From Bradymonadia bacterium (GTDB taxonomy: Bacteria > Myxococcota_A > Bradymonadia > UBA7976 > UBA1532), in assembly GCA_044376085.1 (NCBI GenBank), contig JBILLN010000005.1, forward strand, positions 1,125-65,124: DNA of 64,000 nt. Reading direction: 5' to 3'. The notes below the pieces were generated by a model. The model worked only from the letters and a program-made list of their open reading frames with translations. It was not told the DNA's origin and did no database searches. The position numbers and the translations under genes are program-made. Below are positions 1 through 64,000 of this stretch, piece by piece; positions within the stretch are counted from its first letter, which is position 1; each line of letters opens with the position of its first letter.

Positions 1-1
1 G

Positions 2-118
2 CTCCGGGAATCGGCCCGGCTCTTGAGATCAGCGCTGGCATTCGAACCGGACAACGACCATTTCCGTCACGCGCTCGACCACGTCACCTACCGCCTCTCC
101 GTCGGCGAGGGCGATTGA
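2..118 (+). CDS. Partial C-terminus of a hypothetical protein; the 5' end lies outside the window
   Basis: Frame 2 is open from the window edge to TGA at 116-118. It translates to LRESARLLRSALAFEPDNDHFRHALDHVTYRLSVGEGD. It is absent from the ORF track because there is no Met inside the window. Confidence 0.3.
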   Translation, partial: LRESARLLRSALAFEPDNDHFRHALDHVTYRLSVGEGD

Positions 119-137
119 CGACTGCGGATCGCGCGGG

Positions 138-908
138 TCAGAACCGACTCGTGTAACCGATCGCACCGCCGCCCGGCACCATGCCGACGTCGATGCGCCC
201 GGCACCGGCCGAGTCCGCGTCGGCACGCCACCACAGAAAAACCGCCGTTCCAGCGGCGGCCGCCGCGGCCCCGAAACAGACATCCGCCACGAGCGCCCGA
301 GACTCTGCCGTGTCCTTGTGCTTCTGGGCGTCCCGCCGAATCTCCGCATCCCGGGCCGCCTGAGCCTCGCTCAGCGCCTGGAAGCCCATGACAGCGCCGC
401 CCGCCAGCGCGGCCACACCGACCCCCGCGGCGATCCAGGGCCATGGCCCAGGCCCCCGCTCGATGGTTTCGACCTCGACGGGCGCTTCGTCCGCCACGAC
501 CGTCGGCGCCTGGGCGACCGGCTCAGCACCGAGTTGCCGGACCTTGTGGATTACGGCCGTTTCGTCGGCGGGCTGCGTGGCGAGATAGGCGCGGTACCAT
601 TCCACGGCGCCCGGAATGTCCCCCATGCGCTCCCGGCTGCGCGCGACGTTGAAGAGCATGTCGCGGTGACGGGTCAGCGTGTGCGCCTTCTGGAACGCCT
701 GGGCGGCCGCCTCGAAGCGTCCGGCCCGGTAGTGACCGAGGCCGTCGAAGAAGACCGACTCGGCCTCGTCCAGCGTCTTCTGGTCGAGGGCACCGATTTC
801 GCGAATGTCCGTGAGTTCGGCAACGCTCACCGGCGCGCCCGGCGCTGCCTGCGCCGCATGGGTCACCGTGAGAAGGATGCAGAGGCTCGTGGAGAGTCGT
901 GCTTTCAT
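138..908 (-). CDS. Secreted TPR-like protein with a C-terminal single-pass membrane anchor
   Basis: ATG at 908 gives MKARLSTSLCILLTVTHAAQA, a signal peptide. A TPR-like helical hairpin follows, then a C-terminal hydrophobic helix WIAAGVGVAALAGGAVMGF. The start overlaps the upstream stop by 4 nt (ATGA). The track ORF 138..1283 is a 5' over-extension. Confidence 0.7.
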   Translation of the reverse strand: MKARLSTSLCILLTVTHAAQAAPGAPVSVAELTDIREIGALDQKTLDEAESVFFDGLGHYRAGRFEAAAQAFQKAHTLTRHRDMLFNVARSRERMGDIPGAVEWYRAYLATQPADETAVIHKVRQLGAEPVAQAPTVVADEAPVEVETIERGPGPWPWIAAGVGVAALAGGAVMGFQALSEAQAARDAEIRRDAQKHKDTAESRALVADVCFGAAAAAAGTAVFLWWRADADSAGAGRIDVGMVPGGGAIGYTSRF

Positions 909-3900
909 TCGCAGGACTCCAGCACGCCACAGGTCGCGCCGGCCTGGCCGGAGCGCCGGCAGCACCCGAAGAGGGCAGAGACGCCGTCGGCGCCCGCGGA
1001 CGCTCCCTCCCCGCACGCTTCTCGCTGTCCGCCGGCGCCCCCGAGCCCGGGCGTTCCGGGGAAGAGGGCGTCGGGGGCCACCGCATCGGCGTCGAGCACG
1101 TTCCCTTCGTAGTCCTGGAACACGACACTCGACTCGGCCACCGTGTACAACTGCATGCTCACGGGATCGCGTCCTGGCGGGGCCACCCGGAACACGGGGA
1201 ACGACGGTCCGCCGGCGCCGCCGCCGGCGTGGCCACCGCAGCCACCCTTGCCGCCATTTCCGCCATCGCCTCCCGTCCCACACGTCGCGCAGTCCGCAGC
1301 GCGAAGCCCCTTCTGACCGAACGCGGCTCCGGCCTCTCCTTCGGCACCGCTTCCGCCCACGCCGCCGTCTCCGCCCGACGCGCTCCGAATGGTGCTGTTG
1401 ATGACCGTGACGTGCCCACCGACGATGAAGAGGCCGAACGAACCGCCTCCGCCGAAGGCGCCGTTACCGCCCTGCCCACCGCACCCGCCGGCACCACCGC
1501 CGCCACCACCACCGCCCTTGGTCGTCGGCAGACCGGGCCCGCGGCCGCCGCCGCCACCGCCACCACCGCCGCCGCCCGGCGAGCCGTTGCCCGCCCCCTG
1601 CGATTGACGAGGCTGCCAGACGAGCGGAATCGTCGTCCCATTGAACACCAGGTCGAGCACCATGCCCTCCGCGTTCGCCGGCCCGGAGTTCTCGCCATGG
1701 GCGCCCGCCTGGCCCGGCGTCCCTTGATTGCCCGGCTGGCCATCGGCCCCGGCCGGACCGCCGATGCCGTCCGGTGCGGCGGCCGCTTGCCCGTCCCCGC
1801 CGGCGGTGGCGGCTCCGTTCCCGGCAGCAGAGCCGGCACCGTTGCCGCCATCGCCGCCCTCGGTGTTCGCCGGGCAACCGGGATTCTGGCCGCCTGCACC
1901 GCCGACCCCGGGCTGATTGACGGCATCCGCGTTGGCACCGCGGGTCCCGGGCCGAGCGCTGACGCCAGAGCTGCCGTTGCCGCCGTCCCGTCCGGCCGCT
2001 CCCTGCCCGCCGCGGACCTCCACGTCGCGCAAAGTCAGGTGGGTCCCCGCGCTCAGGACATGGATGCCAATCGAGTTCTGCGATGCGTCGGCCGCGTTGC
2101 CGGCGGCCACGACGACGTTGTCCAGCAGCGTCGCGCGATTCAGGTTGCGGTAGCGGAGGACGATCGACGGACCCGTGATCCGCGTCTCGTTCTCTTCCTT
2201 CGCCGCGCGGCTCCAGGCGCGCGTCGCGATGTTGTAGCGGTAGCCGCCATGGATCCGCACGCCGGCCGGAATCTCGAGGGTCGCCGGCAGGTCATAGACA
2301 CCCGCGTCGAGGAGAATCGGTCGATTCAGCTGGTTGGCGGCCACGGAGACGGCGGCCGTCAACGTCCGATAGGGGTTGTCGATGCCGCCCGTGCCGGGTG
2401 GATCCTCGTTGGGATCGTGGCCCTCGACCGCCGACACGAAGATCGCGACGTCCTGGTCACCGTCGACGTTGTCGCAGTTCGAGTCGACGAACTCCGGATC
2501 GGGCTCGTCCGACTCGCCGCGGTTGCACTCGCAGCCGTTCTCCGTGACCCGGTCGTGGTTTTCGAAGTTCCCGGTGCACTCGTCGATTTCACACGCCCCG
2601 GCGACGCAGATCGAAACGGCGTTGGCGAGGGCGCAGCGGTTGCCGCAGACGCCGCAGTTCTCCACGTCGGAGAGCGTGTCGAAGTCCTCGTCCGCTTCGC
2701 CGTCGCAGTCGTTGTCGAGGTTGTCGCACACCTCGGGGACCGAGCCGCCGGCGACTGCTCCGCAGACGACATCATCGCGGGAGTCGGGCTTGCAGATGAG
2801 TTGACCGCTGCGTTCGCACAGGCCGATGCCGACCATGCAGGGCTGACCGATGGACTCGTACCCATTGTCGTTCTGCCCATCGCAGTCGCCGTCGATGGCA
2901 TCCCCACACAGCTCCCGTCCAGCCGCGCCGCCGGCGATCGGCTGACCTTGCGCATCTTCGCAGCGCGTCTGCTGTACGTTGGCCGGATCGCACTGTTCGG
3001 TCCCGGTGACCGCACACGCACCGACGCCCCCGCCGCACTCCTGGCCGATCGGGAACGTCTCGTCGATCTCTCCGTCGCAGTCGTTGTCCCGGCCGTCGCA
3101 GGCTTCTTCGCCTGGCGAGCCGGCCATCGCGCTGCAGGTGGTTCCCGTGCCGTCGGGCGAGCAGACCTGCGTGCTGACGCGCAGGCACTCACCGACACCG
3201 GCGCTGCACTCGATGCCGACCTCGAAGTCCTCGTCGGTTTCGCCGTCGCAGTCGTTGTCGCGCCCGTCACAGGTTTCCGCCGCCGTGCCGGGCTCGGTCA
3301 CCGGAGCTTCCGTCTCGGGGTCCAGACAGGGTCCCCAGACACCGCGCGTCTTGCCGGAATCGACCTGACAGACCTTGATCCCGGACGCGCAATCGCCACG
3401 CCCGGCGCCGCAGGCACGGGTCTCACCGGCGCCTGCGCCGTCGAGCCCGCAGCATTCGAGATCCTGGCCGTCGTCTTCGTCACCGTCGCAGTCGTTGTCG
3501 AGGCCGTCGCAAACCTCGACGCTCGGCTGCCCCGGTGTCGCGTTGCAGGCGACGCCCCCCCCCTGGCAGACGAAACGGCCCTGTCGCTGGCAGACGCCGT
3601 CCCCGACCGAACAGACGTCGCCGACCCGGTTGCCGTCGGCATCCTGGATGTTCTCGTCCTTCTCGCCGTCGCAGTCGTTGTCTTGGCCGTCGCAGGTCTC
3701 GAGCGTCCCCTCGATTCCCTCCTGCCAAGCGGTGTTGCAGGCACCGTCCTTCCCTTTGAAGTCCAGCGTGCCGCCCTCCGAGAAATTCACATCGGGCTGC
3801 TGCAGTTTGAACAGGCAGAACTGCTCCGCGCGGCAGTTGGTGTCACTCGCCCCGTCCGCAGACGGGGGGATCGAATTGGCACCGCCGCAGAGATCCGCCG

Positions 3901-4303
3901 TCGCGCCCTCCGAAAGGAACAGGAGTTCGGCGCGGATCTTGTGTCCGACGGGGAGGTCGAGCTCTGCCGTGGTGGGGTCCGTCGGGGCGATCTTCCCCTC
4001 GGACCACTTGAGCGGCACGTAGTAGGGCGGCGTCTCCGGGGCCTGCACGTCGACGATGATCAGACACGCGTTGACCGGCAGATCGGGCACCTTCTCGGTC
4101 AGCGTGGCCCGACAGGTCGACTTGAGATTGCCGCTCGCGGCGGTCACGTTGCCGCTGGCATCACCGAGGCAGGCCTTGAGATTGAAGTTCAGGTCGACCA
4201 GCGACACTTTCGTCTTCGTCTCTCCGCAGCCGGACACCGAGAAGGCGATCAGCGAGAGGAGGCCGAAAACTCGGGCATGGGATGAACGGATCGCGCCGCG
4301 CAT
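905..4303 (-). CDS. Giant lipoprotein (1133 aa): tandem MopE-like putative metal-binding Cys repeats (CDGxDNDCDGE), a right-handed beta-helix-like segment and a long Gly-rich low-complexity region
   Basis: ATG at 4303 gives MRGAIRSSHARVFGLLSLIAFSVSGC, a lipobox. The C-D-G-x-D-N-D-C-D-G-E motif occurs at least six times. The gene has a beta-helix-like NxxG/hydrophobic ladder and a GGGGGGGGGGG tract. The antisense ORF 899..4285 is a shadow. Confidence 0.8.
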   Translation of the reverse strand: MRGAIRSSHARVFGLLSLIAFSVSGCGETKTKVSLVDLNFNLKACLGDASGNVTAASGNLKSTCRATLTEKVPDLPVNACLIIVDVQAPETPPYYVPLKWSEGKIAPTDPTTAELDLPVGHKIRAELLFLSEGATADLCGGANSIPPSADGASDTNCRAEQFCLFKLQQPDVNFSEGGTLDFKGKDGACNTAWQEGIEGTLETCDGQDNDCDGEKDENIQDADGNRVGDVCSVGDGVCQRQGRFVCQGGGVACNATPGQPSVEVCDGLDNDCDGDEDDGQDLECCGLDGAGAGETRACGAGRGDCASGIKVCQVDSGKTRGVWGPCLDPETEAPVTEPGTAAETCDGRDNDCDGETDEDFEVGIECSAGVGECLRVSTQVCSPDGTGTTCSAMAGSPGEEACDGRDNDCDGEIDETFPIGQECGGGVGACAVTGTEQCDPANVQQTRCEDAQGQPIAGGAAGRELCGDAIDGDCDGQNDNGYESIGQPCMVGIGLCERSGQLICKPDSRDDVVCGAVAGGSVPEVCDNLDNDCDGEADEDFDTLSDVENCGVCGNRCALANAVSICVAGACEIDECTGNFENHDRVTENGCECNRGESDEPDPEFVDSNCDNVDGDQDVAIFVSAVEGHDPNEDPPGTGGIDNPYRTLTAAVSVAANQLNRPILLDAGVYDLPATLEIPAGVRIHGGYRYNIATRAWSRAAKEENETRITGPSIVLRYRNLNRATLLDNVVVAAGNAADASQNSIGIHVLSAGTHLTLRDVEVRGGQGAAGRDGGNGSSGVSARPGTRGANADAVNQPGVGGAGGQNPGCPANTEGGDGGNGAGSAAGNGAATAGGDGQAAAAPDGIGGPAGADGQPGNQGTPGQAGAHGENSGPANAEGMVLDLVFNGTTIPLVWQPRQSQGAGNGSPGGGGGGGGGGGRGPGLPTTKGGGGGGGGAGGCGGQGGNGAFGGGGSFGLFIVGGHVTVINSTIRSASGGDGGVGGSGAEGEAGAAFGQKGLRAADCATCGTGGDGGNGGKGGCGGHAGGGAGGPSFPVFRVAPPGRDPVSMQLYTVAESSVVFQDYEGNVLDADAVAPDALFPGTPGLGGAGGQREACGEGASAGADGVSALFGCCRRSGQAGATCGVLESCE
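2690..3700 (-). repeat. Five or more dispersed near-identical ~15-25 nt DNA repeats (plus strand gtcgcagtcgttgtc) that encode the DNDCDG core of the MopE-like repeats
   Basis: Copies at approximately 2702-2716, 3074-3088, 3245-3259, 3485-3499 and 3668-3682. A variant copy lies near 2880. Confidence 0.7.
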
Positions 4304-4308
4304 GGAAC

Positions 4309-5466
4309 TCACTCGACCTTGAAAAGCGTGGGCGCCCATCGATCGACGACGGGCTGGGCGTCGGCCGGCTTCACGGCCTGCCCGAAGCGGGCCTGCCAGA
4401 ACTGCTCGAGGACGGCGCGATGAGCATCTGCGCCGACCGGAACCGGGTACACGTCCTGTTCGATCGCGCTGTCACGGTAGGTGATGAGCGTCAGCTGCGC
4501 CTGTCCGGCGGTGCCTGGTTCGAGGTATCCGGCGACGAGCACGCGAACACCGAAACGCTCCGCCGCGTCGAACATCACCTCGGTCAGGTAGTCCTCGCTC
4601 GACGCGTCCGGCCCCGTGAAGACAATCTCCGCGAGCGGTTCGTACTCTTCCTTCCGGTTCTTGGCCTCGGTCAGTTTCGCTCGGACGGACTCGCTGGCGC
4701 CGTTCTTCAGGTTCACCAACGTCCCCCAACGGGCAAACCCCGCCTTGCGGACCTCGACGAGATGCGGCCCGGCGGGCAGGAAGGGGTCGACGAACGCCAC
4801 GTCCCGACCGACGACACCCGTCGGTCGGTCGTCCACGTAGACGTGGGCGCCGTCGACCTCGGCGGTGACCCTGAGTTCGGCCGTTCCGGCGATGGTCGTC
4901 GTGCCGCACTTGTCCGCGAGGGGCTCGAACTGCTCGATGGGACCCGCGCTGCCGGCGAGATTGCGGGTCAGCGCCACGTAGGCGCAGTAGGCCTCCCGGG
5001 CCGGCTCCTCCTGCCCCCCGGCCAGCCGGGCGAGGTAGTAGTAGAAGAAGATGCCGCGGAGGAGACCGTGGTCCGTCGCGTACGGAATCCCCTTATTGTA
5101 GAAGCGCTCCGCTCGGAACAACTGCTCCTGCGCTTCGTCGGCGTCTCCCTTTTCCAGCGCCCGCTGCGCGTCGTTGAAGTGGCGGCGAGCGGTCTCGAGA
5201 TCGGCTTTGCTGAGCCGTCCGACGTCGTACCGGAACTCGATGGACTTGGCCCGCGGAGCAGTGGGCTTCAACGTGTGCGCGTGATCGAACATGTTCCGGA
5301 GGTCACGTTCGATGCGCGCGGCGGTGACCGCATCCGTCCCTCGACGAGCGAAGACGAGCGCGGTCGCGCTTTCCTCCGCGGCCATCGCATCCGGCGCGAA
5401 GCCACCGATCGACCAGACGATTGCGGCAACGCACAGCCGCGCGAATCGGACGGACAGGCGTGTCAC
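4309..5466 (-). CDS. Secreted PEGA-domain protein
   Basis: GTG at 5466 gives VTRLSVRFARLCVAAIVWSIGGFAPDAMA, a signal peptide. A PEGA-like block (GAHVYVDDRPTGVV...GPHLVEVRKAGF) is present. GTGA overlaps the upstream stop. The track ORF 4309..6720 over-extends through the TolB-like gene in another frame. Confidence 0.65.
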   Translation of the reverse strand: MTRLSVRFARLCVAAIVWSIGGFAPDAMAAEESATALVFARRGTDAVTAARIERDLRNMFDHAHTLKPTAPRAKSIEFRYDVGRLSKADLETARRHFNDAQRALEKGDADEAQEQLFRAERFYNKGIPYATDHGLLRGIFFYYYLARLAGGQEEPAREAYCAYVALTRNLAGSAGPIEQFEPLADKCGTTTIAGTAELRVTAEVDGAHVYVDDRPTGVVGRDVAFVDPFLPAGPHLVEVRKAGFARWGTLVNLKNGASESVRAKLTEAKNRKEEYEPLAEIVFTGPDASSEDYLTEVMFDAAERFGVRVLVAGYLEPGTAGQAQLTLITYRDSAIEQDVYPVPVGADAHRAVLEQFWQARFGQAVKPADAQPVVDRWAPTLFKVE

Positions 5467-6602
5467 GGGGCGTCCGCCTTCAGATCGGCCAGCGTCAGGG
5501 TGACCAGGTACAGGCGTTCCCAGGTCTTGTCGGTCGACCCCTTCTGCCCGAGCGCCTTGAAGGCCAGCATGACCCGGTCGCCCTTGCCGAACGCCGAGAC
5601 ATCTCCGTTGAGCTGGGTACCGGTGTCGATGGTGCCGTGCGCCGAACCATCGGCCCGGACCCACTTGACCGGGTTGTCCGCCTTGAAGTCCTGCTGAACG
5701 AAGAAGACCGACGCCGAGTCGGGGGCCCAGGCCGGTCCGCCCGACTCGTCGACCACGACGTTGCTGGCGAGCTTCTTGGCGTTCTGGCCGGTCGAGTCGA
5801 CGACCCAGAGATCGAAGACCTTGTCGGACCGGGTGTCCTTGTTGGCGTAGAACGCGATGAGGCGTCCGTCCGGGGACCAGCTCGGCCGAATCTCGTCGCC
5901 CGGCCACTCCGTCACCATGCGGAGGGTCTCCTGCGGCTTGCCGGTGTCCTGGATGACGCCGATGTCCTGCCCTTTGCTGCCGCTCTGGGCACGGGTAAAC
6001 ATCAGGGTCCGGCCGGTCGGGGCGAACTTCGGGTGGAACTCCGTCGCCGTCGGCCAGAACGTCAGCCGAATGGGCGTCGCGTCTCCCTGCAGATCGATCG
6101 CGTAGATATCGCCCGAATCCTTCTGCTGGGAAGCGTAGGCGATGTAACGGCCATCCTTGGACCACGAGGGCTGCCCGTCGTTCCCCGGGTTCTTCGTCAG
6201 CCAGTCGCCGTCCGCGAAGAGGTCGAAGTTCTTGTTCGCGCCGCGGCTGGAGAAGACGTACGGCCGGCTCAGCAGCTTCATGTTCGGCGCCCACTCGAAC
6301 TCGACCACCGGCGGCTTGCGACCGCCGAGGAGATCCGCCGCCTGAGCCCGACCGGCCGAGACCTCGGTCGCATCGCCATCTCGTCGACCATCGGCGGTCA
6401 GGCGCAGAATCCACGTCTCGCGCGTGTCCTTGCTGGGGTCGTAGACCTCGTAGGCGATCTGACTCCCGTCCGGGGCCCAGCGCGGCGCCTGGCAGTGGGC
6501 CGACGGGCGGTCGGCGATCTGCTTGGGCGTGCTGACCTCGGCGCCGGCCATGGCCGGCGCGAGCACGAGAGAGCTGATGAAAAGCGTCTGGGACTTCGTC
6601 AC
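5463..6602 (-). CDS. TolB-like periplasmic beta-propeller protein (PD40/WD40-like repeats)
   Basis: Repeated SWSPDGRLIAF, SWSKDGRYIAY and WAPDGSQIAY motifs. The N-terminus has a signal peptide, TKSQTLFISSLVLAPAMA. The proposed GTG start at 6602 makes a 4-nt GTGA overlap with the upstream stop. The start is uncertain. Confidence 0.65.
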   Translation of the reverse strand: MTKSQTLFISSLVLAPAMAGAEVSTPKQIADRPSAHCQAPRWAPDGSQIAYEVYDPSKDTRETWILRLTADGRRDGDATEVSAGRAQAADLLGGRKPPVVEFEWAPNMKLLSRPYVFSSRGANKNFDLFADGDWLTKNPGNDGQPSWSKDGRYIAYASQQKDSGDIYAIDLQGDATPIRLTFWPTATEFHPKFAPTGRTLMFTRAQSGSKGQDIGVIQDTGKPQETLRMVTEWPGDEIRPSWSPDGRLIAFYANKDTRSDKVFDLWVVDSTGQNAKKLASNVVVDESGGPAWAPDSASVFFVQQDFKADNPVKWVRADGSAHGTIDTGTQLNGDVSAFGKGDRVMLAFKALGQKGSTDKTWERLYLVTLTLADLKADAP

Positions 6603-7393
6603 GGGCGTTCCCTCGCGGCCTGAAGGACGACACTGGCGCGCTGATCGACCTTCGTCTGGTCGTCCTCGGCCAACAGGAAAAAGGCGGCGACACCCGCCGC
6701 GATCGCCACACCACCGGCAATCCCGGCGTACAGCCATACGTTGCTTCCGCCGTCGCTCTCCCGCTTCACGACCTGGAGGAAGAGCTCCACGGTCGGTTGC
6801 GGCTCCCCCTGGGCGAGCGCGAAGGGCACGTTGTTGGCGGTGTAGTCTCCGTATGGAAGATAGATGGTCGTCGGGACCTGGACGTCCGTCGACCGAAAGC
6901 GCTCACGAATGGAGAGGAAGGTCTGCTTCTTCTCCTTGTTGATGATGCCCGTCTTGGCTTCGAGGAAGACGCGGCCCTCCGTATTGGTCTCGCCGGCCGC
7001 GGCCTTGATGGTCACGCCACCGTAGAGGCCCTGCATCTCCTGCTGCCACTCCTCGACCATCTTCTGCTTCCGGGCGTCTTCGCCGGCGAGTGCCTTGGCC
7101 TTCTCGGCCATCGCGAAGGCCGTCTCGAGGACGAGCAGTTTGTAGGCGGCCCGGCCGCGATAGTAGACCGTCGTGAAGTCCGCATCGCCGCCCTTCATCT
7201 TGTAGGCCCGGTCGAGCTGACTCTTGGACTGCGGGAAGCGGTCCTTCTTGAAGTAGAGGATGCCCTGCTCGCGAACCTCCTCGAAGCTGGAGGCCGCGGG
7301 GGCCTCCTCGGCGGCCTCCTGCGCCCGGGCCGGAAGCGCCGGCAGCAAGGCGCTGCCCACACTCGCGACGGTCGCCAGGTAAAAACCTCTCAT
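6599..7393 (-). CDS. Secreted protein with a C-terminal single-pass anchor, similar in architecture to the protein at 138..908
   Basis: ATG at 7393 gives MRGFYLATVASVGSALLPALPARAQE, a signal peptide. The C-terminus has a hydrophobic helix WLYAGIAGGVAIAAGVAAFFLL. ATGA overlaps the DppF-like stop. Confidence 0.6.
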   Translation of the reverse strand: MRGFYLATVASVGSALLPALPARAQEAAEEAPAASSFEEVREQGILYFKKDRFPQSKSQLDRAYKMKGGDADFTTVYYRGRAAYKLLVLETAFAMAEKAKALAGEDARKQKMVEEWQQEMQGLYGGVTIKAAAGETNTEGRVFLEAKTGIINKEKKQTFLSIRERFRSTDVQVPTTIYLPYGDYTANNVPFALAQGEPQPTVELFLQVVKRESDGGSNVWLYAGIAGGVAIAAGVAAFFLLAEDDQTKVDQRASVVLQAARERP

Positions 7394-8418
7394 CCGGTGG
7401 CCTCCTTCGCCTCGGCGGCAAAACACGCGACCCAATGCGTCGGTCCCAGGGAAACCGGACGCGGTCGCTCGTTCGAACAACGGCTCAGAATGCCCAATCG
7501 GGCGCCGAGTTGGCAATCGGCGGCGTGCACGCATCCGCCAGTGGTCAGCCCGCTGCGCTCGGCCGGGTCGAACGGTCGCGGCGCTGCGGCCGCGGACTCG
7601 CCGCCGGTCGAATGGCGCCCCTCCTCGAGAAGGTCCGCCGCCCGCATGAGCTTGTGGGTGTAGGGGTGATGGAACGCCGCGTGCCCCAGCTCGGCAGCGG
7701 GCACTTCCTCGATGATCCGCCCCTTCAACATGACCAGCACCCGCTCGCTGATCTTCCGGACCAGACCGAGGTCGTGGCTGATCAGCAGATAGGCGAGATC
7801 GGGGTCTTTCAGGGTCTTGAGAAGCTCCACCATCTGCTGCTTGATCGCAGCGTCGAGGCCGGACGTCGGTTCATCGGCGACGATGAGCTTCGGCCGAGTC
7901 GCGAGAATGCGAGCGAGTCCGACCCGCCGACGCTCGCCGCCGGACAGACTCGCGGGGCGCTGCTCGGCCCGCGCCGAGAGACCGACGCGACCGAGAAGCT
8001 CCATGGCCTGTGCCGTCCGCCCGTTTGCGTCGAGCTCGGGCCGATGGAGCCGCAGCGACTCGTCCATCATCTCCCGGACCGTCATCTTCGGGTGCAGGTT
8101 GGCGCTCTGGTTCTGGAAGACCATCTGGAATTCGCGGCGGAGCGCGCGCAGCGCCTGGCTCGAAGCACGAAAGACGTCCTGACCATCGAACAGGACCGAG
8201 CCGGCATCCAGCGTCGTCAAGCGCAAGAGCACCTTGCCGAGCGTCGTCTTGCCACTGCCGGACTCCCCGATCAGCGCGACGACCTCGCCCTTGAAAATGT
8301 CGACGTCAACCCCGTCGATGGCGCGGTTCAGCGTCTTGCGCCGAAGGAGCCCCTCGCCGCCGAAGGTCTTCACGAGGCCACGTCCGACCACGAGGGGGAT
8401 GCGCTGCTCGACGGTCAC
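7390..8418 (-). CDS. Oligopeptide/dipeptide ABC transporter ATP-binding protein (DppF/OppF-like)
   Basis: Walker [10 protein letters not shown], signature LSGGERRR and Walker B LIVADEPTSGLD are present. GTG at 8418 overlaps the DppD-like stop as GTGA. The track ORF is over-extended at the 5' end. Confidence 0.85.
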   Translation of the reverse strand: MTVEQRIPLVVGRGLVKTFGGEGLLRRKTLNRAIDGVDVDIFKGEVVALIGESGSGKTTLGKVLLRLTTLDAGSVLFDGQDVFRASSQALRALRREFQMVFQNQSANLHPKMTVREMMDESLRLHRPELDANGRTAQAMELLGRVGLSARAEQRPASLSGGERRRVGLARILATRPKLIVADEPTSGLDAAIKQQMVELLKTLKDPDLAYLLISHDLGLVRKISERVLVMLKGRIIEEVPAAELGHAAFHHPYTHKLMRAADLLEEGRHSTGGESAAAAPRPFDPAERSGLTTGGCVHAADCQLGARLGILSRCSNERPRPVSLGPTHWVACFAAEAKEATG

Positions 8419-9320
8419 GACGCCACCTCCCCGACCGGCAGATCGGCGGCCGCGAGCAGCGTCGCGGTATAGGGGTGGCGTCGGCCCTGCCCGTTCTTGA
8501 GGTCCTCCGCGGAGACGACCTCGACGATGCGACCGTGCCGCATCACGATGATCTCCCGCGCCAAGAACAACACCTCGCGAATGTCGTGGGAGATGTACAT
8601 CATCGCCCGTCGCTCGGCCGCCAGGAGCTCCTGAAAGAGTTCGACGATCTCCTGCCTCACGGTCGTGTCGAGGCCTGTCGTCGGCTCGTCGGCGATGAGC
8701 AGCCGCGGCTGGCGCGCGAGCGCGATGGCGATCATGGCCCGCTGGCACATGCCCCCGGAGAGCTCGTGGGCATAACTCGCGTAGACCCGCGCCGGATCGT
8801 GGAGCTTGACCCGTGCCAGCCAGTCGAGTGACCGACCGCGGACCTCCGCGCGGCTTTGCCCCGGCGATGCCAACCGGACGGATTCGTCGAGCTGCGCACC
8901 GATGGTCATCAGCGGGTCGAGAGACTGCCGCGGATTCTGAAAGACCGCGGTCATCACCCGCCCCCAGAGCGGACGCCACCGACGCTGCACGAGACGATTC
9001 CACCGCCGATCGTCCTTTCGCACCGGACCGCGACTCGGCGTCGAAACGACCGACGGCAGGTCCGCGAGCAGGGACTCGCGCGAGTCGTCCAGCGTGAGGT
9101 CGATGCGGCCGGAAATCACGCCTGGACGGCCCGGTACGAGGCCGAGCACCGCCAGCGTCGAGAGGGTCTTCCCGCTTCCCGACTCACCCAGAATGCCGAG
9201 GACCTCCCCCTGCTGGACGGAGAAGCTCACCCCGTCGACGACCCGTCGACGGCCCGCACTGGTGTCGAACTCGATGACGAGGTCCGCCACCTCGAGCATG
9301 GGTGGGAGATGCTGCGTCAT
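8415..9320 (-). CDS. Oligopeptide/dipeptide ABC transporter ATP-binding protein (DppD/OppD-like)
   Basis: The protein starts [18 protein letters not shown]. Walker [17 protein letters not shown] and [12 protein letters not shown] are present. ATG at 9320 overlaps the permease stop as ATGA. Confidence 0.85.
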
Positions 9321-10135
9321 CGAATGGCCTCTTCGCCACGACGCGCCGCCAGGTTTCCGAACGCCAGGAATCCCGAGATCGTCAGCACGATGGCCGCCGC
9401 GGGCACCAGCCAGGGCCACGCCGAATCCGGCGGAAGGGAGCGCACCTGCGCGACCATGTTGCCCCACGACGGATCCGGCTCCTGAACGCCGTAGTCCCCC
9501 AGGTAGGAGAGACCGGTTTCCACGAAAAGCACGTACCCGAACACGAACGCGGCCTGTCGGACCATGATCGGCCAGCACTGCAACCACAGGATGTGATAGA
9601 CGATCACCCAGACAGGCCTGAATCCATGCGCGATGTGTGCGAGGATGTAGTCCTCGGAGCCGAGCGCTTCGACCTTTCGCCGAATGACGGTCGCGACCGT
9701 GGGAATGAAGAGCACCCCGGCGACGAAGGCGATCAGCGTCACGGACGGATTCCGGATCGTGCAGACCAGAATGATGAAGACGAGCCGGGGCAGCGTATCC
9801 AGGAGTTGGAGCGCACCGGCGATGACGGCGCGAACCGGTCCGGTCGCGTAACCGGCCACGGCGCCGGCCAACGCGCCAATGAAAACGGCGATCGCGGCGG
9901 CCATGAGACCGGGCAGAAAGAAGGCTTCCGTCCCCTTCACGAGACGCATCGCCACGTCCCGGCCCTGCTCGTCCGTGCCCAGGACATGCGCGCCGGAGGG
10001 GACCTCCAGGACGCGGTCGTACGAGACCGCATCCGCCGGTTCGTACGGGATGAACGGCGCGATGCTGCCGAGCAGCACGACCACCAGGACGATCGAGCCG
10101 CTCAACCAGAGACCGAGGCGCGAGAAGCTACCCAT
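9317..10135 (-). CDS. ABC transporter permease (DppC/OppC-like)
   Basis: Multi-pass hydrophobic protein of about 272 aa with a BPD-transporter-like core. It overlaps the DppB-like gene by 8 nt. Confidence 0.85.
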   Translation of the reverse strand: MGSFSRLGLWLSGSIVLVVVLLGSIAPFIPYEPADAVSYDRVLEVPSGAHVLGTDEQGRDVAMRLVKGTEAFFLPGLMAAAIAVFIGALAGAVAGYATGPVRAVIAGALQLLDTLPRLVFIILVCTIRNPSVTLIAFVAGVLFIPTVATVIRRKVEALGSEDYILAHIAHGFRPVWVIVYHILWLQCWPIMVRQAAFVFGYVLFVETGLSYLGDYGVQEPDPSWGNMVAQVRSLPPDSAWPWLVPAAAIVLTISGFLAFGNLAARRGEEAIR

Positions 10136-11120
10136 TCCGGGCGACCTCGCGAGGGTCGACAGCGGCGCGGACGACGTCCGCGACGAGGTTCATCACGATG
10201 ATGGCGAACGTGAAGAGAACGCTGAGCCCGACGACGACCGGGAAATCGCGCTGCTTCGAGGCCTCGAGCAGCAGGTAGCCGGCGCCGTCCAGGGTGAAGA
10301 CGTACTCGACGATGACGACGCCCCCCAGGACGACCGGCAGGCGTGCGGCGAATGCCGAGACGAACGGTACCACCAGGTTGCGAAACGTATGCGGAAGCGT
10401 CGAAGCCCCCTTCGACCGGATGGCCGCGATGAACTGCGCATTCCGGACGGCCAGAATCTCGGCGCGAACGGTATTGAGCATGTCCATGAAGAGTCCGTCG
10501 CCGGCGACGAGCACCAAACCGGCAAAGAAATAGGGCATCACGGACTCCGAATAGATGGGGATCGGGTACCACGGAGGGGTCTCGTACCCTGCGTCTTCGA
10601 CGAACCGCCGAACGAACGCATTCATCCCCTGCGAGAAGAAGATGGCGGCCACGAAGGCCGGCGCAGCCGTCAGAAAATACAGGAGTCCCGTCAACCACTG
10701 TTGCCGCGGCGACGGCTCCCCGAGTGCCACCGCGAGCGCCGTGGCGAGGAAGAGGCACAGGAGGAGCGCCCCGCCGCTCAGCAGCAGCGTCAGCTTGAAC
10801 GCCGGCCGTGCGATGGTCATCACCTGCTCGCCCGGAGCGAAGACCAGCGACTCACCGAAGTCCCCCGTCGCCGACCGACCCAACCAGGTCACGTACCCCG
10901 CGACCGGTGGCTGGTCGAGACCGAAGTCCGCCGCGAGCTTCTCTTTGACCTCAGGCGGCGTCCCCATCGGCGTGATGGCGTCAATGGCGTCACCGGGCGC
11001 CGACCGGATCGTGAAGTAGATCAGGAACGACGCGCCGACGAGCAACAAGAGACCCCCCGCCAGTCGACGCCCGGCCATGAGGACCAGGCCGAGCAGTCGG
11101 TTCAAGGGGAGAGCTCCCAC
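10128..11120 (-). CDS. ABC transporter permease (DppB/OppB-like)
   Basis: The N-terminus NRLLGLVL...FLIYFTIRSAPGDA resembles the DppB N-terminus. The protein has six or more predicted TM segments. It overlaps the binding-protein gene by 19 nt. Confidence 0.8.
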   Translation of the reverse strand: MGALPLNRLLGLVLMAGRRLAGGLLLLVGASFLIYFTIRSAPGDAIDAITPMGTPPEVKEKLAADFGLDQPPVAGYVTWLGRSATGDFGESLVFAPGEQVMTIARPAFKLTLLLSGGALLLCLFLATALAVALGEPSPRQQWLTGLLYFLTAAPAFVAAIFFSQGMNAFVRRFVEDAGYETPPWYPIPIYSESVMPYFFAGLVLVAGDGLFMDMLNTVRAEILAVRNAQFIAAIRSKGASTLPHTFRNLVVPFVSAFAARLPVVLGGVVIVEYVFTLDGAGYLLLEASKQRDFPVVVGLSVLFTFAIIVMNLVADVVRAAVDPREVARNG

Positions 11121-12658
11121 TCCGGGAACGAGGTGAAGTAGTAGAAGGGCTGGATATAGACGTTCCGGACCTTCTTGCTGATGCCCGAGTAGATGTCGAG
11201 GGACCAGAGGAAGTAGTACGGGAGGTCCTGGGCGAGCAGCGCGTGGAGCTGCTTCATCATTTCCTTGTACTTCTTGTAGTCCTTGGTCGCCTTGGCGGTG
11301 TCGAGCAGCGTGTCGACGTCCGCATTATTGTATCCGATGAAGTTCATCGGTCCCTTGCTGTGGAACAGCGGGTAGACGTCCTCGACCTCTTCGAACGACC
11401 AGATGTTCAGCGTCAGGTCGAACTTGCGACGGGTGAAGACCTGGTCGCGATAGCGGGCGTGGTCGACGTAGGTCGGCCGGGTCGTCACGCCGATCTTCTT
11501 GAGCTGCGCCTGAATGCCGAGGAAGAGAGCCTGGTTGCTGGCGAGTTCCTTGTCCATGACGAACTCGAAGTCGAGCTTGAGCTTGCCCTTCATCCGGACA
11601 TCGCCCTTCTTCTTCCACCCGGCGTCTTCGAGCAGCTGATTCGCCCGTTCGAGATCGACCGCGGCCTTCTCCACCTGGAAGTTGTAGAACGGGCTCGACT
11701 CGGTGAACGGCCCCGTCAAGATGTCGCCCCGACCCAGGTGAGCCTCCAGCAGCTCTTCGCGGTCGATCGCGAGGCCGATGGCCTGCCGCACGGGACGCTC
11801 GGCCAACGCCTTGTTCTCGTGGCTGTACGCCATGTACCACCAGGAGACCGTGTGGTACGGCTCGAGCACGACGGAGTCGCTGTTCTCGAAGAGGGCGATG
11901 TTCTTCGGCGGCAGGAAGATGACCGCCTGCACACCGGCCTTCACGCCCGAGTACTGGAGGAGGTTGATCTGGGCCGACTTGTCCGGCGTGTGCTGCATCT
12001 GCACTTCGCCGACCTTGGCCTGGTTCCAGTAGTCCGGATTCTGCTCGAGCGCGATGCTGCGCAGGCTGAACCCCCCCTTCTTCAGACGGAACGGCCCGGT
12101 CCCGACCGGTTCGCGCGCGAACTTGTCCTTGCGGCTGATCGCCGTGCCGGGGAAGGCGTGCTTCGGGATGATCTTCAGCGAGATGAACCGCTTCTCGGCC
12201 TCGGGAATCGGGCGCTCGAACGCGATGTGGACGCCGTACTGCCCCTCTGCGGTCACGTCACGGATGAAGTTGAACTTGCTCTTCGCGTTGAAGATCGTTT
12301 TCGGATCCTGTGCGGCCCGAATCGTGAAGACGACGTCCTCCGCGGTGAACGGCTCTCCGTCGTGCCACTTCACGCCTTCACGCAAGACGAAGCGAATGCC
12401 GCCCTGGTCGTCATCGACCTTCCACGAGGTCGCCAGACCCTTGTCGACGTCGCCCCGCTTGTTCTGGAAGACGAGCGAGTCGAAGATGAGTTCGACCATC
12501 CGGACGGCGCTCATGTCCTCCGCGAAGAACGGCAGCAGCGACGCCGGCCGGGTGTCCTCCGGGTAGTGGAACGTCTGCTGTGCGTTGGCGACCGTCGATC
12601 CGGGACCGAAGAACACGCCGAGGGCAATCGCGATGCGACCGAGAGTGCGCTGGAACAT
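11102..12658 (-). CDS. Periplasmic peptide-binding protein, SBP family 5 (DppA/OppA-like)
   Basis: 518 aa with a signal peptide MFQRTLGRIAIALGVFFGPGSTVANA. The length and conserved blocks (GVKWHDGEPFTAEDVVFT, GTGPFRL) are typical of family-5 binding proteins. Confidence 0.85.
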   Translation of the reverse strand: MFQRTLGRIAIALGVFFGPGSTVANAQQTFHYPEDTRPASLLPFFAEDMSAVRMVELIFDSLVFQNKRGDVDKGLATSWKVDDDQGGIRFVLREGVKWHDGEPFTAEDVVFTIRAAQDPKTIFNAKSKFNFIRDVTAEGQYGVHIAFERPIPEAEKRFISLKIIPKHAFPGTAISRKDKFAREPVGTGPFRLKKGGFSLRSIALEQNPDYWNQAKVGEVQMQHTPDKSAQINLLQYSGVKAGVQAVIFLPPKNIALFENSDSVVLEPYHTVSWWYMAYSHENKALAERPVRQAIGLAIDREELLEAHLGRGDILTGPFTESSPFYNFQVEKAAVDLERANQLLEDAGWKKKGDVRMKGKLKLDFEFVMDKELASNQALFLGIQAQLKKIGVTTRPTYVDHARYRDQVFTRRKFDLTLNIWSFEEVEDVYPLFHSKGPMNFIGYNNADVDTLLDTAKATKDYKKYKEMMKQLHALLAQDLPYYFLWSLDIYSGISKKVRNVYIQPFYYFTSFPEWELSP

Positions 12659-12685
12659 GGGACGAAGGACTCCTTTGGAACTCGA

Positions 12686-14257
12686 TCACTGGCCCGACGC
12701 GGCGCCGCCTTCCTGATCCATCGCACGGATGGTCAGAAGGTCACGCAGCATGTCCGCCGCAGCCGCGACCGCCGGAAAACGCTCGGCGAGGCGGCTGAAG
12801 TATTTGAGTGCGACGCGCGGTCGCCCGATGCGAACGTTTTCTCTGGCAGCCCGCGCCAGGGCGGCGACGCCGTTGCGCGGAGAGGGCGCGAACGCCGCGC
12901 TCTTGTCCTCGGCGTTCTCCAGATGCTTCAGGGCGACCTCGGGTGCTCCGCCGGACGAGGCCGCCTCGGCGAAGCGTCGCTCCACGGCATCCGCGTACCG
13001 CTCGACGAGGTTGAGCGCCGCCACGTCGGCCGCGCCCTTCGCTTCGGCCCCCAGGGCATCGATCTCCGCCCCGACGGTGCGGGCCAGCAACGCGCGGTCT
13101 TCGGGGAACGCTCCGGCATCGAGAGCGCCGCCGGTGGCCGTGGACGCCCAGGTCTTCAGGACCCGGTGGCCGATCGTGTCCGTCGGGAGTCCGGCCACAT
13201 CGGCCTTCGCCCCTTCGGCGTCCCCGGAAGCATGTCGAGCCCGAGCGAGCAACGCCCGCGCCTCCAGCGCGAGGTCCGCCCCCGAGAGCGCGTCCGTCAG
13301 GACGAGGTCGGCGAGCGGGGCCTCCGCCGGTGGTGCCGCGACGAGGGGTTCGAGTACGGTCTTCGCCTCGGCCGACCGACCGAGAAGCAGCAGGGCCCGC
13401 GCCTTGTGCAAGGCGGCCCAGCCCGGCGCCGGCCCGAGCGCTTCGAGCGCCCGCGTGGCGTGAACGCGCACGCCGAGATCGGCCAGTGCCGGGTCACGGA
13501 AGGAAACGGCGCCCTCACCCGGTCCGACGACGACATCCGGGGCGTTGGGCGGGATCTTCTCGAAGCGTGCGACGGCCTCCGTGGAGCGTCCGGCGGCGGT
13601 CAGGGCCGCGACGGCGAGTCGCGCCCCGTACTCCGGGGTCGCCCCGGGCGGGAGCGGTGCGTCCAGGCCTTCGACCTTGCCGGCCAGCAGCGCTGCGAGG
13701 GGACCCGTCGCCCCCGCTTTGGAGGCGGCGACGAGCGCGGCCAGCGGGCCGTCGGTCGCGAGGGCGCTCAGGTCCGGTGGACGGCCCGCACGGGTCGCCA
13801 GTCGTGCGCGCATCCACACGCGCCACGCGGCCCCTTCCGCGCCACCGGCGTCCGTCTTGGCTTCGGCGAGGCGTTCGGTGAGATCGGCCACGACCATCGC
13901 GACCGCGTCGTGCGCGGCCGCCAATTCGAGCGCGGCACGGGCTGCCCCCGTGCGCACCGGGTCGCCGGGCGGGGCCGTGCGAACCCCGGCCTCGAACGCT
14001 TCCAACGCGCCGGCCGGGTCGGACGTGAAGAGCTTGCCCCACCCCGGATTGGACTGGGCGAGCGTACCCAAAGCCGTCGCGTCCTTCGCCACGGCCAGCA
14101 CCCAGCTCTCGCGAACCCGGGCGCGGTCTGCGGACACGTCCACCGCAGGGGCGGAGGGCGCGCCACCCGGTGGACGTGCGGCCCGCTCCGTGCAGCCCGG
14201 ACCGACACCGACCAAGAGAGCGGCGGTCAGAGCGACGCGCCGGACGGAAGGCTTCAT
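12686..14257 (-). CDS. Ala-rich helical (TPR-like) lipoprotein
   Basis: ATG at 14257 gives MKPSVRRVALTAALLVGVGPGC, a lipobox. The composition is highly Ala/Leu-rich and helical-repeat-like. The upstream gene lies 5 nt away. The track ORF has a 5' over-extension. Confidence 0.6.
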   Translation of the reverse strand: MKPSVRRVALTAALLVGVGPGCTERAARPPGGAPSAPAVDVSADRARVRESWVLAVAKDATALGTLAQSNPGWGKLFTSDPAGALEAFEAGVRTAPPGDPVRTGAARAALELAAAHDAVAMVVADLTERLAEAKTDAGGAEGAAWRVWMRARLATRAGRPPDLSALATDGPLAALVAASKAGATGPLAALLAGKVEGLDAPLPPGATPEYGARLAVAALTAAGRSTEAVARFEKIPPNAPDVVVGPGEGAVSFRDPALADLGVRVHATRALEALGPAPGWAALHKARALLLLGRSAEAKTVLEPLVAAPPAEAPLADLVLTDALSGADLALEARALLARARHASGDAEGAKADVAGLPTDTIGHRVLKTWASTATGGALDAGAFPEDRALLARTVGAEIDALGAEAKGAADVAALNLVERYADAVERRFAEAASSGGAPEVALKHLENAEDKSAAFAPSPRNGVAALARAARENVRIGRPRVALKYFSRLAERFPAVAAAADMLRDLLTIRAMDQEGGAASGQ

Positions 14258-14262
14258 CCCGC

Positions 14263-15972
14263 TCAGAGCTCCAGACCGTTCTTCATCTCTTCGAGTTTCT
14301 TCATCTTGGCTTCGGCCGACGCGACGCCGCCGGGATCCGTCCCGCGCGCGATCGTGGCGTAGCGCTCCCACTGACGAAGCGCTTTGTCAATCAGGGAGAC
14401 GTTCGCCTTCTTCGGATCGTCGCTGTACTGGCGTTGGAACTCGAACTCGTACATTTCGGCGTAGAACTTGAAAGCGTCGTCCTTGAGATCGGCGGGCAGA
14501 TTCCGGATGTTCTCGTCCACCCGCTGCATGGTGCTCAAGGCCTTCCGGTAGTTGTTCGACTGGGCGTAGGACTTGGCAAGCGAAAGCAAGATGGTCGGGT
14601 CGCGCTTGTACCGCCCGCTGGTCGTGGCGACTTCGAGTTCCTCCGCCTGCCGGCGATAGTCTTTGTTCTTGTGGTGGTAGTCGGCCATGAGCCGATGGGC
14701 CTCGTAGTAGCCAGGGTGCGTCCGGTCGATCTGGCCGAGGAACTCCATGTCCGCCCGCGTCAGGACCTTGGACTGGCCGAGGCGACCCTGGATCTCGTCG
14801 AGCTTGCCGTCGATCTCCTCTTTGGACATCGTCGCGGCGCTCGGGCCACCCGCCGAAAGGGCAACGCCGCCGCGCTGTGCGGCCTTGGGGTCGACCGTGT
14901 CGCCGCCATCGTTCATCAACCCGCCGAGTTCCGTCGACTCGCGCGGCGCCTTGGGGGTCGCGACGCGCGGGGCCTCGACGACCGGGGGCGGCGGGGCGGC
15001 GGGTTCGTCGGGCAGCAGGTCATCGATGCCGGGCGCTTCGTCCCGCGGCGGCGGGGTCGGCGGCGCGACCGCGACGACCGGCGGCGGGGGCTCACGCTCC
15101 GGCGGCGGCTCGAACGCCGGCTCGGGGGCGATGTCGACCGAACCGGAGTTGCCACGAGACGCCGCGCGAGGCGCCGGCGTCGGCGCGGCGGCGACGGCCC
15201 ACGGATCGGGCTGGGCCTCGGCCGGTGGGGGGGTGGGCGCGGCCTCCGCGACGACCGCCTCGGGGGCCGGCGTCGGCACCGCAGGTTCTGTCGCCGGAGC
15301 TGCGGCGACCTCGACCGGCGCGGCGCCCGAGGGACCATCGGCGACCGGCCCGGTCCGAAGGGCCGAGAGAAGATAGACTTCGTCGTCCTCGGAGAACGTG
15401 CCCCGGAAGACGGCCGTGCCGGCCGACGCGACGAACTGGGCTCCGGGAACCCCGGAGATCTTGACCAGGGCGTCGCCCCCCGGGCCGGTCTTCCCGACCG
15501 CGACGTCGTTCACCTTGATGGGCGTACCCTCGGGCTCGGCCCGGACCATCAAGAGGAAGTCGCGCTCCGGACGCTGCAGCTCGGCGCGGAAATCGATCTG
15601 CAACGGGCGTCCGTCCGCCGGGTACTGGATCTTGACCTGCCACCGGCTCTGGTCGGGATTGGGCGGAACACTGTACCCCTCGGGTGCTTCGACGTTGAAC
15701 GTCAGCGTGTCGCCGTTCTTCGCCGGGTACTTGCCGGCGAATTTGCCCTCTTGGTCCGTGATGCCGAACTTCTTGTTGTTGATGTAGAAGCGAACGCTCT
15801 CGACCGGTTTGCTCTGCAAGTCGACCGTGGAGACGTTGAGCAGCACTTCCTGCTGGGGCGGCGGGGCGGCCGGTTTCTCTTTGCACCCACCGACCACCAT
15901 CAACGCCGTCAAGGCGAAGAGCACGAGAGCGGACGTGGCGCGCACGGGCAGGTTCGGAGTCGTCGTATTCAT
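14263..15972 (-). CDS. Lipoprotein with an N-terminal beta-sandwich-like domain, a Pro-rich linker and a C-terminal helical domain
   Basis: MNTTTPNLPVRATSALVLFALTALMVVGGC is a lipobox. The linker is about 120 aa and P/A-rich. The C-terminus is helical and Tyr-rich, and TPR-like. Confidence 0.65.
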   Translation of the reverse strand: MNTTTPNLPVRATSALVLFALTALMVVGGCKEKPAAPPPQQEVLLNVSTVDLQSKPVESVRFYINNKKFGITDQEGKFAGKYPAKNGDTLTFNVEAPEGYSVPPNPDQSRWQVKIQYPADGRPLQIDFRAELQRPERDFLLMVRAEPEGTPIKVNDVAVGKTGPGGDALVKISGVPGAQFVASAGTAVFRGTFSEDDEVYLLSALRTGPVADGPSGAAPVEVAAAPATEPAVPTPAPEAVVAEAAPTPPPAEAQPDPWAVAAAPTPAPRAASRGNSGSVDIAPEPAFEPPPEREPPPPVVAVAPPTPPPRDEAPGIDDLLPDEPAAPPPPVVEAPRVATPKAPRESTELGGLMNDGGDTVDPKAAQRGGVALSAGGPSAATMSKEEIDGKLDEIQGRLGQSKVLTRADMEFLGQIDRTHPGYYEAHRLMADYHHKNKDYRRQAEELEVATTSGRYKRDPTILLSLAKSYAQSNNYRKALSTMQRVDENIRNLPADLKDDAFKFYAEMYEFEFQRQYSDDPKKANVSLIDKALRQWERYATIARGTDPGGVASAEAKMKKLEEMKNGLEL

Positions 15973-15991
15973 GGCTTGGCTGCCCGTCCCG

Positions 15992-16423
15992 TCAATTGCC
16001 GATGACCGGCGTGGAGGTCGTATCGGCTTCGAATTCCTTCTCCTGCGTCGGATCCGGGGCCGTCTCGTTGATGTCCGGTGTACGAGGCGCGAGCGTGATG
16101 TCCGGGACCTTGGTCGGTCCGCCCTCGATGGTGACCTCGTACGCGGCGTCTTCGAAGCCGAACTTGCGGACCTTGATCTTGTAGACGCCGGCGGGAATCG
16201 GCTCCGTCTCTCCGGACTCGTTCAGCCGCTGGCGCAGGGTGAAGAAACCACGGTTATTGGTCATGACGACGTCGGTCTCGGGCTCGGTGAAGATCTCGGC
16301 CTTCGAGACTGCGCTGCCCTTCTGGTCGAGAACACGTCCGGTCAGCGACACGGGCTGCGAGCCGCACGCGACGAGCGTCAGGAGGGCGGCCCAGAGGCCG
16401 GTCACGCGGAGAATGGCGTTCAT
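15992..16423 (-). CDS. Small lipoprotein with a carboxypeptidase-regulatory-like (CarbopepD_reg/PEGA-like) beta-sandwich
   Basis: MNAILRVTGLWAALLTLVACGS is a lipobox. LTGRVLDQKGSAVSKAEIF...GVYKIKVRKFGF is typical of the fold. Confidence 0.6.
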   Translation of the reverse strand: MNAILRVTGLWAALLTLVACGSQPVSLTGRVLDQKGSAVSKAEIFTEPETDVVMTNNRGFFTLRQRLNESGETEPIPAGVYKIKVRKFGFEDAAYEVTIEGGPTKVPDITLAPRTPDINETAPDPTQEKEFEADTTSTPVIGN

Positions 16424-16433
16424 GGCGGCGCTC

Positions 16434-16904
16434 CTACTGCTTCATCCGCTGACCGATGACGCTCATCGCGTACTCCACGGTCAGGTCGCGGGGGTCGAGA
16501 TCACGGAGGCTGGCGAGGTGGTCGTAGGCATCCGTCAACTTGCCGTCGATCGACGCCTGGACCGCCTTGCCGAGCAGGTCCTGCCGGAGTCGGGCAATCT
16601 CGGGAGCACCATTCGCCTGGGCGATGCGGTTTCCGATCTCCTGCAGCAGGTCCGGTGCATCGTTCTGAAGCTTGCGGCCCGTGATGAGCAGGTAGGCGCG
16701 CGCGTACTTCTTCAGCCCTTGCGAAAGCATGTCTGCCTTCTTGTCGGCACGCGCTTTCGCCGCGTCGTCGAGCAGCGCGCGGCCCTCGTCGGCCATTGCC
16801 TTGGCATCTTCGACGGGTCCGGCGAAGGCCGGCACCGCGAAGAACGCGAGGCCGAGGACGAGCGCGCAGCGAACGGGCACTGAACGTGGAGAGCGCAAAC
16901 GCAT
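16434..16904 (-). CDS. Small secreted helical protein
   Basis: Signal peptide MRLRSPRSVPVRCALVLGLAFFAVPAFA. It lies 10 nt upstream of the next gene. Confidence 0.5.
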   Translation of the reverse strand: MRLRSPRSVPVRCALVLGLAFFAVPAFAGPVEDAKAMADEGRALLDDAAKARADKKADMLSQGLKKYARAYLLITGRKLQNDAPDLLQEIGNRIAQANGAPEIARLRQDLLGKAVQASIDGKLTDAYDHLASLRDLDPRDLTVEYAMSVIGQRMKQ

Positions 16905-16972
16905 CGAAACTCCTTGGAAACCGACAGGCGACGTTAATTCACGGCCCCCGGAGAGTCAACGACCCCACCGGC

Positions 16973-19231
16973 TCACGGGCGCGCCAAGGTGAGGTCCACC
17001 GTGGTTCCGGGAGCGGAGAGCGTCACGTCCTTCTCTTGGGACGCAAACCCAGGCAGCTCGACCTGGAAACGCGCGACCGTCCCGTTCGATCCAAGGAGAG
17101 TGAGCGGGGTCCGGCCGATCTCTTTGCCGTCGAGCCGGATCGTCGCGCCCGAGGGGTCCGTCCGGACCGTCCCGGCCCCCAGCTCGCCACTGCCGCTGGC
17201 CGGCAATCGGACGTGGAGCCAGACCTCGCCACGGGTCTCGTCCAGCCGAGCCCGCCAGGAGCTCTTGCCCTTCGAGAACTGGAGCGAATGGGCCTCCCCC
17301 GTCGGCGTGACCGGGTGCTCGAGCGGCGTCTCACCGACGAAGAGGTTGCGATCGAAAACCTCGACCGCGGGCGGGTCGCTCGACACGACGAGCTTCGGGG
17401 GCGATTGCGGCTCCGCGGCCGCGCCGGCGCCGAACGGGTCGAGCAGAACGACCCCCACGACCGCGGCCGTCGTCAAGGCGACCGCCGCGCCGACCGCCAG
17501 CCAGGTCTTCAAACCGGCGCCGCCGCTGCGGACGGGTCCACCCGCCGGCAGTCCGACGGCCGTCGGTCGGGGGTTGATCTCGCGGGGGGGCGCCTTGACG
17601 GTCGGCAAGGCCGGCACCGAAGGCGCGTCCGCCGATGCGGGCCCGACGGCGCGTGGCGGCGGCGGCGAGGCGGCCGGGGGCGCCGGCGGAGAAGGCGCCG
17701 GCGCGGGGTGACCCATGAGAGTTCGTTTGTCGGACCCGGCTGGTGGCGGCGACCGCGCGGGGGGCGGCGCAGGGGCAGGTTCCGGCAAGCGGGCCGGGGC
17801 CTTCGACTCGGGCGGTTCGAACCGCTGAACGGGCATGCCGGTCCGGGTCGCTTTGGGTTCGGGAGCAGGCGCCGCGGACTTCGAGCCCCCACGCGCCGCC
17901 GCTTCGACGTCGGCGATCGGCACGATGCGCGACGGCTCGACCTCCATCAGCTCGCCGTCGTCGAGTTCGAGCATGGTCGACTCTTCGGCTCGGGAGGACA
18001 GCCCCGTCGGGATGATGCCTCCCCCCCCGAACGTGTCGATGCTCGGACCCATCATGACGCCGTCGTCGAGGTCGCCGTCCTGGCTCGCATCCCCGCCGTC
18101 GTCGGTCTCGAAGAACGTCTTCTCTTCGGCGGCCGGGGTGGGCTGTGGCTCGTCGCCGAACTCGAGAAACGTGCGCTCGTCGTGAAAGGACTGCGCTTCG
18201 GCGGACTCGTCGGCCGGATCGAGCACGGCGTCGGGCGGCGGTGCCACGGGCCGCGAGACGTTTTCGTCCGTCGGTCGGGTATCGGGCTGAGAGCCGACAC
18301 GTCCCGCCCGGGCCGCCAACTGAGCCGGGACAGCGTAGAAGCCGCTGTTGAACTTGTAGTTCTCGAGGGCTTCGAGAAACTCGTCGGCCGACTGGTATCG
18401 GGCGCGACGGTCCTTCTCGAGGGCCCGGAGGACCGTCCGTTCGAGTTCGACGTTGATCTCCCCTCGCAAGGACCGCAGCGCGGGCGGCAGGTCGCGCAGA
18501 TGGGCCATCATGACTTCGACGGGGGTCGGCGCGACGAAGGGCAACCGGCCGGCGAGCAGCTCGTAGAAGATGATGCCGAGCGAGTAGAGGTCCGACTGGG
18601 GCTCGACCGGCTTGCCGCGGATCTGCTCGGGGCTCATGTAGTTCGGCGTCCCGTAGATCTTGCCGGCCATCGTGAGACCACCCTGGTAGCCCTCGACGCC
18701 GTCCTGGACGGCGGTGAGCTTGGCGATCCCGAAGTCGAGGACCTTGACGAAGTCGCGGTCCCCTTCCATTTCGGTCAGGAAGACGTTGTCGGGCTTCAGG
18801 TCGCGATGAACCATGCCCATCCGGTGCGCTTCCGCGATGGTGCGCAGCGTCTGGGTCATGATCTTGACCGCCCCCTCGATCTTCAGCGGGCCGACGCGCC
18901 GGAGGCGCTGCTTCAGCGTCTCGCCACCGAGGAACTCCATCGCGATGTACAGCAGGCCGTCGACCGTCTGCCCGAAGTCGTGGATGACGATCGCGTTCGG
19001 ATGCTTGAGACGCGACGCGAGATAGGCTTCGTGGCGAAACCGCTCGACGGAGATCGGGTCACCGCGCTGGTCGTGCAGCAGGATCTTCAGGGCCACGACC
19101 CGGTCGACGGAGATCTGACGGGCCTTGTAGATGGCCCCCATCCCGCCTTCGCCGAGCTTCTCGAGGATCTGGAAGCGGTCGTCGATCACCGCACCGAGAA
19201 GCGAGTCTGCCGAAAATTCGTCGCGCGACAT
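16973..19231 (-). CDS. Ser/Thr protein kinase with a Pro-rich linker, one TM helix and two extracytoplasmic PEGA domains
   Basis: ATG at 19231 gives MSRDEFSADSLLGAVIDDRFQILEKLGEGGMGAIYKA. HRDLKPDN, DFG and SPE motifs are present. The TM helix is WLAVGAAVALTTAAVVGVVLL. PEGA-like blocks occur in the C-terminal 200 aa. The track ORF 16973..20371 over-extends the N-terminus. Confidence 0.85.
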   Translation of the reverse strand: MSRDEFSADSLLGAVIDDRFQILEKLGEGGMGAIYKARQISVDRVVALKILLHDQRGDPISVERFRHEAYLASRLKHPNAIVIHDFGQTVDGLLYIAMEFLGGETLKQRLRRVGPLKIEGAVKIMTQTLRTIAEAHRMGMVHRDLKPDNVFLTEMEGDRDFVKVLDFGIAKLTAVQDGVEGYQGGLTMAGKIYGTPNYMSPEQIRGKPVEPQSDLYSLGIIFYELLAGRLPFVAPTPVEVMMAHLRDLPPALRSLRGEINVELERTVLRALEKDRRARYQSADEFLEALENYKFNSGFYAVPAQLAARAGRVGSQPDTRPTDENVSRPVAPPPDAVLDPADESAEAQSFHDERTFLEFGDEPQPTPAAEEKTFFETDDGGDASQDGDLDDGVMMGPSIDTFGGGGIIPTGLSSRAEESTMLELDDGELMEVEPSRIVPIADVEAAARGGSKSAAPAPEPKATRTGMPVQRFEPPESKAPARLPEPAPAPPPARSPPPAGSDKRTLMGHPAPAPSPPAPPAASPPPPRAVGPASADAPSVPALPTVKAPPREINPRPTAVGLPAGGPVRSGGAGLKTWLAVGAAVALTTAAVVGVVLLDPFGAGAAAEPQSPPKLVVSSDPPAVEVFDRNLFVGETPLEHPVTPTGEAHSLQFSKGKSSWRARLDETRGEVWLHVRLPASGSGELGAGTVRTDPSGATIRLDGKEIGRTPLTLLGSNGTVARFQVELPGFASQEKDVTLSAPGTTVDLTLARP

Positions 19232-19330
19232 GCAGCTCCTGTGAGGACCGGGTCGGATATTAACCCAGCGCGCCGGGAGTGCAAACCAGGAGTGCGGCCC
19301 TGCCCCCTGGCCGATCGCCCTTCGGACGCG

Positions 19331-19358
19331 TTGACCCGCTCCGCTCACCTTGTATAGA
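19331..19358 (+). promoter_or_regulatory. Sigma70-like promoter candidate: TTGACC-16 nt-TATAGA with TG at -15/-14
   Basis: An AT-rich island in GC-rich DNA, about 40 nt upstream of the ATG at 19397 (MKIPS...). It sits in the divergent intergenic region between the kinase and the FCGBP-like lipoprotein. Confidence 0.35.
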
Positions 19359-19396
19359 TCGACACATACAGAAACCTTTCGGAATGTTCCCGCTCC

Positions 19397-21448
19397 ATGA
19401 AGATCCCCTCGACCGGGCTTCGGGTGGCCCTCTCCGCCCTTTCGCTCTTCCCGGTTGCCTGCGGCTCGTCCGACGGCGCGACCCCCGAAGTGCAGGAGGA
19501 CGCCACGACTGCGGAGGCCGGCGCCGGCGGCGGCGGTGGGACACGCCCGGACGCGAGCGGCGGGGGCGGTGCCAGCGAGTGCACCCCCGATGAACGTCGC
19601 TGTTCGGAAGCGGGTCAGCCCGAACGATGCACCGACGGGCGTTTCCGCGCGGACGACCCGTGTGCTCCCAACGAGGTCTGCACCGACGGCAACTGCCAGG
19701 TGCCGATGCTCTGCGAGCCGGACACGACGCGGTGCGCGGACGCTCGCACGCTCGAGATCTGTGCGCCCGACGGTACGTCCTGGGTGTCGACGGAGTGCGA
19801 GGGCAGCTGCAACTCCGCCGGTGGGACGGCGACGTGCGGGGATGTCGTCTGCGCGGCCGGAGAACGGACCTGCTCGGGCGACCAGATCGTGATCCAGTGC
19901 AAGGCCGACGGTACCGGGTTCGAGTTCGCCGAGAACTGCAACGGCGCGCGGACGGCGCGCCAGTGCGACCGGGGTGAGTGCCAGCCGATCTGCAAGCTGA
20001 CCGAGAAGCTCAGGACCAACATCGGCTGCGACTACTGGGCCGCCGATCTGGACAACGCCTTCGTGCCCGGTGGCGAAGAAGGCTTTCTCGACGCGGCCGC
20101 CGAGCAGTATTCGGTCGTCGTCTCGAATCCGCACCCCGAGTTCACGGGCGAGGTCTCCGTCTACAACAACGAGGAGGTCGTCGAGACGGCGGTCGTGCCG
20201 CCGCTGGGGCTTCACGTCTTCAATCTGCCGCGCCGGGACGTCGACGGCACCATCCTGGCGCCGCGCGCGTATCGCGTGCGGAGCAGCATCCCCGTCGTGG
20301 CCTACCAGTTCAATCCCCTCCAGAACGAAGACGTCTTCAGCAACGACGCCTCGCTTCTCCTGCCCAGCCACGTGCTGGGCAAGAAGTACTACGTCATGAC
20401 CCGCGAGCAGAGCTTCGACCGCCTCCGCGGATACCTGACGGTCATCGGCATCAACGAAGAGGCCCCGACGCGAGTCCGCGTCACGGTGACCGCCCCCACC
20501 CGCCCGGGCGTGAGCGGGATTCCGGCCCTCGCCCCCGGCGAAACGTTCGAGGCCACGCTCAACCAGTTCGACACCTTGAACATCGAAACCAATGCCCCCG
20601 GCGCCGACCTCACGGGGTCACTCATCGAGGCGGACTCGGAGGTCGTCGTTTTCGGCGGCAGCGAAGCCGCCAATGCCCCGAACACGAACCATTGCGTGAA
20701 CGTGGATCCGGCAACCGGCGAGGGCGTCTGCGAGTACAAGACGGACGTGACGTGCCGGACGAACTACGACTGCAACGACGCCCGGCTGAACACGTGCTGC
20801 GCCGACCACCTCGAAGAGCAGCTCTTCCCGGTGTCGACGCTCGGCAAACACTACATCGGCACCAAGAGCTTCGACCGCGGGCTGGAGGACGACTACTGGC
20901 GGATCCTCGCGGTCGAGGACGGCACCAAGGTCGAGACCGTGCCTCCCCAGGTGCCGATCCCGGAGCTGAACGCGGGCCAGTGGTTCGAGTTCGGCAGCCG
21001 GGAGCACTTCGAGATCCTGAGCGACAAACCGATCATGGTCGGTCAGTTCCTGGCGAGCGAGCAGGCACCGGACCCGAATCTGCGCGACTTCGAGGAGCCC
21101 GGGGACGCCGGGACGGGTGATCCGTCGTTCATCCTCGCCGTGCCGGTCGAGCAGTTCCGCTCGGACTTCGTCTTCCTCGTGCCGGACAAGTACGCCTACA
21201 ACTACGTCTCCCTGATCGCGCCGGTGACGGCTGCCATCGACTTCGACAACGGCCCCGTGCCCGCCACGTTCGAGCCCGTCGGTGCCGGCGACATCTGGCA
21301 GATTGCGCGATTCCCCGTCGGGGCGGGGGTCCATTTCATCCTGTCGGACGAGCCCCTTTCCATCATCGTCTACGGCTACGACCAGTACGTTTCGTACGGG
21401 TATCCGGGCGGCCTGAACCTCGACGTGACGGCGGAGCTCGAGCAGTGA
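19397..21448 (+). CDS. Lipoprotein with an N-terminal Cys-rich module and an IgGFc-binding-protein N-terminal-like (FCGBP_N) domain
   Basis: MKIPSTGLRVALSALSLFPVACGS is a lipobox. A repeated CxxxxC...C module follows. C-terminal blocks HVLGKKYYVMT, VVVFGGSEAANAP and SDKPIMVGQFLASEQA resemble the FCGBP_N domain. Confidence 0.65.
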   Translation: MKIPSTGLRVALSALSLFPVACGSSDGATPEVQEDATTAEAGAGGGGGTRPDASGGGGASECTPDERRCSEAGQPERCTDGRFRADDPCAPNEVCTDGNCQVPMLCEPDTTRCADARTLEICAPDGTSWVSTECEGSCNSAGGTATCGDVVCAAGERTCSGDQIVIQCKADGTGFEFAENCNGARTARQCDRGECQPICKLTEKLRTNIGCDYWAADLDNAFVPGGEEGFLDAAAEQYSVVVSNPHPEFTGEVSVYNNEEVVETAVVPPLGLHVFNLPRRDVDGTILAPRAYRVRSSIPVVAYQFNPLQNEDVFSNDASLLLPSHVLGKKYYVMTREQSFDRLRGYLTVIGINEEAPTRVRVTVTAPTRPGVSGIPALAPGETFEATLNQFDTLNIETNAPGADLTGSLIEADSEVVVFGGSEAANAPNTNHCVNVDPATGEGVCEYKTDVTCRTNYDCNDARLNTCCADHLEEQLFPVSTLGKHYIGTKSFDRGLEDDYWRILAVEDGTKVETVPPQVPIPELNAGQWFEFGSREHFEILSDKPIMVGQFLASEQAPDPNLRDFEEPGDAGTGDPSFILAVPVEQFRSDFVFLVPDKYAYNYVSLIAPVTAAIDFDNGPVPATFEPVGAGDIWQIARFPVGAGVHFILSDEPLSIIVYGYDQYVSYGYPGGLNLDVTAELEQ

Positions 21449-21489
21449 CGCCGTCCGCGTGGCCAAACGTCCCTCACTTCGGAAGGAGC

Positions 21490-24400
21490 ATGCCCATGCG
21501 GGCGATTCCCCTCCTCGCGATGCTCTCCGTCCTGACACTCGGCTGCGAAGGTGAGCCGGGCGCGGATGCGCCGACCGAATCGACGGCGTCGACCTGCGGG
21601 GACGGCGTCGACAACGACGGCAACGGCCGCGTCGATTGCGACGACACCTCGTGCGACGCGTTCTGCGAGGAAGTGTCCGGCGACGCCCGACTGCGCTCCG
21701 ACCAGGGGACTGAGCCCGAAGGAGACGGGGGCCCCCCCCCCGGCGACGCCGAGCGTCCGCCGGCCGACGGGGGGACGGGCTCGGACGACGCGAACGTCAT
21801 CGTCGTCCCCGATGCGAGCGAAGTCCTTCAACCGTTCGGGATCAACAGCGTCGTTCCGAACCGCGGCATTCTGGCGGGCGGTACCGAGGTCCGGATCATC
21901 GGTACCGGCTTCAAGCCGGAGGTCGTTTTTCTCTTCGCCAATCAGTTCGAGTGCCGGAACATCGTCGTCGAGAATCAGAATCGCGCCACCTGCACCACGC
22001 CTCCGGGCGAGCAGGTCGGGCCGGCCGACGTTCTGGCCCAACAGCCGTCGAGCGATCCCTTCGCGCGACCGGGAACGATGGAACAGGTCCAGCTGACCGC
22101 CGGGTTCGCCTACTACGAGCCGGTCTCGATTTCGACGGTCACCCCCGACCGAATCCCGCTTCGGGGTGGGGTCCAGTTGACCGTCCGCGGGACCGGCCTC
22201 GTCGAGGGTACCGAGGTCCACGTCGGGGACACGGAGGCCCTGAGCCCGGAGTACATCGCCCCGGACGAGATGCGCGTCTTCGCGCCGGCCGGCTCGCCCG
22301 GCTTCGCGGAGGTCCGTGTCGGGAACTTCAACGGAAACGACACGCTGGCCCGGGCCGTCTTCTACTACGAGGATCTCGAGCTTCTGGCCGTCGAGCCCGG
22401 CGCGGGTCCCCTGGCGGGTGGCAACGAGGTCGTCCTGACGGGTCGGGGTCTGGTCGACGCGAGCATGGTGACATTCGGGGATGCCGTCGCAGCCGTCGTC
22501 GAGGGCAGCGCCGACCATGCCCGGTTGACGGTCACGGCGCCCGCGGGCGACGCTCGGGGGCCGGTCGACGTTTCAGTGACCAACGACAACGGGACCTCGG
22601 TGCTGCGAGGCGGGTACGTGTACTTCGACCCGGGCGCAGACGCCCTCGCCGTCGACGGTCTCGCCCCCGCGAGCGGTCCTGTGGAGGGCGGAAATGCCGT
22701 CTTCGTCGCCGGCGCCGGGTTCGCCGCCGACACCTCGGTCACCGTGGCCGGTCGAGTCGTCGACTGCGACCGGATCGACGAGCACGTCCTTCGATGCACC
22801 ATGCCGCCGGGAGATCTCGGTCCCGCGGATGTCGCCGTCCGGTCCGGCGGCGACTCGGTTCTTCTCCCGGGCGGGTACACCTACTACCAGAGCCTCGAGA
22901 TTCTCGCCGTCCGCCCCGAGGCGGGCGCCGTCGCGGGCGGAACGTTCGTCGCCCTGACGGGCCGAGGCTTCGTCGACGGCATGACCATCGACCTCGGCGG
23001 CATCGAGCTCGTGGACGTCCGCGTGGTCGGCGACGCCCGTGCGGAGGGTCGTACGCCGCCCAATACGGCGGGCCCCGTGGATGTCCACGTGACCTCTCCG
23101 TTCGCACGCGCGACCCTCCCCGCCGGGTACACCTACTTCGATCCCATCTCCCGCTTCGGCGGCGTCTGGGGCGACGAAATCCGAGGCGCCGTCAATGTGA
23201 CGACGATTCATGCGACGACGGGCGCCTTCCTCGAGGAAGTCGCCGTCCTGGCCATCTCGGAAGAGACGGAGGTCCGTATCGAAGGGCTGACGAACGCCCA
23301 GGGCCAGGTGGTGCTGTCCGAAGAGGGGCTTCGCGGGCCGCTCAACATCACCGCGGCGAAAGAGGGCTTCGAGGTCACGACGGTGGAAGACGTCGAGACG
23401 CAGAACGTGACGATCTACCTCACGCCCAACACCTCCGAGATGGGCCCGCCCCCGCCGGGCGTGGCGCCGGCCATCCTGCGCGGCAACGTCAGCGGGCTCG
23501 ATCTGCTGCCGAAGCCGGACCGGGAGAGCAAGGTCAACGTCATCGTCGTGGAGACGACCCACAGCACACCCTACAACCGCCCATACCTGCCCCCCCCGGG
23601 CCCCGGCGGGCTCCTCTTCGAGGACGGCCCGTTCGAGATCATCGCCCGTCCCGGCGAGTTGGCCATCGTCGCCACGGCCGGCGCGCTCGACCGCGCCGTG
23701 CTGACGCAGTACGAGAACGGTGAGTTGGACTACTGGAGCATGCGGCAGTCGCTCGAGCCGGCTTCGATGGGCTTGCGGCGCTTCATCTCCGCGAGCCCCG
23801 GCATCGAACTCGATGGCCTCGACGTGGAGATCGATCATCCGATGGATCTCGAACTGCCGATCGACCTGGACAATCCGCCGGCGGGCGGCGCGGGGGGACC
23901 GGAGTACTACGCCGCGCTCATCCGGCTCAACCTGGGAGCGGAGGGCTTCTGGGAGATCGACACCCAGGCGTTCGACCTGCAACCCGCGCTGGTCATGCCG
24001 CGCCTCCCTCGCTTGGACGGATGGGATGCGGACATCACCTACTACTTCTTCGGTCTCGCCATCTCCGCGACCGACAGCCAGACGCCCATGTCGATCACCG
24101 TCGAAGAAACGCGCGACGTCGAAGGCGGCGTCCTCATCACGCCGTTCGTGGCCGCTCCGTTCCTGGTCGACCCCCTGGACGGCGCCGCTCTCGCCGACAG
24201 TCGTGTCGTCGATTGGGAGACCTACCCGGGCTTCGATGGCCCAATCGATCCGCCGGACGGCAACCTCGTCCTGATCGAAGAACCGGCCTTCCCGGCCCCG
24301 AAACCGATGTGGCGATACGTGACGCCGGGGCCGGTCTCCGAGTACCAGATCCCGGAACTCCCGGAGATCGCCGGCAGTGCCGGACTCAGCGCCGAGCTCA

Positions 24401-24525
24401 ATATCCTGACGATCATTCCCTTCCGCGTCGACGGGCGATTCGACTTCGGCGAGTTCACGTACGACGAGCTCAGCCAGTTCCGCTGGAAGGCCTGGGCCGT
24501 GCATTCCACGGTCTTCACCCCCTGA
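21490..24525 (+). CDS. Large lipoprotein with multiple IPT/TIG (Ig-like) domains
   Basis: A GGAAGGAG RBS lies 2-9 nt upstream of the ATG at 21490. MPMRAIPLLAMLSVLTLGCEG is a lipobox. Repeated P..G...GG..V.I.G.GF IPT-like units are present. Confidence 0.75.
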   Translation: MPMRAIPLLAMLSVLTLGCEGEPGADAPTESTASTCGDGVDNDGNGRVDCDDTSCDAFCEEVSGDARLRSDQGTEPEGDGGPPPGDAERPPADGGTGSDDANVIVVPDASEVLQPFGINSVVPNRGILAGGTEVRIIGTGFKPEVVFLFANQFECRNIVVENQNRATCTTPPGEQVGPADVLAQQPSSDPFARPGTMEQVQLTAGFAYYEPVSISTVTPDRIPLRGGVQLTVRGTGLVEGTEVHVGDTEALSPEYIAPDEMRVFAPAGSPGFAEVRVGNFNGNDTLARAVFYYEDLELLAVEPGAGPLAGGNEVVLTGRGLVDASMVTFGDAVAAVVEGSADHARLTVTAPAGDARGPVDVSVTNDNGTSVLRGGYVYFDPGADALAVDGLAPASGPVEGGNAVFVAGAGFAADTSVTVAGRVVDCDRIDEHVLRCTMPPGDLGPADVAVRSGGDSVLLPGGYTYYQSLEILAVRPEAGAVAGGTFVALTGRGFVDGMTIDLGGIELVDVRVVGDARAEGRTPPNTAGPVDVHVTSPFARATLPAGYTYFDPISRFGGVWGDEIRGAVNVTTIHATTGAFLEEVAVLAISEETEVRIEGLTNAQGQVVLSEEGLRGPLNITAAKEGFEVTTVEDVETQNVTIYLTPNTSEMGPPPPGVAPAILRGNVSGLDLLPKPDRESKVNVIVVETTHSTPYNRPYLPPPGPGGLLFEDGPFEIIARPGELAIVATAGALDRAVLTQYENGELDYWSMRQSLEPASMGLRRFISASPGIELDGLDVEIDHPMDLELPIDLDNPPAGGAGGPEYYAALIRLNLGAEGFWEIDTQAFDLQPALVMPRLPRLDGWDADITYYFFGLAISATDSQTPMSITVEETRDVEGGVLITPFVAAPFLVDPLDGAALADSRVVDWETYPGFDGPIDPPDGNLVLIEEPAFPAPKPMWRYVTPGPVSEYQIPELPEIAGSAGLSAELNILTIIPFRVDGRFDFGEFTYDELSQFRWKAWAVHSTVFTP

Positions 24526-24546
24526 GAAGGCAGCCGGCCTCGGCTC

Positions 24547-25590
24547 TCAGGCGACGAAGAGCACCTCCTCGGGTTCGCGGAGGCCGTGGTGGGCAAAGTA
24601 GGCCCGAAGACCCGCGCGACGCCCCTCCCCGCCGATGGCGACGAGCACCATCGCCTCCGGGCCGAGCTGGTCTCGGACGGCTTCCAGCGTCACGACCGGC
24701 GACCCACCGATTCGCTGCCCGAGCCGCCGCGGATGGAGGTCCAGGAATCCATCGATGGGGCGCCCCCGGTCGGCCAGCGCCCGTGCGATGCGTTTCGCAT
24801 CGTCCCCGGCACCGGCGATGTAGACGCGCGCACGGTCCCGAAGGGGCCCGGCCAGCAGGTGCGTCGCCTTGCAGGCTGCCAGGGCGCCCGGCGAGCAGTG
24901 CGCGGAGGTGCGCGTCAAGCGCGCCCCATGGTCCCGCCACCACGTCAGAATCTCAGGTGACTTGCCCATCGGAACGCCGGCCGCGAACAACCGCAACCAG
25001 AGGTCGTAGTCCTCGGGCCAGCCGCACTCGCGGTACCCACCGAAACGCAGCACCGTCTCGCGGTGGAAGAGGACCGAGGGATGGACGAACGGGCTCTCGA
25101 CGAATCGCTCGCGCGCCATCGCAGCGGCGTCCACCAGGCCGTTCTGCCACGCTTCGTAGCGCCGCAGCCCCTTCTTGACCATCGAGGCGGGAAAACACCG
25201 GATACCCGAGCCGACGACGGCCCAGCCGTTGCGCCGCGCCAGGTCGAGTTGACGCGCGAGTCGATCCGGATGCACCAGGTCGTCCGAATCGAGCCGCGCG
25301 ACGTAGGGCGCACGAGCCATCTGCAGGCCGGCGTTCAGGGCCGGTACGAGACCGAGCCGGGCCCCCCGGACCCAGCGCAGGCGTGACTCGCTGGCGGCCC
25401 AGGACGACAGAAGCATCGGCGTTTCGTCGTCCGAGCCGTCGTCGACCACCACGACTTCGAATCGAACACCCCGACTCCGTCGGACGGTGTTCCAGGTCGA
25501 TGGCAGGTATCGTGCGCCATCGCGAACCGGGATGACGACGCTGACCTCCGGCGCATCGATTTCGTCCGTCCGTGGTAGACTCAGGGCCAT
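24547..25590 (-). CDS. Family 2 glycosyltransferase
   Basis: VSVVIPVRDGARYL, VVVDDGSDDET and DSDDLVHPDRL (DxD) motifs. The start is taken at ATG 25590. An alternative upstream start at 25734 cannot be excluded. Confidence 0.75.
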   Translation of the reverse strand: MALSLPRTDEIDAPEVSVVIPVRDGARYLPSTWNTVRRSRGVRFEVVVVDDGSDDETPMLLSSWAASESRLRWVRGARLGLVPALNAGLQMARAPYVARLDSDDLVHPDRLARQLDLARRNGWAVVGSGIRCFPASMVKKGLRRYEAWQNGLVDAAAMARERFVESPFVHPSVLFHRETVLRFGGYRECGWPEDYDLWLRLFAAGVPMGKSPEILTWWRDHGARLTRTSAHCSPGALAACKATHLLAGPLRDRARVYIAGAGDDAKRIARALADRGRPIDGFLDLHPRRLGQRIGGSPVVTLEAVRDQLGPEAMVLVAIGGEGRRAGLRAYFAHHGLREPEEVLFVA

Positions 25591-26380
25591 GCCTCGTTCC
25601 GATTCTCTCCATCGCACAAGCGCCCGCCCGGCTCTCCGTGGCGGGATGGTTTCGCTCACACTCGCCCTCGCCGCGCTGCTCGGCGCCTGTGGGGCCGAGA
25701 AACCCCGGGGCGAACGCAACGTCCAATACCGCATTCAGCATGCCGAGTCTCCGGACACCCGCATGGCAGACCTGCACGGGCATCTGGCGGACGCCGAGGT
25801 GCGGCGGGTCATCGAGGAGCATCGGGCCGGATTCAACAACTGCTTCCGGCAGTCACCGGATGCCTTCATCAGCGGCAACGTCGAGTTGACCTTCGTCGTT
25901 CGAGAGACCGGCCGCGTGGCGGAGGTCTTCGTCTCGAAGAGCAGCCTCGGCGCATTGCCCGCCGAGGACTGCCTCGTTCAGACCGCGAAGTTCCTGGAGT
26001 TCCCGGCCCCGCACGGTGGCAAAGCCCGATTCGCCTTCCCGTTCGAGTGGAACGAGCCTGCCCGTCGCCTTTCCGAGCCTGTGCCCGTGGACTGGGGGTA
26101 CTCGGTGCTCGCCAGCAATCGGGAACGCTTCGAGCGCTGCCGCGCGAAGCACGATTTCCAGGCGCCGTTCAATCTGCTGGTCTACGTCGGCCGACTCGGG
26201 ACCGTGCTCAGCGCCGGGTTCGACTCCGGTCTGCCGCCGGGCACGGATTTCCCATCCTGCGTCGTCGACGTCGTCAAGGAGCTCCGGTTCCCCAATCCCG
26301 GGAATCGCATCGTCCGCTACCGATCTCTCGTCGAGCATCTGCCGGACGATCTGACCCCGATGAACAAGGACGTCGATTGA
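25589..26380 (+). CDS. Lipoprotein with two tandem AgmX/PglI C-terminal-like (TonB-C-like) domains
   Basis: ATG at 25589 gives MPRSDSLHRTSARPALRGGMVSLTLALAALLGAC, a lipobox. Two repeats match the AgmX/PglI-C pattern ...C...V..W.FP.P.GG..F.FPF (PHGGKARFAFPFEW and FPNPGNRIVRY). The start is uncertain. Confidence 0.55.
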   Translation: MPRSDSLHRTSARPALRGGMVSLTLALAALLGACGAEKPRGERNVQYRIQHAESPDTRMADLHGHLADAEVRRVIEEHRAGFNNCFRQSPDAFISGNVELTFVVRETGRVAEVFVSKSSLGALPAEDCLVQTAKFLEFPAPHGGKARFAFPFEWNEPARRLSEPVPVDWGYSVLASNRERFERCRAKHDFQAPFNLLVYVGRLGTVLSAGFDSGLPPGTDFPSCVVDVVKELRFPNPGNRIVRYRSLVEHLPDDLTPMNKDVD

Positions 26381-26393
26381 GCGACGAGCGGGC

Positions 26394-27101
26394 TCAGGTC
26401 CCCCCGGCCAGGTTCTTCCGCAAAATGTCGCGGACATAGCGGGCCACGACCGAGACCGCGATGCAGTTCATGAGGAAGTGCCGCAGACGCCCGCGATCGA
26501 TGGTCTTGAAACCGTTGTAGAAGACGAGATCGCCCAGGTAGAGGCGCTGCTCGTCGCCCTCCCCCGTGAGCCCCGGAATCCCGTCCTCGACGTCGCCGGT
26601 GGCGAGCGCTTCGAGGAAGCCGGGGAGGCAGTACTGCGCCGCCAGGGGGTTGCCCTGGGCATCGACCAGCGTGCCGGCGTGGAAGAACCGCAGGATGGCT
26701 GGTTCCCGCCCGACCTTCTCGATCGTCGTGTCGACCCGCGGGCTGTTGCTGAAGCTGACGATGAGGTCCGGCGAGAGGAGCGTCGAGGCGCTCGGCAGCT
26801 CCCGAGCGACGTGACAGACCAGCTCCGGCAACCCGGACGGCTGCTTGTGCATGCGCAGCAGCGCCCAGAAGCGACTCGGATAGATGTTGAAGGGCTCGAT
26901 CAGTCCTCGGAACGGCATGAAAGAAAGCGCGGTCCATGCCACCAGATTGTCTTTGCGACCGCCGGGTGAGATCGGCCGGTACACGATCTGGACGTCCTGC
27001 ACCTCCTGGACGAGGGCGTGCTGCACCTCGCCGTCGAAGAGCGTGTCGGTCCCGCCTTCCAGCAGTTCCCGAATCTGCTCGCTGATGTCGCGTAGTCGCA
27101 T
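26394..27101 (-). CDS. Hypothetical cytoplasmic protein (235 aa)
   Basis: ATG at 27101 gives MRLRDISEQIRELLEGG. No signal peptide and no recognisable motif. The track ORF 26394..27377 has an Arg-rich 5' over-extension. Confidence 0.45.
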   Translation of the reverse strand: MRLRDISEQIRELLEGGTDTLFDGEVQHALVQEVQDVQIVYRPISPGGRKDNLVAWTALSFMPFRGLIEPFNIYPSRFWALLRMHKQPSGLPELVCHVARELPSASTLLSPDLIVSFSNSPRVDTTIEKVGREPAILRFFHAGTLVDAQGNPLAAQYCLPGFLEALATGDVEDGIPGLTGEGDEQRLYLGDLVFYNGFKTIDRGRLRHFLMNCIAVSVVARYVRDILRKNLAGGT

Positions 27102-27186
27102 GGATTCTCCTCTGAACGGACGGCCAGAGATACCCACCCGGACCGTGAACGTCAACATTGGACGCGTTCTGATATGATGCCCGGCC

Positions 27187-28020
27187 ATGCGTGCACGACG
27201 ACGCCTTTTTCCCTGGATTCTCGCGGCCCTGGCCGGGTGCGGCGGCGCGCCGGCGACCCCGGTTCCGGACCACCCCCCGTCGGCCCAGGCGGCCACCGCC
27301 GCACCGCCGTCGGCGTTCGGACGCCCGCCGCGCGCACTCGGCGCGGATGCCCCCGAAGCGGCCGATGTCAGCGCCATCGTCGGACGCTACCGGGACGAGC
27401 TCGGGGCGAAGCTGTCCGTCCCCGTCGGGCGGGCCGAGGCCGACATCACGCCCACAGGCGAACCCTCGAACGCGCTGGGGCAGCTCGTCGCCGACGAGAT
27501 GCTCGCCCATCTCCGCTCGATGCCCGAGCACACCGTCGACCTCTTCGTCACCAACGATGGCGGCCTTCGGACGCCGCTGTACGGTGGCCAGATTCTCCTT
27601 CGCCACGTGTACGAGGTCATGCCGTTCGACAACGAGCTGGTCGTCCTCGAGCTCGACGGCGCAACCGTCCAGCGCATCCTGGATCTTGTCGCCCGCAAGG
27701 GGGGTGAGCCTCTCGCGGGCGCACGCCTCGTCATCGATCCGACGGCGGGTCGAGCTCACGAAGTCACCGTGAACGCCCGACCCTTGGACCCGAGCGCTCG
27801 CTATCGGCTCGGGACGACCGATTACCTCGCGGACTCCGGCTGGCTGCACGAGGTCGTCGATGGTCTGCCCGTGACGCGCACGGGCATTCTGATGCGAGAC
27901 GCCATCGTCACGCGCCTTCGAGAGCGGGACGCGCGCGGTGAAGTGCTCCGTCCCGTGGTCGACGACCGCATCCGCCTCGTCTCCGGCGCGGCCGCCCCCG
28001 AGAAAGGCAACTACCCATGA
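27187..28020 (+). CDS. Lipoprotein carrying a 5'-nucleotidase C-terminal (substrate-binding) domain
   Basis: MRARRRLFPWILAALAGC is a lipobox. GQLVADEM, TNDGGLR and FDNELVVLELDGATV resemble the 5'-nucleotidase C-terminal domain. ATGA overlaps the next gene. Confidence 0.65.
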   Translation: MRARRRLFPWILAALAGCGGAPATPVPDHPPSAQAATAAPPSAFGRPPRALGADAPEAADVSAIVGRYRDELGAKLSVPVGRAEADITPTGEPSNALGQLVADEMLAHLRSMPEHTVDLFVTNDGGLRTPLYGGQILLRHVYEVMPFDNELVVLELDGATVQRILDLVARKGGEPLAGARLVIDPTAGRAHEVTVNARPLDPSARYRLGTTDYLADSGWLHEVVDGLPVTRTGILMRDAIVTRLRERDARGEVLRPVVDDRIRLVSGAAAPEKGNYP

Positions 28021-28943
28021 ACCGCCCCCGACCGCGACCCGACCGTCGAACCGTCCTCGGAGGCCTGGGCGCACTCGCCGGAGCGACCCTCCTCGGACCG
28101 AGCGCAGCCCTGGCATCGCCGCGCGCCACGCGAGTCACCCTGCTTCACACGAACGACACCCACTCGCGCCTCGAGCCGTTCGAGAAGGGCAAACTCGCCG
28201 GCCTGGGCGGGATCGCCCGTCGAGCGTCGCTGATCCGAGCGATCCGTGCCGAACAACCGCACACGCTGGTTCTCGATGCGGGCGACACGTTTCAGGGAAC
28301 GCCGTACTACAACGCGTTCGCCGGCCACGCCGAGTTCGAGACGATGACGGCCGCTGGGTACGACTGCGTCACCCTCGGCAACCACGACTTCGACAAGGGG
28401 GTCGAGGCGCTCGTCTCGGCCATGCAGAAGGCGCGTTTCTCCTTCGTTTCGGCCAACTACGACATCGACGCGCCCGGTCTTCGAGAGCGCGTCGCGCCCT
28501 ACGAGGTCCGGACGGTCGGTGGACGCCGCATCGGGCTGTTCGGACTGGGCGTGAGCTTCTCCGGTCTCGTCTCGGGCTCGCTCCACGCGGGCGTTCGGTA
28601 TCGGCCCCCGGTCGCGGCGGCTCGGACCGCCGTGGAGACGCTCCGCACGACCCAGGGCGTCGACGCCGTGGTGTTGCTCTCGCACCTGGGGTACTTCGGA
28701 CACGGGAACGAGCCCGGCGACGTCGAGTTGGCCGAAGCCGTGCCCGGCATCGACGTCATCATCGGCGGGCATACCCACACCTTTCTGGACGTGCCACACG
28801 TCGTCACGCATCGCGCCGGTGGGCAGACGGCCATCGTCCAGGTCGGCTCGAGCGGCACGCACCTCGGCCGCGTCGACCTCGAGTTCGGTGCCGGCGGTGT
28901 GGCCTGGATCGAGGCGGGCGCATACCGCGTCGCCCCGGTCTGA
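28017..28943 (+). CDS. Tat-exported calcineurin-like metallophosphoesterase (5'-nucleotidase N-terminal catalytic domain)
   Basis: RRTVLGGLGALAGATLLG is a twin-arginine signal. LHTNDTHS, DAGDTFQG, GNHDFD and GGHTHT are metallophosphatase motifs. Confidence 0.75.
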   Translation: MNRPRPRPDRRTVLGGLGALAGATLLGPSAALASPRATRVTLLHTNDTHSRLEPFEKGKLAGLGGIARRASLIRAIRAEQPHTLVLDAGDTFQGTPYYNAFAGHAEFETMTAAGYDCVTLGNHDFDKGVEALVSAMQKARFSFVSANYDIDAPGLRERVAPYEVRTVGGRRIGLFGLGVSFSGLVSGSLHAGVRYRPPVAAARTAVETLRTTQGVDAVVLLSHLGYFGHGNEPGDVELAEAVPGIDVIIGGHTHTFLDVPHVVTHRAGGQTAIVQVGSSGTHLGRVDLEFGAGGVAWIEAGAYRVAPV

Positions 28944-28972
28944 AACGGCCTTCTGACTTCGATGAAAAGTCG

Positions 28973-29046
28973 CGCCCCCAGCAGGATTCGAACCTGCGAC
29001 CCCAGGTTTAGGAAACCTGTGCTCTATCCGACTGAGCTATGGGGGC
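28973..29046 (-). tRNA. tRNA-Arg (anticodon CCT)
   Basis: Hand-folded cloverleaf: acceptor GCCCCCA/UGGGGGC, D-arm GCUC/GAGC, anticodon stem CAGGU/ACCUG with loop UUCCUAA, T-arm GCAGG-UUCGAAUC-CCUGC. Discriminator G; CCA is not encoded. Confidence 0.85.
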
Positions 29047-29062
29047 GCTGGGCGACCGAATC

Positions 29063-29578
29063 TCAGTACTTGAGCAGCGCGTGAACCGGGCGCGGCGCAA
29101 GGCGACCCACCCCGCCGAGCGCGGTGAGCTCGATGAGCACCAGGACGCCCGCCACCGTGGCCCCGAGCCCTTCGACCAGGCGGCACACGGCGTCGGCCGT
29201 ACCGCCGGTCGCGAGCAGGTCGTCGACGACGACCACCCGGTCACCGGGACGGATCGCATCCGCATGAATCTCGAGGGCATCCGTCCCGTACTCGAGCTGG
29301 TACTCGGCGCGCCGGGTCTCCCGCGGCAGCTTGCCCGGTTTCCGTGCGGGCACGAATGGCAACCGAAGGCGGTGCGCCACCGGCACGCCCAAGATGAACC
29401 CGCGGGACTCGATCCCGATGACGTGCGTCGGACCGCTCAGTCCGGCGACCCCCACCAGGGCGTCGACGACCTTGGCCATCGCTTCCGGATGCCCGAGTAC
29501 CGGCGTGATGTCGCGAAACAGGATGCCGGGCTTCGGGAAGTCCGGAACGTCCCGAATGAGGGCCTTGATGTCCGTCAT
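29063..29578 (-). CDS. apt: Adenine phosphoribosyltransferase
   Basis: 171 aa. The PRPP-binding motif VVVVDDLLATGGTA is present. Length and N-terminus are typical of Apt. Confidence 0.9.
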   Translation of the reverse strand: MTDIKALIRDVPDFPKPGILFRDITPVLGHPEAMAKVVDALVGVAGLSGPTHVIGIESRGFILGVPVAHRLRLPFVPARKPGKLPRETRRAEYQLEYGTDALEIHADAIRPGDRVVVVDDLLATGGTADAVCRLVEGLGATVAGVLVLIELTALGGVGRLAPRPVHALLKY

Positions 29579-29583
29579 GGGAA

Positions 29584-30273
29584 CTACCGTGCGGGCAGGT
29601 GAATCAAGGGATCGACTGCCTCTGCGTCGATCCGGATCTCGAAGTGAAGGTGGGGACCGGTGCTGCGGCCCGTGCTCCCGACCTCGGCAATGGGCGCACC
29701 TTGCCGCACGGTCTGCCCCTCGTCAACCAGGATGCGGCTGTTGTGGGCGTACACGGTGAGGCACTTGCCGCGGTGCTCGAGGATCACGAGCTTGCCATAG
29801 CCCCCGTCGGAAACTTCGGCGAAGACGACCTCCCCGTCGGCCGCCGCGTAGATGGGAGTCCCTTCGGCTGCGGCGATATCGATGCCCTTGTGCGGTCGGC
29901 CCCACCGCTCACCGAAACCGCTGCTGACGATGCCTTCGTTCATCGGCCAGGCGAAAGCGGGCAAGTCCTCCGTCGGCCGTGACACGGGCGGCTTCGCCTT
30001 GCGCGGCAGTCGGCGAACGACCTCCTCCACACCGTAGAGGAAGAGGCGCTGCCCCACCTCCAGCCGATCGGGATCGACGAGCCCGTTGAGCTCCACGATG
30101 TCGTCCAGCGGCACGTCGAACCGCTCGGAGATGCCGGTCACCGTGTCGCCGGCCTCGACGACGTACCAGCGGCCGACGAACTCGTCGGACGACCTCTCGA
30201 CAGGTCGCGCGCCGCTGCATCCGAGCAGGCCGCACAGCAGCAACCGGCCGGTCGCGGCGCGCAGACGGCTCAC
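29584..30273 (-). CDS. LysM + M23 metallopeptidase lipoprotein (NlpD-like)
   Basis: GTG at 30273 gives VSRLRAATGRLLLCGLLGCSG, a lipobox. YVVEAGDTVTGIS is a LysM domain. HKGIDIAAAEGTPIYAAADG...GPHLHFEI is an M23 domain. GTGA overlaps the surE stop. Confidence 0.8.
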   Translation of the reverse strand: MSRLRAATGRLLLCGLLGCSGARPVERSSDEFVGRWYVVEAGDTVTGISERFDVPLDDIVELNGLVDPDRLEVGQRLFLYGVEEVVRRLPRKAKPPVSRPTEDLPAFAWPMNEGIVSSGFGERWGRPHKGIDIAAAEGTPIYAAADGEVVFAEVSDGGYGKLVILEHRGKCLTVYAHNSRILVDEGQTVRQGAPIAEVGSTGRSTGPHLHFEIRIDAEAVDPLIHLPAR

Positions 30274-31037
30274 ACGCGTTCGAAGCCCGCCAGCTCGACG
30301 TGGCCCCAGGCCTCGAGCAGGGCGTGATGGGTCAGGTCGAGGTACAACGGAGTAATCGCCGCGATCCCCGCCTCGACAGCGTCGCAGTCCCCGCCCTCCA
30401 CCGGATGATGAGTGATGTCGCTGCCGATCCAGTACATCGCACGACCCCGGGGGTCCTGCTGCAGGATGACCCGATGGCCGTAGTCGCGATGCCCGCCCCG
30501 AGCCCATCGGAAGCGGGTCACGGGGGCACCGTCCGTGTCCGGCACGTTGACGTTGAGCAACGAGCGTGCAGGCAGGCCGTGCTCCAGAACGTGGCGCGCC
30601 ACCGCGACCGCGAACTCGGCCGCCGGCATGAAGTCCCGGGGGTTGCGGGACGAGACGCTCACCGCAACGGATGGCACGCCCATGATGGTGCCCTCCATGG
30701 CGCCGGCGACGGTACCCGAGTAGGTCACGTCGTCCCCCAGATTGGGCCCGTGGTTGATCCCGCTGAGCACGAGCGCGGGCCGACGCGGCAGAAGCGACTG
30801 AATGGCGAGGAACACGCAGTCCGTCGGCGTCCCGTCCGTGACGAATCGCCGCGGCCCCGCCTCGCGCACGCGCAAGGGGTTGGTCAGGGTGATCGCGTGC
30901 GAGGCGCCGGACCGCTCCCGATCCGGTGCCACGAGCCAGACCTCTCCAAGGGCGGCACACGCCGTCGCGAGGGCCTCGAGCCCACGCGCCTCGTAGCCGT
31001 CGTCGTTGGTCAACAGGATGAGCGGCGGTGCGTCCAT
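30270..31037 (-). CDS. surE: 5'/3'-nucleotidase SurE
   Basis: The N-terminus is MDAPPLILLTNDDGYEARGL. ATG is at 31037. The track ORF 30270..31181 over-extends through the tRNA-Pro. Confidence 0.85.
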   Translation of the reverse strand: MDAPPLILLTNDDGYEARGLEALATACAALGEVWLVAPDRERSGASHAITLTNPLRVREAGPRRFVTDGTPTDCVFLAIQSLLPRRPALVLSGINHGPNLGDDVTYSGTVAGAMEGTIMGVPSVAVSVSSRNPRDFMPAAEFAVAVARHVLEHGLPARSLLNVNVPDTDGAPVTRFRWARGGHRDYGHRVILQQDPRGRAMYWIGSDITHHPVEGGDCDAVEAGIAAITPLYLDLTHHALLEAWGHVELAGFERV

Positions 31038-31092
31038 GTCGATCCCCGAAAAAACGAAAGGCCGCCCGGCGTTCGCCGGCGGCCTTTCTGAG

Positions 31093-31166
31093 TCGGGGTG
31101 AGAGGATTTGAACCTCCGACCACTTGCACCCCATGCAAGTGCGCTACCAGGCTGCGCTACACCCCG
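31093..31166 (-). tRNA. tRNA-Pro (anticodon GGG)
   Basis: Acceptor CGGGGUG/CACCCCG, D-arm GCGC, anticodon stem CUUGC/GCAAG with loop AUGGGGU (G37), T-arm GGAGG-UUCAAAU-CCUCU. Discriminator A. Confidence 0.85.
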
Positions 31167-31204
31167 AAACGCGGTGCGCAAGTTAGTTTGCGCGCGTTAC
31201 GGTG

Positions 31205-31750
31205 TCAACCGGAATCCTTCTCGATTTTCTGGACCGTCATCGATTTCAAACCGCCCAGAACGCCCCGGAGTGCAGCGGTGAGGTCTCGCAGGCGCTTCTC
31301 CTCCGCCATTGCCCGCCGACGCCAGAAGAATGCCTCCTCCGAGGCACTGCGAAGCTGCTTCTCGAGTCGTGCGACCCGCCCTCGAAGCCCGTCGAGTTCG
31401 ACGCCGGCGGCGTCGAGGCGCGCGGTCGCGTCGTCTCGCGCCGCGGCCGCCTCGCTCGGATTCGCGTCGAGCACGGCCTGAACGGCCGACTCGCCCTGCG
31501 CCAGCAGCGTCCGCGCACCCGCAATCGTATAGCCCCGGTCGTGCACGAGGAGGCGGATGCGGCGCAGCAACTCGACATCCGCTCTCGCGTAAACGCGATG
31601 GCCGTTGGGGCTCTTCTCGGGGCGAATCTGGGTGAACTCGCTCTCCCAGAACCGGAGCACCGATGTCCGCACGCCGACGAGGTCGGCGACCTCGCCGATC
31701 TTGAAGAAGTGCTTCTCGGGAAGCGGGGGCAGCGCGGCGGCCCGTTTCAA
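31205..31750 (-). CDS. MerR-family transcriptional regulator
   Basis: The N-terminal HTH FKIGEVADLVGVRTSVLRFWESEF is MerR-like. The C-terminus is a coiled coil. It lies 7 nt downstream of ihfA. Confidence 0.8.
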   Translation of the reverse strand: MKRAAALPPLPEKHFFKIGEVADLVGVRTSVLRFWESEFTQIRPEKSPNGHRVYARADVELLRRIRLLVHDRGYTIAGARTLLAQGESAVQAVLDANPSEAAAARDDATARLDAAGVELDGLRGRVARLEKQLRSASEEAFFWRRRAMAEEKRLRDLTAALRGVLGGLKSMTVQKIEKDSG

Positions 31751-31757
31751 AGGGACC

Positions 31758-32036
31758 TCAGGGGTTGATCGCGTTCTTGAGAACCTGAGACGGCTTGAAG
31801 GTCAACACCTTGCGCGGCGCGATCTTGATCTCGTCGCCCGTCTGCGGATTCCGGCCCACGCGTTCCTTCTTCTGACGCACGACGAAATTGCCGAACCCGC
31901 TGATCTTGATCTTCTCGCCCTGCTCGAGCGTGTTTTTCAGCGTCTCGAAAACGAGCTCGACGATCTCGGCGGACTCTTTCTTCGAGAGCCCACCCAGATT
32001 GTCGTAGACCTTCTCGACGATGTCGGCCTTGGTCAT
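31758..32036 (-). CDS. ihfA: Integration host factor subunit alpha
   Basis: MTKADIVEKV...GFGNFVVRQKKERVGRNPQTGDEIKIAPRKVLTFKPS is the HU/IHF fold. The gene sits directly downstream of pheT, as in the E. coli pheST-ihfA operon. Confidence 0.85.
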   Translation of the reverse strand: MTKADIVEKVYDNLGGLSKKESAEIVELVFETLKNTLEQGEKIKISGFGNFVVRQKKERVGRNPQTGDEIKIAPRKVLTFKPSQVLKNAINP

Positions 32037-32054
32037 CGAGTGCTCTCCCCCGGG

Positions 32055-34463
32055 TCAGCGCTGTACGCCACCGAATCGCTCGACCAGGTGACCGACCAGC
32101 GCAGACTGCGTCGCGCTGACTTCGTCGTCCGTCAAGGTCCGATCCGGCGCACGGTAGGTGATCGTCAACCCCAGGCTGAAGTGCCCGGCGCCGACGGATT
32201 CCCCCTCGTATACGTCGAAAATCTCTACGTTGTCAATGACTTGCACGCCCAGCCCGGCGACCGCGTTCAGCACGTCCGCGGCGCGCGTGCCCTTCGGAAG
32301 CTGCAACGCAACGTCACGACGGACCGCCGGCAGGCGTTGGAAGTCGGCAAACCGGACGACCGCCGGTGCGGTATCGACCAAGGGGCCGAGATCGAGTTCG
32401 GCCACGAACAACGGCCCGCCCAGACCGAGCGTGCGTCCGAGCCGCGGGTGCAGCTGACCGACGACGCCGATCGATCGGCCATCGAGGCGGACGGTGGCAG
32501 CGACCCCCGGATGAAGCCAGACCGTCGTGGAGAGCGCCTCGAAGGTCAGCGCGACGTCGGGCCGACACTGTCGCACGACACGCTCGACCTCGCCCTTGAG
32601 ATCGAAGAAGTCCACCGGACGCCGACCGCCGCTCCAGTGGCCGCTCGTCTGCCCGCCCCAGACGAGGCCGAGGCGCTCGATCTCGGTCGGCATCTCGCCG
32701 GCCGCGGGACCGGGAAGGAAGACCCGGCCGATCTCGAACGCTCCGAAGTCGAGTTGCCCATGACGCTCGTTGTGAGCCGCATTCGCCACCAGGCGGGGCA
32801 ACATCGAGGTCCGAAGTACGCGGAGGTCTTCGGACAGCGGATTCTGCAGGGCCAGCGGCGGCGGCCCACCGAACGGCGCGAGGAGTTCCGTGGAGAGGAA
32901 CGGATAGTTCAACGCCTGGTGGAAGCCTCGGGTCGCAAGTCCTCGTCTGAGCTGACGAATCCGCTTGTCGCGCGCGAGGCCCTCACCCGTTGCGAACGTC
33001 AGGCGGGCCGGCGGCGTCGGGATCGCGTCGAATCCGACGAAACGCGCGACCTCCTCGACCAGGTCGGCGCTCTCGGCCACATCCGGCCGCCAACCGGGCG
33101 CCCGAACGCTCCAGCGCGGATCCGGCCCGTCGGCCGGGGGCACATCTACCTCGAACCCCAGGCGTCCCAGGGCGACGCGCTGGGTTCCGGCGTCGATGGC
33201 CACGCCGAGCAATCGCTCTGCTTGGGCCGGCGCGTACCGGACGAGGGCCCGTGGGACCTCACGCGCGACGCGGTCGGTGACGACCGAACTTGCCCGAGGC
33301 GAGGAGCCGGAGGCCGACAGTTCGATCATGAGCCGCACGGCGCGATCGGCGGCAGCCCGCGTCGCCAGCGGATCGACGCCACGCTCGAACCGCTGGCTGG
33401 AGTCGCTTCTGAGCCCGAGCCTGCGCGAGGTCGCGCGGACCCCCGTCGGCAGGAACCAGGCGCTCTCCAGGAAGACGTCCGTCGTGTCGGCCTTCACCTC
33501 GCTGTCGAGGCCACCCATGACGCCGGCCAGAGCGACGGGACGCTCGGCGTCGCAGATCAGCAGGTCGTCTTCGATGCAGGTGCGCTCGATGCCGTCGAGC
33601 GTCGTCATCCGCTCCCCGGATACGGCCCGACGCACGACGATTCGGGGACCCCTGAGGTCTCGGAGATCAAAGGCGTGGAGCGGCTGCCCGAGTTCCATCA
33701 GAACGAAATTCGTGACGTCGACCAGGTTGTTGATCGCGCGAACCCCCACGGACTCGAGCAGGCGGCGGACCCAGAGGGGGCTCGGTCCGACCCGCAGACC
33801 CCGGACCACGCGCCCCACGTAGCGAGCGCACCGCTCGGCGTCCGCGATTTCGACGGAGACGGCGTCGTCGCCTGCGACCGCCGGAATCTCCGTCGGTGGC
33901 GGGCGAAGGGCGACACCGGCCAACGCGGCCACCTCACGGGCGACGCCGAGGTGAGAAAGCATGTCGCCCCGATTCGCCGTCGGGCTCGTGTGGAGCACGG
34001 TATCCTCGAGCGCGAGCGCCGTGGTCAGGGCCATACCGGGCGCGAGGCCCGACTCGAGCTCGAGGATGCCGTCGCTCTCGGCAGAGAGTCCGAGTTCACG
34101 CTCGCTGCAGAGCATGCCGAAGCTCTCCTCGCCGCGGATCTTCGCCTTCTTGATGACGAAGTCGCCCGGGAGGACGGCCCCCGGCGTGGCGAGCGCCACC
34201 GTGAGTCCGGGACGACAGTTCGGGGCGCCGCAGACGACCGTAAGCTGTTCGGTGCCCGTGTCGACGCGCGCCAGCTGGAGTTTGTCGGCGTTCGGATGGC
34301 GCCAGGCCTCGAGGACCCGGGCCACGACGACACCGGGGAGTGGCGTCGACCGGCTTTCGACCTCTTCGACCTCCAGGCCGGAAAGTGTCAGGCGCCGGGC
34401 GATCTCGGCGGCGTCCCAGTCGACCTCGACGAGGCGGCGCAGCCAGTTCACGCTGATTTTCAT
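32055..34463 (-). CDS. pheT: Phenylalanine--tRNA ligase beta subunit
   Basis: 802 aa. The N-terminus MKISVNWLRRLV..., the B3/B4, B5 and FDX-ACB domain order, and the position after pheS all fit PheT. Confidence 0.9.
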   Translation of the reverse strand: MKISVNWLRRLVEVDWDAAEIARRLTLSGLEVEEVESRSTPLPGVVVARVLEAWRHPNADKLQLARVDTGTEQLTVVCGAPNCRPGLTVALATPGAVLPGDFVIKKAKIRGEESFGMLCSERELGLSAESDGILELESGLAPGMALTTALALEDTVLHTSPTANRGDMLSHLGVAREVAALAGVALRPPPTEIPAVAGDDAVSVEIADAERCARYVGRVVRGLRVGPSPLWVRRLLESVGVRAINNLVDVTNFVLMELGQPLHAFDLRDLRGPRIVVRRAVSGERMTTLDGIERTCIEDDLLICDAERPVALAGVMGGLDSEVKADTTDVFLESAWFLPTGVRATSRRLGLRSDSSQRFERGVDPLATRAAADRAVRLMIELSASGSSPRASSVVTDRVAREVPRALVRYAPAQAERLLGVAIDAGTQRVALGRLGFEVDVPPADGPDPRWSVRAPGWRPDVAESADLVEEVARFVGFDAIPTPPARLTFATGEGLARDKRIRQLRRGLATRGFHQALNYPFLSTELLAPFGGPPPLALQNPLSEDLRVLRTSMLPRLVANAAHNERHGQLDFGAFEIGRVFLPGPAAGEMPTEIERLGLVWGGQTSGHWSGGRRPVDFFDLKGEVERVVRQCRPDVALTFEALSTTVWLHPGVAATVRLDGRSIGVVGQLHPRLGRTLGLGGPLFVAELDLGPLVDTAPAVVRFADFQRLPAVRRDVALQLPKGTRAADVLNAVAGLGVQVIDNVEIFDVYEGESVGAGHFSLGLTITYRAPDRTLTDDEVSATQSALVGHLVERFGGVQR

Positions 34464-34497
34464 GGTCGACTCCGGAAAGAGGGCCGGTCTCGTTCGG

Positions 34498-35508
34498 TCA
34501 ACGGGTCGGGAACTGACGCAAGAAGCGGGCGTCGTTCTCCCAGAGGTAACGGATGTCGGTGATGCCGTAGCGGATCATCGCCAGACGATCGACGCCCAGC
34601 CCAAAGGCGAACCCTTGGACCTGCTCGGGATCGTAACCGACGTTCCGAAGGACCTGCGGATGGACCATGCCGGCGCCCAGGACCTCCATCCACCGGGTCC
34701 CGGTCCAGACGTCGAGTTCGACGGACGGCTCCGTGAACGGGAAGAAGCTCGGGCGGAACCGGACGGGCCGGTCGGGCCCGTACAGCGTCCGAAGGAAGTG
34801 CGTGAGCGTGCCCTTGAGGTCCGCCATCGTCACGTCGCGGTCGATCCAGAGCCCCTCGATCTGGTGAAAGACCGGACTGTGCGTCGTGTCCGCATCGCAG
34901 CGGAAGACCTTGCCCGGCGCGATGATCCGCACCGGAGGCTGTCGCGCCTGCATCGTGCGGACCTGCACGGGGCTGGTCTGGGTCCGCAGGAGCAGGCCGC
35001 CTTCGAGATAGAAGGTGTCCTGCATGTCCCGGGCGGGGTGAGAAGCCGGCATGTTCAGGAGGTCGAAATTGTAGGTCTCGGATTCGACCTCCGGTCCGTC
35101 CGCGAGTTCGAATCCGAACGCGCAGAGGAGATCGACCAGATCATCGAGGACCTGCTGAACCGGATGGGTCGCGCCGGTCGCGATCGTCCGTCCGGGCAGC
35201 GTGACGTCGATCCTTCCCTGCTCCAGGGCGGTCGCGAGGGCTGCCTCCGCGAGGCGCTCCCGGGCCTGCTCGAACGAGGCGTCCACGGTGTCGCGGGCCG
35301 CATTGATCCGCGCGCCGGCCGCCGGCCGGTCCTCCGGCGCCAAGCGTCCGAGCGCCTGCATCAGCGGCGCGAACGCGCCCTTCTTGCCGACGAAACGGGC
35401 GCGAACCGTCGGCAGGTCGGACTCGCGGTCGAGCGCCGCGGCCGCCTGGAGGGCCTCGGCGCAGATCGCGTCGATTTCGGCCTGAAGCCGAGCATGAGTC
35501 TCCGACAC
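34498..35508 (-). CDS. pheS: Phenylalanine--tRNA ligase alpha subunit
   Basis: 336 aa. Class II aaRS motifs FRPSFFPFTEPS and GLGVDRLAM are present. Confidence 0.9.
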   Translation of the reverse strand: MSETHARLQAEIDAICAEALQAAAALDRESDLPTVRARFVGKKGAFAPLMQALGRLAPEDRPAAGARINAARDTVDASFEQARERLAEAALATALEQGRIDVTLPGRTIATGATHPVQQVLDDLVDLLCAFGFELADGPEVESETYNFDLLNMPASHPARDMQDTFYLEGGLLLRTQTSPVQVRTMQARQPPVRIIAPGKVFRCDADTTHSPVFHQIEGLWIDRDVTMADLKGTLTHFLRTLYGPDRPVRFRPSFFPFTEPSVELDVWTGTRWMEVLGAGMVHPQVLRNVGYDPEQVQGFAFGLGVDRLAMIRYGITDIRYLWENDARFLRQFPTR

Positions 35509-35624
35509 GGGAACCTCCTGAGGTCGGCGTCCGTGCGGAGCGAAGCGCGCGCAGCGTCGGCGGCGGTGGCCTCAGACGCGCAGTCTTCTCGGCCCGGGGC
35601 GGACGCTGTTTCGGCGATGAACGA

Positions 35625-35978
35625 TCAGAGCGCCGCGCGGGCCGCCTGGACCACGGCACCGAACGCAGCCGGGTCGCTGATGGCCAGCTCGGCGAGCACA
35701 CGGCGATCGAGACCGATGTTCGCCTTCGCGAGCCCGTGGACGAAGCGGCTGTAGGTCAAACCGTGGAGCCGCGTGGCCGCGTTGATGCGCACGATCCACA
35801 GCCGACGGAAGGCACGCTTGCGGGCCTTGCGGTCACGGAATGCGTAGCAGAGGCCGCGCTCGACGGCCTCCTTCGCGCTCCGGAAGAGACGGCTGTGGCT
35901 GCCGCGGTACCCCTTGGCGAGCTTGAGAATGCGGTTGTGACGACGGCGGGTTTTGAATCCACCTTTTGCGCGAGGCAT
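35625..35978 (-). CDS. rplT: 50S ribosomal protein L20
   Basis: MPRAKGGFKTRRRHNRILKLAKGYRGSHSRLFRSAKEAVERGLCYAFRDRKARKRAFRRLWIVRINAA matches L20. Confidence 0.9.
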   Translation of the reverse strand: MPRAKGGFKTRRRHNRILKLAKGYRGSHSRLFRSAKEAVERGLCYAFRDRKARKRAFRRLWIVRINAATRLHGLTYSRFVHGLAKANIGLDRRVLAELAISDPAAFGAVVQAARAAL

Positions 35979-36066
35979 GACGGCTCCTGGGTGGTCGCTA
36001 CGCCCCCGGGCTTTTCAGGCGGGTGTTCCGTGCGCGCGAACCGTTGGGGTTGGACGGCGTGAGTGC

Positions 36067-36264
36067 TCAGCCGTTGGGCAGCAAGACCTTGACGAGACCC
36101 GCGTCACCGGACTGCAGGAAGGACTGGCGGCGGAGCTGGCGCTTCCGCTTCGAGCTCTTCTTGGTCAGGATGTGACGCTTGTTCGCCCGGGTGGCCTTGA
36201 CTTTGCCGTTCTTGGTGACCTGGAACCGCTTGCGCGCGGCCTTGCGGGTCTTCATCTTGGGCAT
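36067..36264 (-). CDS. rpmI: 50S ribosomal protein L35
   Basis: ATG at 36264 gives MPKMKTRKAARKRFQVTKNGKVKATRANKRHILTKKSSKRKRQLRR. The track ORF 36067..36432 over-extends through the tRNA-Val. Confidence 0.85.
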   Translation of the reverse strand: MPKMKTRKAARKRFQVTKNGKVKATRANKRHILTKKSSKRKRQLRRQSFLQSGDAGLVKVLLPNG

Positions 36265-36353
36265 GGGTGTTCCCGGCTCCTCGAAATGCCGCCGATGTGC
36301 GGCCAGAAAACGGCAGCGCCCGCCGACGTACATCGGCGGGCGCTGAATGGCTT

Positions 36354-36428
36354 TGGTAGGCGCGGGCGGGATTGAACCGCCGACCCCTTCCACGTCAAGG
36401 AAGTGCTCTCCCGCTGAGCTACGCGCCT
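36354..36428 (-). tRNA. tRNA-Val (anticodon GAC), with CCA encoded
   Basis: Acceptor AGGCGCG/CGCGCCU, D-arm GCUC/GAGC, anticodon stem CUUCC/GGAAG with loop UUGACGU, T-arm GGCGG-UUCAAUC-CCGCC. Discriminator A followed by CCA. Confidence 0.8.
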
Positions 36429-36455
36429 GCAATGCAGACGTCCAAAGCGGCGAGG

Positions 36456-36485
36456 CTTATACCAAGCGGCATTTCGGAACGTCAA
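36456..36485 (-). promoter_or_regulatory. Sigma70-like promoter candidate: TTGACG-18 nt-TATAAG
   Basis: Read on the minus strand. The -10 element ends about 27 nt upstream of the mature tRNA-Val 5' end, in an AT-rich island that includes a T8 run. Confidence 0.4.
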
Positions 36486-36523
36486 CGATTTTTTTTCGAC
36501 GAATCGTGGCACGCTCTGCCGAC

Positions 36524-36997
36524 ATGAAGGCGCTCACGACCGTCCTGGACGATGTCCTCGAGAAACTCGCCCATGGCACCGGGTCCGGGTCCGACGCCTC
36601 GGCGAAGGCGGCGGAGTCGGCCCTGCGCCTGGGTTGGTCCCGAATCGTCGGCCGCGAGCTCGCGCGGGTGACCACCCCCCTTCGTTTCGACGCGACCTCT
36701 CGCCTGCTCGAGGTTGCCGTCGAGGCGCGCTGGCGTGAGGCGCTCTTCGCGTCACGCGGCGTGATCACGGAGCGGGCGCGCGACATCGTCGCCGCGCTGG
36801 CGGGCGTCCGCCTCGTCACCGTCCCGGAGGGACACGTTCCGCGACCGGTTCCCGCATCGCCGCTCGGGTCCGCCCCCGAAGCCCTCGCAGAGCCTGCGCG
36901 AGACCCGCGGACCGCGGGCCTCCACGACCCGGACCTGCGACGTTCGGTCGACGCGTTGATCGCCGCCGTCGAGCGCGTGCGCCCCGGTGCCCCGTGA
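36524..36997 (+). CDS. DUF721/DciA-like protein
   Basis: ATG at 36524 gives MKALTTVLDDVLEKL... The pattern L..W..IVG.ELA..T.P..F....L.V.V....W..AL is typical of DUF721. The 5' part of track ORF 36347..36997 overlaps the tRNA-Val and is rejected. Confidence 0.5.
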   Translation: MKALTTVLDDVLEKLAHGTGSGSDASAKAAESALRLGWSRIVGRELARVTTPLRFDATSRLLEVAVEARWREALFASRGVITERARDIVAALAGVRLVTVPEGHVPRPVPASPLGSAPEALAEPARDPRTAGLHDPDLRRSVDALIAAVERVRPGAP

Positions 36998-37866
36998 GGG
37001 CTCGGAATCACCGACTCGTCGGAGGAAAAGCCAGTCTCGGGTGGGCCGCCGCGGTGGTGTTCGTCCTGTCCCTCGCGCTGGGGTCCCTGCCCTCGCTCGC
37101 CATGGCGCATCTGGGGACGCCGTTCGGGGACGTCCTCGGCCCGCTGCTCGAGGCGGAGGTCGTCGTGCTCGTGCGGACCCGCGCCGAAACCGTCGTCGAG
37201 CCCGCCGGTGCCCGGACCGAGGCCGAGGTGACAGCGAATCTGGTCGGCCACGCCCCACGCCGTCTGACGATGATCCAACCGCCGCCCCACATCCATCGGC
37301 TGAGAGAGGGCACGAGCGCCGTCGTGCCGCTCCGTCGGATCGGGCCGGGTCGGTACCGGGTGCTCGTCGAGACGTCCACACCCCTGGACGGCGATCCGCG
37401 CGAGGTCGCCGCCCTTCGTCGGCTCCTGGCCGCCTGGCGGGCGTTGCCCCGACCCCTTCCGGATTCGGTTCGGCTGCGTCGCGCCTTGGCGCACCTCGAG
37501 GGCTCGACCATGCTCGAACGCCGCCTGGTGCTGGAGCAGTTGCTGAACGCCACCGCGGAAGCCCGACGCGCGATGGGACCCGCGGACGACGCCGCGCTGG
37601 TCGACGCGGTCCGGAAGGCACGGCTGCCGGAGCCCTACCGACTCGGGCTGTTGCGCTTCGCCGCGCTGTCCGGCCGACAGGCTGTTCTCGACGGTCTCTG
37701 CCAGCGGGAGACGGACCTCTCCCCGGCACTCCGCGGTGCCCTCTTCGACGCGATGAGTCGTTCGCCGTCCCGCTGCGCCACGGACGCACTGGCTGCGTGC
37801 GCCGTGCGCGCGGGAGATCCGCTGGCGGAGCGGTGCCGCACGCTCGCTGCTCGCCGGGGGCCGTGA
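36994..37866 (+). CDS. Hypothetical secreted protein
   Basis: The GTG start makes a GTGA overlap with the previous stop. A hydrophobic signal-like segment AAAVVFVLSLALGSLPSLAMA follows. Confidence 0.45.
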   Translation: MRARNHRLVGGKASLGWAAAVVFVLSLALGSLPSLAMAHLGTPFGDVLGPLLEAEVVVLVRTRAETVVEPAGARTEAEVTANLVGHAPRRLTMIQPPPHIHRLREGTSAVVPLRRIGPGRYRVLVETSTPLDGDPREVAALRRLLAAWRALPRPLPDSVRLRRALAHLEGSTMLERRLVLEQLLNATAEARRAMGPADDAALVDAVRKARLPEPYRLGLLRFAALSGRQAVLDGLCQRETDLSPALRGALFDAMSRSPSRCATDALAACAVRAGDPLAERCRTLAARRGP

Positions 37867-37969
37867 ACCGCCGACGAACGGACGACTTCCCTGCACCTCG
37901 GCGCATGTGCGCCTTGACACCCGCGCGCCCACTGCCCTAGACGGTAGCCCTTCCACGATGGGGAGAGAC

Positions 37970-39319
37970 ATGCGCACAGCGTCCCGAACGCGCGACCTGG
38001 TAGCGGCCCTGGCGGTCGCCTCGGTCCTGGCCGCCTGCAAAGGCACGGAAGTCAAGGGCTACTACAGCGACGTCGCCGACGCAGGGGCGGGTGGCAGCGA
38101 ATCCGGCGGCGGTGCCGACGGCGGCGCGGCCACCGGGGGCATGGCAGCCGGGGGTACACCGTCCGAAGGCGGCTCCGATGGCGGCGCGGCGGTCGGCGGT
38201 GCCGGTGGTTCGGGCAGCGGTGGCACCCCGTCCGGCGAGATCGAACCGTTCGCCGGCGGCTGCACGGCCGACACCGATTGTGGGCCCGACACCCGCTGCG
38301 TTCTGGGTATCTGCGTGAAGCCGCCCCCCCAGAACTTCAAGGCGAACTTCGCCTGCGACGACGTGCTGATCGAGGGTTCCGACCCCGACTTCTCCTGCTG
38401 GGAGACCCCTCAGGCGCTCGAGGCCGACGGCCCGGCCGAGGTCCCGATGCGAGGCCGCATCGAGTATTTCGGCGACGGCAACGTGACGAAGGATCTGACG
38501 GTCAAGATCTACGACTTCACGACATTCGATCCGACGCCCTGTCTCGGCGTCGCCGACGGCATCATGAACGTCGACGATGCACGGGCCATGACCGAGGCCT
38601 GCGTCGACGAGAACAACATCGCGCTGGCCGAAACGGTCAGCCACCTCTGCGAAGACAACCCGAGCGAGGGCTGCTACGAGATCGATGCCGTCCCCACGGG
38701 CACCGAACTCGTGATTCGCGTTTTCGGCGAAAGCCGGCTCTGGGTCCCGACCTACGAGTACGGCGTCTTCGTCAACCCGTGCGTGCTGTCCGAGTTCAAG
38801 GACGACAGCGTCTGCCCCGAGCAGCGCGAGGGCGCGGCGCCGGACACGAACTGGAGCTGTTCCCTGAAGGACGAGGCGGGCGAGGTCTACATGCCGAACG
38901 ACCTCAACGTCCTGTCGAAGACGACGTGGACGACGTTCCCTCCGACTGCCGGGGTCCCGCGCATCGAGCTCGGGCACGGTGCGATCGCAGGGCGCGCCTA
39001 CGACTGCCAGGGACGCCCGGTGGTCAACGCCTCGGTCGGGGTCCATGACCCGGGCCGTCGCACGACGTACTTCAACGGCAATCCGAACGACACCCTGCCC
39101 CAGCCCGGTCTCGACCGCACCAACCTCGACGCGACCTACGCCAATCTCGATACCCCGGCCGGCGTCCAGGGCGTCGTTACGGTGGCATGGCAGGGAGACG
39201 GCGCCGGCCGCACGCTGACCCTCGTCAACTTCAATCGGATGGTCCTGCTTCCGAACACCCTGATCATCCTGAGCCCCTCCGGTCGGCATCCCAAAGACGT
39301 CTTCCCGCCCTACCTCTGA
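37970..39319 (+). CDS. Lipoprotein with a Gly-rich linker and a Cys-containing globular domain
   Basis: A GGGGAGAG RBS lies 3-10 nt upstream of the ATG at 37970. MRTASRTRDLVAALAVASVLAAC is a lipobox. The G/S/A linker is about 70 aa. Confidence 0.6.
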   Translation: MRTASRTRDLVAALAVASVLAACKGTEVKGYYSDVADAGAGGSESGGGADGGAATGGMAAGGTPSEGGSDGGAAVGGAGGSGSGGTPSGEIEPFAGGCTADTDCGPDTRCVLGICVKPPPQNFKANFACDDVLIEGSDPDFSCWETPQALEADGPAEVPMRGRIEYFGDGNVTKDLTVKIYDFTTFDPTPCLGVADGIMNVDDARAMTEACVDENNIALAETVSHLCEDNPSEGCYEIDAVPTGTELVIRVFGESRLWVPTYEYGVFVNPCVLSEFKDDSVCPEQREGAAPDTNWSCSLKDEAGEVYMPNDLNVLSKTTWTTFPPTAGVPRIELGHGAIAGRAYDCQGRPVVNASVGVHDPGRRTTYFNGNPNDTLPQPGLDRTNLDATYANLDTPAGVQGVVTVAWQGDGAGRTLTLVNFNRMVLLPNTLIILSPSGRHPKDVFPPYL

Positions 39320-39328
39320 GGAGTCCCG

Positions 39329-41362
39329 ATGCGCACCGCCCAACTGCTCGGCAGCGCCCTCTGCCTCTCGACGCTGGCGCTCGGGGGATGCCTGATCCCG
39401 GACGAGCGGTCCAGCACGCGTTTCGTGACGGACGGCGTCGCGGACGCCGCGGTCGTGGAAGATGCCGCCGCCCCCGAGGCGGATCGGGGTCCGGTCGTGG
39501 ACGCCGTCGTTTCGACCGGCGATGCGGCCACCGGCCCCTCGGCCGACGCCGGCCCCTGCGGACCGCCCCCCTTCGACCCCGTCGTCACTCAGATCTGCCC
39601 GGGAGGGACCGGGTGCCAGTCGGCGGGGGGGGTGCTCCTGCGTGTGGGTGCCGCCCGCCACGAGGTCAGCGATCTCTCCTTCGAACTGCCCCGCGTCGAG
39701 TTCCTCGAAGAGTTCGGCGGATGCAACGAAAGCCAGGGAGGCGGTCCCGGGCGGTGCGGCGCCCTCGACCGGAACTTCATGCGAAACTGCGGACGCGACC
39801 GCCTGTGCCCCGAAGACGAGGGCTACCCCGGGGTCGCCGACGAGGGCGAAGGCGACATCGGCGCGGACGGCATCCCCATCTGGGACTACTTTCACGACTG
39901 CGGCATCGACCGGCTGTGCCCGGGTGATCCCGGTTACGTCGGGCCGGACGAGGGCGAGGGCAACGGCAAGTTCGACGGCCTCTGGCTCGCCGGTTTCCAG
40001 AACAACCGCCCGGCGCTCGGCGTCCGGGACCCCCTCTGGGCCCGGACGATTGCCGTCGAGGACGGCGAGACTCTGTTGACCCTCACCTCGATCGACGCCG
40101 TCGGCATCTTCTACGACGACGTCAAGCGAATCCGGGCGCGCGCCATCGAGCTCCTCGCCGACGAACGGCCGGACCTCGAGGTCGACTACATGTTCGTTTC
40201 GTCGACGCACGACCACGAGGCCCCGGACACGATGGGACAGTGGGCCGGCGAGGTGGACCCCGAAATCGACATCCCGCTGGTCACCGGCGTCAACCCGCGC
40301 TACATCGCGCACCTTCGGGAGAAGGCCGCGCGCAGCATCGTGGACGCCGTCGTCTCCATGCGACCGGCGTCCATGCGGGTTGCCGAGACGCACACCGGCG
40401 CCGACGGCTTTCTCCGGGACTCGCGCGATCCGCAGGTCATCAACGACACCATGGGCGTCGTTCAGTTTCTCGACGAAACAGATGCGACGATTGCGACGCT
40501 CGTCACCTGGGGCAACCACCCCGAGGGCATGAGTGATGTCAATAATCTGATCACCTCCGACTTCGCACACGGGCTTCGGGACGGCATCGAAAACGGCATC
40601 CCGGAGTCCCCGTCGACCACCGCGCGCCCCGGCGTGGGTGGCATCGCGGTCTACATGCAGGGCACCGTCGGCGGTCTCATGACGCCCCTCGGGGTCGAGG
40701 TTCGCGACCTTCAGGGCCAGGTCGTCACGAACTACACGTTCCACCGGGTCGACGTGATGGGCTGGCGTCTCGCGGGTCACGCGCTCGACGCGATGGCGGC
40801 CGCCGCGACGGCCGAGACCACCGCCGTGCGGTTCGCGCAGACCGACTTCGTGATTCCGGTCGAGAACCGCATCTTCCACGTCGCGACCCTGGTCAACCTC
40901 TTCAACCGCGAGAATCCCTACTTCGACTCGAACCTGCCCATCGACGCCTGCAACATGCCCCATGCCCGCACGGAAATGGCCGTCATGCAGATCGGCCCGG
41001 TCACGCTGTACTCCGTGCCGGGCGAGTTGTTCCCGGAGTTGGCCGTGGGTTTCGATGCCCGCTGGGCGTTTGGCCGACCCCAGATCAAGGCGGACAATCC
41101 GAATCCGCCGGATCTGAGCGCCGCTCCCCCTCCCCCGTACTTCTCCGATCTGGCCCCGGGTCAGTACCGCTGGCCTCTCGGTCTCGGAAACGATGAGCTC
41201 GGTTACCTCGTGCCCGAGTACGACTACAAGCTCGACGACGACGCTCCGTACTTCACGGAGCCCGACGGCGACCACTACGAGGAAACCAATTCCGTGGGCC
41301 CGAATGCGGTGCCCCGCGTGCGGATCGTGCTCGATCGCCTCATCCAGGCGCTCGCGCCCTGA
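39329..41362 (+). CDS. Lipoprotein with distant similarity to the neutral/alkaline ceramidase family
   Basis: MRTAQLLGSALCLSTLALGGC is a lipobox. SSTHDHEAPD resembles the ceramidase AATHTHSGP motif. GIFYDDVKRIRARAIELL resembles GMIFQAVHLKVLARLK. SVPGELFPE resembles GAPAEFT. These are remembered motifs and not a computed alignment. Confidence 0.4.
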   Translation: MRTAQLLGSALCLSTLALGGCLIPDERSSTRFVTDGVADAAVVEDAAAPEADRGPVVDAVVSTGDAATGPSADAGPCGPPPFDPVVTQICPGGTGCQSAGGVLLRVGAARHEVSDLSFELPRVEFLEEFGGCNESQGGGPGRCGALDRNFMRNCGRDRLCPEDEGYPGVADEGEGDIGADGIPIWDYFHDCGIDRLCPGDPGYVGPDEGEGNGKFDGLWLAGFQNNRPALGVRDPLWARTIAVEDGETLLTLTSIDAVGIFYDDVKRIRARAIELLADERPDLEVDYMFVSSTHDHEAPDTMGQWAGEVDPEIDIPLVTGVNPRYIAHLREKAARSIVDAVVSMRPASMRVAETHTGADGFLRDSRDPQVINDTMGVVQFLDETDATIATLVTWGNHPEGMSDVNNLITSDFAHGLRDGIENGIPESPSTTARPGVGGIAVYMQGTVGGLMTPLGVEVRDLQGQVVTNYTFHRVDVMGWRLAGHALDAMAAAATAETTAVRFAQTDFVIPVENRIFHVATLVNLFNRENPYFDSNLPIDACNMPHARTEMAVMQIGPVTLYSVPGELFPELAVGFDARWAFGRPQIKADNPNPPDLSAAPPPPYFSDLAPGQYRWPLGLGNDELGYLVPEYDYKLDDDAPYFTEPDGDHYEETNSVGPNAVPRVRIVLDRLIQALAP

Positions 41363-41373
41363 AAGCGCCTTCC

Positions 41374-43227
41374 ATGTCTTCCCTTCGTTTCGCCGATCTC
41401 GATCTCTCGGCGCCGATGCTCTCTGCCCTCGAGGCCATCGGATACCTCCAGCCCACGCCCGTCCAGTCCACCGCCATCCCGTTGATCGGCGCCGGGCGGG
41501 ACCTCATGGTCCAGTCCCAGACGGGGACCGGGAAGACGGCCGCCTTCGGCATCCCGCTCATCGAGCGCCTCGGCGCCGAGCCCGTCCGTGGGATTCAAGC
41601 CCTCATCCTCGCGCCGACGCGTGAACTCGCGAAACAGGTCTCCGACGAACTGAACCGTCTGGCGGCGCACCACGGTGTCCAGAGCGTGGCCATCTACGGC
41701 GGCGCGTCGATGGACAAGCAGATCGCAGAAATCAAGTTCGCCCACATCGTCGCCGGCACACCGGGCCGCGTTCTCGACCACCTGCGGCGCGGCACCTTGC
41801 GCTTCAACGGGTTGAAGATGGTCGTGCTCGACGAGGCCGACGAGATGCTGAGCCTGGGGTTCGCCCGCGAACTCGAACAGGTCATGAGTTTCGTGCCGAC
41901 CGAGCGCCAGACGCTCCTGTTCTCCGCGACGATCCCGGAGGACATCAAGAGCTACGCGCAGCGGTACATGCGCCAGCCCGAGTTCGTCAGCCTCATCGAG
42001 CAGAATGTGGGGGCGGACGACGTCGAACACCATTACTACATGGTGAGCGGCGTGGGTCGCTCCAAGGACCTCGTTCAGGTCATCGAATTCGAGGAGCCGG
42101 GCAACGCGATCATCTTCACCAACACCCGAGCCGACAGCGAGGTCGTTGCTCAGTTCTTGAAGCGGCAGGGCTACGAGGCCGAGTACCTCAACGGCGACCT
42201 GCCGCAGCGGGACCGAGAGGCCATCATGGCCCGCACCAAGGACAAGTCACTGCGTTTCCTGGTGGCCACGGACATCGCGGCGCGCGGTATCGACATCAGC
42301 CAGTTGAGCCATGTCATCAACTTCACGCTGCCCGAGTCCCCGGAGGTCTACATCCACCGGACGGGCCGAACGGGGCGCGCCGGCCACAAGGGGACGGCGA
42401 TCAGCCTGATCGGTCCGAGAGAGATCGGGGTCTACTACTATCTCAAGCGGATCTACAAGGTCGCCCTTCAGGAGCGCAGCGTGCCGACCCAGGCCGAGAT
42501 TGACCTCAAGAAGGCGGAACGTCGGACCGATTCGCTCGTCCACGAGATCTTCGCCCTGCATCACGGACGGCCGCCCCACAGCGCGGAACTCCGGGCGCAG
42601 GCGGTCCGACTGCTCGAGCGCGACGACGCGATCGAGGTGATGGAGGCCTTGCTGGCGGCCTTCCATCAGCGGGGTCAGCGCCCGGTCGCCGCCGCGTCGG
42701 TCCCGGCGAGCGGACCCCTGGCAGCCGTGCCTCGACCGGAGACCATCGCGCCGGGCGGGCGCCCCGACACGCTCGCCAGCGTTGCGGAGCGAGTCGCCAT
42801 CGTGCAGAGCGAGTTCCGCGGCCTTCCCCCCGAACGTGACGCCGCGCCGCGTCGGAGTCCCTCACCGATGCCCGACCGCACGGCGCTTCCCCCCGCCCCC
42901 CCGGCGCCGCCCCCCCCTGCCCCCCGAACGGCGCCCGAGCCGCAGGCAGACAGCCCGGCCCCCCGTCTGCCCCCCCTCGGCGCCGGCCAGGCCCGGTTGT
43001 GGGTCAACGTCGGCGATCGTGACGGACTCAGCGCCGAAGAGCTGCGCACGTCCCTGGCCGATCTCGCCGGACTCGACCCGGAAGACGTCCTGGACGTTGA
43101 CCTCCGGTTGCGACACAGCTACGTGGTTGTGCTCGATGACTACGCCCGAGACGTCGTCGACGCCCTCGATGGAGAGCGCCTCGACGGAAAGAAACTGCGC
43201 GTCGAACTGGCAAAGGAAGAAGCCTGA
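41374..43227 (+). CDS. DEAD-box ATP-dependent RNA helicase with a C-terminal Gly/Pro-rich and DbpA-like extension
   Basis: Q-motif PTPVQ, Walker A SQTGTGKT, DEAD (VLDEADEML), SAT and HRTGRTGRAG motifs. It lies 11 nt after the previous stop. Confidence 0.9.
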   Translation: MSSLRFADLDLSAPMLSALEAIGYLQPTPVQSTAIPLIGAGRDLMVQSQTGTGKTAAFGIPLIERLGAEPVRGIQALILAPTRELAKQVSDELNRLAAHHGVQSVAIYGGASMDKQIAEIKFAHIVAGTPGRVLDHLRRGTLRFNGLKMVVLDEADEMLSLGFARELEQVMSFVPTERQTLLFSATIPEDIKSYAQRYMRQPEFVSLIEQNVGADDVEHHYYMVSGVGRSKDLVQVIEFEEPGNAIIFTNTRADSEVVAQFLKRQGYEAEYLNGDLPQRDREAIMARTKDKSLRFLVATDIAARGIDISQLSHVINFTLPESPEVYIHRTGRTGRAGHKGTAISLIGPREIGVYYYLKRIYKVALQERSVPTQAEIDLKKAERRTDSLVHEIFALHHGRPPHSAELRAQAVRLLERDDAIEVMEALLAAFHQRGQRPVAAASVPASGPLAAVPRPETIAPGGRPDTLASVAERVAIVQSEFRGLPPERDAAPRRSPSPMPDRTALPPAPPAPPPPAPRTAPEPQADSPAPRLPPLGAGQARLWVNVGDRDGLSAEELRTSLADLAGLDPEDVLDVDLRLRHSYVVVLDDYARDVVDALDGERLDGKKLRVELAKEEA

Positions 43228-43228
43228 G

Positions 43229-43768
43229 ATGTCCTCGACCTCCGCTCGTTTGCTCGCCCTCGCGGGGGCCCTCTTCGTCGTCCCGGCCTGCAAGCCCAAA
43301 ACGACGCCTCCTCCGGTGGACCCGGCCGAGGCAGCGGCGGCCAGCCTGCCACCGGCGCGCATCGACCTTCCGGCCCCCATCAAGCTCGAAGGCACGCTGC
43401 CCCCGGATACCCACGCCGACGGCAAGATGCGCATCGATGGACTCCTCGCTCGGCGCGAGAAGTACATCGGCAAGAAGATCGTCGTCCGCGGCTTCCTCGT
43501 CGAGAAGTACGAGCCGCCCAAGGACGCCAAGCGATTTCTTCAGAACCACGGATACTTGGCGGATACGCCCGCGGGGGGCGACAAGCGCCTGCTCCTGACC
43601 GGCCTGCGCGACAGCGTGCGAGATGCCCTCGTGGTCGGGACGGAGTACGTCATTACGGGCGAGTTCGCCCAGCGGTCCGACGATGGGTTCGTCAACTCTC
43701 TCGGGCTGCTCATCTTCGAGAGCGCCGAAGGTCTCGAGATTCCGGACGAGAAGAACAAGAAGCGCTGA
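43229..43768 (+). CDS. Small lipoprotein
   Basis: The ATG lies 1 nt after the helicase stop. MSSTSARLLALAGALFVVPACK is a lipobox. Confidence 0.5.
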   Translation: MSSTSARLLALAGALFVVPACKPKTTPPPVDPAEAAAASLPPARIDLPAPIKLEGTLPPDTHADGKMRIDGLLARREKYIGKKIVVRGFLVEKYEPPKDAKRFLQNHGYLADTPAGGDKRLLLTGLRDSVRDALVVGTEYVITGEFAQRSDDGFVNSLGLLIFESAEGLEIPDEKNKKR

Positions 43769-43795
43769 CGCGCCCGCCCCACCGGTCGGCTGCGG

Positions 43796-45259
43796 TCATC
43801 CGCGGCTTGCCGGCTTCTCCATCGTCAGGATGATGCGGTTGCTCTCCGGACCGAAGAACGCGCCCGGGGTGTGCCGACTGCCCGAAATCTCACGCACCTC
43901 GAAGCCGACCATCTGCGCCATCCGCACGAGTTCGTGAACGGCGTAGAGGCGCATCGAGATGTTGTACTCACGCTGCATGCCGTCCGCGAAAACGGCAAAG
44001 CGTTTGATCGCGAGTCGGCTGGTGAGGTGGTCGAACTCGATGTCCTCCTGGACGAGGCACCCGTCGCCTTCCCACCAGTTGCGGGTTGGAATCCCCCGCA
44101 GCGCATAGTCTCGATTCGCGACGTCCAGGATGAAACGACCGCCCCGCTTCAGGGCGTCGTGGACGCCCCGGAGGACCATGAGGTTCTCCGGCTCGGTGAA
44201 GAACCCGAAGCTGCTGTCGAAGCAGAAGACCCCATCGAAGACATCTCGGAAGTTGAGATCACGCATGTCGCCATGCACGAACTTGATCGCCAGGGCGTTC
44301 GCTTGGGCTCGCCCGAGAGCGGCCTTGAGCATGTCGAGGCTCAGATCCAGCCCGACGACCTCGTAGCCCTTCGCCGCCAGCGGTACGGTGTGGCGCCCGT
44401 ATCCGCAACAGAGGTCGAGCACACGGGCGCCCCCCGAGAGCTTCAGCGCCGACTCGATCGTGTTCACCTCGCCCGCCGTCGAAGGGCCGAGTCGCTGGGG
44501 GTGCGCGAGGAAGTAGTCGTTCCCGAAGAGCTCCGCGAACCAGGCGCCGGCCGTCGGCGTTCGTCGAACGGTCGCACTCTTTCGAGCGAGACTCAGAATC
44601 GTGTCCACGGCCAGCGCGGGGTCGAGTTCGACGGCGTTCTCGGGGAGGCCGATCCGGGCGGCGGGTTCGGTGTCGTCCGGAATCTCGATGCTCTCGTCGG
44701 CGTCGGGGGCCGGGGTTTCGAGACGCGGCGGGCCACTGAGCGCGACGCCCGAGGGCGGCGGCGGCGGCGGCGGGGCCGGCGGAGCGACCGGCATCGACAC
44801 CGGAGGGGGGGCCACGACCGGCGGCGGCGCGACCGTCTCCACAGGCGGTTTCGGGGCATCGTCCACTCGAAACGCATCCGTCAGGACGACATCGTATCCG
44901 GCACCGTCGGCCTGAGCGGATGGTGACTCGGCGCGCGCCTGCGTCAACTCGAACTCGACGGCATCGGCGGCGGGGCGGTTCGCGCGTCGGCCCGCGGCGC
45001 CCGAGGCGGACCCTCCGCGACGTCGTTTGAACACGGCGGCGAGCGGCGCCTGCTCGGGCTCACCCAACGAAAAAAGCGGCGAAGCACCGGGGTCGTCGGC
45101 CGGTGCCGGGGCCGTCGGACCCGCAGCATCCTCCGGCGCCGCCGGCTGGGCGTCCCCATCGTTCGCGCGAGGGGTGTCGGGCTTCTCGTCTGACTCGTCC
45201 GGCAGCACTGATCCGTCCGCGTTTCTGAGGGGGGGGTGCCCCCTGCCGGTCACGGCCAA
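43796..45259 (-). CDS. Class I SAM-dependent methyltransferase with a 230-aa disordered Pro/Ala-rich N-terminus
   Basis: RVLDLCCGYGRH (motif I), VVGLDLS, FVHGDM and GRFILDV motifs. Confidence 0.8.
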   Translation of the reverse strand: MAVTGRGHPPLRNADGSVLPDESDEKPDTPRANDGDAQPAAPEDAAGPTAPAPADDPGASPLFSLGEPEQAPLAAVFKRRRGGSASGAAGRRANRPAADAVEFELTQARAESPSAQADGAGYDVVLTDAFRVDDAPKPPVETVAPPPVVAPPPVSMPVAPPAPPPPPPPSGVALSGPPRLETPAPDADESIEIPDDTEPAARIGLPENAVELDPALAVDTILSLARKSATVRRTPTAGAWFAELFGNDYFLAHPQRLGPSTAGEVNTIESALKLSGGARVLDLCCGYGRHTVPLAAKGYEVVGLDLSLDMLKAALGRAQANALAIKFVHGDMRDLNFRDVFDGVFCFDSSFGFFTEPENLMVLRGVHDALKRGGRFILDVANRDYALRGIPTRNWWEGDGCLVQEDIEFDHLTSRLAIKRFAVFADGMQREYNISMRLYAVHELVRMAQMVGFEVREISGSRHTPGAFFGPESNRIILTMEKPASRG

Positions 45260-45303
45260 TTCACGGCATTGACGCCCACTCTAACACGCGCGGAGCATCT
45301 TCC

Positions 45304-46161
45304 CTACTTTTGTGACCGACGGCGCGCGATCGCCTGACCCATGCGAATGGTCATCCCGGGTTCGAGCGCCTCGAAGTCGATCTCCCCACGAGCGAACAGG
45401 ACGATGGCCGTGGATCCGAGGTGGAAGACGCCGAGTTCATCGCCGCGCCCGATGGTGATCGGGGGGGCGTAGGTCTTCGAACCGCCGGGCCCCCCACGGT
45501 TCGTCGCGACCGCGTCATCGTACGTCGCGGTAATGTGTCCGACCGAGGTGGCACCGACCATGATTGTCGCAACCTCACCGGCAGGGCCACGAACGAACGT
45601 GACCAGACGTTCGTTCACGCAGAACAGATCCTCGATGTTCTCGACTGCAGCGCGGTTCACGGGCCAAAGGTGCCCGGGCACGTGGCGCGCCTGGAAGATC
45701 TCGCCCTCGACCGGGTGGTGCACGCGGTGGTAGTCGCGCGGACTGAGGTAGATCGTGACCCACGCACCATTCTTGAAGCGCTCACCATCTGCGGTGTCGG
45801 CCAGGAGCTCGTCGAGGCGGTAGTGTCGCCCCTTGGCCTGAAGCAACGTGCCGTCTTCGACGTAGCCGAAGTTCAGGACGCGGCCATCGGCCGGCGAGAC
45901 CGCAACGCCCGGACGTCGGTCGACGGGCCGGGCGCCGAGACGAAGGCGCCGGACGAAAAACGAGCCGAGCGAGTCGAAGGAGGACAACGGCTGCTCGGTC
46001 TCTTCGAGGTCAATGTCGTACAGCCGGGCAAAGGCTCGCACGCTCAGCTGCGCGATCGGTTTCGGAAGCGGCGCGTGAGCAGCAGCGCCGATCACGCGGC
46101 TCCAGGCGTTCTTCGGCAGCAGGCGCAGCGCGCCGAGGTAGAGGGCGTCCTTCACGGTCAC
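45304..46161 (-). CDS. psd: Phosphatidylserine decarboxylase proenzyme
   Basis: YLSPRDYHRVH and the FHLGSTAI self-cleavage site are present. The N-terminus LRLLPKNAWSRVIG resembles E. coli Psd. GTG at 46161 overlaps the giant-TPR stop as GTGA. Confidence 0.9.
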   Translation of the reverse strand: MTVKDALYLGALRLLPKNAWSRVIGAAAHAPLPKPIAQLSVRAFARLYDIDLEETEQPLSSFDSLGSFFVRRLRLGARPVDRRPGVAVSPADGRVLNFGYVEDGTLLQAKGRHYRLDELLADTADGERFKNGAWVTIYLSPRDYHRVHHPVEGEIFQARHVPGHLWPVNRAAVENIEDLFCVNERLVTFVRGPAGEVATIMVGATSVGHITATYDDAVATNRGGPGGSKTYAPPITIGRGDELGVFHLGSTAIVLFARGEIDFEALEPGMTIRMGQAIARRRSQK

Positions 46162-49100
46162 TCCAGGCCGGCCATTGCCGCCTTGCTCGCGGCGTGCTCA
46201 GGGTCGTACCCCAGCGCACGATTGAACATGTCCTTCGCCTTCCGCGGGTCGCCCAGCTTCAGCCGCAGAATGCCCAGGTGATAAAAGATGTCCACCCGCT
46301 GCTCGTTGGACTCGATGTTCATCTGGTGCAACAGCATGGTCTGGAAGATCTTCAGCGCTTTGTCCCAGTTCTCCTTCCGGAAGTGCAGCTTCCCGAGTCG
46401 GAACAGGTTCGGCAGGTAGGTCGCGTCGTAGTCGAAGCACTCGGTGTAGTACTGCAGGGCGGCCGCCTCGTCGCCCTTCTCCTCGGCGACGCGGCCCATC
46501 TGGAAGTTGTACGTAAAGAGTTCCTTGAATCGACGCTCGCCCTTCAGGCGCTCGATGGTCTTCAGGAGCACCGGCTCGGCGTCCTGGAACCGACCAGCGC
46601 CGAGGTAGGCTGCCAGCAACGCGTCGTTGACCTTGCCGTCGGTGGGCGCCAGCGTCGCAGCCTCCTCGAGCGCGACGATGCGTCCGGCGGCGTCGTTCTG
46701 CTTCTCCGCCAGGGCGGCCATCTGGAGAAGCACCGGCACCCGTTCCTTGCCTTCGAGCCCGGCGCGGCGCTGCCCGAGCAGTGCGAAAGCCTCTGCGTCG
46801 TCCCCGGCCGCTTCGGCCATGCGCAGCAACGCGTCGAGCGCTTCGACGTCCTGGGCTTCGGACACCGCCTGGTACAGGCGTTCCTTCGCTTCGGAGACCC
46901 GGTCGAGGCGCTCGAGGTAGAGCAGGCCGAGACGCCGGAGGGCTTCGGCCCGTGCCGCCCCCGGTTCGCCGTGCTCGATGGCTCGCGACAAGGCCGCCGC
47001 GCACTTCTCCCACTCTCCGCTCTGCTCGTGGAGCCGCGCCAGGACCGTGAGGGCACGAAGGTGATTGGGTTCTGCGTCGAGAACCTGGTTCAGCGCGGAG
47101 ACGGCCAGCTCGGCGTCCATCAGGTGAGCCTGGGCGACGTCGGCGATCTGCACCAGCGTCGCGACCGTGCCGACGGTGTCGTTGGCTCGGCGGAGAACGT
47201 CGACGTGCTCGCGCAACATGTCCACGAGGTCGAACCAGCGAGACGTCTGGGTATAGAGCCGCTCGAGGTGCCCCACCGTCTCCGTGTCGGCCGGGGCGGC
47301 CGCATGCACCTGTCGGTAGTACTCGATGGCCGACTCGGGGTTGGAAAGATGGACGTCTGCCGTCTGGCCGAGCGCCCGCAGCAGGGGTACCCGGTCTTCC
47401 TCGGAGGTCGTCAGCGTGAGTTCCTTCACCAGAACATCCTGGAGGCGGTCCCAGGACGCCTGGCTTTCGTAGAGTGTCCGCAGCGCCCGCACTGCGTCGA
47501 CGTCGTCGGGCGCGAGTTCGAGGACCTTCTCGAGAGATTCGGCCGCCAGCGTCGGATCGGAGAGCTGGTCCCGCGCGATGGAGGCCATTCGTCGGTGCAG
47601 CATCGCGAGGTCGTCGGCGTCGAACGTGTTCTCGGCCTTGCGGCTGAGGACGCCGTGGAGCGCCGCCCAGTTCTCCGAAAGTTCGTGGAGGTCTTCCAGG
47701 GCCGCCAAGGCCCCCGCGTCCGTATCGTCGAGCGCGAGGACCTCCTCGTAGGCCGCGACGGCACCCGGGATGTCGTTCAGCTTGTCGGCGGAGAGCGCCG
47801 CCAGCAGACGCAGGCGCTCGCGCTTCTCGTCGAGGTCATAAATCAGCTCTGCCTTGCGACGGTGAATCTCCGCAAGTCGCGGCCAGACCTCGGACTCCGA
47901 GTAGATCTCCTCCAGCGCGTCGAGTGCCTTCGCATTGTTCGGGTCGATCGCCAGGACGGCCACGTAGCGCTCCGCCGCCCGGTAGATGTCGCGCAGGCGC
48001 CCCCTGCTCCAGGTCGCGACGTCGAGCAGATCGGCGATCCGCATCTCCGGGTCGCTCAGGCGCGGTTGAACGGCATCGACCGCAGCCGCCAGCCGTTCCC
48101 AGGCGCCCCGCTCCGTCGCCACGCGGACGAGGGACTTGCGGATGTCCTCGTCCAGCGGATTCGCGTCGAACGCCCGAAGGAGACACTCCAGGGCACCGTC
48201 GGCGTCCTGGAGCCGCGTCTCGCGGAGTTCCGCCGAGGTCATCCAGAGGCGGGCCTGTTCGAGGTGATCCGAGGTCAGCTCGATCCGCATTTCCGCCAGG
48301 ATGGCCAGTTTGTCGGCCGCGTTCCGTTCACGGTAGATCGGCTCGAGGACGTCGGAAATCGACGCCCGGTGCTCGAGGTGAACGGCCAGTCGTTCCATCG
48401 CCTCGAGGGCGAACGCGTGTTCCGGACGCTCCCACAGAATCGACCGGTACAGCTCGATGGCCTGCGGGACCTCATTGCGGACCACCTCCAGGAGGTACCC
48501 GAGGCGGAACCGGAGGTCCGTGCTGTCGTCGTCCCCGCCGAGCTCGATCTCTCGGCGGAGGACCTCGATGAGCGCGTCCCAGTCCTGGCGAGCCTGGTAC
48601 AGCCGGTCGAGCGCGCTCAGCGCCTCCCGATCGTATGGGTCACCGCGCAGCACAGCCTGCCAGGCATCGATGGAGCGATCGGGCCGGGAGAGTTTGGCGT
48701 CGTACAGCCGCGCCAGGCGGCGGTTCAGGCCGCGCCCGACCTCCGCGTCGAGCGCCGCGGGGATCTGCTCCTCGTACGCGCCGGCCAGCGCCTCGTGGGC
48801 GCTCAGCTCGTCCGCGAGCTCGTGCAGGGCCCCGACGATCTCTTCGTCGGCCGGATCCTCCTGGAACGCACGCAGATAGCTCTCGAAGGCGCTGCGCGGA
48901 TGCTTGAGAACCTCGTACCGGAGCCTGGCCAGTCGTTTGAGGAGTTCGAGGCGCTCCACCCGGTCGTCGATGTCGAGCAGTTGCAGCTCGTAGACCCGCG
49001 CGAGCAACTCGGGCTGCCCCTTGGCCGCGTAATGGGGTTCGAGCATCCGGCTGGCGCCGAGCCGGTAGCGCTCGTGCCCGAGAAGGCGCTCCAGGGCCGT

Positions 49101-52100
49101 CCGGGCGTCGGTGAACTCCGGATTCCGGCCCAGAATCTGGCCGTAGAGCTCAATCGACTGCTCGACCTGACCCAGATGGTGCTCGAGGACGTCGGCGATT
49201 CGCAGGTCCAGCGCGTCGACGCGGCGGGCGGCCGCGGGCCGTTTGTCTTCGGCGATCAGGGCACGCTCGGTCTCGAGGAGGTCGATGAGCTCGCCCCAGC
49301 GGAGTTCTCGGCTGTAAAGGCGGTCGAGGGCCTCCATCGAGCGACGGTCCCGCGCGTCCGTCTCCAGAACGGAGCGGTAGGTGAGGATCGTCTCGTTCGC
49401 GTCGTTGAGCTGCTCTTCGCAGACCCGAGCGATGCGGAAGAGAATCTCCTTCCGCTCATCGTCGTCCGCAGCGACCTCGAGCTTCTCCCGAAGGACCTCG
49501 ACGAGGAGCGTCCAGTTGCTGGTCCGCTCGTAGAGGCGGATCAACGCCTCGATCGCATTCTGGTCCTCGGGATCCTCCTCGAGGACACGACGGTAGGTCT
49601 GGATGGCCTGGTCCGGGCGATCGAGAACGTCCTCCCAGATCTCGCAGATCCGGTAGAGGAGTTCCTTCTTCTCCATGACGTCCCGCGCGAAATCGGCCTT
49701 CCGCGACAGAACCGTGACGAGGTCGTGGTAGCGCCGTTCGGCCGCAAAGAGGCGTTCGAGGGCGTTGAGCGACTCGGCGTTGGCCTCGTCGATCAGCAGC
49801 ACCCGCCGGTAGCAGTCGATCGCGCGCTCCGCATCTTTGAGGCGGTGATCGTAGGTCCGCGCGACCTTCAGCAGAATCTGAGTCGCGCCATCGAGATCGT
49901 CGTACCCCTCGATCCCGCTCAGATACGCCTCGACGAGCGGCTGCCAGGCACCCTCGGACTCGGCGAGCCGGTCGAGGTCGCGCTGCAGATCGAGGTTGCC
50001 GTAGTCCTCGGCGAACGCGCGGGCAAACGCCTGGAAGGCGGCCGCCGGCGCCGCCAGCTTCTCCTCGTAGGTCTTGGCGATGCGGACCAGCGTCTCCAGT
50101 CGCCGCCAGCGGTCGGTCTCGGAACCGAGTTGCACCTCGAGGGTTCCGATCCAGTCGTGCCACTGGCCACGCCCCTCGTAGATCGGCTCGAGGACCTCGG
50201 CGACCTTGCGGCGCAGGGGATGGTCGGGCGCTCTGTCCGCGAGCTCGAGGATCATGCGCTCGAGGGCCGCCAGCGACGGCTCGTGGTCGGGGACTTCGTC
50301 CCGGAGGACGCCGTGCCAGGCGTCGACGGCCCCTTCCGGATCGCCGAGGCGCCCCTCGAGGACTTCGCCGAGTCGGTGCAGCAGGGCGGCACGCGGTCCC
50401 GGCTCCGTCGCGAACCGGATTTCTTCGCGGAGCAGGTCGGCGAGATCCGGCCACTGTTCGCGGGCCGTGAAGAAGCGCTCGAGGGCTCTGAAGGCCTGCG
50501 GATTGTCGTTCTCGATCTCGAGGACCTGCCGCCAGATGCCGATGGCCCGCGGCACATCGTCGAGGACGTCCTCGAGCAACTGGCACACCTTGAAGAGCAG
50601 ACCCTTCTTCTCGTCGATGTCGGTGGCGTCGTCCGCGAGCCGGAGGTACAGCCCGACGAGATCGTCCCAGGCGGCCGTCCGGCTGTAGAGCTCGATGAGC
50701 GCGCCGACCGCCGCGCGGTTCTCCGGCTGAAGTCCGAGAACCTCCTGGTAGACGGCACGGGCGGCCGCATCCTGGCCCCGCTGGAACTCCTCGGTGAGGC
50801 CGAGCTCGAGCAGGAGGGCCACCTTCAGATCGACCGCGTCGAGACCGTCGATGACCTCGCGAAGGAGGCCGGCGAGCGCGTCGAAACGCCCCGCCTTCTG
50901 CGCGAGTCGGCGCAGGGCCTCGCGGTTCTCCTCGTTCTCCGGCTGAACGTGCAGCACGCGCCCACAGGTCTCGAAGGCCGCAGCCGCGTCCCCGAGACGG
51001 GTCTCCTGGAGCCGTGCGATTTCGCGGAGGACTTCGACCCGCTCGATGGGGTCCTCGCGCAGGTTGGACTGCCGAACCTCGAGGACGCGGACCAGCCGGA
51101 CATCGTCCCCCTCGGCCCGGTAGACCGGTTCGAGGATGGCGCCGACGGCCATGCGCTCGACGCCGACGGCCGCTGCGGCCTCGTCCGATTCGAACAGCGC
51201 GTCGAGGGCGCCCCGCGTCGCGGCGTGGCCCGGAAGGTCCTGGAGAATGCCGGAATACAGGTCGAGCGCCCGAGGTCCTTCGGAGAGGAAACGCTGGCAC
51301 GTATCCGCAAGCCTGAATTCGATCTCCGCCTGCGCGGCGCGGTCCGTCACGATGGAGGCGCGATGCTCGTAGAGCGCGGCCACCTCCGGCCACCGCTCGG
51401 ACGTCGAGAGAAGCCTCTCGAGTTCGTCCAGCGAGAACGCGTCGCGGTCGTCGATCAGCAGAACGCGTCGATGCGTCTCGACGGCGGCCGGCAGGTCGGC
51501 AAGGCCGGTCTCGCACAGATTCGCGATGTGGTAGAGCAGCAGCTTGCGCTCGTCGGCATCGGCGGTGAGCGCGAGTTTCCGATCGATGATCTCGATCTGG
51601 TCCCCCACGTCCCCGGTCTGCTCGTAGAGGGCCTCGAGCGCATCGAGGGCGGCCAGGTTCTCCGGCTCGATCAGCAGCACCTCGCGGTACTCCTCGATGG
51701 CCCGGGCCGCGTCTTCGACCTGGTCGCGCAGGATGGCCGCACGCGTCGAGCGCAGCGCCACGGCCCGCCCTGGCGCGATCACGACGCCTTCCCCGAAGAG
51801 CTCGACCAGGGCCTCCCACGCGCCGACCAGCGAAGCCAACCGAACCAGTTCGTCTTCGAACTCGGCGCGCGCCTCGCCCTGACGCCACGCCTCGGCCAAG
51901 GCATTCAGGGCCGCGCCCGGGGCCTCGAGTCGCTGTTCTTCGATCTCCGCCACGCGGACGAGCGTCGCGACCCGCTCCGTCGCTTCGTCCAGGTCCTGGA
52001 GCGTGCCGAGGAGCACGTCCCGGAGACGGGACCACTCCCCCGCACGCTCGTAGATCGGGGTCAGAATCCGGGCCGCCGTCAGCCGAACCTCGGGCGTCTC

Positions 52101-55100
52101 CAACAAGGCTTCGAGGGACTGCCGGGCGCCGCGGTGCCCCGGCGTGCGCGTCAGCACCGCCCGGAACGCAGCGATCGCGCGTTCCGGATCGCCGAGTCGG
52201 GTCCGGAGGAGCTCACCGGTCCGATACTCGAACTCGTCCTGGGTCTCCGCCTCGGCCGCCAGCGCGCGTTCCCGCTCCAGAATGTCGAGAAGATCGACCC
52301 ACGAACCGAGGGTCTCGAACAGACGGTCGAGGGCTCCGAGCGCCGCGACGTCCTGCGGGTCGTCCGTCAGGACATCCTGGTAGATCCGCACCGCCTCGGT
52401 CGGACGCTCCAGGCGAGTTTCCGTGACCTCGGCCGCCCGGAACGCCAATCGCTTTCTGGACTCGAGTCCGTCGCTGCGCTCGGCGTGGTCGAGCAGGACC
52501 GCGACGAGGTCCGACCAGCGCTCGACGCCCGGATACAGGCGCTCCAGGGCTTCGTGGGCCCGCAGGTCCGCCGGCGTGATCTCCGTACGAATGTGCTCGA
52601 AGGTCTCGATCGCGAGGTCCGTCCGGCCCAGGAGCGTCTCCTGCAGTTCGGCCAAGCGGAACGCCAGGGCCGCGCTCTCCGTCGGCGTGTCGGCGAGGCG
52701 AACCCGTGTCGCCACGACCTCGACGAGTGCGTCGGCATCCCCCACCCGCTCGAAGAGGCGGTCGAGACTCAGCAGGGCCGCGGCGTCCTCGGACCACTCC
52801 TCGAGGATGCGGCGGTTGTAGCCGATCGCCAGCGTCAGATCGCCGACCTTGGTCTCCTGAATCTCGGCCACCCGACCCAGCATCTCGCGGCGCAGCGCCG
52901 GTTCGAGGTCGAGCGCCCGGTCGTCGTCCAGGCCCTGCGCCAGCACGTCACCCAGTTCGGCCCACGCCTCGAGGTTCGCCGCGAGGCGGCTCATCTCGGC
53001 CAACAGACCCGGCTCGCCGTAGGCCTCACGGAAGGCCGCGGCGTACTCGGCGAATGCCGTCCGCTGCGCGCCGTCGCGCGCCTCGGACAAACGCGCGATG
53101 CGGGTGTGGAGCTCGACCCGGTCTGCGGGTGAAGTGGCATCGCCGAGTCGGACCCGACAGATGCCGATCTCTTTGCGCCAGTCGTCCCGCGAGACGTAGA
53201 TCGGCTCCAGAACGTCACACGCCCGCGTCCGAATCGCGACGTCCTCCGGACGCGCATGGGCCCCGAGAAGGTGCTCGAGGGCTTCGACCGTGGGATCGTG
53301 GTCCGGCGCCAACACCAGGACCTCGGCGTATCGCTCGAGCGCCTCTTCCACGCGTCCGAGATGGCGCTCCAGGACGAGCGCGAGCTGGTAGGTCAACGGT
53401 ACCCGCTGCTCGGGCGAGGCATCGGTGAGCCGACTCGAGAGGAGATCCGCCAGCTCGCTGAAGCGGCCCGTGTTCCGGAAGATGCGCTCCAGAGCAGCCA
53501 GCGCGCGTTCATCACCCGGTGTGGCCTCGTGAATGCGCCGATAGGCATCGATCGCGGCCTCGGGGTTCTCGAGCACCTCTTCGAGCAGATCACCGATCCG
53601 GAAGAGCAGCGCCACGCGGGCCGAAGTGTCTTCGAGCAGCAGCAGCTTGCGCTCGCAGATGTCCACCAGGCGAGGCCAATCCTCGAGCCGGGTCGTCAAG
53701 CGGTCCACGGCATCGAGGAGTTCGAGGTCGTCACCGACGGCGCCGAGGACGCGGTCCAGAACGTCCCGGGCGTCGGCGAATCGGGCGAGGCGTTCTTCGA
53801 GCAGCTCCGCGTAGCGGCGGCTGTACATCGCGGCCAGCGGGACGTCCGCCCCCGCCTCGGCCCCGCCGAGCGCGAACCCGCCGTAGAGGCTGGCCAGCGC
53901 GTCCCACGACCCGAGTTCGCCCGCCAGCCGCTCGAGTTCCCGCCGGACCGAACCGTCCTCCCGGTCCTCGCCGAGCAGCCGCTGCCACGTCTGAAATGCC
54001 CCGCGCGGATCGGAGAGCTGCTGTTCGCGCAGATGGGCGACTTCGCGGAGGACACGGCAGCGGAAGGCCGGATCGTCGGAGCCTTCCACCTGAAGCTCCA
54101 GCACCTGGCGCAAGGAGGACCACTTCTCCGCGCGACGCATCTGAGGCTCGAGGACCCGCGCGGCGTCCGCGGAGAGGTCCGTCTCCAAGAACCGCTCGAG
54201 CGCGTTGATCGCGCCGAGGTGGTCGGGGACCTGGTCGAGCACGGCCGCGTACCGGCCGAGAGCCGATGCCGCCATCCCGCGGCGCTCATCGAGCTGGCCG
54301 AGACGGAAGAGCAGGGCGGCCACATCGGCGACCGCCGTCGTCAGCGCCCGTTCGGCCTCCACCCAGCGTGTGATCGCCGCCAGATCCCCCCCGCGCTCGG
54401 CAATGCGCTGCAGGCCGCGGATCGCCTCGAGGTTCCCCCGGTCGAGGGCATGCAGCTGTTCCCAGGCCGCCTGGGCGGCGTCGGCGTCGTCCCGGACCGT
54501 CTCGTGGAGCTGCCCGATCTCCGCCAGGATGGCGGCCTGCACCGGGAGCGCCTCCGCGAGCTCGAGCTGTCGCGTGTAGACGGCGAGGAGTTCATCCCAC
54601 TGTCCGAGGCGCTTGTACAACGCCACGAGAGCGTCGAGGACCTCCGGGGCGTCACCCGCCAACGCCCGGATGCGCTCGAGATGCCCGGCCGCGTCGGTGA
54701 AGCGTCCCAGTTCCTCCGCGCAGGCCTCGGCCAGGACGCGCCGCATCCGCACCTCGACCTCGACGGCCGGGTGAGCATCCGCAAGCCCCCCGAGCAAAGT
54801 GACGAGGCCTTCCCAGTCGCCCACCAGCGCCGCCGTGCGGCGGGTCTCGATCAAGAGATCCGAGCGCTCGGGCGCGGCTTCGAGCGCCCGCGCGAAGTAG
54901 GCGAACGCGTTCGGCAGGTCGCCTCGACGGACCTCGTGGACCTGCGCGAGATCGATCATCAGCGCGACCGGATCCTCCGGATTCTGGCGGAGCAGAACCT
55001 CGAGGACGGCGACGAGGGCGTCCCACGCGCCGACCTCGACGTAGTGCGGCGCCAGCGTGCGCGCCGCCTCCACGTGGTCGGGATCTTCGGAGAGGACGCG

Positions 55101-57686
55101 CTCCCAGCACTCGACGGCCGCCGCTTCGTGATGAAGGTTGACCCGGCAGATGCGAGCCATGCGTTTGTAGAGCTCGACGCGGACCTCGACCTCGACCGCC
55201 TGTGCCGCGCTGCCCGAAAGCAGCCGGATGAACCCTTCCCAGTCGCCCCGTTCGCCGTAGAGGCCCTCCAGCGACGTCCAGTCGCCCCGACGCAGGTAGA
55301 GTTCCCGGAGGTAGTTCTCGGCGTGAAGGTCGCCCGGCGCCAGACGGAGCACGGCACGCCACGTCTCGGCCGCGCGGTCCTCGTCGCCGAGTTTCTCGGC
55401 GTAGACGTTGCCGAGCTTCTTCAGCCAGGCGACGCGACCGGCATCGTCCTCGGCACGGCCCGCCTGCTGAGCGAAGAGGTGGGCGAGGTCGAGGTACCGC
55501 TCCGTCCGCACGTAGAGCTGCTCGAGGGACTGCCAGGCCTTGACGACCCCTTCGTCCGCTTCGATGACCGATCGCCACAGTTCGATGGCCTCGTCCCGCT
55601 CTTCGAGCCGTTCCGCGGCGATCCGGGCCATCTCCATCAGGCGCTCGACACGGGCCGCCCCTTCGAGGAGACCGAGCTGCTTGCGGTACGTCTGGTAGAG
55701 CGCGCGCCAATCCTTGCGGTGTCGGTAGATGTCGATCAGTTGGGCGATCGCGGCTTCGTCGCGCGGCCGCAACTCGAGGATCGCTTCGAGATGCGAAATG
55801 GCCTGATTCGGGTTCGAGAACTTGTCGATCCACAGCTGCGAGATCTGCCGCTGGAGACCGACGAGCGTCTCTTCGTCCCCGGCAGCCTGCGCGGCCTCGA
55901 CGCGGCGTTTGTAGATGCCGATGAGGTCGTTCCAGCGCGCACTCTCGATGTACCGCGCCTGCAGCGCATCGAGCGCTTCGGCGTTGGTCGGATCCACCTG
56001 GAGCACCTGGTTGTAGGTGTTGACGACCATGACCTCGAGGTTGAGCTGGTCGCGGTAGATCTCGATCATCCGCCGGTAGATGCCCACCCGGGCCTCGACC
56101 TGGGCCGGGCCATCGCCCGTGATCAGATTCAGGTCCTCTTTCAGGAACTCGAGCAGCGCGTTCCACTTCGCCGTCTGGAAGAAGAGACGGCGCAACGCAT
56201 CGCGGGCGACCTCGTGGTCGGGCTTGAGCTTCAGGATCGACTTCCAGATGTCGATCGCCTTCTCGGCGTTGTCGATCTCGCGCTCGGCCACCCGAGCCAT
56301 CTGCAGGCCGATCTCGATCCGGGCTTCGTTGGTCGACTCGATGGCCTGCCGCGACGCCAACGTGGCGAGGAGCTTCTTCCAGTCCTGCTGCGCCGTGTAG
56401 AACTCGGCGTAGAACTGGAGCATGAGGACGTTGCGCGGATCGTTGAGTTTGATGCGCTTGAAGTAGTTCTCGGCCTGCTCGAAGTCGCCGACCTTCTTCC
56501 ACAGGATCATGGCGATCTGCACGAGCATGGCGCTCTCGTTGCCGGCACGCGCGCGGGCACGCAGGGCCGCTTCATAGATCGCGACGAGGTCCAGCCAGCG
56601 TTCCTGATCGCTGTAGAAGTCGACACAGTAGCCGAGAGCCTCCTGGTCGACCGGCTCGAGCGCGAGGACTTCGCGATACCAGCGGCTGGCGGCCTCCGCG
56701 TCCTGCAACTCCTGCCGCGCGATCTGCGCCAGGCGCTGGACGATCGCGAGGCGGTCGGCCTTCCGGGTGGTCTGCTCCACCCGACCCTCGAGGTGCTTGA
56801 TGAGCGACTCCCACTGGCCGTTCAGTTCGTAGAACTGCTCCAGGAAGATGCGCGCCGGCTCGTTGCGGGGGTCGGCGTCGAGGACGAGCCGGAGGGTCGC
56901 CTCGATGGCCGGATCGTCGGGCTGTTCCTTGAGCCAGAGTTCGGCTGCCTGAAGCTGGAGGCCGGCGCGCTGCCGGGGGTCGCGCGTCGCTTCGGCCTGA
57001 GCGATCAGCGCGTCGTACCGCGCACGGGCGTCTCCCCGGACCGCCTCGAGGAGTTCCGCGAAGTCCGCCGCGCGGGGGTGATCCGGGACGAGGCGCAGCG
57101 CCGACCGGACGCACAGCGCCGCATCCCCGGCTTCACCGAGTCCGCCCCGGCACACCTCGGCCATCTCGAAGTAGAGTTCGGCCTGCGCCCCGGGTTCGGC
57201 CGTCGCCTGGAGTTCCAGGCTGTAAAGCTGGAGAACGAGTCGCCAGTTCTGCTGCTGCCAGTAGACCGCACGGGCCGCTCGCAACGCGTCGACGCGCTGC
57301 GGGTCGAGCTTGAAGGCGCGCTGATAGCGCATCATCGCCTGTTCGGGCGAACCGAGGACCTCCTCGTGGATGCGACCGACGATGAGTGCGATCTCCGACT
57401 CGACGCCGGGCTCGCCCACCTCGGCGCCGTAGATTTCGAGCTTGGTGGCCAGCTCGGCCCAGGCCGCCGTCGCTTCGTCCGCCGGCAGTGCCGCCCATCG
57501 CTCGCCGTACAGGGCCACCACGCCGGCGAAATCCCGGTGACGCAAGAGTGCGTCTTCGAGCCGCAGCAGGGCCTCGGCGTCGTCCGGATTGCTCTGCAAC
57601 TGGTCGCGGTAGGTTTCGAGCTCGTTGTCCATGGGTGTGCGCTTCTCGGGACTGAGGACTGAAGGCTTCGGCGGAACGTCGACCAC
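46158..57686 (-). CDS. Giant all-TPR-repeat protein (about 3842 aa)
   Basis: An 11.5-kb uninterrupted frame encodes dozens of 34-aa TPR-like units with a W-LG-Y-A-P pattern and no signal peptide. The alternative start ATG 57632 gives MDNELETYRDQ. The antisense ORFs 46194..53132 and 53256..57662 are shadows. Confidence 0.85.
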   Translation of the reverse strand: MVDVPPKPSVLSPEKRTPMDNELETYRDQLQSNPDDAEALLRLEDALLRHRDFAGVVALYGERWAALPADEATAAWAELATKLEIYGAEVGEPGVESEIALIVGRIHEEVLGSPEQAMMRYQRAFKLDPQRVDALRAARAVYWQQQNWRLVLQLYSLELQATAEPGAQAELYFEMAEVCRGGLGEAGDAALCVRSALRLVPDHPRAADFAELLEAVRGDARARYDALIAQAEATRDPRQRAGLQLQAAELWLKEQPDDPAIEATLRLVLDADPRNEPARIFLEQFYELNGQWESLIKHLEGRVEQTTRKADRLAIVQRLAQIARQELQDAEAASRWYREVLALEPVDQEALGYCVDFYSDQERWLDLVAIYEAALRARARAGNESAMLVQIAMILWKKVGDFEQAENYFKRIKLNDPRNVLMLQFYAEFYTAQQDWKKLLATLASRQAIESTNEARIEIGLQMARVAEREIDNAEKAIDIWKSILKLKPDHEVARDALRRLFFQTAKWNALLEFLKEDLNLITGDGPAQVEARVGIYRRMIEIYRDQLNLEVMVVNTYNQVLQVDPTNAEALDALQARYIESARWNDLIGIYKRRVEAAQAAGDEETLVGLQRQISQLWIDKFSNPNQAISHLEAILELRPRDEAAIAQLIDIYRHRKDWRALYQTYRKQLGLLEGAARVERLMEMARIAAERLEERDEAIELWRSVIEADEGVVKAWQSLEQLYVRTERYLDLAHLFAQQAGRAEDDAGRVAWLKKLGNVYAEKLGDEDRAAETWRAVLRLAPGDLHAENYLRELYLRRGDWTSLEGLYGERGDWEGFIRLLSGSAAQAVEVEVRVELYKRMARICRVNLHHEAAAVECWERVLSEDPDHVEAARTLAPHYVEVGAWDALVAVLEVLLRQNPEDPVALMIDLAQVHEVRRGDLPNAFAYFARALEAAPERSDLLIETRRTAALVGDWEGLVTLLGGLADAHPAVEVEVRMRRVLAEACAEELGRFTDAAGHLERIRALAGDAPEVLDALVALYKRLGQWDELLAVYTRQLELAEALPVQAAILAEIGQLHETVRDDADAAQAAWEQLHALDRGNLEAIRGLQRIAERGGDLAAITRWVEAERALTTAVADVAALLFRLGQLDERRGMAASALGRYAAVLDQVPDHLGAINALERFLETDLSADAARVLEPQMRRAEKWSSLRQVLELQVEGSDDPAFRCRVLREVAHLREQQLSDPRGAFQTWQRLLGEDREDGSVRRELERLAGELGSWDALASLYGGFALGGAEAGADVPLAAMYSRRYAELLEERLARFADARDVLDRVLGAVGDDLELLDAVDRLTTRLEDWPRLVDICERKLLLLEDTSARVALLFRIGDLLEEVLENPEAAIDAYRRIHEATPGDERALAALERIFRNTGRFSELADLLSSRLTDASPEQRVPLTYQLALVLERHLGRVEEALERYAEVLVLAPDHDPTVEALEHLLGAHARPEDVAIRTRACDVLEPIYVSRDDWRKEIGICRVRLGDATSPADRVELHTRIARLSEARDGAQRTAFAEYAAAFREAYGEPGLLAEMSRLAANLEAWAELGDVLAQGLDDDRALDLEPALRREMLGRVAEIQETKVGDLTLAIGYNRRILEEWSEDAAALLSLDRLFERVGDADALVEVVATRVRLADTPTESAALAFRLAELQETLLGRTDLAIETFEHIRTEITPADLRAHEALERLYPGVERWSDLVAVLLDHAERSDGLESRKRLAFRAAEVTETRLERPTEAVRIYQDVLTDDPQDVAALGALDRLFETLGSWVDLLDILERERALAAEAETQDEFEYRTGELLRTRLGDPERAIAAFRAVLTRTPGHRGARQSLEALLETPEVRLTAARILTPIYERAGEWSRLRDVLLGTLQDLDEATERVATLVRVAEIEEQRLEAPGAALNALAEAWRQGEARAEFEDELVRLASLVGAWEALVELFGEGVVIAPGRAVALRSTRAAILRDQVEDAARAIEEYREVLLIEPENLAALDALEALYEQTGDVGDQIEIIDRKLALTADADERKLLLYHIANLCETGLADLPAAVETHRRVLLIDDRDAFSLDELERLLSTSERWPEVAALYEHRASIVTDRAAQAEIEFRLADTCQRFLSEGPRALDLYSGILQDLPGHAATRGALDALFESDEAAAAVGVERMAVGAILEPVYRAEGDDVRLVRVLEVRQSNLREDPIERVEVLREIARLQETRLGDAAAAFETCGRVLHVQPENEENREALRRLAQKAGRFDALAGLLREVIDGLDAVDLKVALLLELGLTEEFQRGQDAAARAVYQEVLGLQPENRAAVGALIELYSRTAAWDDLVGLYLRLADDATDIDEKKGLLFKVCQLLEDVLDDVPRAIGIWRQVLEIENDNPQAFRALERFFTAREQWPDLADLLREEIRFATEPGPRAALLHRLGEVLEGRLGDPEGAVDAWHGVLRDEVPDHEPSLAALERMILELADRAPDHPLRRKVAEVLEPIYEGRGQWHDWIGTLEVQLGSETDRWRRLETLVRIAKTYEEKLAAPAAAFQAFARAFAEDYGNLDLQRDLDRLAESEGAWQPLVEAYLSGIEGYDDLDGATQILLKVARTYDHRLKDAERAIDCYRRVLLIDEANAESLNALERLFAAERRYHDLVTVLSRKADFARDVMEKKELLYRICEIWEDVLDRPDQAIQTYRRVLEEDPEDQNAIEALIRLYERTSNWTLLVEVLREKLEVAADDDERKEILFRIARVCEEQLNDANETILTYRSVLETDARDRRSMEALDRLYSRELRWGELIDLLETERALIAEDKRPAAARRVDALDLRIADVLEHHLGQVEQSIELYGQILGRNPEFTDARTALERLLGHERYRLGASRMLEPHYAAKGQPELLARVYELQLLDIDDRVERLELLKRLARLRYEVLKHPRSAFESYLRAFQEDPADEEIVGALHELADELSAHEALAGAYEEQIPAALDAEVGRGLNRRLARLYDAKLSRPDRSIDAWQAVLRGDPYDREALSALDRLYQARQDWDALIEVLRREIELGGDDDSTDLRFRLGYLLEVVRNEVPQAIELYRSILWERPEHAFALEAMERLAVHLEHRASISDVLEPIYRERNAADKLAILAEMRIELTSDHLEQARLWMTSAELRETRLQDADGALECLLRAFDANPLDEDIRKSLVRVATERGAWERLAAAVDAVQPRLSDPEMRIADLLDVATWSRGRLRDIYRAAERYVAVLAIDPNNAKALDALEEIYSESEVWPRLAEIHRRKAELIYDLDEKRERLRLLAALSADKLNDIPGAVAAYEEVLALDDTDAGALAALEDLHELSENWAALHGVLSRKAENTFDADDLAMLHRRMASIARDQLSDPTLAAESLEKVLELAPDDVDAVRALRTLYESQASWDRLQDVLVKELTLTTSEEDRVPLLRALGQTADVHLSNPESAIEYYRQVHAAAPADTETVGHLERLYTQTSRWFDLVDMLREHVDVLRRANDTVGTVATLVQIADVAQAHLMDAELAVSALNQVLDAEPNHLRALTVLARLHEQSGEWEKCAAALSRAIEHGEPGAARAEALRRLGLLYLERLDRVSEAKERLYQAVSEAQDVEALDALLRMAEAAGDDAEAFALLGQRRAGLEGKERVPVLLQMAALAEKQNDAAGRIVALEEAATLAPTDGKVNDALLAAYLGAGRFQDAEPVLLKTIERLKGERRFKELFTYNFQMGRVAEEKGDEAAALQYYTECFDYDATYLPNLFRLGKLHFRKENWDKALKIFQTMLLHQMNIESNEQRVDIFYHLGILRLKLGDPRKAKDMFNRALGYDPEHAASKAAMAGLE

Positions 57687-57838
57687 TGACGACGCTTGGA
57701 TCGGACGGGACGGTTCGGACGCCGTCGAAAACGGGCTGTCCGGACGGGCGCGGATGGTACAAATCCGGACTGCGGTTCACAAGACGCTTGGCGGCCCGCC
57801 GCGCGGCTTCGCGCCGCGTCCGGCTCCGCTTCGCCGCG

Positions 57839-58699
57839 ATGCGGCACCGACGCTCCCGGGTGGAGCGCGCCCCTCCCGGAGGGTCCCTTCTGTCCCCCGT
57901 ACCCGTCACCCTCGCGTGGAACGGCGTCCCCTGCCCGACCGGCGAGCCCCCGTGGCTCGGGGCGGCGTCGGACGACCTGCCCGGTTCGGACGGCCCCTTC
58001 GAGACCATTCGCGTGGTCCGGTGCCGGCCGACGGCCTTCGACGCTCACCGCGCGCGCATCGAGGGGACGCTCACCGCGCTCGGCTGGCCCGTGCCGGACT
58101 TGACGGGCGCCCCGGAGTTGATCGCCTACCTCGCCCGCGACCTCGAAGAAGCCCGGGCCCGCCTGACGGTCGTCCGATGCTCGCCCGCGGTCTTCGGGTG
58201 GGCGCTTCAGGTCGGCCCGGTGTCGCCGGCGCTCCCGGCGCGGCGCCGGGGCGTGCGGGCGCGGACCCGACCGTCACCGGTCGAAGCCGGCAATCCGGAA
58301 TGGAAGACGGTCGACCGGGCTCGCGCGCTGGCCCGATTGGCGGCAGCGGTGGACGACGCCGAGGTGCTCCTCGCCGACGACTCGGGGCACCTCCTGGAAG
58401 GGTCGACGTGGAATCTCTTTGCGGTCGTCGCCGGCGTCCTCGTCACCCCACCACTCGATGGCCGGTGTCTTCCCGGCGTCACCCGAGGCCGGGTCCTGGC
58501 CGCGGCGGCCCGTCTCGGGTTCGCGCACGTCGAGGCGCCGCTGACCCGCCAGGAACTCCTCCGCCGCGCCGCGGAGACCTTCGTCACGAACGCCTTGCTC
58601 CCTCTGGCACCGTTGTGCTCCTTGGACGACCAACCACTCCCGGGAGCCGGCGCGATGGCGACCTGTCTGCACGAGGCGATCGATGCGCCTCCCCCATGA
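57839..58699 (+). CDS. Class IV aminotransferase-fold protein (aminodeoxychorismate lyase-like)
   Basis: PFETIRV, EGSTWNLF and LPGVTR blocks are present. The start is uncertain: the track gives 57788 and 57839 is chosen here. Confidence 0.55.
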   Translation: MRHRRSRVERAPPGGSLLSPVPVTLAWNGVPCPTGEPPWLGAASDDLPGSDGPFETIRVVRCRPTAFDAHRARIEGTLTALGWPVPDLTGAPELIAYLARDLEEARARLTVVRCSPAVFGWALQVGPVSPALPARRRGVRARTRPSPVEAGNPEWKTVDRARALARLAAAVDDAEVLLADDSGHLLEGSTWNLFAVVAGVLVTPPLDGRCLPGVTRGRVLAAAARLGFAHVEAPLTRQELLRRAAETFVTNALLPLAPLCSLDDQPLPGAGAMATCLHEAIDAPPP

Positions 58700-59348
58700 C
58701 CCCCGAGGGCGCGGGTTCGCTTCCGTGCTCGTCGCGGGCCTGCTCGGCGCCGCGGGCTGCGGCGGCGTCGACGAAGTCCGGCCGGTCTCGTGCGATCCGG
58801 TCGCCGATACGGGGTGCCGGTCGGGCGAACACTGCCGCCTCGACGGGCGTGGGGCGACGCTGTGCCTCTCGCCGGCGTCGCCGCCCGAGGGCGCGGTCTG
58901 CGGCTCGGGGAGTTGTGGAGCGGGAGAGGCCTGCGTCCGGGTGGAAGGTCACCTCGCCTGTCGTCCGCTGTGCGAGCTCGACGCGGCGGATGGCGCCTGC
59001 GAGGCCGGCGCGCGGTGCGCGTATGCCCTGACGGAGCGAATCGGCGTCTGCGTCGCCCCTTGCGACCCCTTCCCCGGTGACGGCGCGGAGCCCTGTCCGG
59101 GCGGAACCTGCGCCCCCGTGCCCGACCTCCCCTACCCGATCTGCGTCGCGACCGGTGGGGCCCGACTCGACGAGCCGTGCACCTCGAAGCGGTGCGCCCG
59201 CAGCCTCGGATGCCTGTCCGCTGCCGACGGCACCCGCTGTCGAGCGCTCTGCGAGCCGGGCCGGGACGACCACTGCCCGTCACCGTTGCGCTGCGGCGGA
59301 GAGGTCGCCCGGGCGGACCTCGGATACTGCACCGCCCCGCCGCCGTAG
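58683..59348 (+). CDS. Cys-rich (EGF-like) lipoprotein
   Basis: MRLPHDPRGRGFASVLVAGLLGAAGC is a lipobox. About 30 Cys residues sit in CxxxxC patterns. It overlaps the previous gene by 17 nt. Confidence 0.5.
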   Translation: MRLPHDPRGRGFASVLVAGLLGAAGCGGVDEVRPVSCDPVADTGCRSGEHCRLDGRGATLCLSPASPPEGAVCGSGSCGAGEACVRVEGHLACRPLCELDAADGACEAGARCAYALTERIGVCVAPCDPFPGDGAEPCPGGTCAPVPDLPYPICVATGGARLDEPCTSKRCARSLGCLSAADGTRCRALCEPGRDDHCPSPLRCGGEVARADLGYCTAPPP

Positions 59349-59371
59349 CGCGTCCGCACGGTCGTCCCGAC

Positions 59372-60544
59372 CTACGTCAGATCGGCAAGGGCCTGGAATT
59401 GTCGCCGAAGATGCTGATCGACGCCGGCGAGTCGTTCCGCCGTGAGCCCGAGGAACGTCGACGCAGGGTGATGAACCGGCTCGATGTGGGCATGGGGATC
59501 TTCCTCGCGACCGAATCCGCATCGGACCGCCAGGGTGCCGGCCAGAGCGACGCAGGCCACGAGTTTCATGTTGGAGAACGACTTCTGGGGCTGGTGATGG
59601 AACTGCGCGACCTCGCCGAAGGAGTCGTCGAATCGCCACCGCTGGAGCAGGGCCGAGCCGAACTGCCCGTGCAGGCTGTCGATGGTGCGCTCGACCTCGT
59701 CCGGATTGAAGCGCGTGCCGCTGTCTTCGATCTCGTCGAAGATCTGCAGCAGCAGCGCACGCCCGATATCGTGCAGGAGCCCGTGGAGGAAGCAGGTCGG
59801 TGCGTGGAGCCCGGGGACCTCGAGAGCGAGGTACTCGGAGACGATCGCCGTCGCCAGCCCGTGGTGCCAGAGGTCCCGCAGCGCATGGTCTCGGTGACGG
59901 CAGCGAAAGGAGAAGAGTCGCCGATTCGAGTAGGCCAGCAACTGCTGCCCGAGTTCCCGCGCGCCGAGCCGGACGATGGCCTCCTGAAGGTTCCGGGGCG
60001 CGCGTCCGCCCAGCGTGAAGGCGGGAGACGCCGCCAGCTTCATCACGCGGGCCGAGAGCGCGATGTCACGTCGGATGAGGTCGATCACCACCGCCAGGTC
60101 ATGGTCGGGATTACCCAGGAGCCGGTTGAGCTGCTGCGTGACCTCCGGCATGGCGGGCAGCCGCAGCTCTTCGTTCCGGAAACGCTCGACCACCATCTGA
60201 ACCGGCGAACGGGTCCGGCCGACCTCGCCGGCGAGTTCGACGAACCCGGGGGCCCCTGTCTCCGGAGACGCCTCGAGCGGGCCCTCCGTCGGGACGGGCG
60301 TCGAAACCCGGGTCGCCGAAAAGGCCCGGTCCACCCCCTCGCGCATCCCCTGCAGGAAGACCGCGCCAATGAGCTTCCGCATGGCATCCCGGCTGCCCGG
60401 CGTGTCGAGGCCCTTGAGCAGTCGGCGTCCGGCACCGCTCGCGTCGGCCCGCTCGAGCAGAACGTCGATGGCGGGCCCTTCCGGGACCACGAGGACGACA
60501 TTGCGGTGACTGGTCTTCGGCACGATCGACTCACGACTGAGCAC
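59372..60544 (-). CDS. HDOD-domain signalling protein
   Basis: LPAMPEVTQQLNRLLGNPDHDLAVVIDLIRRDIALSARVMKLAASPAF is the start of an HDOD domain. LHDIGRALL is present. The first ~120 aa have no assigned domain. Confidence 0.7.
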   Translation of the reverse strand: MLSRESIVPKTSHRNVVLVVPEGPAIDVLLERADASGAGRRLLKGLDTPGSRDAMRKLIGAVFLQGMREGVDRAFSATRVSTPVPTEGPLEASPETGAPGFVELAGEVGRTRSPVQMVVERFRNEELRLPAMPEVTQQLNRLLGNPDHDLAVVIDLIRRDIALSARVMKLAASPAFTLGGRAPRNLQEAIVRLGARELGQQLLAYSNRRLFSFRCRHRDHALRDLWHHGLATAIVSEYLALEVPGLHAPTCFLHGLLHDIGRALLLQIFDEIEDSGTRFNPDEVERTIDSLHGQFGSALLQRWRFDDSFGEVAQFHHQPQKSFSNMKLVACVALAGTLAVRCGFGREEDPHAHIEPVHHPASTFLGLTAERLAGVDQHLRRQFQALADLT

Positions 60545-60737
60545 CGCGGCGACGCGCGGCCCAAGCGGAGATTCGGCCGAGGCGCGGCCCGGCCGTTCCC
60601 CCGGGTCAGACCCGACCCATGGGTGCCGGGTCGCCGGAGGCCCGGCGGGGCTCTCCGGGCCATCGAGCGCTCGGAGCGAAGTACCTGAAGGGTCTGCGGA
60701 GACTCACCAAAGGCGCGAGGGCATGCGGTATCGCGGC

Positions 60738-60753
60738 TGGCACGCTCGATGCA
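60738..60753 (+). promoter_or_regulatory. Sigma54-type -24/-12 promoter candidate TGGCACGctcgaTGCA
   Basis: It matches TGGCACG-N4-TTGCA at 15 of 16 positions. It lies in a 360-nt intergenic region, about 150 nt upstream of the small secreted protein and YcbZ-like genes. Confidence 0.3.
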
Positions 60754-60905
60754 GCGGATGTCTCCGGCCGCCGGTCACCGCTCGCGGTCGTTCACGAAAA
60801 CTCCGAGAGACGCATGGTGCGCCTCCCGAAACGGCAAACCACCCGCGAGGGTGGGACGCAAAGCCAGAGGTCCCCCGCGGACGGCTCAGCTACCGAAGGA
60901 GATGA

Positions 60906-61232
60906 ATGATGAAGCCCGAAACTCTCCGCACGTTCTCCCGCACCCTTCTGACCCTGGGAACCGCCCTCGTGCTGACGTCGACCGCCGCGGCGGAAGACCG
61001 GATCGTCGCCGGTTTCGCCCCGGAGCCCGGGGATCCCGCCTTCGCGTACGTCCCCGCCACCGTCGCCGCCGAAGAGGTCGTCGTCGTGCTCGTCGACCGC
61101 AGCGCCCCCCTGACCACGGGCGTCGTGCTCCTCACGGGCGGCCGGACGGTCGAGTTCTCCGGCGTCGAGAGCCGCCCGTTCGCCGTGACGGAATCGATCG
61201 TCGCGCCGGTGATCGCGTTCGCAGACAAGTGA
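60906..61232 (+). CDS. Small secreted protein
   Basis: An AAGGAGA RBS lies 4-10 nt upstream. Signal peptide MMKPETLRTFSRTLLTLGTALVLTSTAAA. Confidence 0.5.
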   Translation: MMKPETLRTFSRTLLTLGTALVLTSTAAAEDRIVAGFAPEPGDPAFAYVPATVAAEEVVVVLVDRSAPLTTGVVLLTGGRTVEFSGVESRPFAVTESIVAPVIAFADK

Positions 61233-61313
61233 TTCGATTTCGGTTCCAGCAGCACCGACCTTCGGCTATTCAGGGGCGCTTCTCTCCCATGGCCCCCGCC
61301 GAGGACCACACCG

Positions 61314-63821
61314 TTGGCCAGAATCACGCGTTCCCGTCGCCCGCTCACCCCCTCCGCCCCGGCCCTGACCCCCGATGAGCTCGCCTGGCGCTGCCCCCCG
61401 GCCCTCCTGGTTCCGCTGCGCGGCGTCGAGGAAGAGCACGGCGCCCTGATCGGTCAGGCCCGCGCGCTCGACGCGCTGCGGCTCGGGCTGACGATCGAGT
61501 CGCCCGGACACAACATCTTCGTCTGCGGGCCGAGCGGCACGGGCAAGATGTCGACCGTCCGCGCGCTGCTCAAGCGACGGCCGCAGCGGGACCGCCCGCT
61601 CTACGACTACGCCTACGTCCACAACTTCTCCGATCCCGACCGTCCGCGTCTGTTGCGAATGCCCGCGGGCACGGCGCGGCGCTTCCGCAAGGAGTTCGAG
61701 AAGCTCGTGGTCGAGCTTCCCGAGACGGTCTCGAGACTGCTGGAAGCGGAAACGCTCGAACGTCGGCGCGAAAAGGCGGCCGAGACCTACAAGTCGATGG
61801 AGCGGGAGCTCATCGGGGCGTTCGAGCGCACCTGCGAGAAGCAGCAGTTCCAGCTCGCGCAGGTTCAGGTCGGCGAGAGCCAGCACCTGGAGATCTACCC
61901 CGTCTACCGGAAGAAGCCGATCGACATCGAAGAGCTGCGCGAGCTCGTTGCGACCGGCAAGGCCCGCGTGCCCCGCTTCGAGGAGATTCAGGCGACCTAC
62001 GAGACGCTGAAGGGCGAACTCCGCAACATCCTCGGGCAGCTTCGAAAGGAGGCCCGCCGGATGCAGGAGGAGATCAAAGACCTCGAGAGCGGCGCCGTTC
62101 GACGTGCCCTCGACGATGCGTTCAATGACCTGCTCGAGTCGTTCTCGTTCGACGGCGCCCGGACCTGGCTCGAAGAGGTCACCAGCGCAATCCTCGAACA
62201 CCTCGACCTCTTCGACGACGACCTCGGGGACGACGAAGACGGCGAGCCCGATCCGAGCCGGGTCGAGGAACTCCTTCGGCGTCTTCGCATCAACATCGTG
62301 CTGGACAACGACGGCGCGACGGCCACGCCGGTCGTCTTCGAGAACTTCCCGACCTTCACGAACCTGCTCGGCACCGTCGAGAGGTCCTCCGAAGACACGC
62401 GCGGGACGGTGGACTTCACCCACATCAAGGCCGGCTCACTGCTGCGCGCCGACGGTGGGTTCCTCATCATCAACGCCAACGACGCGGTCCAGGAGGCGGG
62501 CGTCTGGCGGGCTCTCTATCGGGTCTTGAAGACCCGGGAGCTCGAGATCCAGTCCCCGGAGCAGTTCATGTCGCCCGGAGCGGCCTGCGCCCTCAAGCCG
62601 GAGTCCATCCGGGTGGACGTCAAGGTGATCGCCGTCGGAGATGACGACCTCTACCGTCTGCTCTATACCGGCACGGACGAGTTCCGGCGCGTCTTCAAGA
62701 TCAAGGCCGACTTCGACGACGAAATGCCGCGGGACCCCCAGCACCTGGCGCTCTACGCGCAGCACGTGTGGCGGGTCGTCCGCGAGGAGAACCTGATGCC
62801 CGTGGGCGACACGGGGCTGGCGCGGCTCGTCGAGTTCGGCATCCGCCTGGCGGACCGTCAGGACCGCCTCTCGGCCCGGTTCTCCGACATCACCGACCTG
62901 CTGCGCGAGGCCAGTCATTACGCGCGGGCGGCCGGTGCCGAGGAGGTCGGCGCGGAGCACGTCCGCCGTGCTCTCGACGAACGGCGACGCCGCCACGGCC
63001 TCGCCGAGGAGAAGCTGCACGAGCTCATCCAGTGCGGGGTGATCGACATCGCGACCGACGGCGACGAAGTCGGCCAGATCAATGCGCTGACGGTCCTGGA
63101 CCTCGCGGATCACACCTTCGGGCAGCCCTGCCGCGTAACGGCGAGCGTCGCTCCGGGCTCGGACGGGCTGATCAGCATCGAGCGCGAGGTCGAGCTCAGC
63201 GGGCGCCTCCACGACAAGGGGACGCTCATCCTGTCGGGATGGTTGCGATCGCATTACCTGCCGATGCAGCCGCTGAGCCTCTCGGCCACGCTCACGTTCG
63301 AGCAGCTCCACGACGACATCGACGGCGACAGCGCCTCGGCGGCGGAAGCGCTCGCGCTCCTGTCTGCCCTCGCCGACGTCCCGCTCCCGCAGGGCATGGC
63401 GATCACCGGCGCCATCGACCAGCGGGGACGCATCCTCGCGATTGGCGGCGTCAACGAAAAGATCGAGGGGTTCTTCCGACTGTGCGCCCATCGGGGGCTC
63501 ACCGGCCGCCAGGGCATCCTGATTCCGGCCGACAATCGGCGGAATCTGCAACTCGAAGACGACGTCGTCGAGGCCGTCCGCCAGGGTCGATTCCACATCT
63601 GGTCGGTGGGCAGCCTCGACGCCGCGATCGAGCGTCTGACCGGCAAACCCGCCGGCGCCCCCGACGCTCAGGGCCGATTTGCCCCCAACAGCTTCAACGC
63701 CCGCGTGCGCGCCCGCCTCGTCGAGCTCGCGCACCTCGGCGCCGAGAAGCCCACCCCGCCGGGACGTCGAGGCTCGGCTCGCGGGCGTCGGCCGGTCCCC
63801 ACCGCCGATGGAGAGCCGTGA
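61314..63821 (+). CDS. YcbZ-type Lon-like ATP-dependent protease (AAA+ with helical insertion plus Lon S16 domain)
   Basis: LAWR N-terminal motif and Walker A GPSGTGKM. The protease block LTFEQLHDDIDGDSASAAEALALLSALADVP...GGVNEKIEGFF resembles the remembered E. coli YcbZ (catalytic Ser-Lys dyad). The start is TTG at 61314 and is uncertain. Confidence 0.8.
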   Translation: MARITRSRRPLTPSAPALTPDELAWRCPPALLVPLRGVEEEHGALIGQARALDALRLGLTIESPGHNIFVCGPSGTGKMSTVRALLKRRPQRDRPLYDYAYVHNFSDPDRPRLLRMPAGTARRFRKEFEKLVVELPETVSRLLEAETLERRREKAAETYKSMERELIGAFERTCEKQQFQLAQVQVGESQHLEIYPVYRKKPIDIEELRELVATGKARVPRFEEIQATYETLKGELRNILGQLRKEARRMQEEIKDLESGAVRRALDDAFNDLLESFSFDGARTWLEEVTSAILEHLDLFDDDLGDDEDGEPDPSRVEELLRRLRINIVLDNDGATATPVVFENFPTFTNLLGTVERSSEDTRGTVDFTHIKAGSLLRADGGFLIINANDAVQEAGVWRALYRVLKTRELEIQSPEQFMSPGAACALKPESIRVDVKVIAVGDDDLYRLLYTGTDEFRRVFKIKADFDDEMPRDPQHLALYAQHVWRVVREENLMPVGDTGLARLVEFGIRLADRQDRLSARFSDITDLLREASHYARAAGAEEVGAEHVRRALDERRRRHGLAEEKLHELIQCGVIDIATDGDEVGQINALTVLDLADHTFGQPCRVTASVAPGSDGLISIEREVELSGRLHDKGTLILSGWLRSHYLPMQPLSLSATLTFEQLHDDIDGDSASAAEALALLSALADVPLPQGMAITGAIDQRGRILAIGGVNEKIEGFFRLCAHRGLTGRQGILIPADNRRNLQLEDDVVEAVRQGRFHIWSVGSLDAAIERLTGKPAGAPDAQGRFAPNSFNARVRARLVELAHLGAEKPTPPGRRGSARGRRPVPTADGEP

Positions 63822-64000
63822 AGGGGTTTACGACGGCGCGCGCAGAGCGTATGACGCACGCGCCCATGCGGACCTCGTCAGGATTCTGACCGGTCCGGAT
63901 CTTGCTTTGGCCCGCGGGCCGACATTGGCCGCTCGTGCAGGCGTACAGAACTGCACACCAGCGCCCCCGGGCGCCCAGGGGAAGGGAATTCGTCGTGACC

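Follow-up and report, generated by a model that had tools for sequence, protein, structure and literature searches.

Two adjacent genes for predicted lipoproteins with FCGBP_N and IPT/TIG domains form a conserved module in Myxococcota

What do two adjacent genes for acidic, disulfide-rich predicted lipoproteins contribute to an uncultured, high-GC member of the Myxococcota? Myxococcota are rich in large secreted lipoproteins, and the locus is as would be expected there. The two genes lie in a 64,000-nucleotide stretch of a Bradymonadia bacterium contig, hereafter the window, and a sequence-only reading had described them as a secreted two-gene lipoprotein module behind a near-consensus promoter, with a possible role in adhesion or cell-cell recognition. 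Their open reading frames and translations showed both genes to be real, and we refer to the products as P1 and P2 (Table 1). An identical P1 protein is present on 11 public contigs, and we found 1703 P1 homologues, which carry the name 'IgGFc-binding protein' in MAGs of Myxococcota and Bradymonadia. Orthologues of P2 (47-85% identity) match it in length.

Table 1. Coordinates of the two genes, their parts and flanking elements in the window.
Feature	Position	Strand	Remark
Ser/Thr kinase gene (context only)	16973..19231	-	divergent from gene 1
-35-like box TTGACC	19331..19336	+	inside conserved block CGCGTTGACCC
AT-rich stretch	19349..19388	+	spans -10 box and short leader
-10-like box TATAGA	19353..19358	+	16 nt after -35 box
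Gene 1 (P1)	19397..21448	+	683 aa, acidic, disulfide-rich predicted lipoprotein with FCGBP_N head
P1 signal peptide and lipobox-like LFPVAC (Cys22)	19397..19462	+	Cys22 at least 90% conserved in family
P1 stalk (aa 62-199)	19580..19993	+	three six-Cys repeats in tandem, each ~45 aa
P1 conserved head (aa 200-683)	19994..21445	+	~485-aa FCGBP_N module; IgGFc_binding within, 20345-21376
Six-Cys loop within P1 FCGBP_N domain (aa 425-476)	20669..20824	+	invariant motif TCCADHxExQ
Shine-Dalgarno-like GGAAGGAG of gene 2	21481..21488	+	7 nt before ATG 21496
Gene 2 (P2)	21496..24525	+	1009-aa acidic predicted lipoprotein; public gene calls share this ATG
P2 signal peptide and lipobox LTLGC (Cys17)	21496..21546	+	conforms to PROSITE PS51257-type rule
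P2 acidic double-disulfide motif (aa 30-58) and Gly/Pro/Asp-rich linker (aa 59-110)	21583..21825	+
P2 stalk (aa 113-549)	21832..23142	+	five IPT/TIG domains
P2 transthyretin / CarboxypepD_reg-like beta-sandwich (aa 550-645)	23143..23430	+
P2 C-terminal head (aa 649-1009)	23440..24522	+	all-beta, about 340-360 aa
Stem-loop	24520..24553	.	spans 21-nt gap between gene 2 and convergent glycosyltransferase gene

Gene 1 and gene 2 are separated by 47 nt, and a terminator scan found no terminator in between. A Shine-Dalgarno-like sequence precedes the P2 gene both here, in agreement with the strong ribosome-binding site noted earlier, and in nine relatives. The short gap, the conserved Shine-Dalgarno sequence and the lack of an intervening terminator led us to read the two genes as one operon, tentatively, as with the whole explanation of which this reading is part. 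The three terminator-like sites that the scan returned all fall within coding sequence and equal the chance expectation in number, an Rfam search of 19000-24800 gave no meaningful match, and intergenic short repeats did not rise above chance level. A stem-loop of -15.9 kcal/mol (RNAfold), without a U-tract, marks the 3' limit of the unit. Divergent from the pair is the receptor kinase gene that the sequence-only reading had described, considered here only as context; its product has one transmembrane segment (aa 577-597) and Pfam matches to Pkinase (2.5e-45) and PEGA (1.6e-12), the PEGA domain being periplasmic. The pair's neighbours also include genes for a GT2 glycosyltransferase and hypothetical lipoproteins, and nucleotidase-like genes.

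Upstream of gene 1, TTGACC-N16-TATAGA occurs once in the window, where 0.01 matches are expected by chance, and the positions of the boxes predict a transcription start at ~19365. TTGACC is unchanged in the window, L015, L004 and L005 despite diverging flanks, and is also kept in L007, L008 and L014; GTATAGA is invariant in four relatives, with CATAGA in L007. The box spacing is fixed and the boxes are invariant in relatives with a diverged spacer, and this alignment evidence supports phylogenetic conservation of the promoter-like boxes. To call the element near-consensus was generous. Judged by the sigma-70 pattern (hexamers near TTGACA/TATAAT, 16-18 nt spacing, A at -11 and T at -7), it agrees at 9 of 12 positions, five of six in the -35 box and four of six in the -10 box. 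A promoter scan of the locus called no promoter because the -10 box has only those four matches and lacks the -7 T. The proposed 'TGt' extended -10 has the wrong TGn spacing unless the hexamer is shifted to ATAGAT, a poor match. The AT-rich island is as conspicuous and rare as had been claimed: the 30 nt at 19350-19379, which adjoin or overlap the -10 box, have 33% GC, the minimum for any 30 nt of the 64 kb, and the 40-nt window at 19349 (38% GC) is one of only two that low.

The signal peptide and the lipobox Cys are kept in both the P1 and the P2 families, which supports and strengthens the proposal of a secreted lipoprotein module. The PROSITE PS51257-type lipobox rule is also satisfied by 27 of 35 P2 relatives; P1's LFPVAC breaks it only at -3, where it has Pro, and 29 of 40 P1 relatives conform. 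Beyond the anchor Cys, 26 of the 27 Cys of P1 and eight Cys of P2 remain, an even number in each case, and acidic residues far exceed basic ones in both proteins. From these features we infer that P1 and P2 are lipidated, and they may reside in the outer membrane or at the surface. To our knowledge, sequence alone does not reveal whether a myxobacterial lipoprotein is exposed at the surface.

An FCGBP_N-like domain in the first product had been suggested together with a Pfam scan for it, and that scan bore it out. PF17517 (IgGFc_binding, FCGBP_N) was the sole Pfam match in P1, covering aa 317-660 and model positions 1-297 of 297 (E 2.2e-63; 214.7 bits against a gathering cutoff of 25.6). The match takes up 344 residues against those 297 model positions, pointing to an insertion in the P1 domain. 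The six Cys of the loop within the domain (C433, C445, C453, C459, C467 and C468) are all invariant. Across 77 homologues down to ~36% identity, 96 columns of the head are at least 93% conserved, with conserved motifs of clustered Asp, Asn, Ser, Glu and His (DLDN, SNDAS, GSExxN, CCADHxE and DAxxGDP); such invariant polar motifs could equally mean catalysis or metal binding. The Cys-rich module noted earlier resolved into the three tandem repeats of the stalk, which follow the pattern C-x6-C-x8-C-x10-12-C-x3-8-C-x4-8-C, as read from the sequence, and are modeled by AF2 as beta-hairpins (pLDDT 85-91). No Pfam family covers the repeats, for which there was a weak, sub-threshold TILa match (E 0.038). 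A PDB profile search with P1 gave no match, and neither it nor a fold search with the P1 model found a solved structure with FCGBP_N. The best and only confident fold match for part of the P1 head was the ASRT/TM1070 sandwich, spanning about 90-120 of 683 residues, and other fold matches were to generic sandwiches. The likeness to this superfamily, which includes cell-surface lipoproteins predicted to bind sugars (PMC2739507), is at fold level only, and sequence profiles did not place P1 within it. The idea that the head is four fused ASRT-like repeats was not supported, as the best pair in an hhalign comparison of four segments reached only 43% probability.

P2 begins, after its anchor, with a motif that matched NCBIfam acid_disulf_rpt at E 1.1e-5, below the family cutoff, and a linker with AF2 pLDDT below 50; together these make up the least conserved part of P2. 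The IPT/TIG domains that had been proposed for the second product are present (PF01833; E 2.1e-46, 156.3 bits against a cutoff of 20.9), but Pfam found them in five stretches and not the eight or more that had been counted. When the remaining P2 segments were compared by hhalign, they showed no relation to TIG, and roughly four are other beta-sandwich units. The TIG region also matched the NCBIfam choice-of-anchor Z repeat NF058597 in three stretches (79.7 bits against a curated cutoff of 30), and a PDB profile search with P2 matched only plexin/MET IPT domains. For the C-terminal head, which AF2 modeled at a pLDDT of about 90, there was no Pfam match in 16 of 16 members, no match in the PDB sequence-profile search and no TIG relation by hhalign. 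A profile of this region matched 973 protein clusters (clustered at 50% identity) at E <= 1e-3, 457 of them at <= 1e-30. Most of the matches listed have the domain at the C-terminal end, or close to it, in ~1000-1100-aa proteins, and many shorter entries that carry it are probably fragments. By these comparisons the region is an undescribed domain family, and it deserves a family description since roughly a thousand clusters contain it yet neither Pfam nor the PDB gave a match.

In the best 80 of ~600 genomic matches, a P2 homologue lies directly downstream of a P1 homologue on the same strand in about 40 loci, and in the window's subclade the pairing is present in 13 of 13 loci. The pairing holds to 38-40% P1 identity; at 38% no other neighbour is conserved, and the remaining neighbours of the pair are conserved solely in close relatives. 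Since the two genes still adjoin at 38% identity, with every other neighbour different, gene order indicates that P1 and P2 are a genuine module. The kinase was rejected as a member, as it adjoins the pair only in close relatives and is thus lineage-specific. Many P1 paralogues have no P2 partner (25 loci in one clade), and distant P2 relatives occur without P1 and with other upstream genes, so neither protein strictly needs the other. Pfam found nothing informative in the genes downstream of the partner-less P1 paralogues. The gene upstream of distant P2 relatives was considered as a diverged FCGBP_N and rejected (hhalign probability <10%). The operons of these distant relatives also encode PKD/HYDIN-Ig, Cys-rich and DxSGS-motif lipoproteins, which suggests an adhesin context. 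None of the PADLOC anti-phage models matched P1 or P2.

Identity to relatives follows the same gradient in both proteins, with a variable anchor and stalk and a conserved distal head. Conservation is highest in the heads (about 75% and 59-72%) and lowest in the stalks, the P1 stalk lying below its head at 41-58%. P1 and P2 would share one plan: a lipid anchor at the N-terminus, then a flexible linker, a stalk that varies and, at the distal end, a conserved head. The three six-Cys repeats would form the stalk of P1 and the ~485-aa FCGBP_N module its head; in P2 the stalk would consist of the five IPT/TIG domains and the transthyretin-like domain, and the head of the undescribed beta domain. We tentatively favour the following explanation of the locus as a whole. 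The two genes would be transcribed from the conserved -35/-10-like element as a unit bounded by the divergent kinase and convergent glycosyltransferase genes. Both products would be exported, very acidic, disulfide-bonded and lipid-anchored, presumably in the outer membrane. The two heads would work jointly, probably in a complex, and the conserved ligand that they bind outside the cell would most likely be a polysaccharide. The pair would then probably form a binding device outside the cytoplasm. Head conservation accords with a ligand that is itself conserved, possibly a glycan. It would suggest adhesion or capture rather than variable recognition, and it argues against polymorphic cell-cell recognition, the sense in which the earlier suggestion of a recognition unit is not favoured. 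Surface adhesion is plausible, on the indirect grounds of the stalk-plus-head architecture and the extracellular-type FCGBP_N, IPT/TIG and choice-of-anchor Z domains. One lead towards a glycan is a 67-kDa 'IgGFc binding protein' of Teredinibacter that is listed in a secretome table for the cellulose condition only (PMC12055684). Literature searches on PF17517, on IgGFc with Myxococcus or lipoprotein, and on TIG with Myxococcus found no functional study.

Myxococcus had already been noted to carry FCGBP_N proteins (Lang et al. 2016, PMC4948705). P1 resembles the bacterial proteins described there in its strong PF17517 match and predicted secretion. It differs in domain position: their domain typically, though not of necessity, stands N-terminally in long PKD/SprB/CHU_C proteins, whereas that of P1 is C-terminal. 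P1 also differs in its lipid anchor and the Cys-repeat stalk before the domain, in the six-Cys loop with its invariant TCCADH and in having a specific downstream partner gene, and Pfam found in it no T9SS sorting domain (CHU_C, Por_Secre_tail) and no PKD/SprB repeats. Human FCGBP, a mucus protein whose binding of IgG-Fc is disputed, shares with P1 the domain family, at its N-terminus, and an extracellular, disulfide-rich context, but it has vWD-C8-TIL units that P1, with its sub-threshold TILa match, lacks (PMC11796319). For P2, the closest systems include IPT/TIG-stalked lipoproteins (Bacteroides SGBP-B / SusE/F-like) and NCBIfam 'choice-of-anchor Z' repeat proteins. Unlike Sus-like glycan-binding systems, which have SusC/SusD genes in the locus, the P1-P2 pair has none nearby, and Pfam and PDB sequence searches detected no relation between the P2 C-terminal head and known glycan-binding domains.

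Could the P1 head instead be an extracellular enzyme, such as a polysaccharide lyase or hydrolase or a protease, with P2 as its substrate-binding or scaffolding partner? Its many highly conserved columns and clustered polar motifs would fit catalysis, as would weak jelly-roll or cupin-like fold matches to germin, pirin, vicilin and KduI, and the cellulose-only listing of the Teredinibacter protein (PMC12055684) can be read in the same way. Yet Pfam, NCBIfam and the PDB profile search matched no catalytic family, Foldseek gave no match at E <= 1e-3, and the sole confident structural match, the ASRT/TM1070 sandwich, is non-catalytic; moreover, in animals and Bacteroidota FCGBP_N forms the tip of long proteins that are not enzymes (PMC4948705). 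We consider an enzyme unlikely. We give the same low weight to a role for both proteins facing the periplasm, in structural or envelope assembly (for example in a motility, secretion or envelope-maintenance apparatus) and not as surface adhesins. Diderm lipoproteins face the periplasm by default, strongly conserved heads would suit protein-protein contacts within a machine, and Lang et al. speculated that bacterial FCGBP_N proteins are linked to gliding (PMC4948705). Against such a role, the pair has no conserved neighbour genes for motility, secretion or the envelope, five IPT/TIG domains with long linkers would, judging by domain count, exceed the typical periplasmic width, and surface-anchored proteins are the basis on which the choice-of-anchor Z family is defined.

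A social phylum and a two-gene unit also bring to mind TraA/TraB of Myxococcus xanthus, an outer-membrane exchange recognition system with a PA14-like variable domain, a MYXO-CTERM tag and an OmpA-domain partner. The Cys-rich stalk and distal beta-domain on a lipid anchor resemble the layout of TraA, but Pfam and NCBIfam gave no match to PA14, MYXO-CTERM or an OmpA-type domain in either protein, and conserved heads on highly variable stalks are the reverse of a polymorphic receptor, leaving kin recognition of this kind improbable. Least probable by our judgement is that the genes are unrelated neighbours with independent functions, brought together by chance. Some P1 paralogues do have different downstream genes and distant P2 relatives different upstream genes, but order, strand and adjacency are kept in those roughly 40 loci across deep divergence while other neighbours change.

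Taken as a conserved pair of anchored, probably ligand-binding proteins, the locus is a correct yet fairly ordinary finding, made up of known kinds of protein with a few undescribed features and without a new principle. A bolder version, which we regard as unlikely, is that P1 and P2 are the parts of a heteromeric complex at the cell surface, so far unrecognised and widespread among uncultured aquatic Myxococcota, whose FCGBP_N head and P2 C-terminal domain jointly recognise a conserved glycan (slime/exopolysaccharide or a prey wall polymer). FCGBP_N is common to bacteria and an abundant human mucus protein, and a bacterial version that is compact, strongly conserved and tied to a fixed partner gene would offer a tractable system for finding the domain's ligand. 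If true, a glycan-recognising heteromeric complex would be the first functional handle on FCGBP_N, a domain that animals use in mucus.

The pair on the plus strand is best supported as co-transcribed genes for two exported predicted lipoproteins, P1 and P2, each with a conserved head on a stalk. The exact P1 sequence recurs on 11 public metagenomic contigs. Among genome records, a 'Myxococcota bacterium' MAG comes nearest (92% identity), with further close relatives labelled Bradymonadia or Myxococcales. The long ORF of gene 2 opens at GTG 21445, upstream of the real start, which is preceded by GGAAGGAG (21481-21488, 7 nt before the ATG) and supported by an identical P2 length in orthologues. 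The unit is bounded at both ends, downstream by a convergent GT2 gene and upstream by a divergent Ser/Thr kinase gene, as the sequence-only reading had said of a receptor kinase. A stem-loop (-15.9 kcal/mol) spans the gap between gene 2 and the GT2 gene.

Features of the two-gene locus and its immediate neighbours
Feature	Position	Strand	Description
Ser/Thr kinase gene, upstream and divergent	16973-19231	-	Pkinase domain, one TM segment, periplasmic PEGA domain
TTGACC-N16-TATAGA	19331-19358		sigma-70 consensus matched at 9/12 positions, without the -7 T
Gene 1 (P1)	19397-21448	+	683 aa
Gene 2 (P2)	ATG 21496 (real start)	+	1009 aa in public gene calls
GT2 glycosyltransferase gene, downstream and convergent	ends 21 nt past gene 2		

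The promoter-like element is unique in the 64 kb even with one mismatch allowed (0.01 expected). Because of its 9/12 match without the -7 T, a promoter scan did not call it, and 'near-consensus', as it had been described, is therefore overstated. When the locus was aligned with three relatives (92, 87 and 75% P1 identity), CGCGTTGACCC and GTATAGA were invariant at fixed spacing, and the spacer and remaining intergenic sequence had diverged. A relative at 67% P1 identity retains TTGACC-16-CATAGA, and GCGTTGACC is retained at 66% and 61%. By these comparisons the element is phylogenetically footprinted. The AT-rich island reported around it is borne out over short distances: a 30-nt stretch beginning at 19350 has 33% GC, the minimum of a window averaging 68%. 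On the minus strand, a promoter-like TTTGCA-17-TAATAT (19285-19280 and 19262-19257), read from the alignment and conserved in the three relatives, plausibly serves the kinase gene.

A genome scan with two peptide patterns, one of them the N-T-C-C-A-D-H-L-E-x-Q motif, detected P1 relatives at no fewer than 595 loci, and we examined pairing in the best 80, all MAGs. Nearly all are Myxococcota-like by label, often with several paralogues per genome; the few labelled, for example, Enterobacteriaceae, Klebsiella or Akkermansiaceae look like misassignments. About 40 of these 80 have a gene for a P2 homologue immediately after that for P1, in the same orientation. On a neighbour-joining tree the partner is present at 13/13 loci of the window's subclade, pairing extends to deep branches (38-40% P1 identity), and a separate clade of 25 P1 loci wholly lacks it. 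The kinase, the GT2, the peptide-binding protein and hypothetical lipoproteins are kept beside the pair in close relatives only, which, with the depth of the pairing, argues that the two genes are a genuine conserved unit; adjacency by chance is disfavoured.

The link is nonetheless not obligate in either direction. Genes downstream of partner-less P1 paralogues are assorted, two of them encoding a lipoprotein of about 625 aa (L016 6074-8071 and L026 11872-13878, in relatives) with beta-propeller-like GxxGxIL...W repeats and no Pfam match. P2 relatives at ~30% identity occupy another conserved lipoprotein operon (loci L084 1632-11645, L085 2038-10731 and L086 1960-9099), together with a ~375-aa lipoprotein bearing a DxSGS (VWA/MIDAS-like) motif (VWA_2 weak, E 0.004), a ~485-aa HYDIN/PKD-Ig lipoprotein, a ~484-aa lipoprotein with Cys-rich repeats and, where the sequence reaches (L084, L085), one or two more unknown genes downstream. 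The C-terminal region of the ~484-aa protein is PPC-like by eye, with no Pfam match; we considered this protein as a P1 relative and rejected it as unrelated.

A minus-strand block in the window (11102-16904) holds an SBP_bac_5 peptide-binding gene and four hypothetical genes with predicted lipoprotein or TPR-like products, one a 143-aa CarboxypepD_reg protein. It is syntenic with the pair to ~61% P1 identity, even without the kinase, which may reflect common descent or a weaker functional connection. Elsewhere in the window are an unusually large all-TPR protein (46158-57686, minus strand; a single 3842-aa ORF in which Pfam finds nothing but TPR repeats from end to end, including TPR_6 at 1e-37), a further large protein of the Cys-rich secreted type (905-4339, minus strand; 1144 aa, with recurring Cys motifs of the MopE 'putative metal-binding' type, PF11617, 3e-19) and, adjoining a DEAD/DbpA helicase gene, a 677-aa ORF of high GC3 (39329-41362, plus strand) with no Pfam match at E <= 1e-5.

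The FCGBP_N assignment of P1 was confirmed by a Pfam scan (PF17517 IgGFc_binding, aa 317-660, full model covered, E 2.2e-63), as was its Cys-rich character, with 27 Cys. Three tandem ~45-aa six-Cys repeats (aa 62-199) matched no Pfam family and are confidently modelled by AF2 as hairpins. For a PF17517 member the layout is unusual, with the domain placed beyond a stalk of Cys repeats that is attached to a predicted lipid anchor, and with an extra six-Cys loop (six invariant Cys, aa 433-468). Conservation across the family peaks at N-T-C-C-A-D-H-L-E-x-Q (aa 425-476, window 20669-20824); its adjacent invariant Cys-Cys, Asp-His and Glu could form a metal, active or structural site. Bacterial FCGBP_N proteins, Myxococcus included, were catalogued in 2016 without an assigned function (PMC4948705), and a 2025 FCGBP structure paper, whose solved mouse protein lacks this domain, still calls its role unclear (PMC11796319). 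The AF2 model of P1 is confident (pLDDT 79.6, pTM 0.70) and nearly all beta. No solved relative was found by sequence, and Foldseek gave no match at E <= 1e-3; confident fold matches are limited to about 90-120 residues with an ASRT-like fold (ASRT/TM1070 beta-sandwich superfamily), for which De Souza, Iyer and Aravind predicted sugar binding and whose members include cell-surface lipoproteins (PMC2739507).

P2, also confidently modelled as nearly all beta (pLDDT 84.9), carries IPT/TIG domains as read earlier (PF01833, E 2.1e-46), in five copies rather than eight or more: Pfam gives five stretches at aa 113-549, AF2 models five Ig-like sandwiches there, and hhalign probability is 99.7% among these copies but <7% whenever a segment further along is compared with TIG. 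The C-terminal 361 aa matched nothing in the PDB, nor in Pfam for 16/16 family members, and their profile matches 973 cluster representatives at E <= 1e-3 (457 at <= 1e-30), making this a sizeable undescribed domain family. Most listed matches fall at the C-terminal end, or close to it, in proteins of ~1000-1100 aa, and many shorter ones are probably fragments. P2 is a predicted IPT/TIG plus choice-of-anchor-Z-repeat lipoprotein with a new head.

That both products are lipoproteins, as first proposed, holds under a PROSITE-type lipobox rule for P2 (LTLGC); P1 (LFPVAC) fails it because of Pro at -3 only, though 29/40 of its relatives pass, as do 27/35 P2 relatives, and the lipobox Cys of P1 is at least 90% conserved in its family. 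Both mature proteins are very acidic (D+E versus K+R, 103:43 in P1 and 148:56 in P2), and the even numbers of Cys after the anchor Cys (26 and 8) are consistent with an oxidising extracytoplasmic location.

Identity in both proteins increases outward from the anchor, in P1 from the linker (19%) through the Cys repeats (41-58%) to the head (about 75%), and in P2 from the linker (24%) through the TIG domains (49-60%) to the C-terminal region (59-72%). Among 77 P1 homologues, conservation reaches at least 93% at 96 positions of the head, including the motifs DLDN, AYQFNPLxNxxVxSNDASLLLP, GSExxNxP, TCCADHxExQ and DAxxGDP. A stalk that varies below a tip that is conserved is the reverse of a polymorphic recognition receptor, so TraA-like kin recognition is disfavoured; the recognition role once suggested for the pair is unlikely, and adhesion is plausible. 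The same pattern fits a head that binds a ligand or partner which does not vary, and most likely P1 and P2 act jointly, binding a conserved extracellular ligand.

That ligand is possibly a polysaccharide, an idea that is only a lead, drawn from the ASRT-like fold and from a secretome table listing a Teredinibacter 'IgGFc binding protein' in the cellulose condition only (PMC12055684). The polar motifs of the P1 head could reflect Ca2+ sites or catalysis, and with the latter an enzymatic head remains a rival to ligand binding. So does a structural role for periplasm-facing proteins, in line with the gliding function speculated by Lang et al. (PMC4948705). The sequence-only reading was largely right in its observations, except for TIG count and promoter strength. 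A literature search for the P1-P2 pair or the P2 C-terminal domain found no paper. The novelty of the locus is modest and lies in the pairing, which is conserved, and in a domain family lacking annotation, its components being otherwise of known kinds.

Follow-up and report, generated by a model that had tools for sequence, protein, structure and literature searches.

A giant GltI-like TPR protein encoded in overlap with psd in Bradymonadia: a probable sister variant of the myxobacterial gliding scaffold

Introduction

Among the components of the myxobacterial focal-adhesion motor, GltI is the most poorly understood; it is presumed to bundle several motor units via repeated binding sites. Its defining properties include recruitment to focal adhesion sites, binding of the FHA domain of GltG and the GYF domain of GltJ, and a requirement for gliding. 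Its homologues encoded in glt clusters are 3,822-4,104 aa long (PMC3169522 Table S3), that is 3,822 aa in Myxococcus xanthus and 4,074-4,104 aa in Anaeromyxobacter and Stigmatella, and a non-TPR helical C-terminal domain has been described for the M. xanthus protein (PMC11761067). In the G1 glt cluster, the gene is preceded by gltD-E-F-G-H and followed by gltJ, the latter being the case in M. xanthus, Anaeromyxobacter and Stigmatella, and the glt genes of M. xanthus as a whole are spread over several clusters (PMC3169522). An "exhaustive" list published in 2011 contains one giant per cultured myxobacterial genome.

We have analyzed a 64-kb stretch of a Bradymonadia genome (hereafter, the window) with an 11.5-kb gene for a protein of this size, the stop codon of which overlaps the start of a phosphatidylserine decarboxylase gene (psd). 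A first-pass annotation had likened the product to AgmK (GltI) and proposed that the junction could link such a scaffold to phosphatidylethanolamine synthesis. Our preferred reading, to which we assign a probability of about 0.65, is that the protein represents an uncharacterized sister variant of GltI and that the psd overlap is a lineage-specific operon layout.

Results

The giant gene and its product

The single minus-strand frame initially annotated as encoding 3842 aa is real in its maximal extent (46158..57686, from a GTG at 57686), although its start is better placed further in: four orthologues (P0001, P0003, P0004, P0019) align from their own residue 1 to the Met at 57632 (ATG), so that the likely product of the giant coding sequence (46158..57632, minus strand, TGA stop at 46158-46160) is 3,824 aa long. 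The codon-position GC content of this frame (0.77/0.41/0.87) is the pattern that coding frames are expected to show at a genomic GC content of 68%. It might still be argued that the frame is a chance product of GC-rich repetitive DNA or a decaying pseudogene, as spurious long ORFs do arise in high-GC DNA (the opposite strand has two, 46194..53132 and 53256..57662, of 2,312 and 1,468 aa, which are shadow frames and not genes) and some MAGs contain relatives in fragmented form. This explanation is already refuted by homology and coding statistics: GC3 is high and GC2 low in the giant frame, the 11.5-kb frame is intact and is matched over its full length by hundreds of equally long homologues, its product yields a confident AlphaFold model, the gene contains no DNA-level tandem repeat, and the split relatives are confined to draft assemblies. 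The giant gene is a real and intact 11.5-kb coding sequence.

Its product, an alpha-solenoid with a mass of about 420 kDa, is filled with repeats nearly from end to end. A self-derived HMM delineates ~50 units with a 72-aa period over residues 5-3821 of 3824, each unit being composed of four helices, i.e., two TPR-like hairpins. A Pfam/NCBIfam scan returned matches to TPR-type families alone (PF13174, PF13181, PF07719, PF13176, PF14559 and PF00515, all above cut-off). An AlphaFold model of residues 222-589 (368 aa), computed from an alignment of orthologue fragments and non-overlapping internal segments, reached a mean pLDDT of 92.3 with 20 helices, four per unit (a single-sequence model with pLDDT 62.7 was discarded), and the top Foldseek matches of this segment in PDB are all TPR superhelices (OGT, consensus TPR, SPINDLY; probability 1.0). 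Both the profile families and the helix-turn-helix superhelix of the model place the protein in the TPR superfamily, bearing out the original description of a protein with TPR-like repeats only. The same description held it to be cytoplasmic, with no signal peptide. Indeed, neither a signal peptide nor a membrane segment is detectable by hydropathy (19-residue Kyte-Doolittle maximum of 1.49, nothing above 1.6), which together with the acidic N-terminus points to a cytoplasmic location.

Two clades of GltI-like giants

The giant TPR family is confined to Myxococcota and comprises 2,025 representatives matching the window protein with E <= 1e-30, including hundreds of giants at E = 0; nearly all of the best 149 of these 2,025 are 3,400-4,200 aa long. 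Clustering by the C-terminal 300 aa separated 100 proteins, that of the window included (clade A), from 49 others (clade B), and the same split was recovered independently from the N-terminal 900 aa, where 120 of 123 proteins have their nearest neighbor within their own clade. Clade B proteins combine a clade-A-like body with an additional ~570 aa at the C-terminus, which include a non-repeat domain of 305-410 aa. An HMM built for this domain matches all 49 clade B and none of the 100 clade A proteins, with no match in the window protein; Pfam and NCBIfam hold no model for this domain or for GltI. One protein of 7,720 aa (P0082) was considered as a fusion of clade A and clade B, which was ruled out by the absence of the clade-B domain.

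The window protein has the features of clade A: repeats extending to the C-terminus, a length within ~3,720-3,850 aa, and a conserved terminal segment (DATY[ILV]PN ... QT[LM]LLHQM ... RAKDMF.RAL). Its last 450 aa align end to end with 88 of the 149 representatives at 24-48% identity (44-46% for the closest clade-A members), and its nearest neighbors by the N-terminal 900 aa are all of clade A, the closest (P0019, P0020) being 52-54% identical over this region. Clade B is found in Anaeromyxobacteraceae, Polyangia and Bradymonadales, and clade A is also present in a MAG labelled Polyangiales; this distribution suggests that the split arose by an old duplication rather than by lineage replacement. 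Word-index searches using the first 800 aa, the last 700 aa or the profile of the clade-B C-terminus as queries retrieved no protein of 1,400 aa or more. A contig scan with the clade-B C-terminal consensus (seeded on lysine-rich 8-mers) yielded 12 loci, none of them from Myxococcus or Anaeromyxobacter. Further clade-B-like matches either have a sulfatase downstream or are stand-alone proteins of 1,150-1,330 aa.

Relation to GltI

A reference point is provided by an Anaeromyxobacteraceae locus (L017) with the gene order GltE-GltF-GltG-GltH-giant, where GltE scores 276.6 bits (cut-off 225), GltF/CglF 123.6 (cut-off 90), GltG 781.3 (cut-off 650) and GltH/CglE 110.3 (cut-off 70), making the giant (P0008, an N-terminal fragment) a synteny-verified GltI. 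This fragment is colinear with clade-B proteins from residue 1 (481, 406 and 369 bits) vs. 180 bits, 28.5% identity over 1,048 aa and an out-of-register alignment for the window protein. Combined with the concordance of N- and C-terminal clade assignments and with the published lengths and description, the position of this one synteny-verified N-terminal fragment would place GltI in clade B. We further infer that the clade-B C-terminal domain corresponds to the one described for M. xanthus GltI (PMC11761067).

Thus, the initially proposed resemblance to AgmK/GltI holds with respect to homology and size, but the protein is not of the GltI type. As expected of GltI, it is a giant TPR-only protein devoid of signal peptide and membrane segment; however, it is not the closest relative of glt-cluster GltI, no non-TPR helical domain follows its repeats, which run to residue 3821 of 3824, and its gene has neither gltD-E-F-G-H upstream nor gltJ downstream. 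No glt or agl genes are present within the window, no NCBIfam Glt/Cgl equivalog reached its cut-off on the proteins tested, and a Pfam scan of the remaining window ORFs revealed no FHA, TonB-C or MotA/TolQ-type domain. The AgmX/PglI-C-like lipoprotein pointed out earlier ~20 kb away (25487..26380) does contain the AgmX/PglI C-terminal domain (NF033768, 71.5 bits, cut-off 40), but this is a TonB-C-like domain only; the protein scores 37.8 bits with the GltG model vs. a cut-off of 650, and its gene is flanked by glycosyltransferase and nucleotidase genes. The missing glt neighbors are, by themselves, a weak discriminator, since clade-B genes outside Myxococcia (Bradymonadales, Polyangia MAGs) also have no gltJ next downstream. 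A downstream gltJ was, for its part, rejected as proof that clade B is GltI, with rsmI, glmU or a gene for a TPR protein with a c-di-GMP motif occurring at this position.

These observations bear on a different interpretation, according to which the giant is the functional GltI of its lineage, a scaffold of an Agl-Glt machinery with the other glt genes located elsewhere in the genome, and clades A and B are lineage versions of one orthologue. The almost identical length (3,824 vs. 3,822 aa for M. xanthus GltI), the same repeat architecture and the clear homology are all in line with it, as are the dispersal of M. xanthus glt genes over several clusters (PMC3169522) and the clade-B genes of Bradymonadales and Polyangia MAGs found without a downstream gltJ. 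The presence of one giant per cultured myxobacterial genome likewise fits a mutual exclusion of the two clades, and clade A could be the GltI equivalent of lineages without clade B. Nevertheless, we consider this interpretation unlikely, given that the window protein lacks a domain present in every clade-B protein, that the sole synteny-verified GltI falls in clade B, that the taxonomic spread of the clades suggests duplication and not lineage replacement, and that no glt/agl gene lies within 64 kb.

The psd junction and its conservation

The psd gene (45304..46161, minus strand; proenzyme of 285 aa) is genuine, as judged by TIGR00163 (204.7 bits, cut-off 111.75), PF02666 (199.4 bits, cut-off 22) and the pyruvoyl-forming self-cleavage site LGST read in ...FHLGSTAIV.... 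Its GTG start (46161-46159) overlaps the giant TGA by 4 nt (GTGA, 46158..46161, minus strand; ...CTGGAG TGA CC GTG AAG...), exactly as first reported, and an alternative in-frame GTG (46155-46153) is located 5 nt after GGAG. The overlapping GTGA/TTGA start recurs in five relatives (L001, L002, L003, L019, L022), being the sole one in L002 and L022 (GTGA) and in L001 (TTGA), and in L020/L021 the two genes are 12 nt apart, with a GAGGA ribosome-binding site in between. As psd is expected to initiate on the giant stop or no more than 6 nt from it, its translation probably depends on ribosomes completing the 11.5-kb frame.

A class I SAM-dependent methyltransferase gene follows psd, though not at the originally stated distance of 45 nt: the spacer is 44 nt for the longest ORF (487 aa from TTG 45259, with Methyltransf_25/11/31 matches at its residues 260-457) and 95 nt for the gene as called on identical contigs (43796..45208, minus strand; 470 aa from GTG 45208). 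The N-terminal ~235 aa of the called product have no family match, and its nearest solved relatives are generic SAM methyltransferases and N-methyltransferases. A terminator-like hairpin just past the methyltransferase stop (43760..43775, minus strand), a consensus match of which 2 sites were found vs. 2.0 expected by chance, marks the probable end of a giant-psd-methyltransferase transcription unit. At the other edge, the divergent intergenic region (57633..57787) that separates the giant gene from a class IV aminotransferase gene (57788..58699, plus strand) is, from the gene map, presumed to be the promoter region; a promoter scan found no sigma-70-like consensus in it. The divergent aminotransferase neighbor also occurs in L001 and L002. 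Another class IV aminotransferase beside a clade-A gene, in L018, is non-orthologous to that of the window by tblastn, and this similarity was treated as a coincidence. Other genes of the window include pheST, rplT, surE, an opp transporter, a DEAD helicase and a Lon-like protease.

The proposal of a functional tie between the scaffold and phosphatidylethanolamine synthesis (the scaffold might, e.g., position both enzymes, Psd and methyltransferase, at a site on the membrane), which the coupling would reflect, can be assessed from the distribution of the adjacency. In its favor, the tight giant-psd(-methyltransferase) layout is common to all seven loci of the subclade to which the window belongs, a single clade (window, L001, L002, L003, L019, L020/21, L022), where an overlap or near-overlap of stop and start is kept down to ~52% Psd identity. 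In a second subclade (L023/24, L033/34), at 41% Psd identity, psd and the methyltransferase gene are still the next pair after the giant, beyond a ~360-nt spacer, and these two genes always travel together among the loci compared. Such retention of synteny, to 41% Psd identity, appears longer than pure chance would suggest. Against it, most relatives do not have the adjacency, which is kept in one subclade and loosened in another: unrelated genes lie downstream in 13 further lineages of clade A1, at two loci from more distant parts of clade A (L004, L018) and at all clade-B/GltI loci (in relatives without psd, housekeeping genes such as those for SpoU methylase, LMW phosphatase, CNNM and YkuD as well as rsmI and glmU), with gltJ in this place after GltI in M. 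xanthus, Anaeromyxobacter and Stigmatella. Moreover, 4-nt overlaps are routine in this genome and occur at two other junctions in the window. With the adjacency limited to certain lineages and such overlaps found elsewhere in the window, the overlap alone is weak evidence for a phosphatidylethanolamine link. The link suggested in the first-pass annotation is, therefore, not backed by these comparisons and appears improbable; the psd association is best read as a lineage-specific operon arrangement that is not part of the scaffold function.

An extension of this proposal combines both aspects of the locus. Clade A might be a second, unrecognized cytoplasmic mega-scaffold of Myxococcota, derived from an ancient duplication of a GltI ancestor and independent of gliding, which in the window's lineage would organize a process close to the inner membrane with Psd and its partner methyltransferase as participants, explaining the coupling. 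We view this as a speculative scheme, no more probable than the lipid link itself.

Discussion

Overall, the preferred reading, a sister variant of GltI whose psd overlap is an operon feature of its lineage, would portray the giant as a cytoplasmic solenoid of ~50 tandem units that, as in clade A at large, ends with the last TPR repeat and lacks the globular C-terminal domain of the GltI type, with housekeeping genes surrounding its own. By analogy to GltI, for which a length of ~1,100 Å was published at a similar residue count, it would most likely offer multiple docking sites for other proteins along a very long platform, and its partners need not be the Agl-Glt motor. In the window's lineage, the giant gene would head a co-transcribed three-gene unit that continues with psd and the methyltransferase gene.

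GltI-like giants come in two architecturally distinct clades, and most of the closest database representatives (100 of 149) belong to the one that has no C-terminal domain. This division is a caution against transferring the name AgmK/GltI indiscriminately to giant TPR proteins of myxobacteria. Clade A, whose genes lie apart from glt genes, offers a natural comparison for separating the role of the C-terminal domain from that of the repeat body. The overlap with psd is of lesser importance. It represents an operon feature stably maintained in one lineage, might serve as a handle in studies of expression, and provides no evidence of a motility scaffold controlling lipid synthesis.

Among described systems, the closest is GltI (AgmK, MXAN_4863) of the Agl-Glt machinery, or bacterial focal adhesion complex. 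The window protein resembles it in giant size, all-TPR composition, lack of a signal peptide and a homologous repeat body (28.5% identity over >1,000 aa to the synteny-verified GltI), and the presumed role of GltI as a long multivalent scaffold (PMC11761067, PMC3169522) may extend to it by analogy. It differs in ending at its last repeat, without the ~570-aa extension and ~300-aa non-repeat domain of clade B, in an N-terminal 900-aa region that clusters apart from clade B, and in a gene flanked by those for aminotransferase and Psd, not by gltH/gltG or gltJ. Far closer are the uncharacterized clade-A giants such as MBU0553488.1 ("tetratricopeptide repeat protein [Myxococcota bacterium]", 3,823 aa) and MCD6497835.1 (3,731 aa), for which we found no study and only database entries with generic names. 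The window protein is colinear with them end to end, has the same length within a few residues and shares their terminal motifs (...FQT[ML]LLHQM... and ...RAKDMF.RAL...); the downstream neighbor genes vary between subclades. The best structural matches to the modeled segment come from eukaryotic TPR scaffolds (the TPR domain of O-GlcNAc transferase, SPINDLY, Ski3, Ctr9, IFT-A, APC/C TPR subunits), which share the principle of a right-handed helical-hairpin solenoid with a long binding groove. They differ in sequence (9-19% identity) and, as TM-scores of ~0.3 indicate, in superhelical geometry, and the array of the window protein, based on a 72-residue double hairpin as its unit, is 5-10x longer than theirs.

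Results

Across the window (GC content 64–73%), one minus-strand frame stays open without interruption at 46158..57686, 3,842 codons when counted from GTG in the ORF listing, and its GC content by codon position (0.77/0.41/0.87) is the coding signature for this genome. Two long plus-strand ORFs lie within it (46194..53132, 2,312 aa; 53256..57662, 1,468 aa); in both, the first codon position is the richest in GC (0.87) and the third has 0.77, a mirror of the coding frame, and they were therefore rejected as genes and are regarded as shadow frames. That the giant frame itself is a non-gene is a prospect we consider practically negligible. The Met encoded at 57632 is the point to which residue 1 of orthologous N-terminal fragments and of full-length relatives aligns, so that the product is most likely 3,824 aa long. 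Its leading residues are Ala (14.7%), Leu (14.6%), Glu (11.1%) and Arg (10.4%); no 19-residue segment along it has a hydropathy > 1.6 and its N-terminus is acidic, features that make a cytoplasmic location very likely.

The first-pass annotation had described an all-TPR protein, and this description stands: Pfam and NCBIfam matches are to TPR-type families only, the sequence autocorrelation peaks at a 72-residue lag, and an HMM built up from a single unit picks out ~50 units between residues 5 and 3821 with no gap exceeding one unit. Tandem Repeats Finder detected no DNA-level tandem repeats in the giant gene, which argues that the array is old. AlphaFold gave a poor model on the single sequence; a second run, with an input alignment of four orthologue fragments and eight non-overlapping internal segments, yielded for residues 222–589 a model with a mean pLDDT of 92.3 and 20 helices, four per 72-aa unit. 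The top Foldseek PDB matches were all TPR superhelices (OGT, consensus TPR, SPINDLY, IFT-A, APC/C, Ski3 and Ctr9), with probabilities of 1.0 and TM-scores of merely ~0.3.

With the last 1,200 aa of the giant protein as query, a complete HMMER search of 1.84 billion representatives retrieved 2,025 proteins with E <= 1e-30; of the best 149, nearly all measure 3,400–4,200 aa. Clustering by the last 300 aa gave two groups, clade A (n = 100, including the window protein) and clade B (n = 49). In clade A the repeats reach the last residue; in clade B the counterpart of that terminus lies ~565–590 aa short of the end, and beyond it come a few additional repeats and then a non-repeat domain of 305–410 aa, for which Pfam and NCBIfam hold no model. 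An HMM of this C-terminal domain recognized 49/49 clade-B and 0/100 clade-A proteins, the window protein being negative. The split is not seen at the C-terminus only: when the comparison is limited to the N-terminal 900 aa, 120 of 123 near-complete proteins have their nearest neighbour in their own clade. The closest relatives of the window protein, P0019 (3,825 aa) and P0020 (3,823 aa) from uncultured Myxococcota, share 52–54% identity with it across the first 900 aa, and database entries of clade-A relatives are generic "tetratricopeptide repeat protein" records.

Several further family members were observed. P0082 (7,720 aa, 41 matched stretches, without the clade-B domain) has twice the usual length, which could reflect a fusion, two genes read through as one, or a scaffold of genuinely double length. 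Bradymonadales and Polyangia MAGs yielded clade-B giants that carry the C-terminal domain (loci L005–L016; e.g., L011 10001-11017, Lujinxingia vulgaris TMQ2). Stand-alone proteins of 1,150–1,330 aa (L046 10001-13894; L047 1267-5253; L048 1378-4821) are similar to the last third of clade-B giants, the region of the non-repeat domain included, and each has its own upstream genes, indicating that a short form of the family exists.

According to the literature, GltI/AgmK (MXAN_4863) of the Myxococcus xanthus gliding machinery, a TPR protein of 3,822 aa, is cytoplasmic and is recruited to focal adhesions; glt clusters also house all of its homologues in Anaeromyxobacter (4,074–4,104 aa), in Stigmatella (4,089 aa) and in Sorangium (1,774 + 2,081 aa) (PMC3169522, Table S3). 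P0008, which covers the first 1,372 aa of a giant in a MAG of Anaeromyxobacteraceae, is directly preceded by genes above the NCBIfam curated cut-offs for GltE, GltF/CglF, GltG and GltH/CglE, with a 1,181-aa TPR protein in the GltD position, and is thus GltI by synteny. It is colinear from residue 1 with clade-B P0113, P0152 and P0043 (481, 406 and 369 bits), vs. 180 bits, out of register, for the window protein. Taken with the lengths and the C-terminal domain described in the literature, these alignments of one verified fragment place canonical GltI very probably in clade B and the window protein in its sister clade. The likeness to AgmK/GltI proposed earlier is therefore borne out as far as a homologous giant TPR protein is concerned, but not as to clade, C-terminal domain or glt neighbours, and on this balance the window protein is unlikely to be the functional GltI of its lineage.

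The giant gene opens a compact giant-psd-MTase unit. Its TGA (46160-46158) is indeed overlapped by a GTG (46161-46159), and a second in-frame GTG lies at 46155, 5 nt past a GGAG. The downstream ORF encodes phosphatidylserine decarboxylase (TIGR00163, 204.7 bits; PF02666, 199.4 bits; LGST cleavage site), and ribosomes terminating at the giant-gene stop would probably re-initiate to translate psd. A class I SAM methyltransferase (MTase) gene comes next, as first annotated, but with a different spacing: the gene on identical contigs encodes 470 aa, which sets the start at GTG 45208, 95 nt (vs. 45 nt) past psd. Its catalytic domain spans residues 260–457, counted along the maximal ORF of 487 aa, and no family match was obtained for the N-terminal half (~235 aa). 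A terminator-like hairpin follows the MTase gene, and a divergent class IV aminotransferase gene lies upstream of the giant gene. The psd and 470-aa MTase genes (43796..46161, minus strand) are paired in every psd-positive locus, also in L003, L019–L024 and L033/L034; the MTase domain is closest to N-methyltransferases (daptide MT, glycine/sarcosine NMT, phosphoethanolamine NMT), and the two may be a phosphatidylethanolamine (PE) N-methylation pair.

In two MAG loci (L001, L002), the divergent aminotransferase gene lies upstream and psd directly follows the giant gene; a JGI contig (L003), whose upstream end falls inside the giant gene, carries giant-psd-MTase and then a convergent helicase gene. 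A metagenome scan with an alignment of A1, a part of clade A, added 24 further C-terminal loci: psd comes immediately after the giant gene in L019, L020/21 and L022, in L023/24 and L033/34 the pair psd-MTase comes next, ~360 nt past the giant gene, and no psd lies within the flank of the remaining loci (about 13 distinct lineages). Downstream genes in those psd-less loci that were scanned encode a SpoU methylase, LMW phosphotyrosine phosphatase, CNNM/CorC transporter, YkuD transpeptidase, LTD protein and SocA-like antitoxin. The next gene encodes a Cys-rich lipoprotein (L004) or a class IV aminotransferase (L018) at two distant clade-A loci, and is rsmI (three times), glmU or a gene for a TPR protein with a c-di-GMP motif at clade-B loci; gltJ directly follows the giant in none of the clade-B loci L005–L016. 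The giant/psd junction is GTGA in the window, L003, L019, L002 and L022, TTGA in L001, and a 12-nt spacer with a GAGGA site in L020/21. In an NJ tree built on the last 300 aa, all of the tightly coupled loci and the window form one clade, with the loosely linked pair elsewhere. Conservation of the adjacency thus holds for the window's subclade, of which the coupling is a stable feature, but is not a family property; perhaps an older A1 giant-psd synteny was repeatedly lost. For the suggested motility scaffold coupled to PE synthesis, support stops at this lineage-specific synteny, and additional same-strand 4-nt start/stop overlaps occur in the window at 21445-21448 (+) and 28017-28020 (+); a real scaffold-lipid link is accordingly quite improbable.

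Class IV aminotransferase genes flank clade-A giants on either side: upstream and divergent in the window (57788..58699, plus strand) and kept in its subclade, downstream on the same strand in L018 (4016-4912; a distant MAG labelled Polyangiales). Orthology between the two was undetected by tblastn, so that the shared flank is probably a coincidence.

NCBIfam Glt/Cgl models had no match at cut-off on any window protein scanned with NCBIfam, and FHA, TonB-C and MotA/TolQ-type domains were absent from the remaining ORFs, scanned with Pfam only. The AgmX/PglI-C-like lipoprotein noted earlier (25487..26380, plus strand; lipobox ...ALLGAC) does carry one AgmX/PglI C-terminal TonB-C-like domain (NF033768, 71.5 bits), but it scores only 37.8 bits vs. 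the GltG cut-off of 650 bits; it is flanked by a glycosyltransferase gene and an ORF without family match, adjacent to 5'-nucleotidase genes, and no link to glt genes was seen. The remaining genes are housekeeping ones: pheS/T, rplT, rpmI and surE, together with genes for an ABC transporter of the opp type, a Ser/Thr kinase, 5'-nucleotidase, a DEAD-box helicase, an HDOD protein and a LonC-like protease. The kinase ORF (16973..20371, minus strand; 1,132 aa, kinase domain at residues 393–679) overlaps by ~1 kb an ORF with good coding statistics (19397..21448, plus strand; 683 aa), and one of the two starts must be over-extended. The overlap at 28017-28020 joins two ORFs bearing C-terminal, then N-terminal 5'-nucleotidase halves, in reversed order. 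The helicase sequence (41374..43227, plus strand; also L043–L045) recurs unchanged on 10 or more contigs, one of 0.2–1 Mb, in samples from JGI and Logan; the window organism is recurrent in metagenomes.

Discussion

Overall, the giant protein is a TPR solenoid homologous to GltI, and we favour (at a probability of about 0.65) its reading as a GltI-like docking scaffold, with psd re-initiation in the giant-psd-MTase unit, outside a glt neighbourhood. By analogy with the role proposed for GltI, it would serve as a long, multivalent docking platform. No account of a sister clade to GltI turned up in our literature search. In contrast to GltI, the window protein has neither the GltI-type C-terminal domain nor a glt neighbourhood, and clade A provides both a caution for annotation and a comparison for work on GltI.
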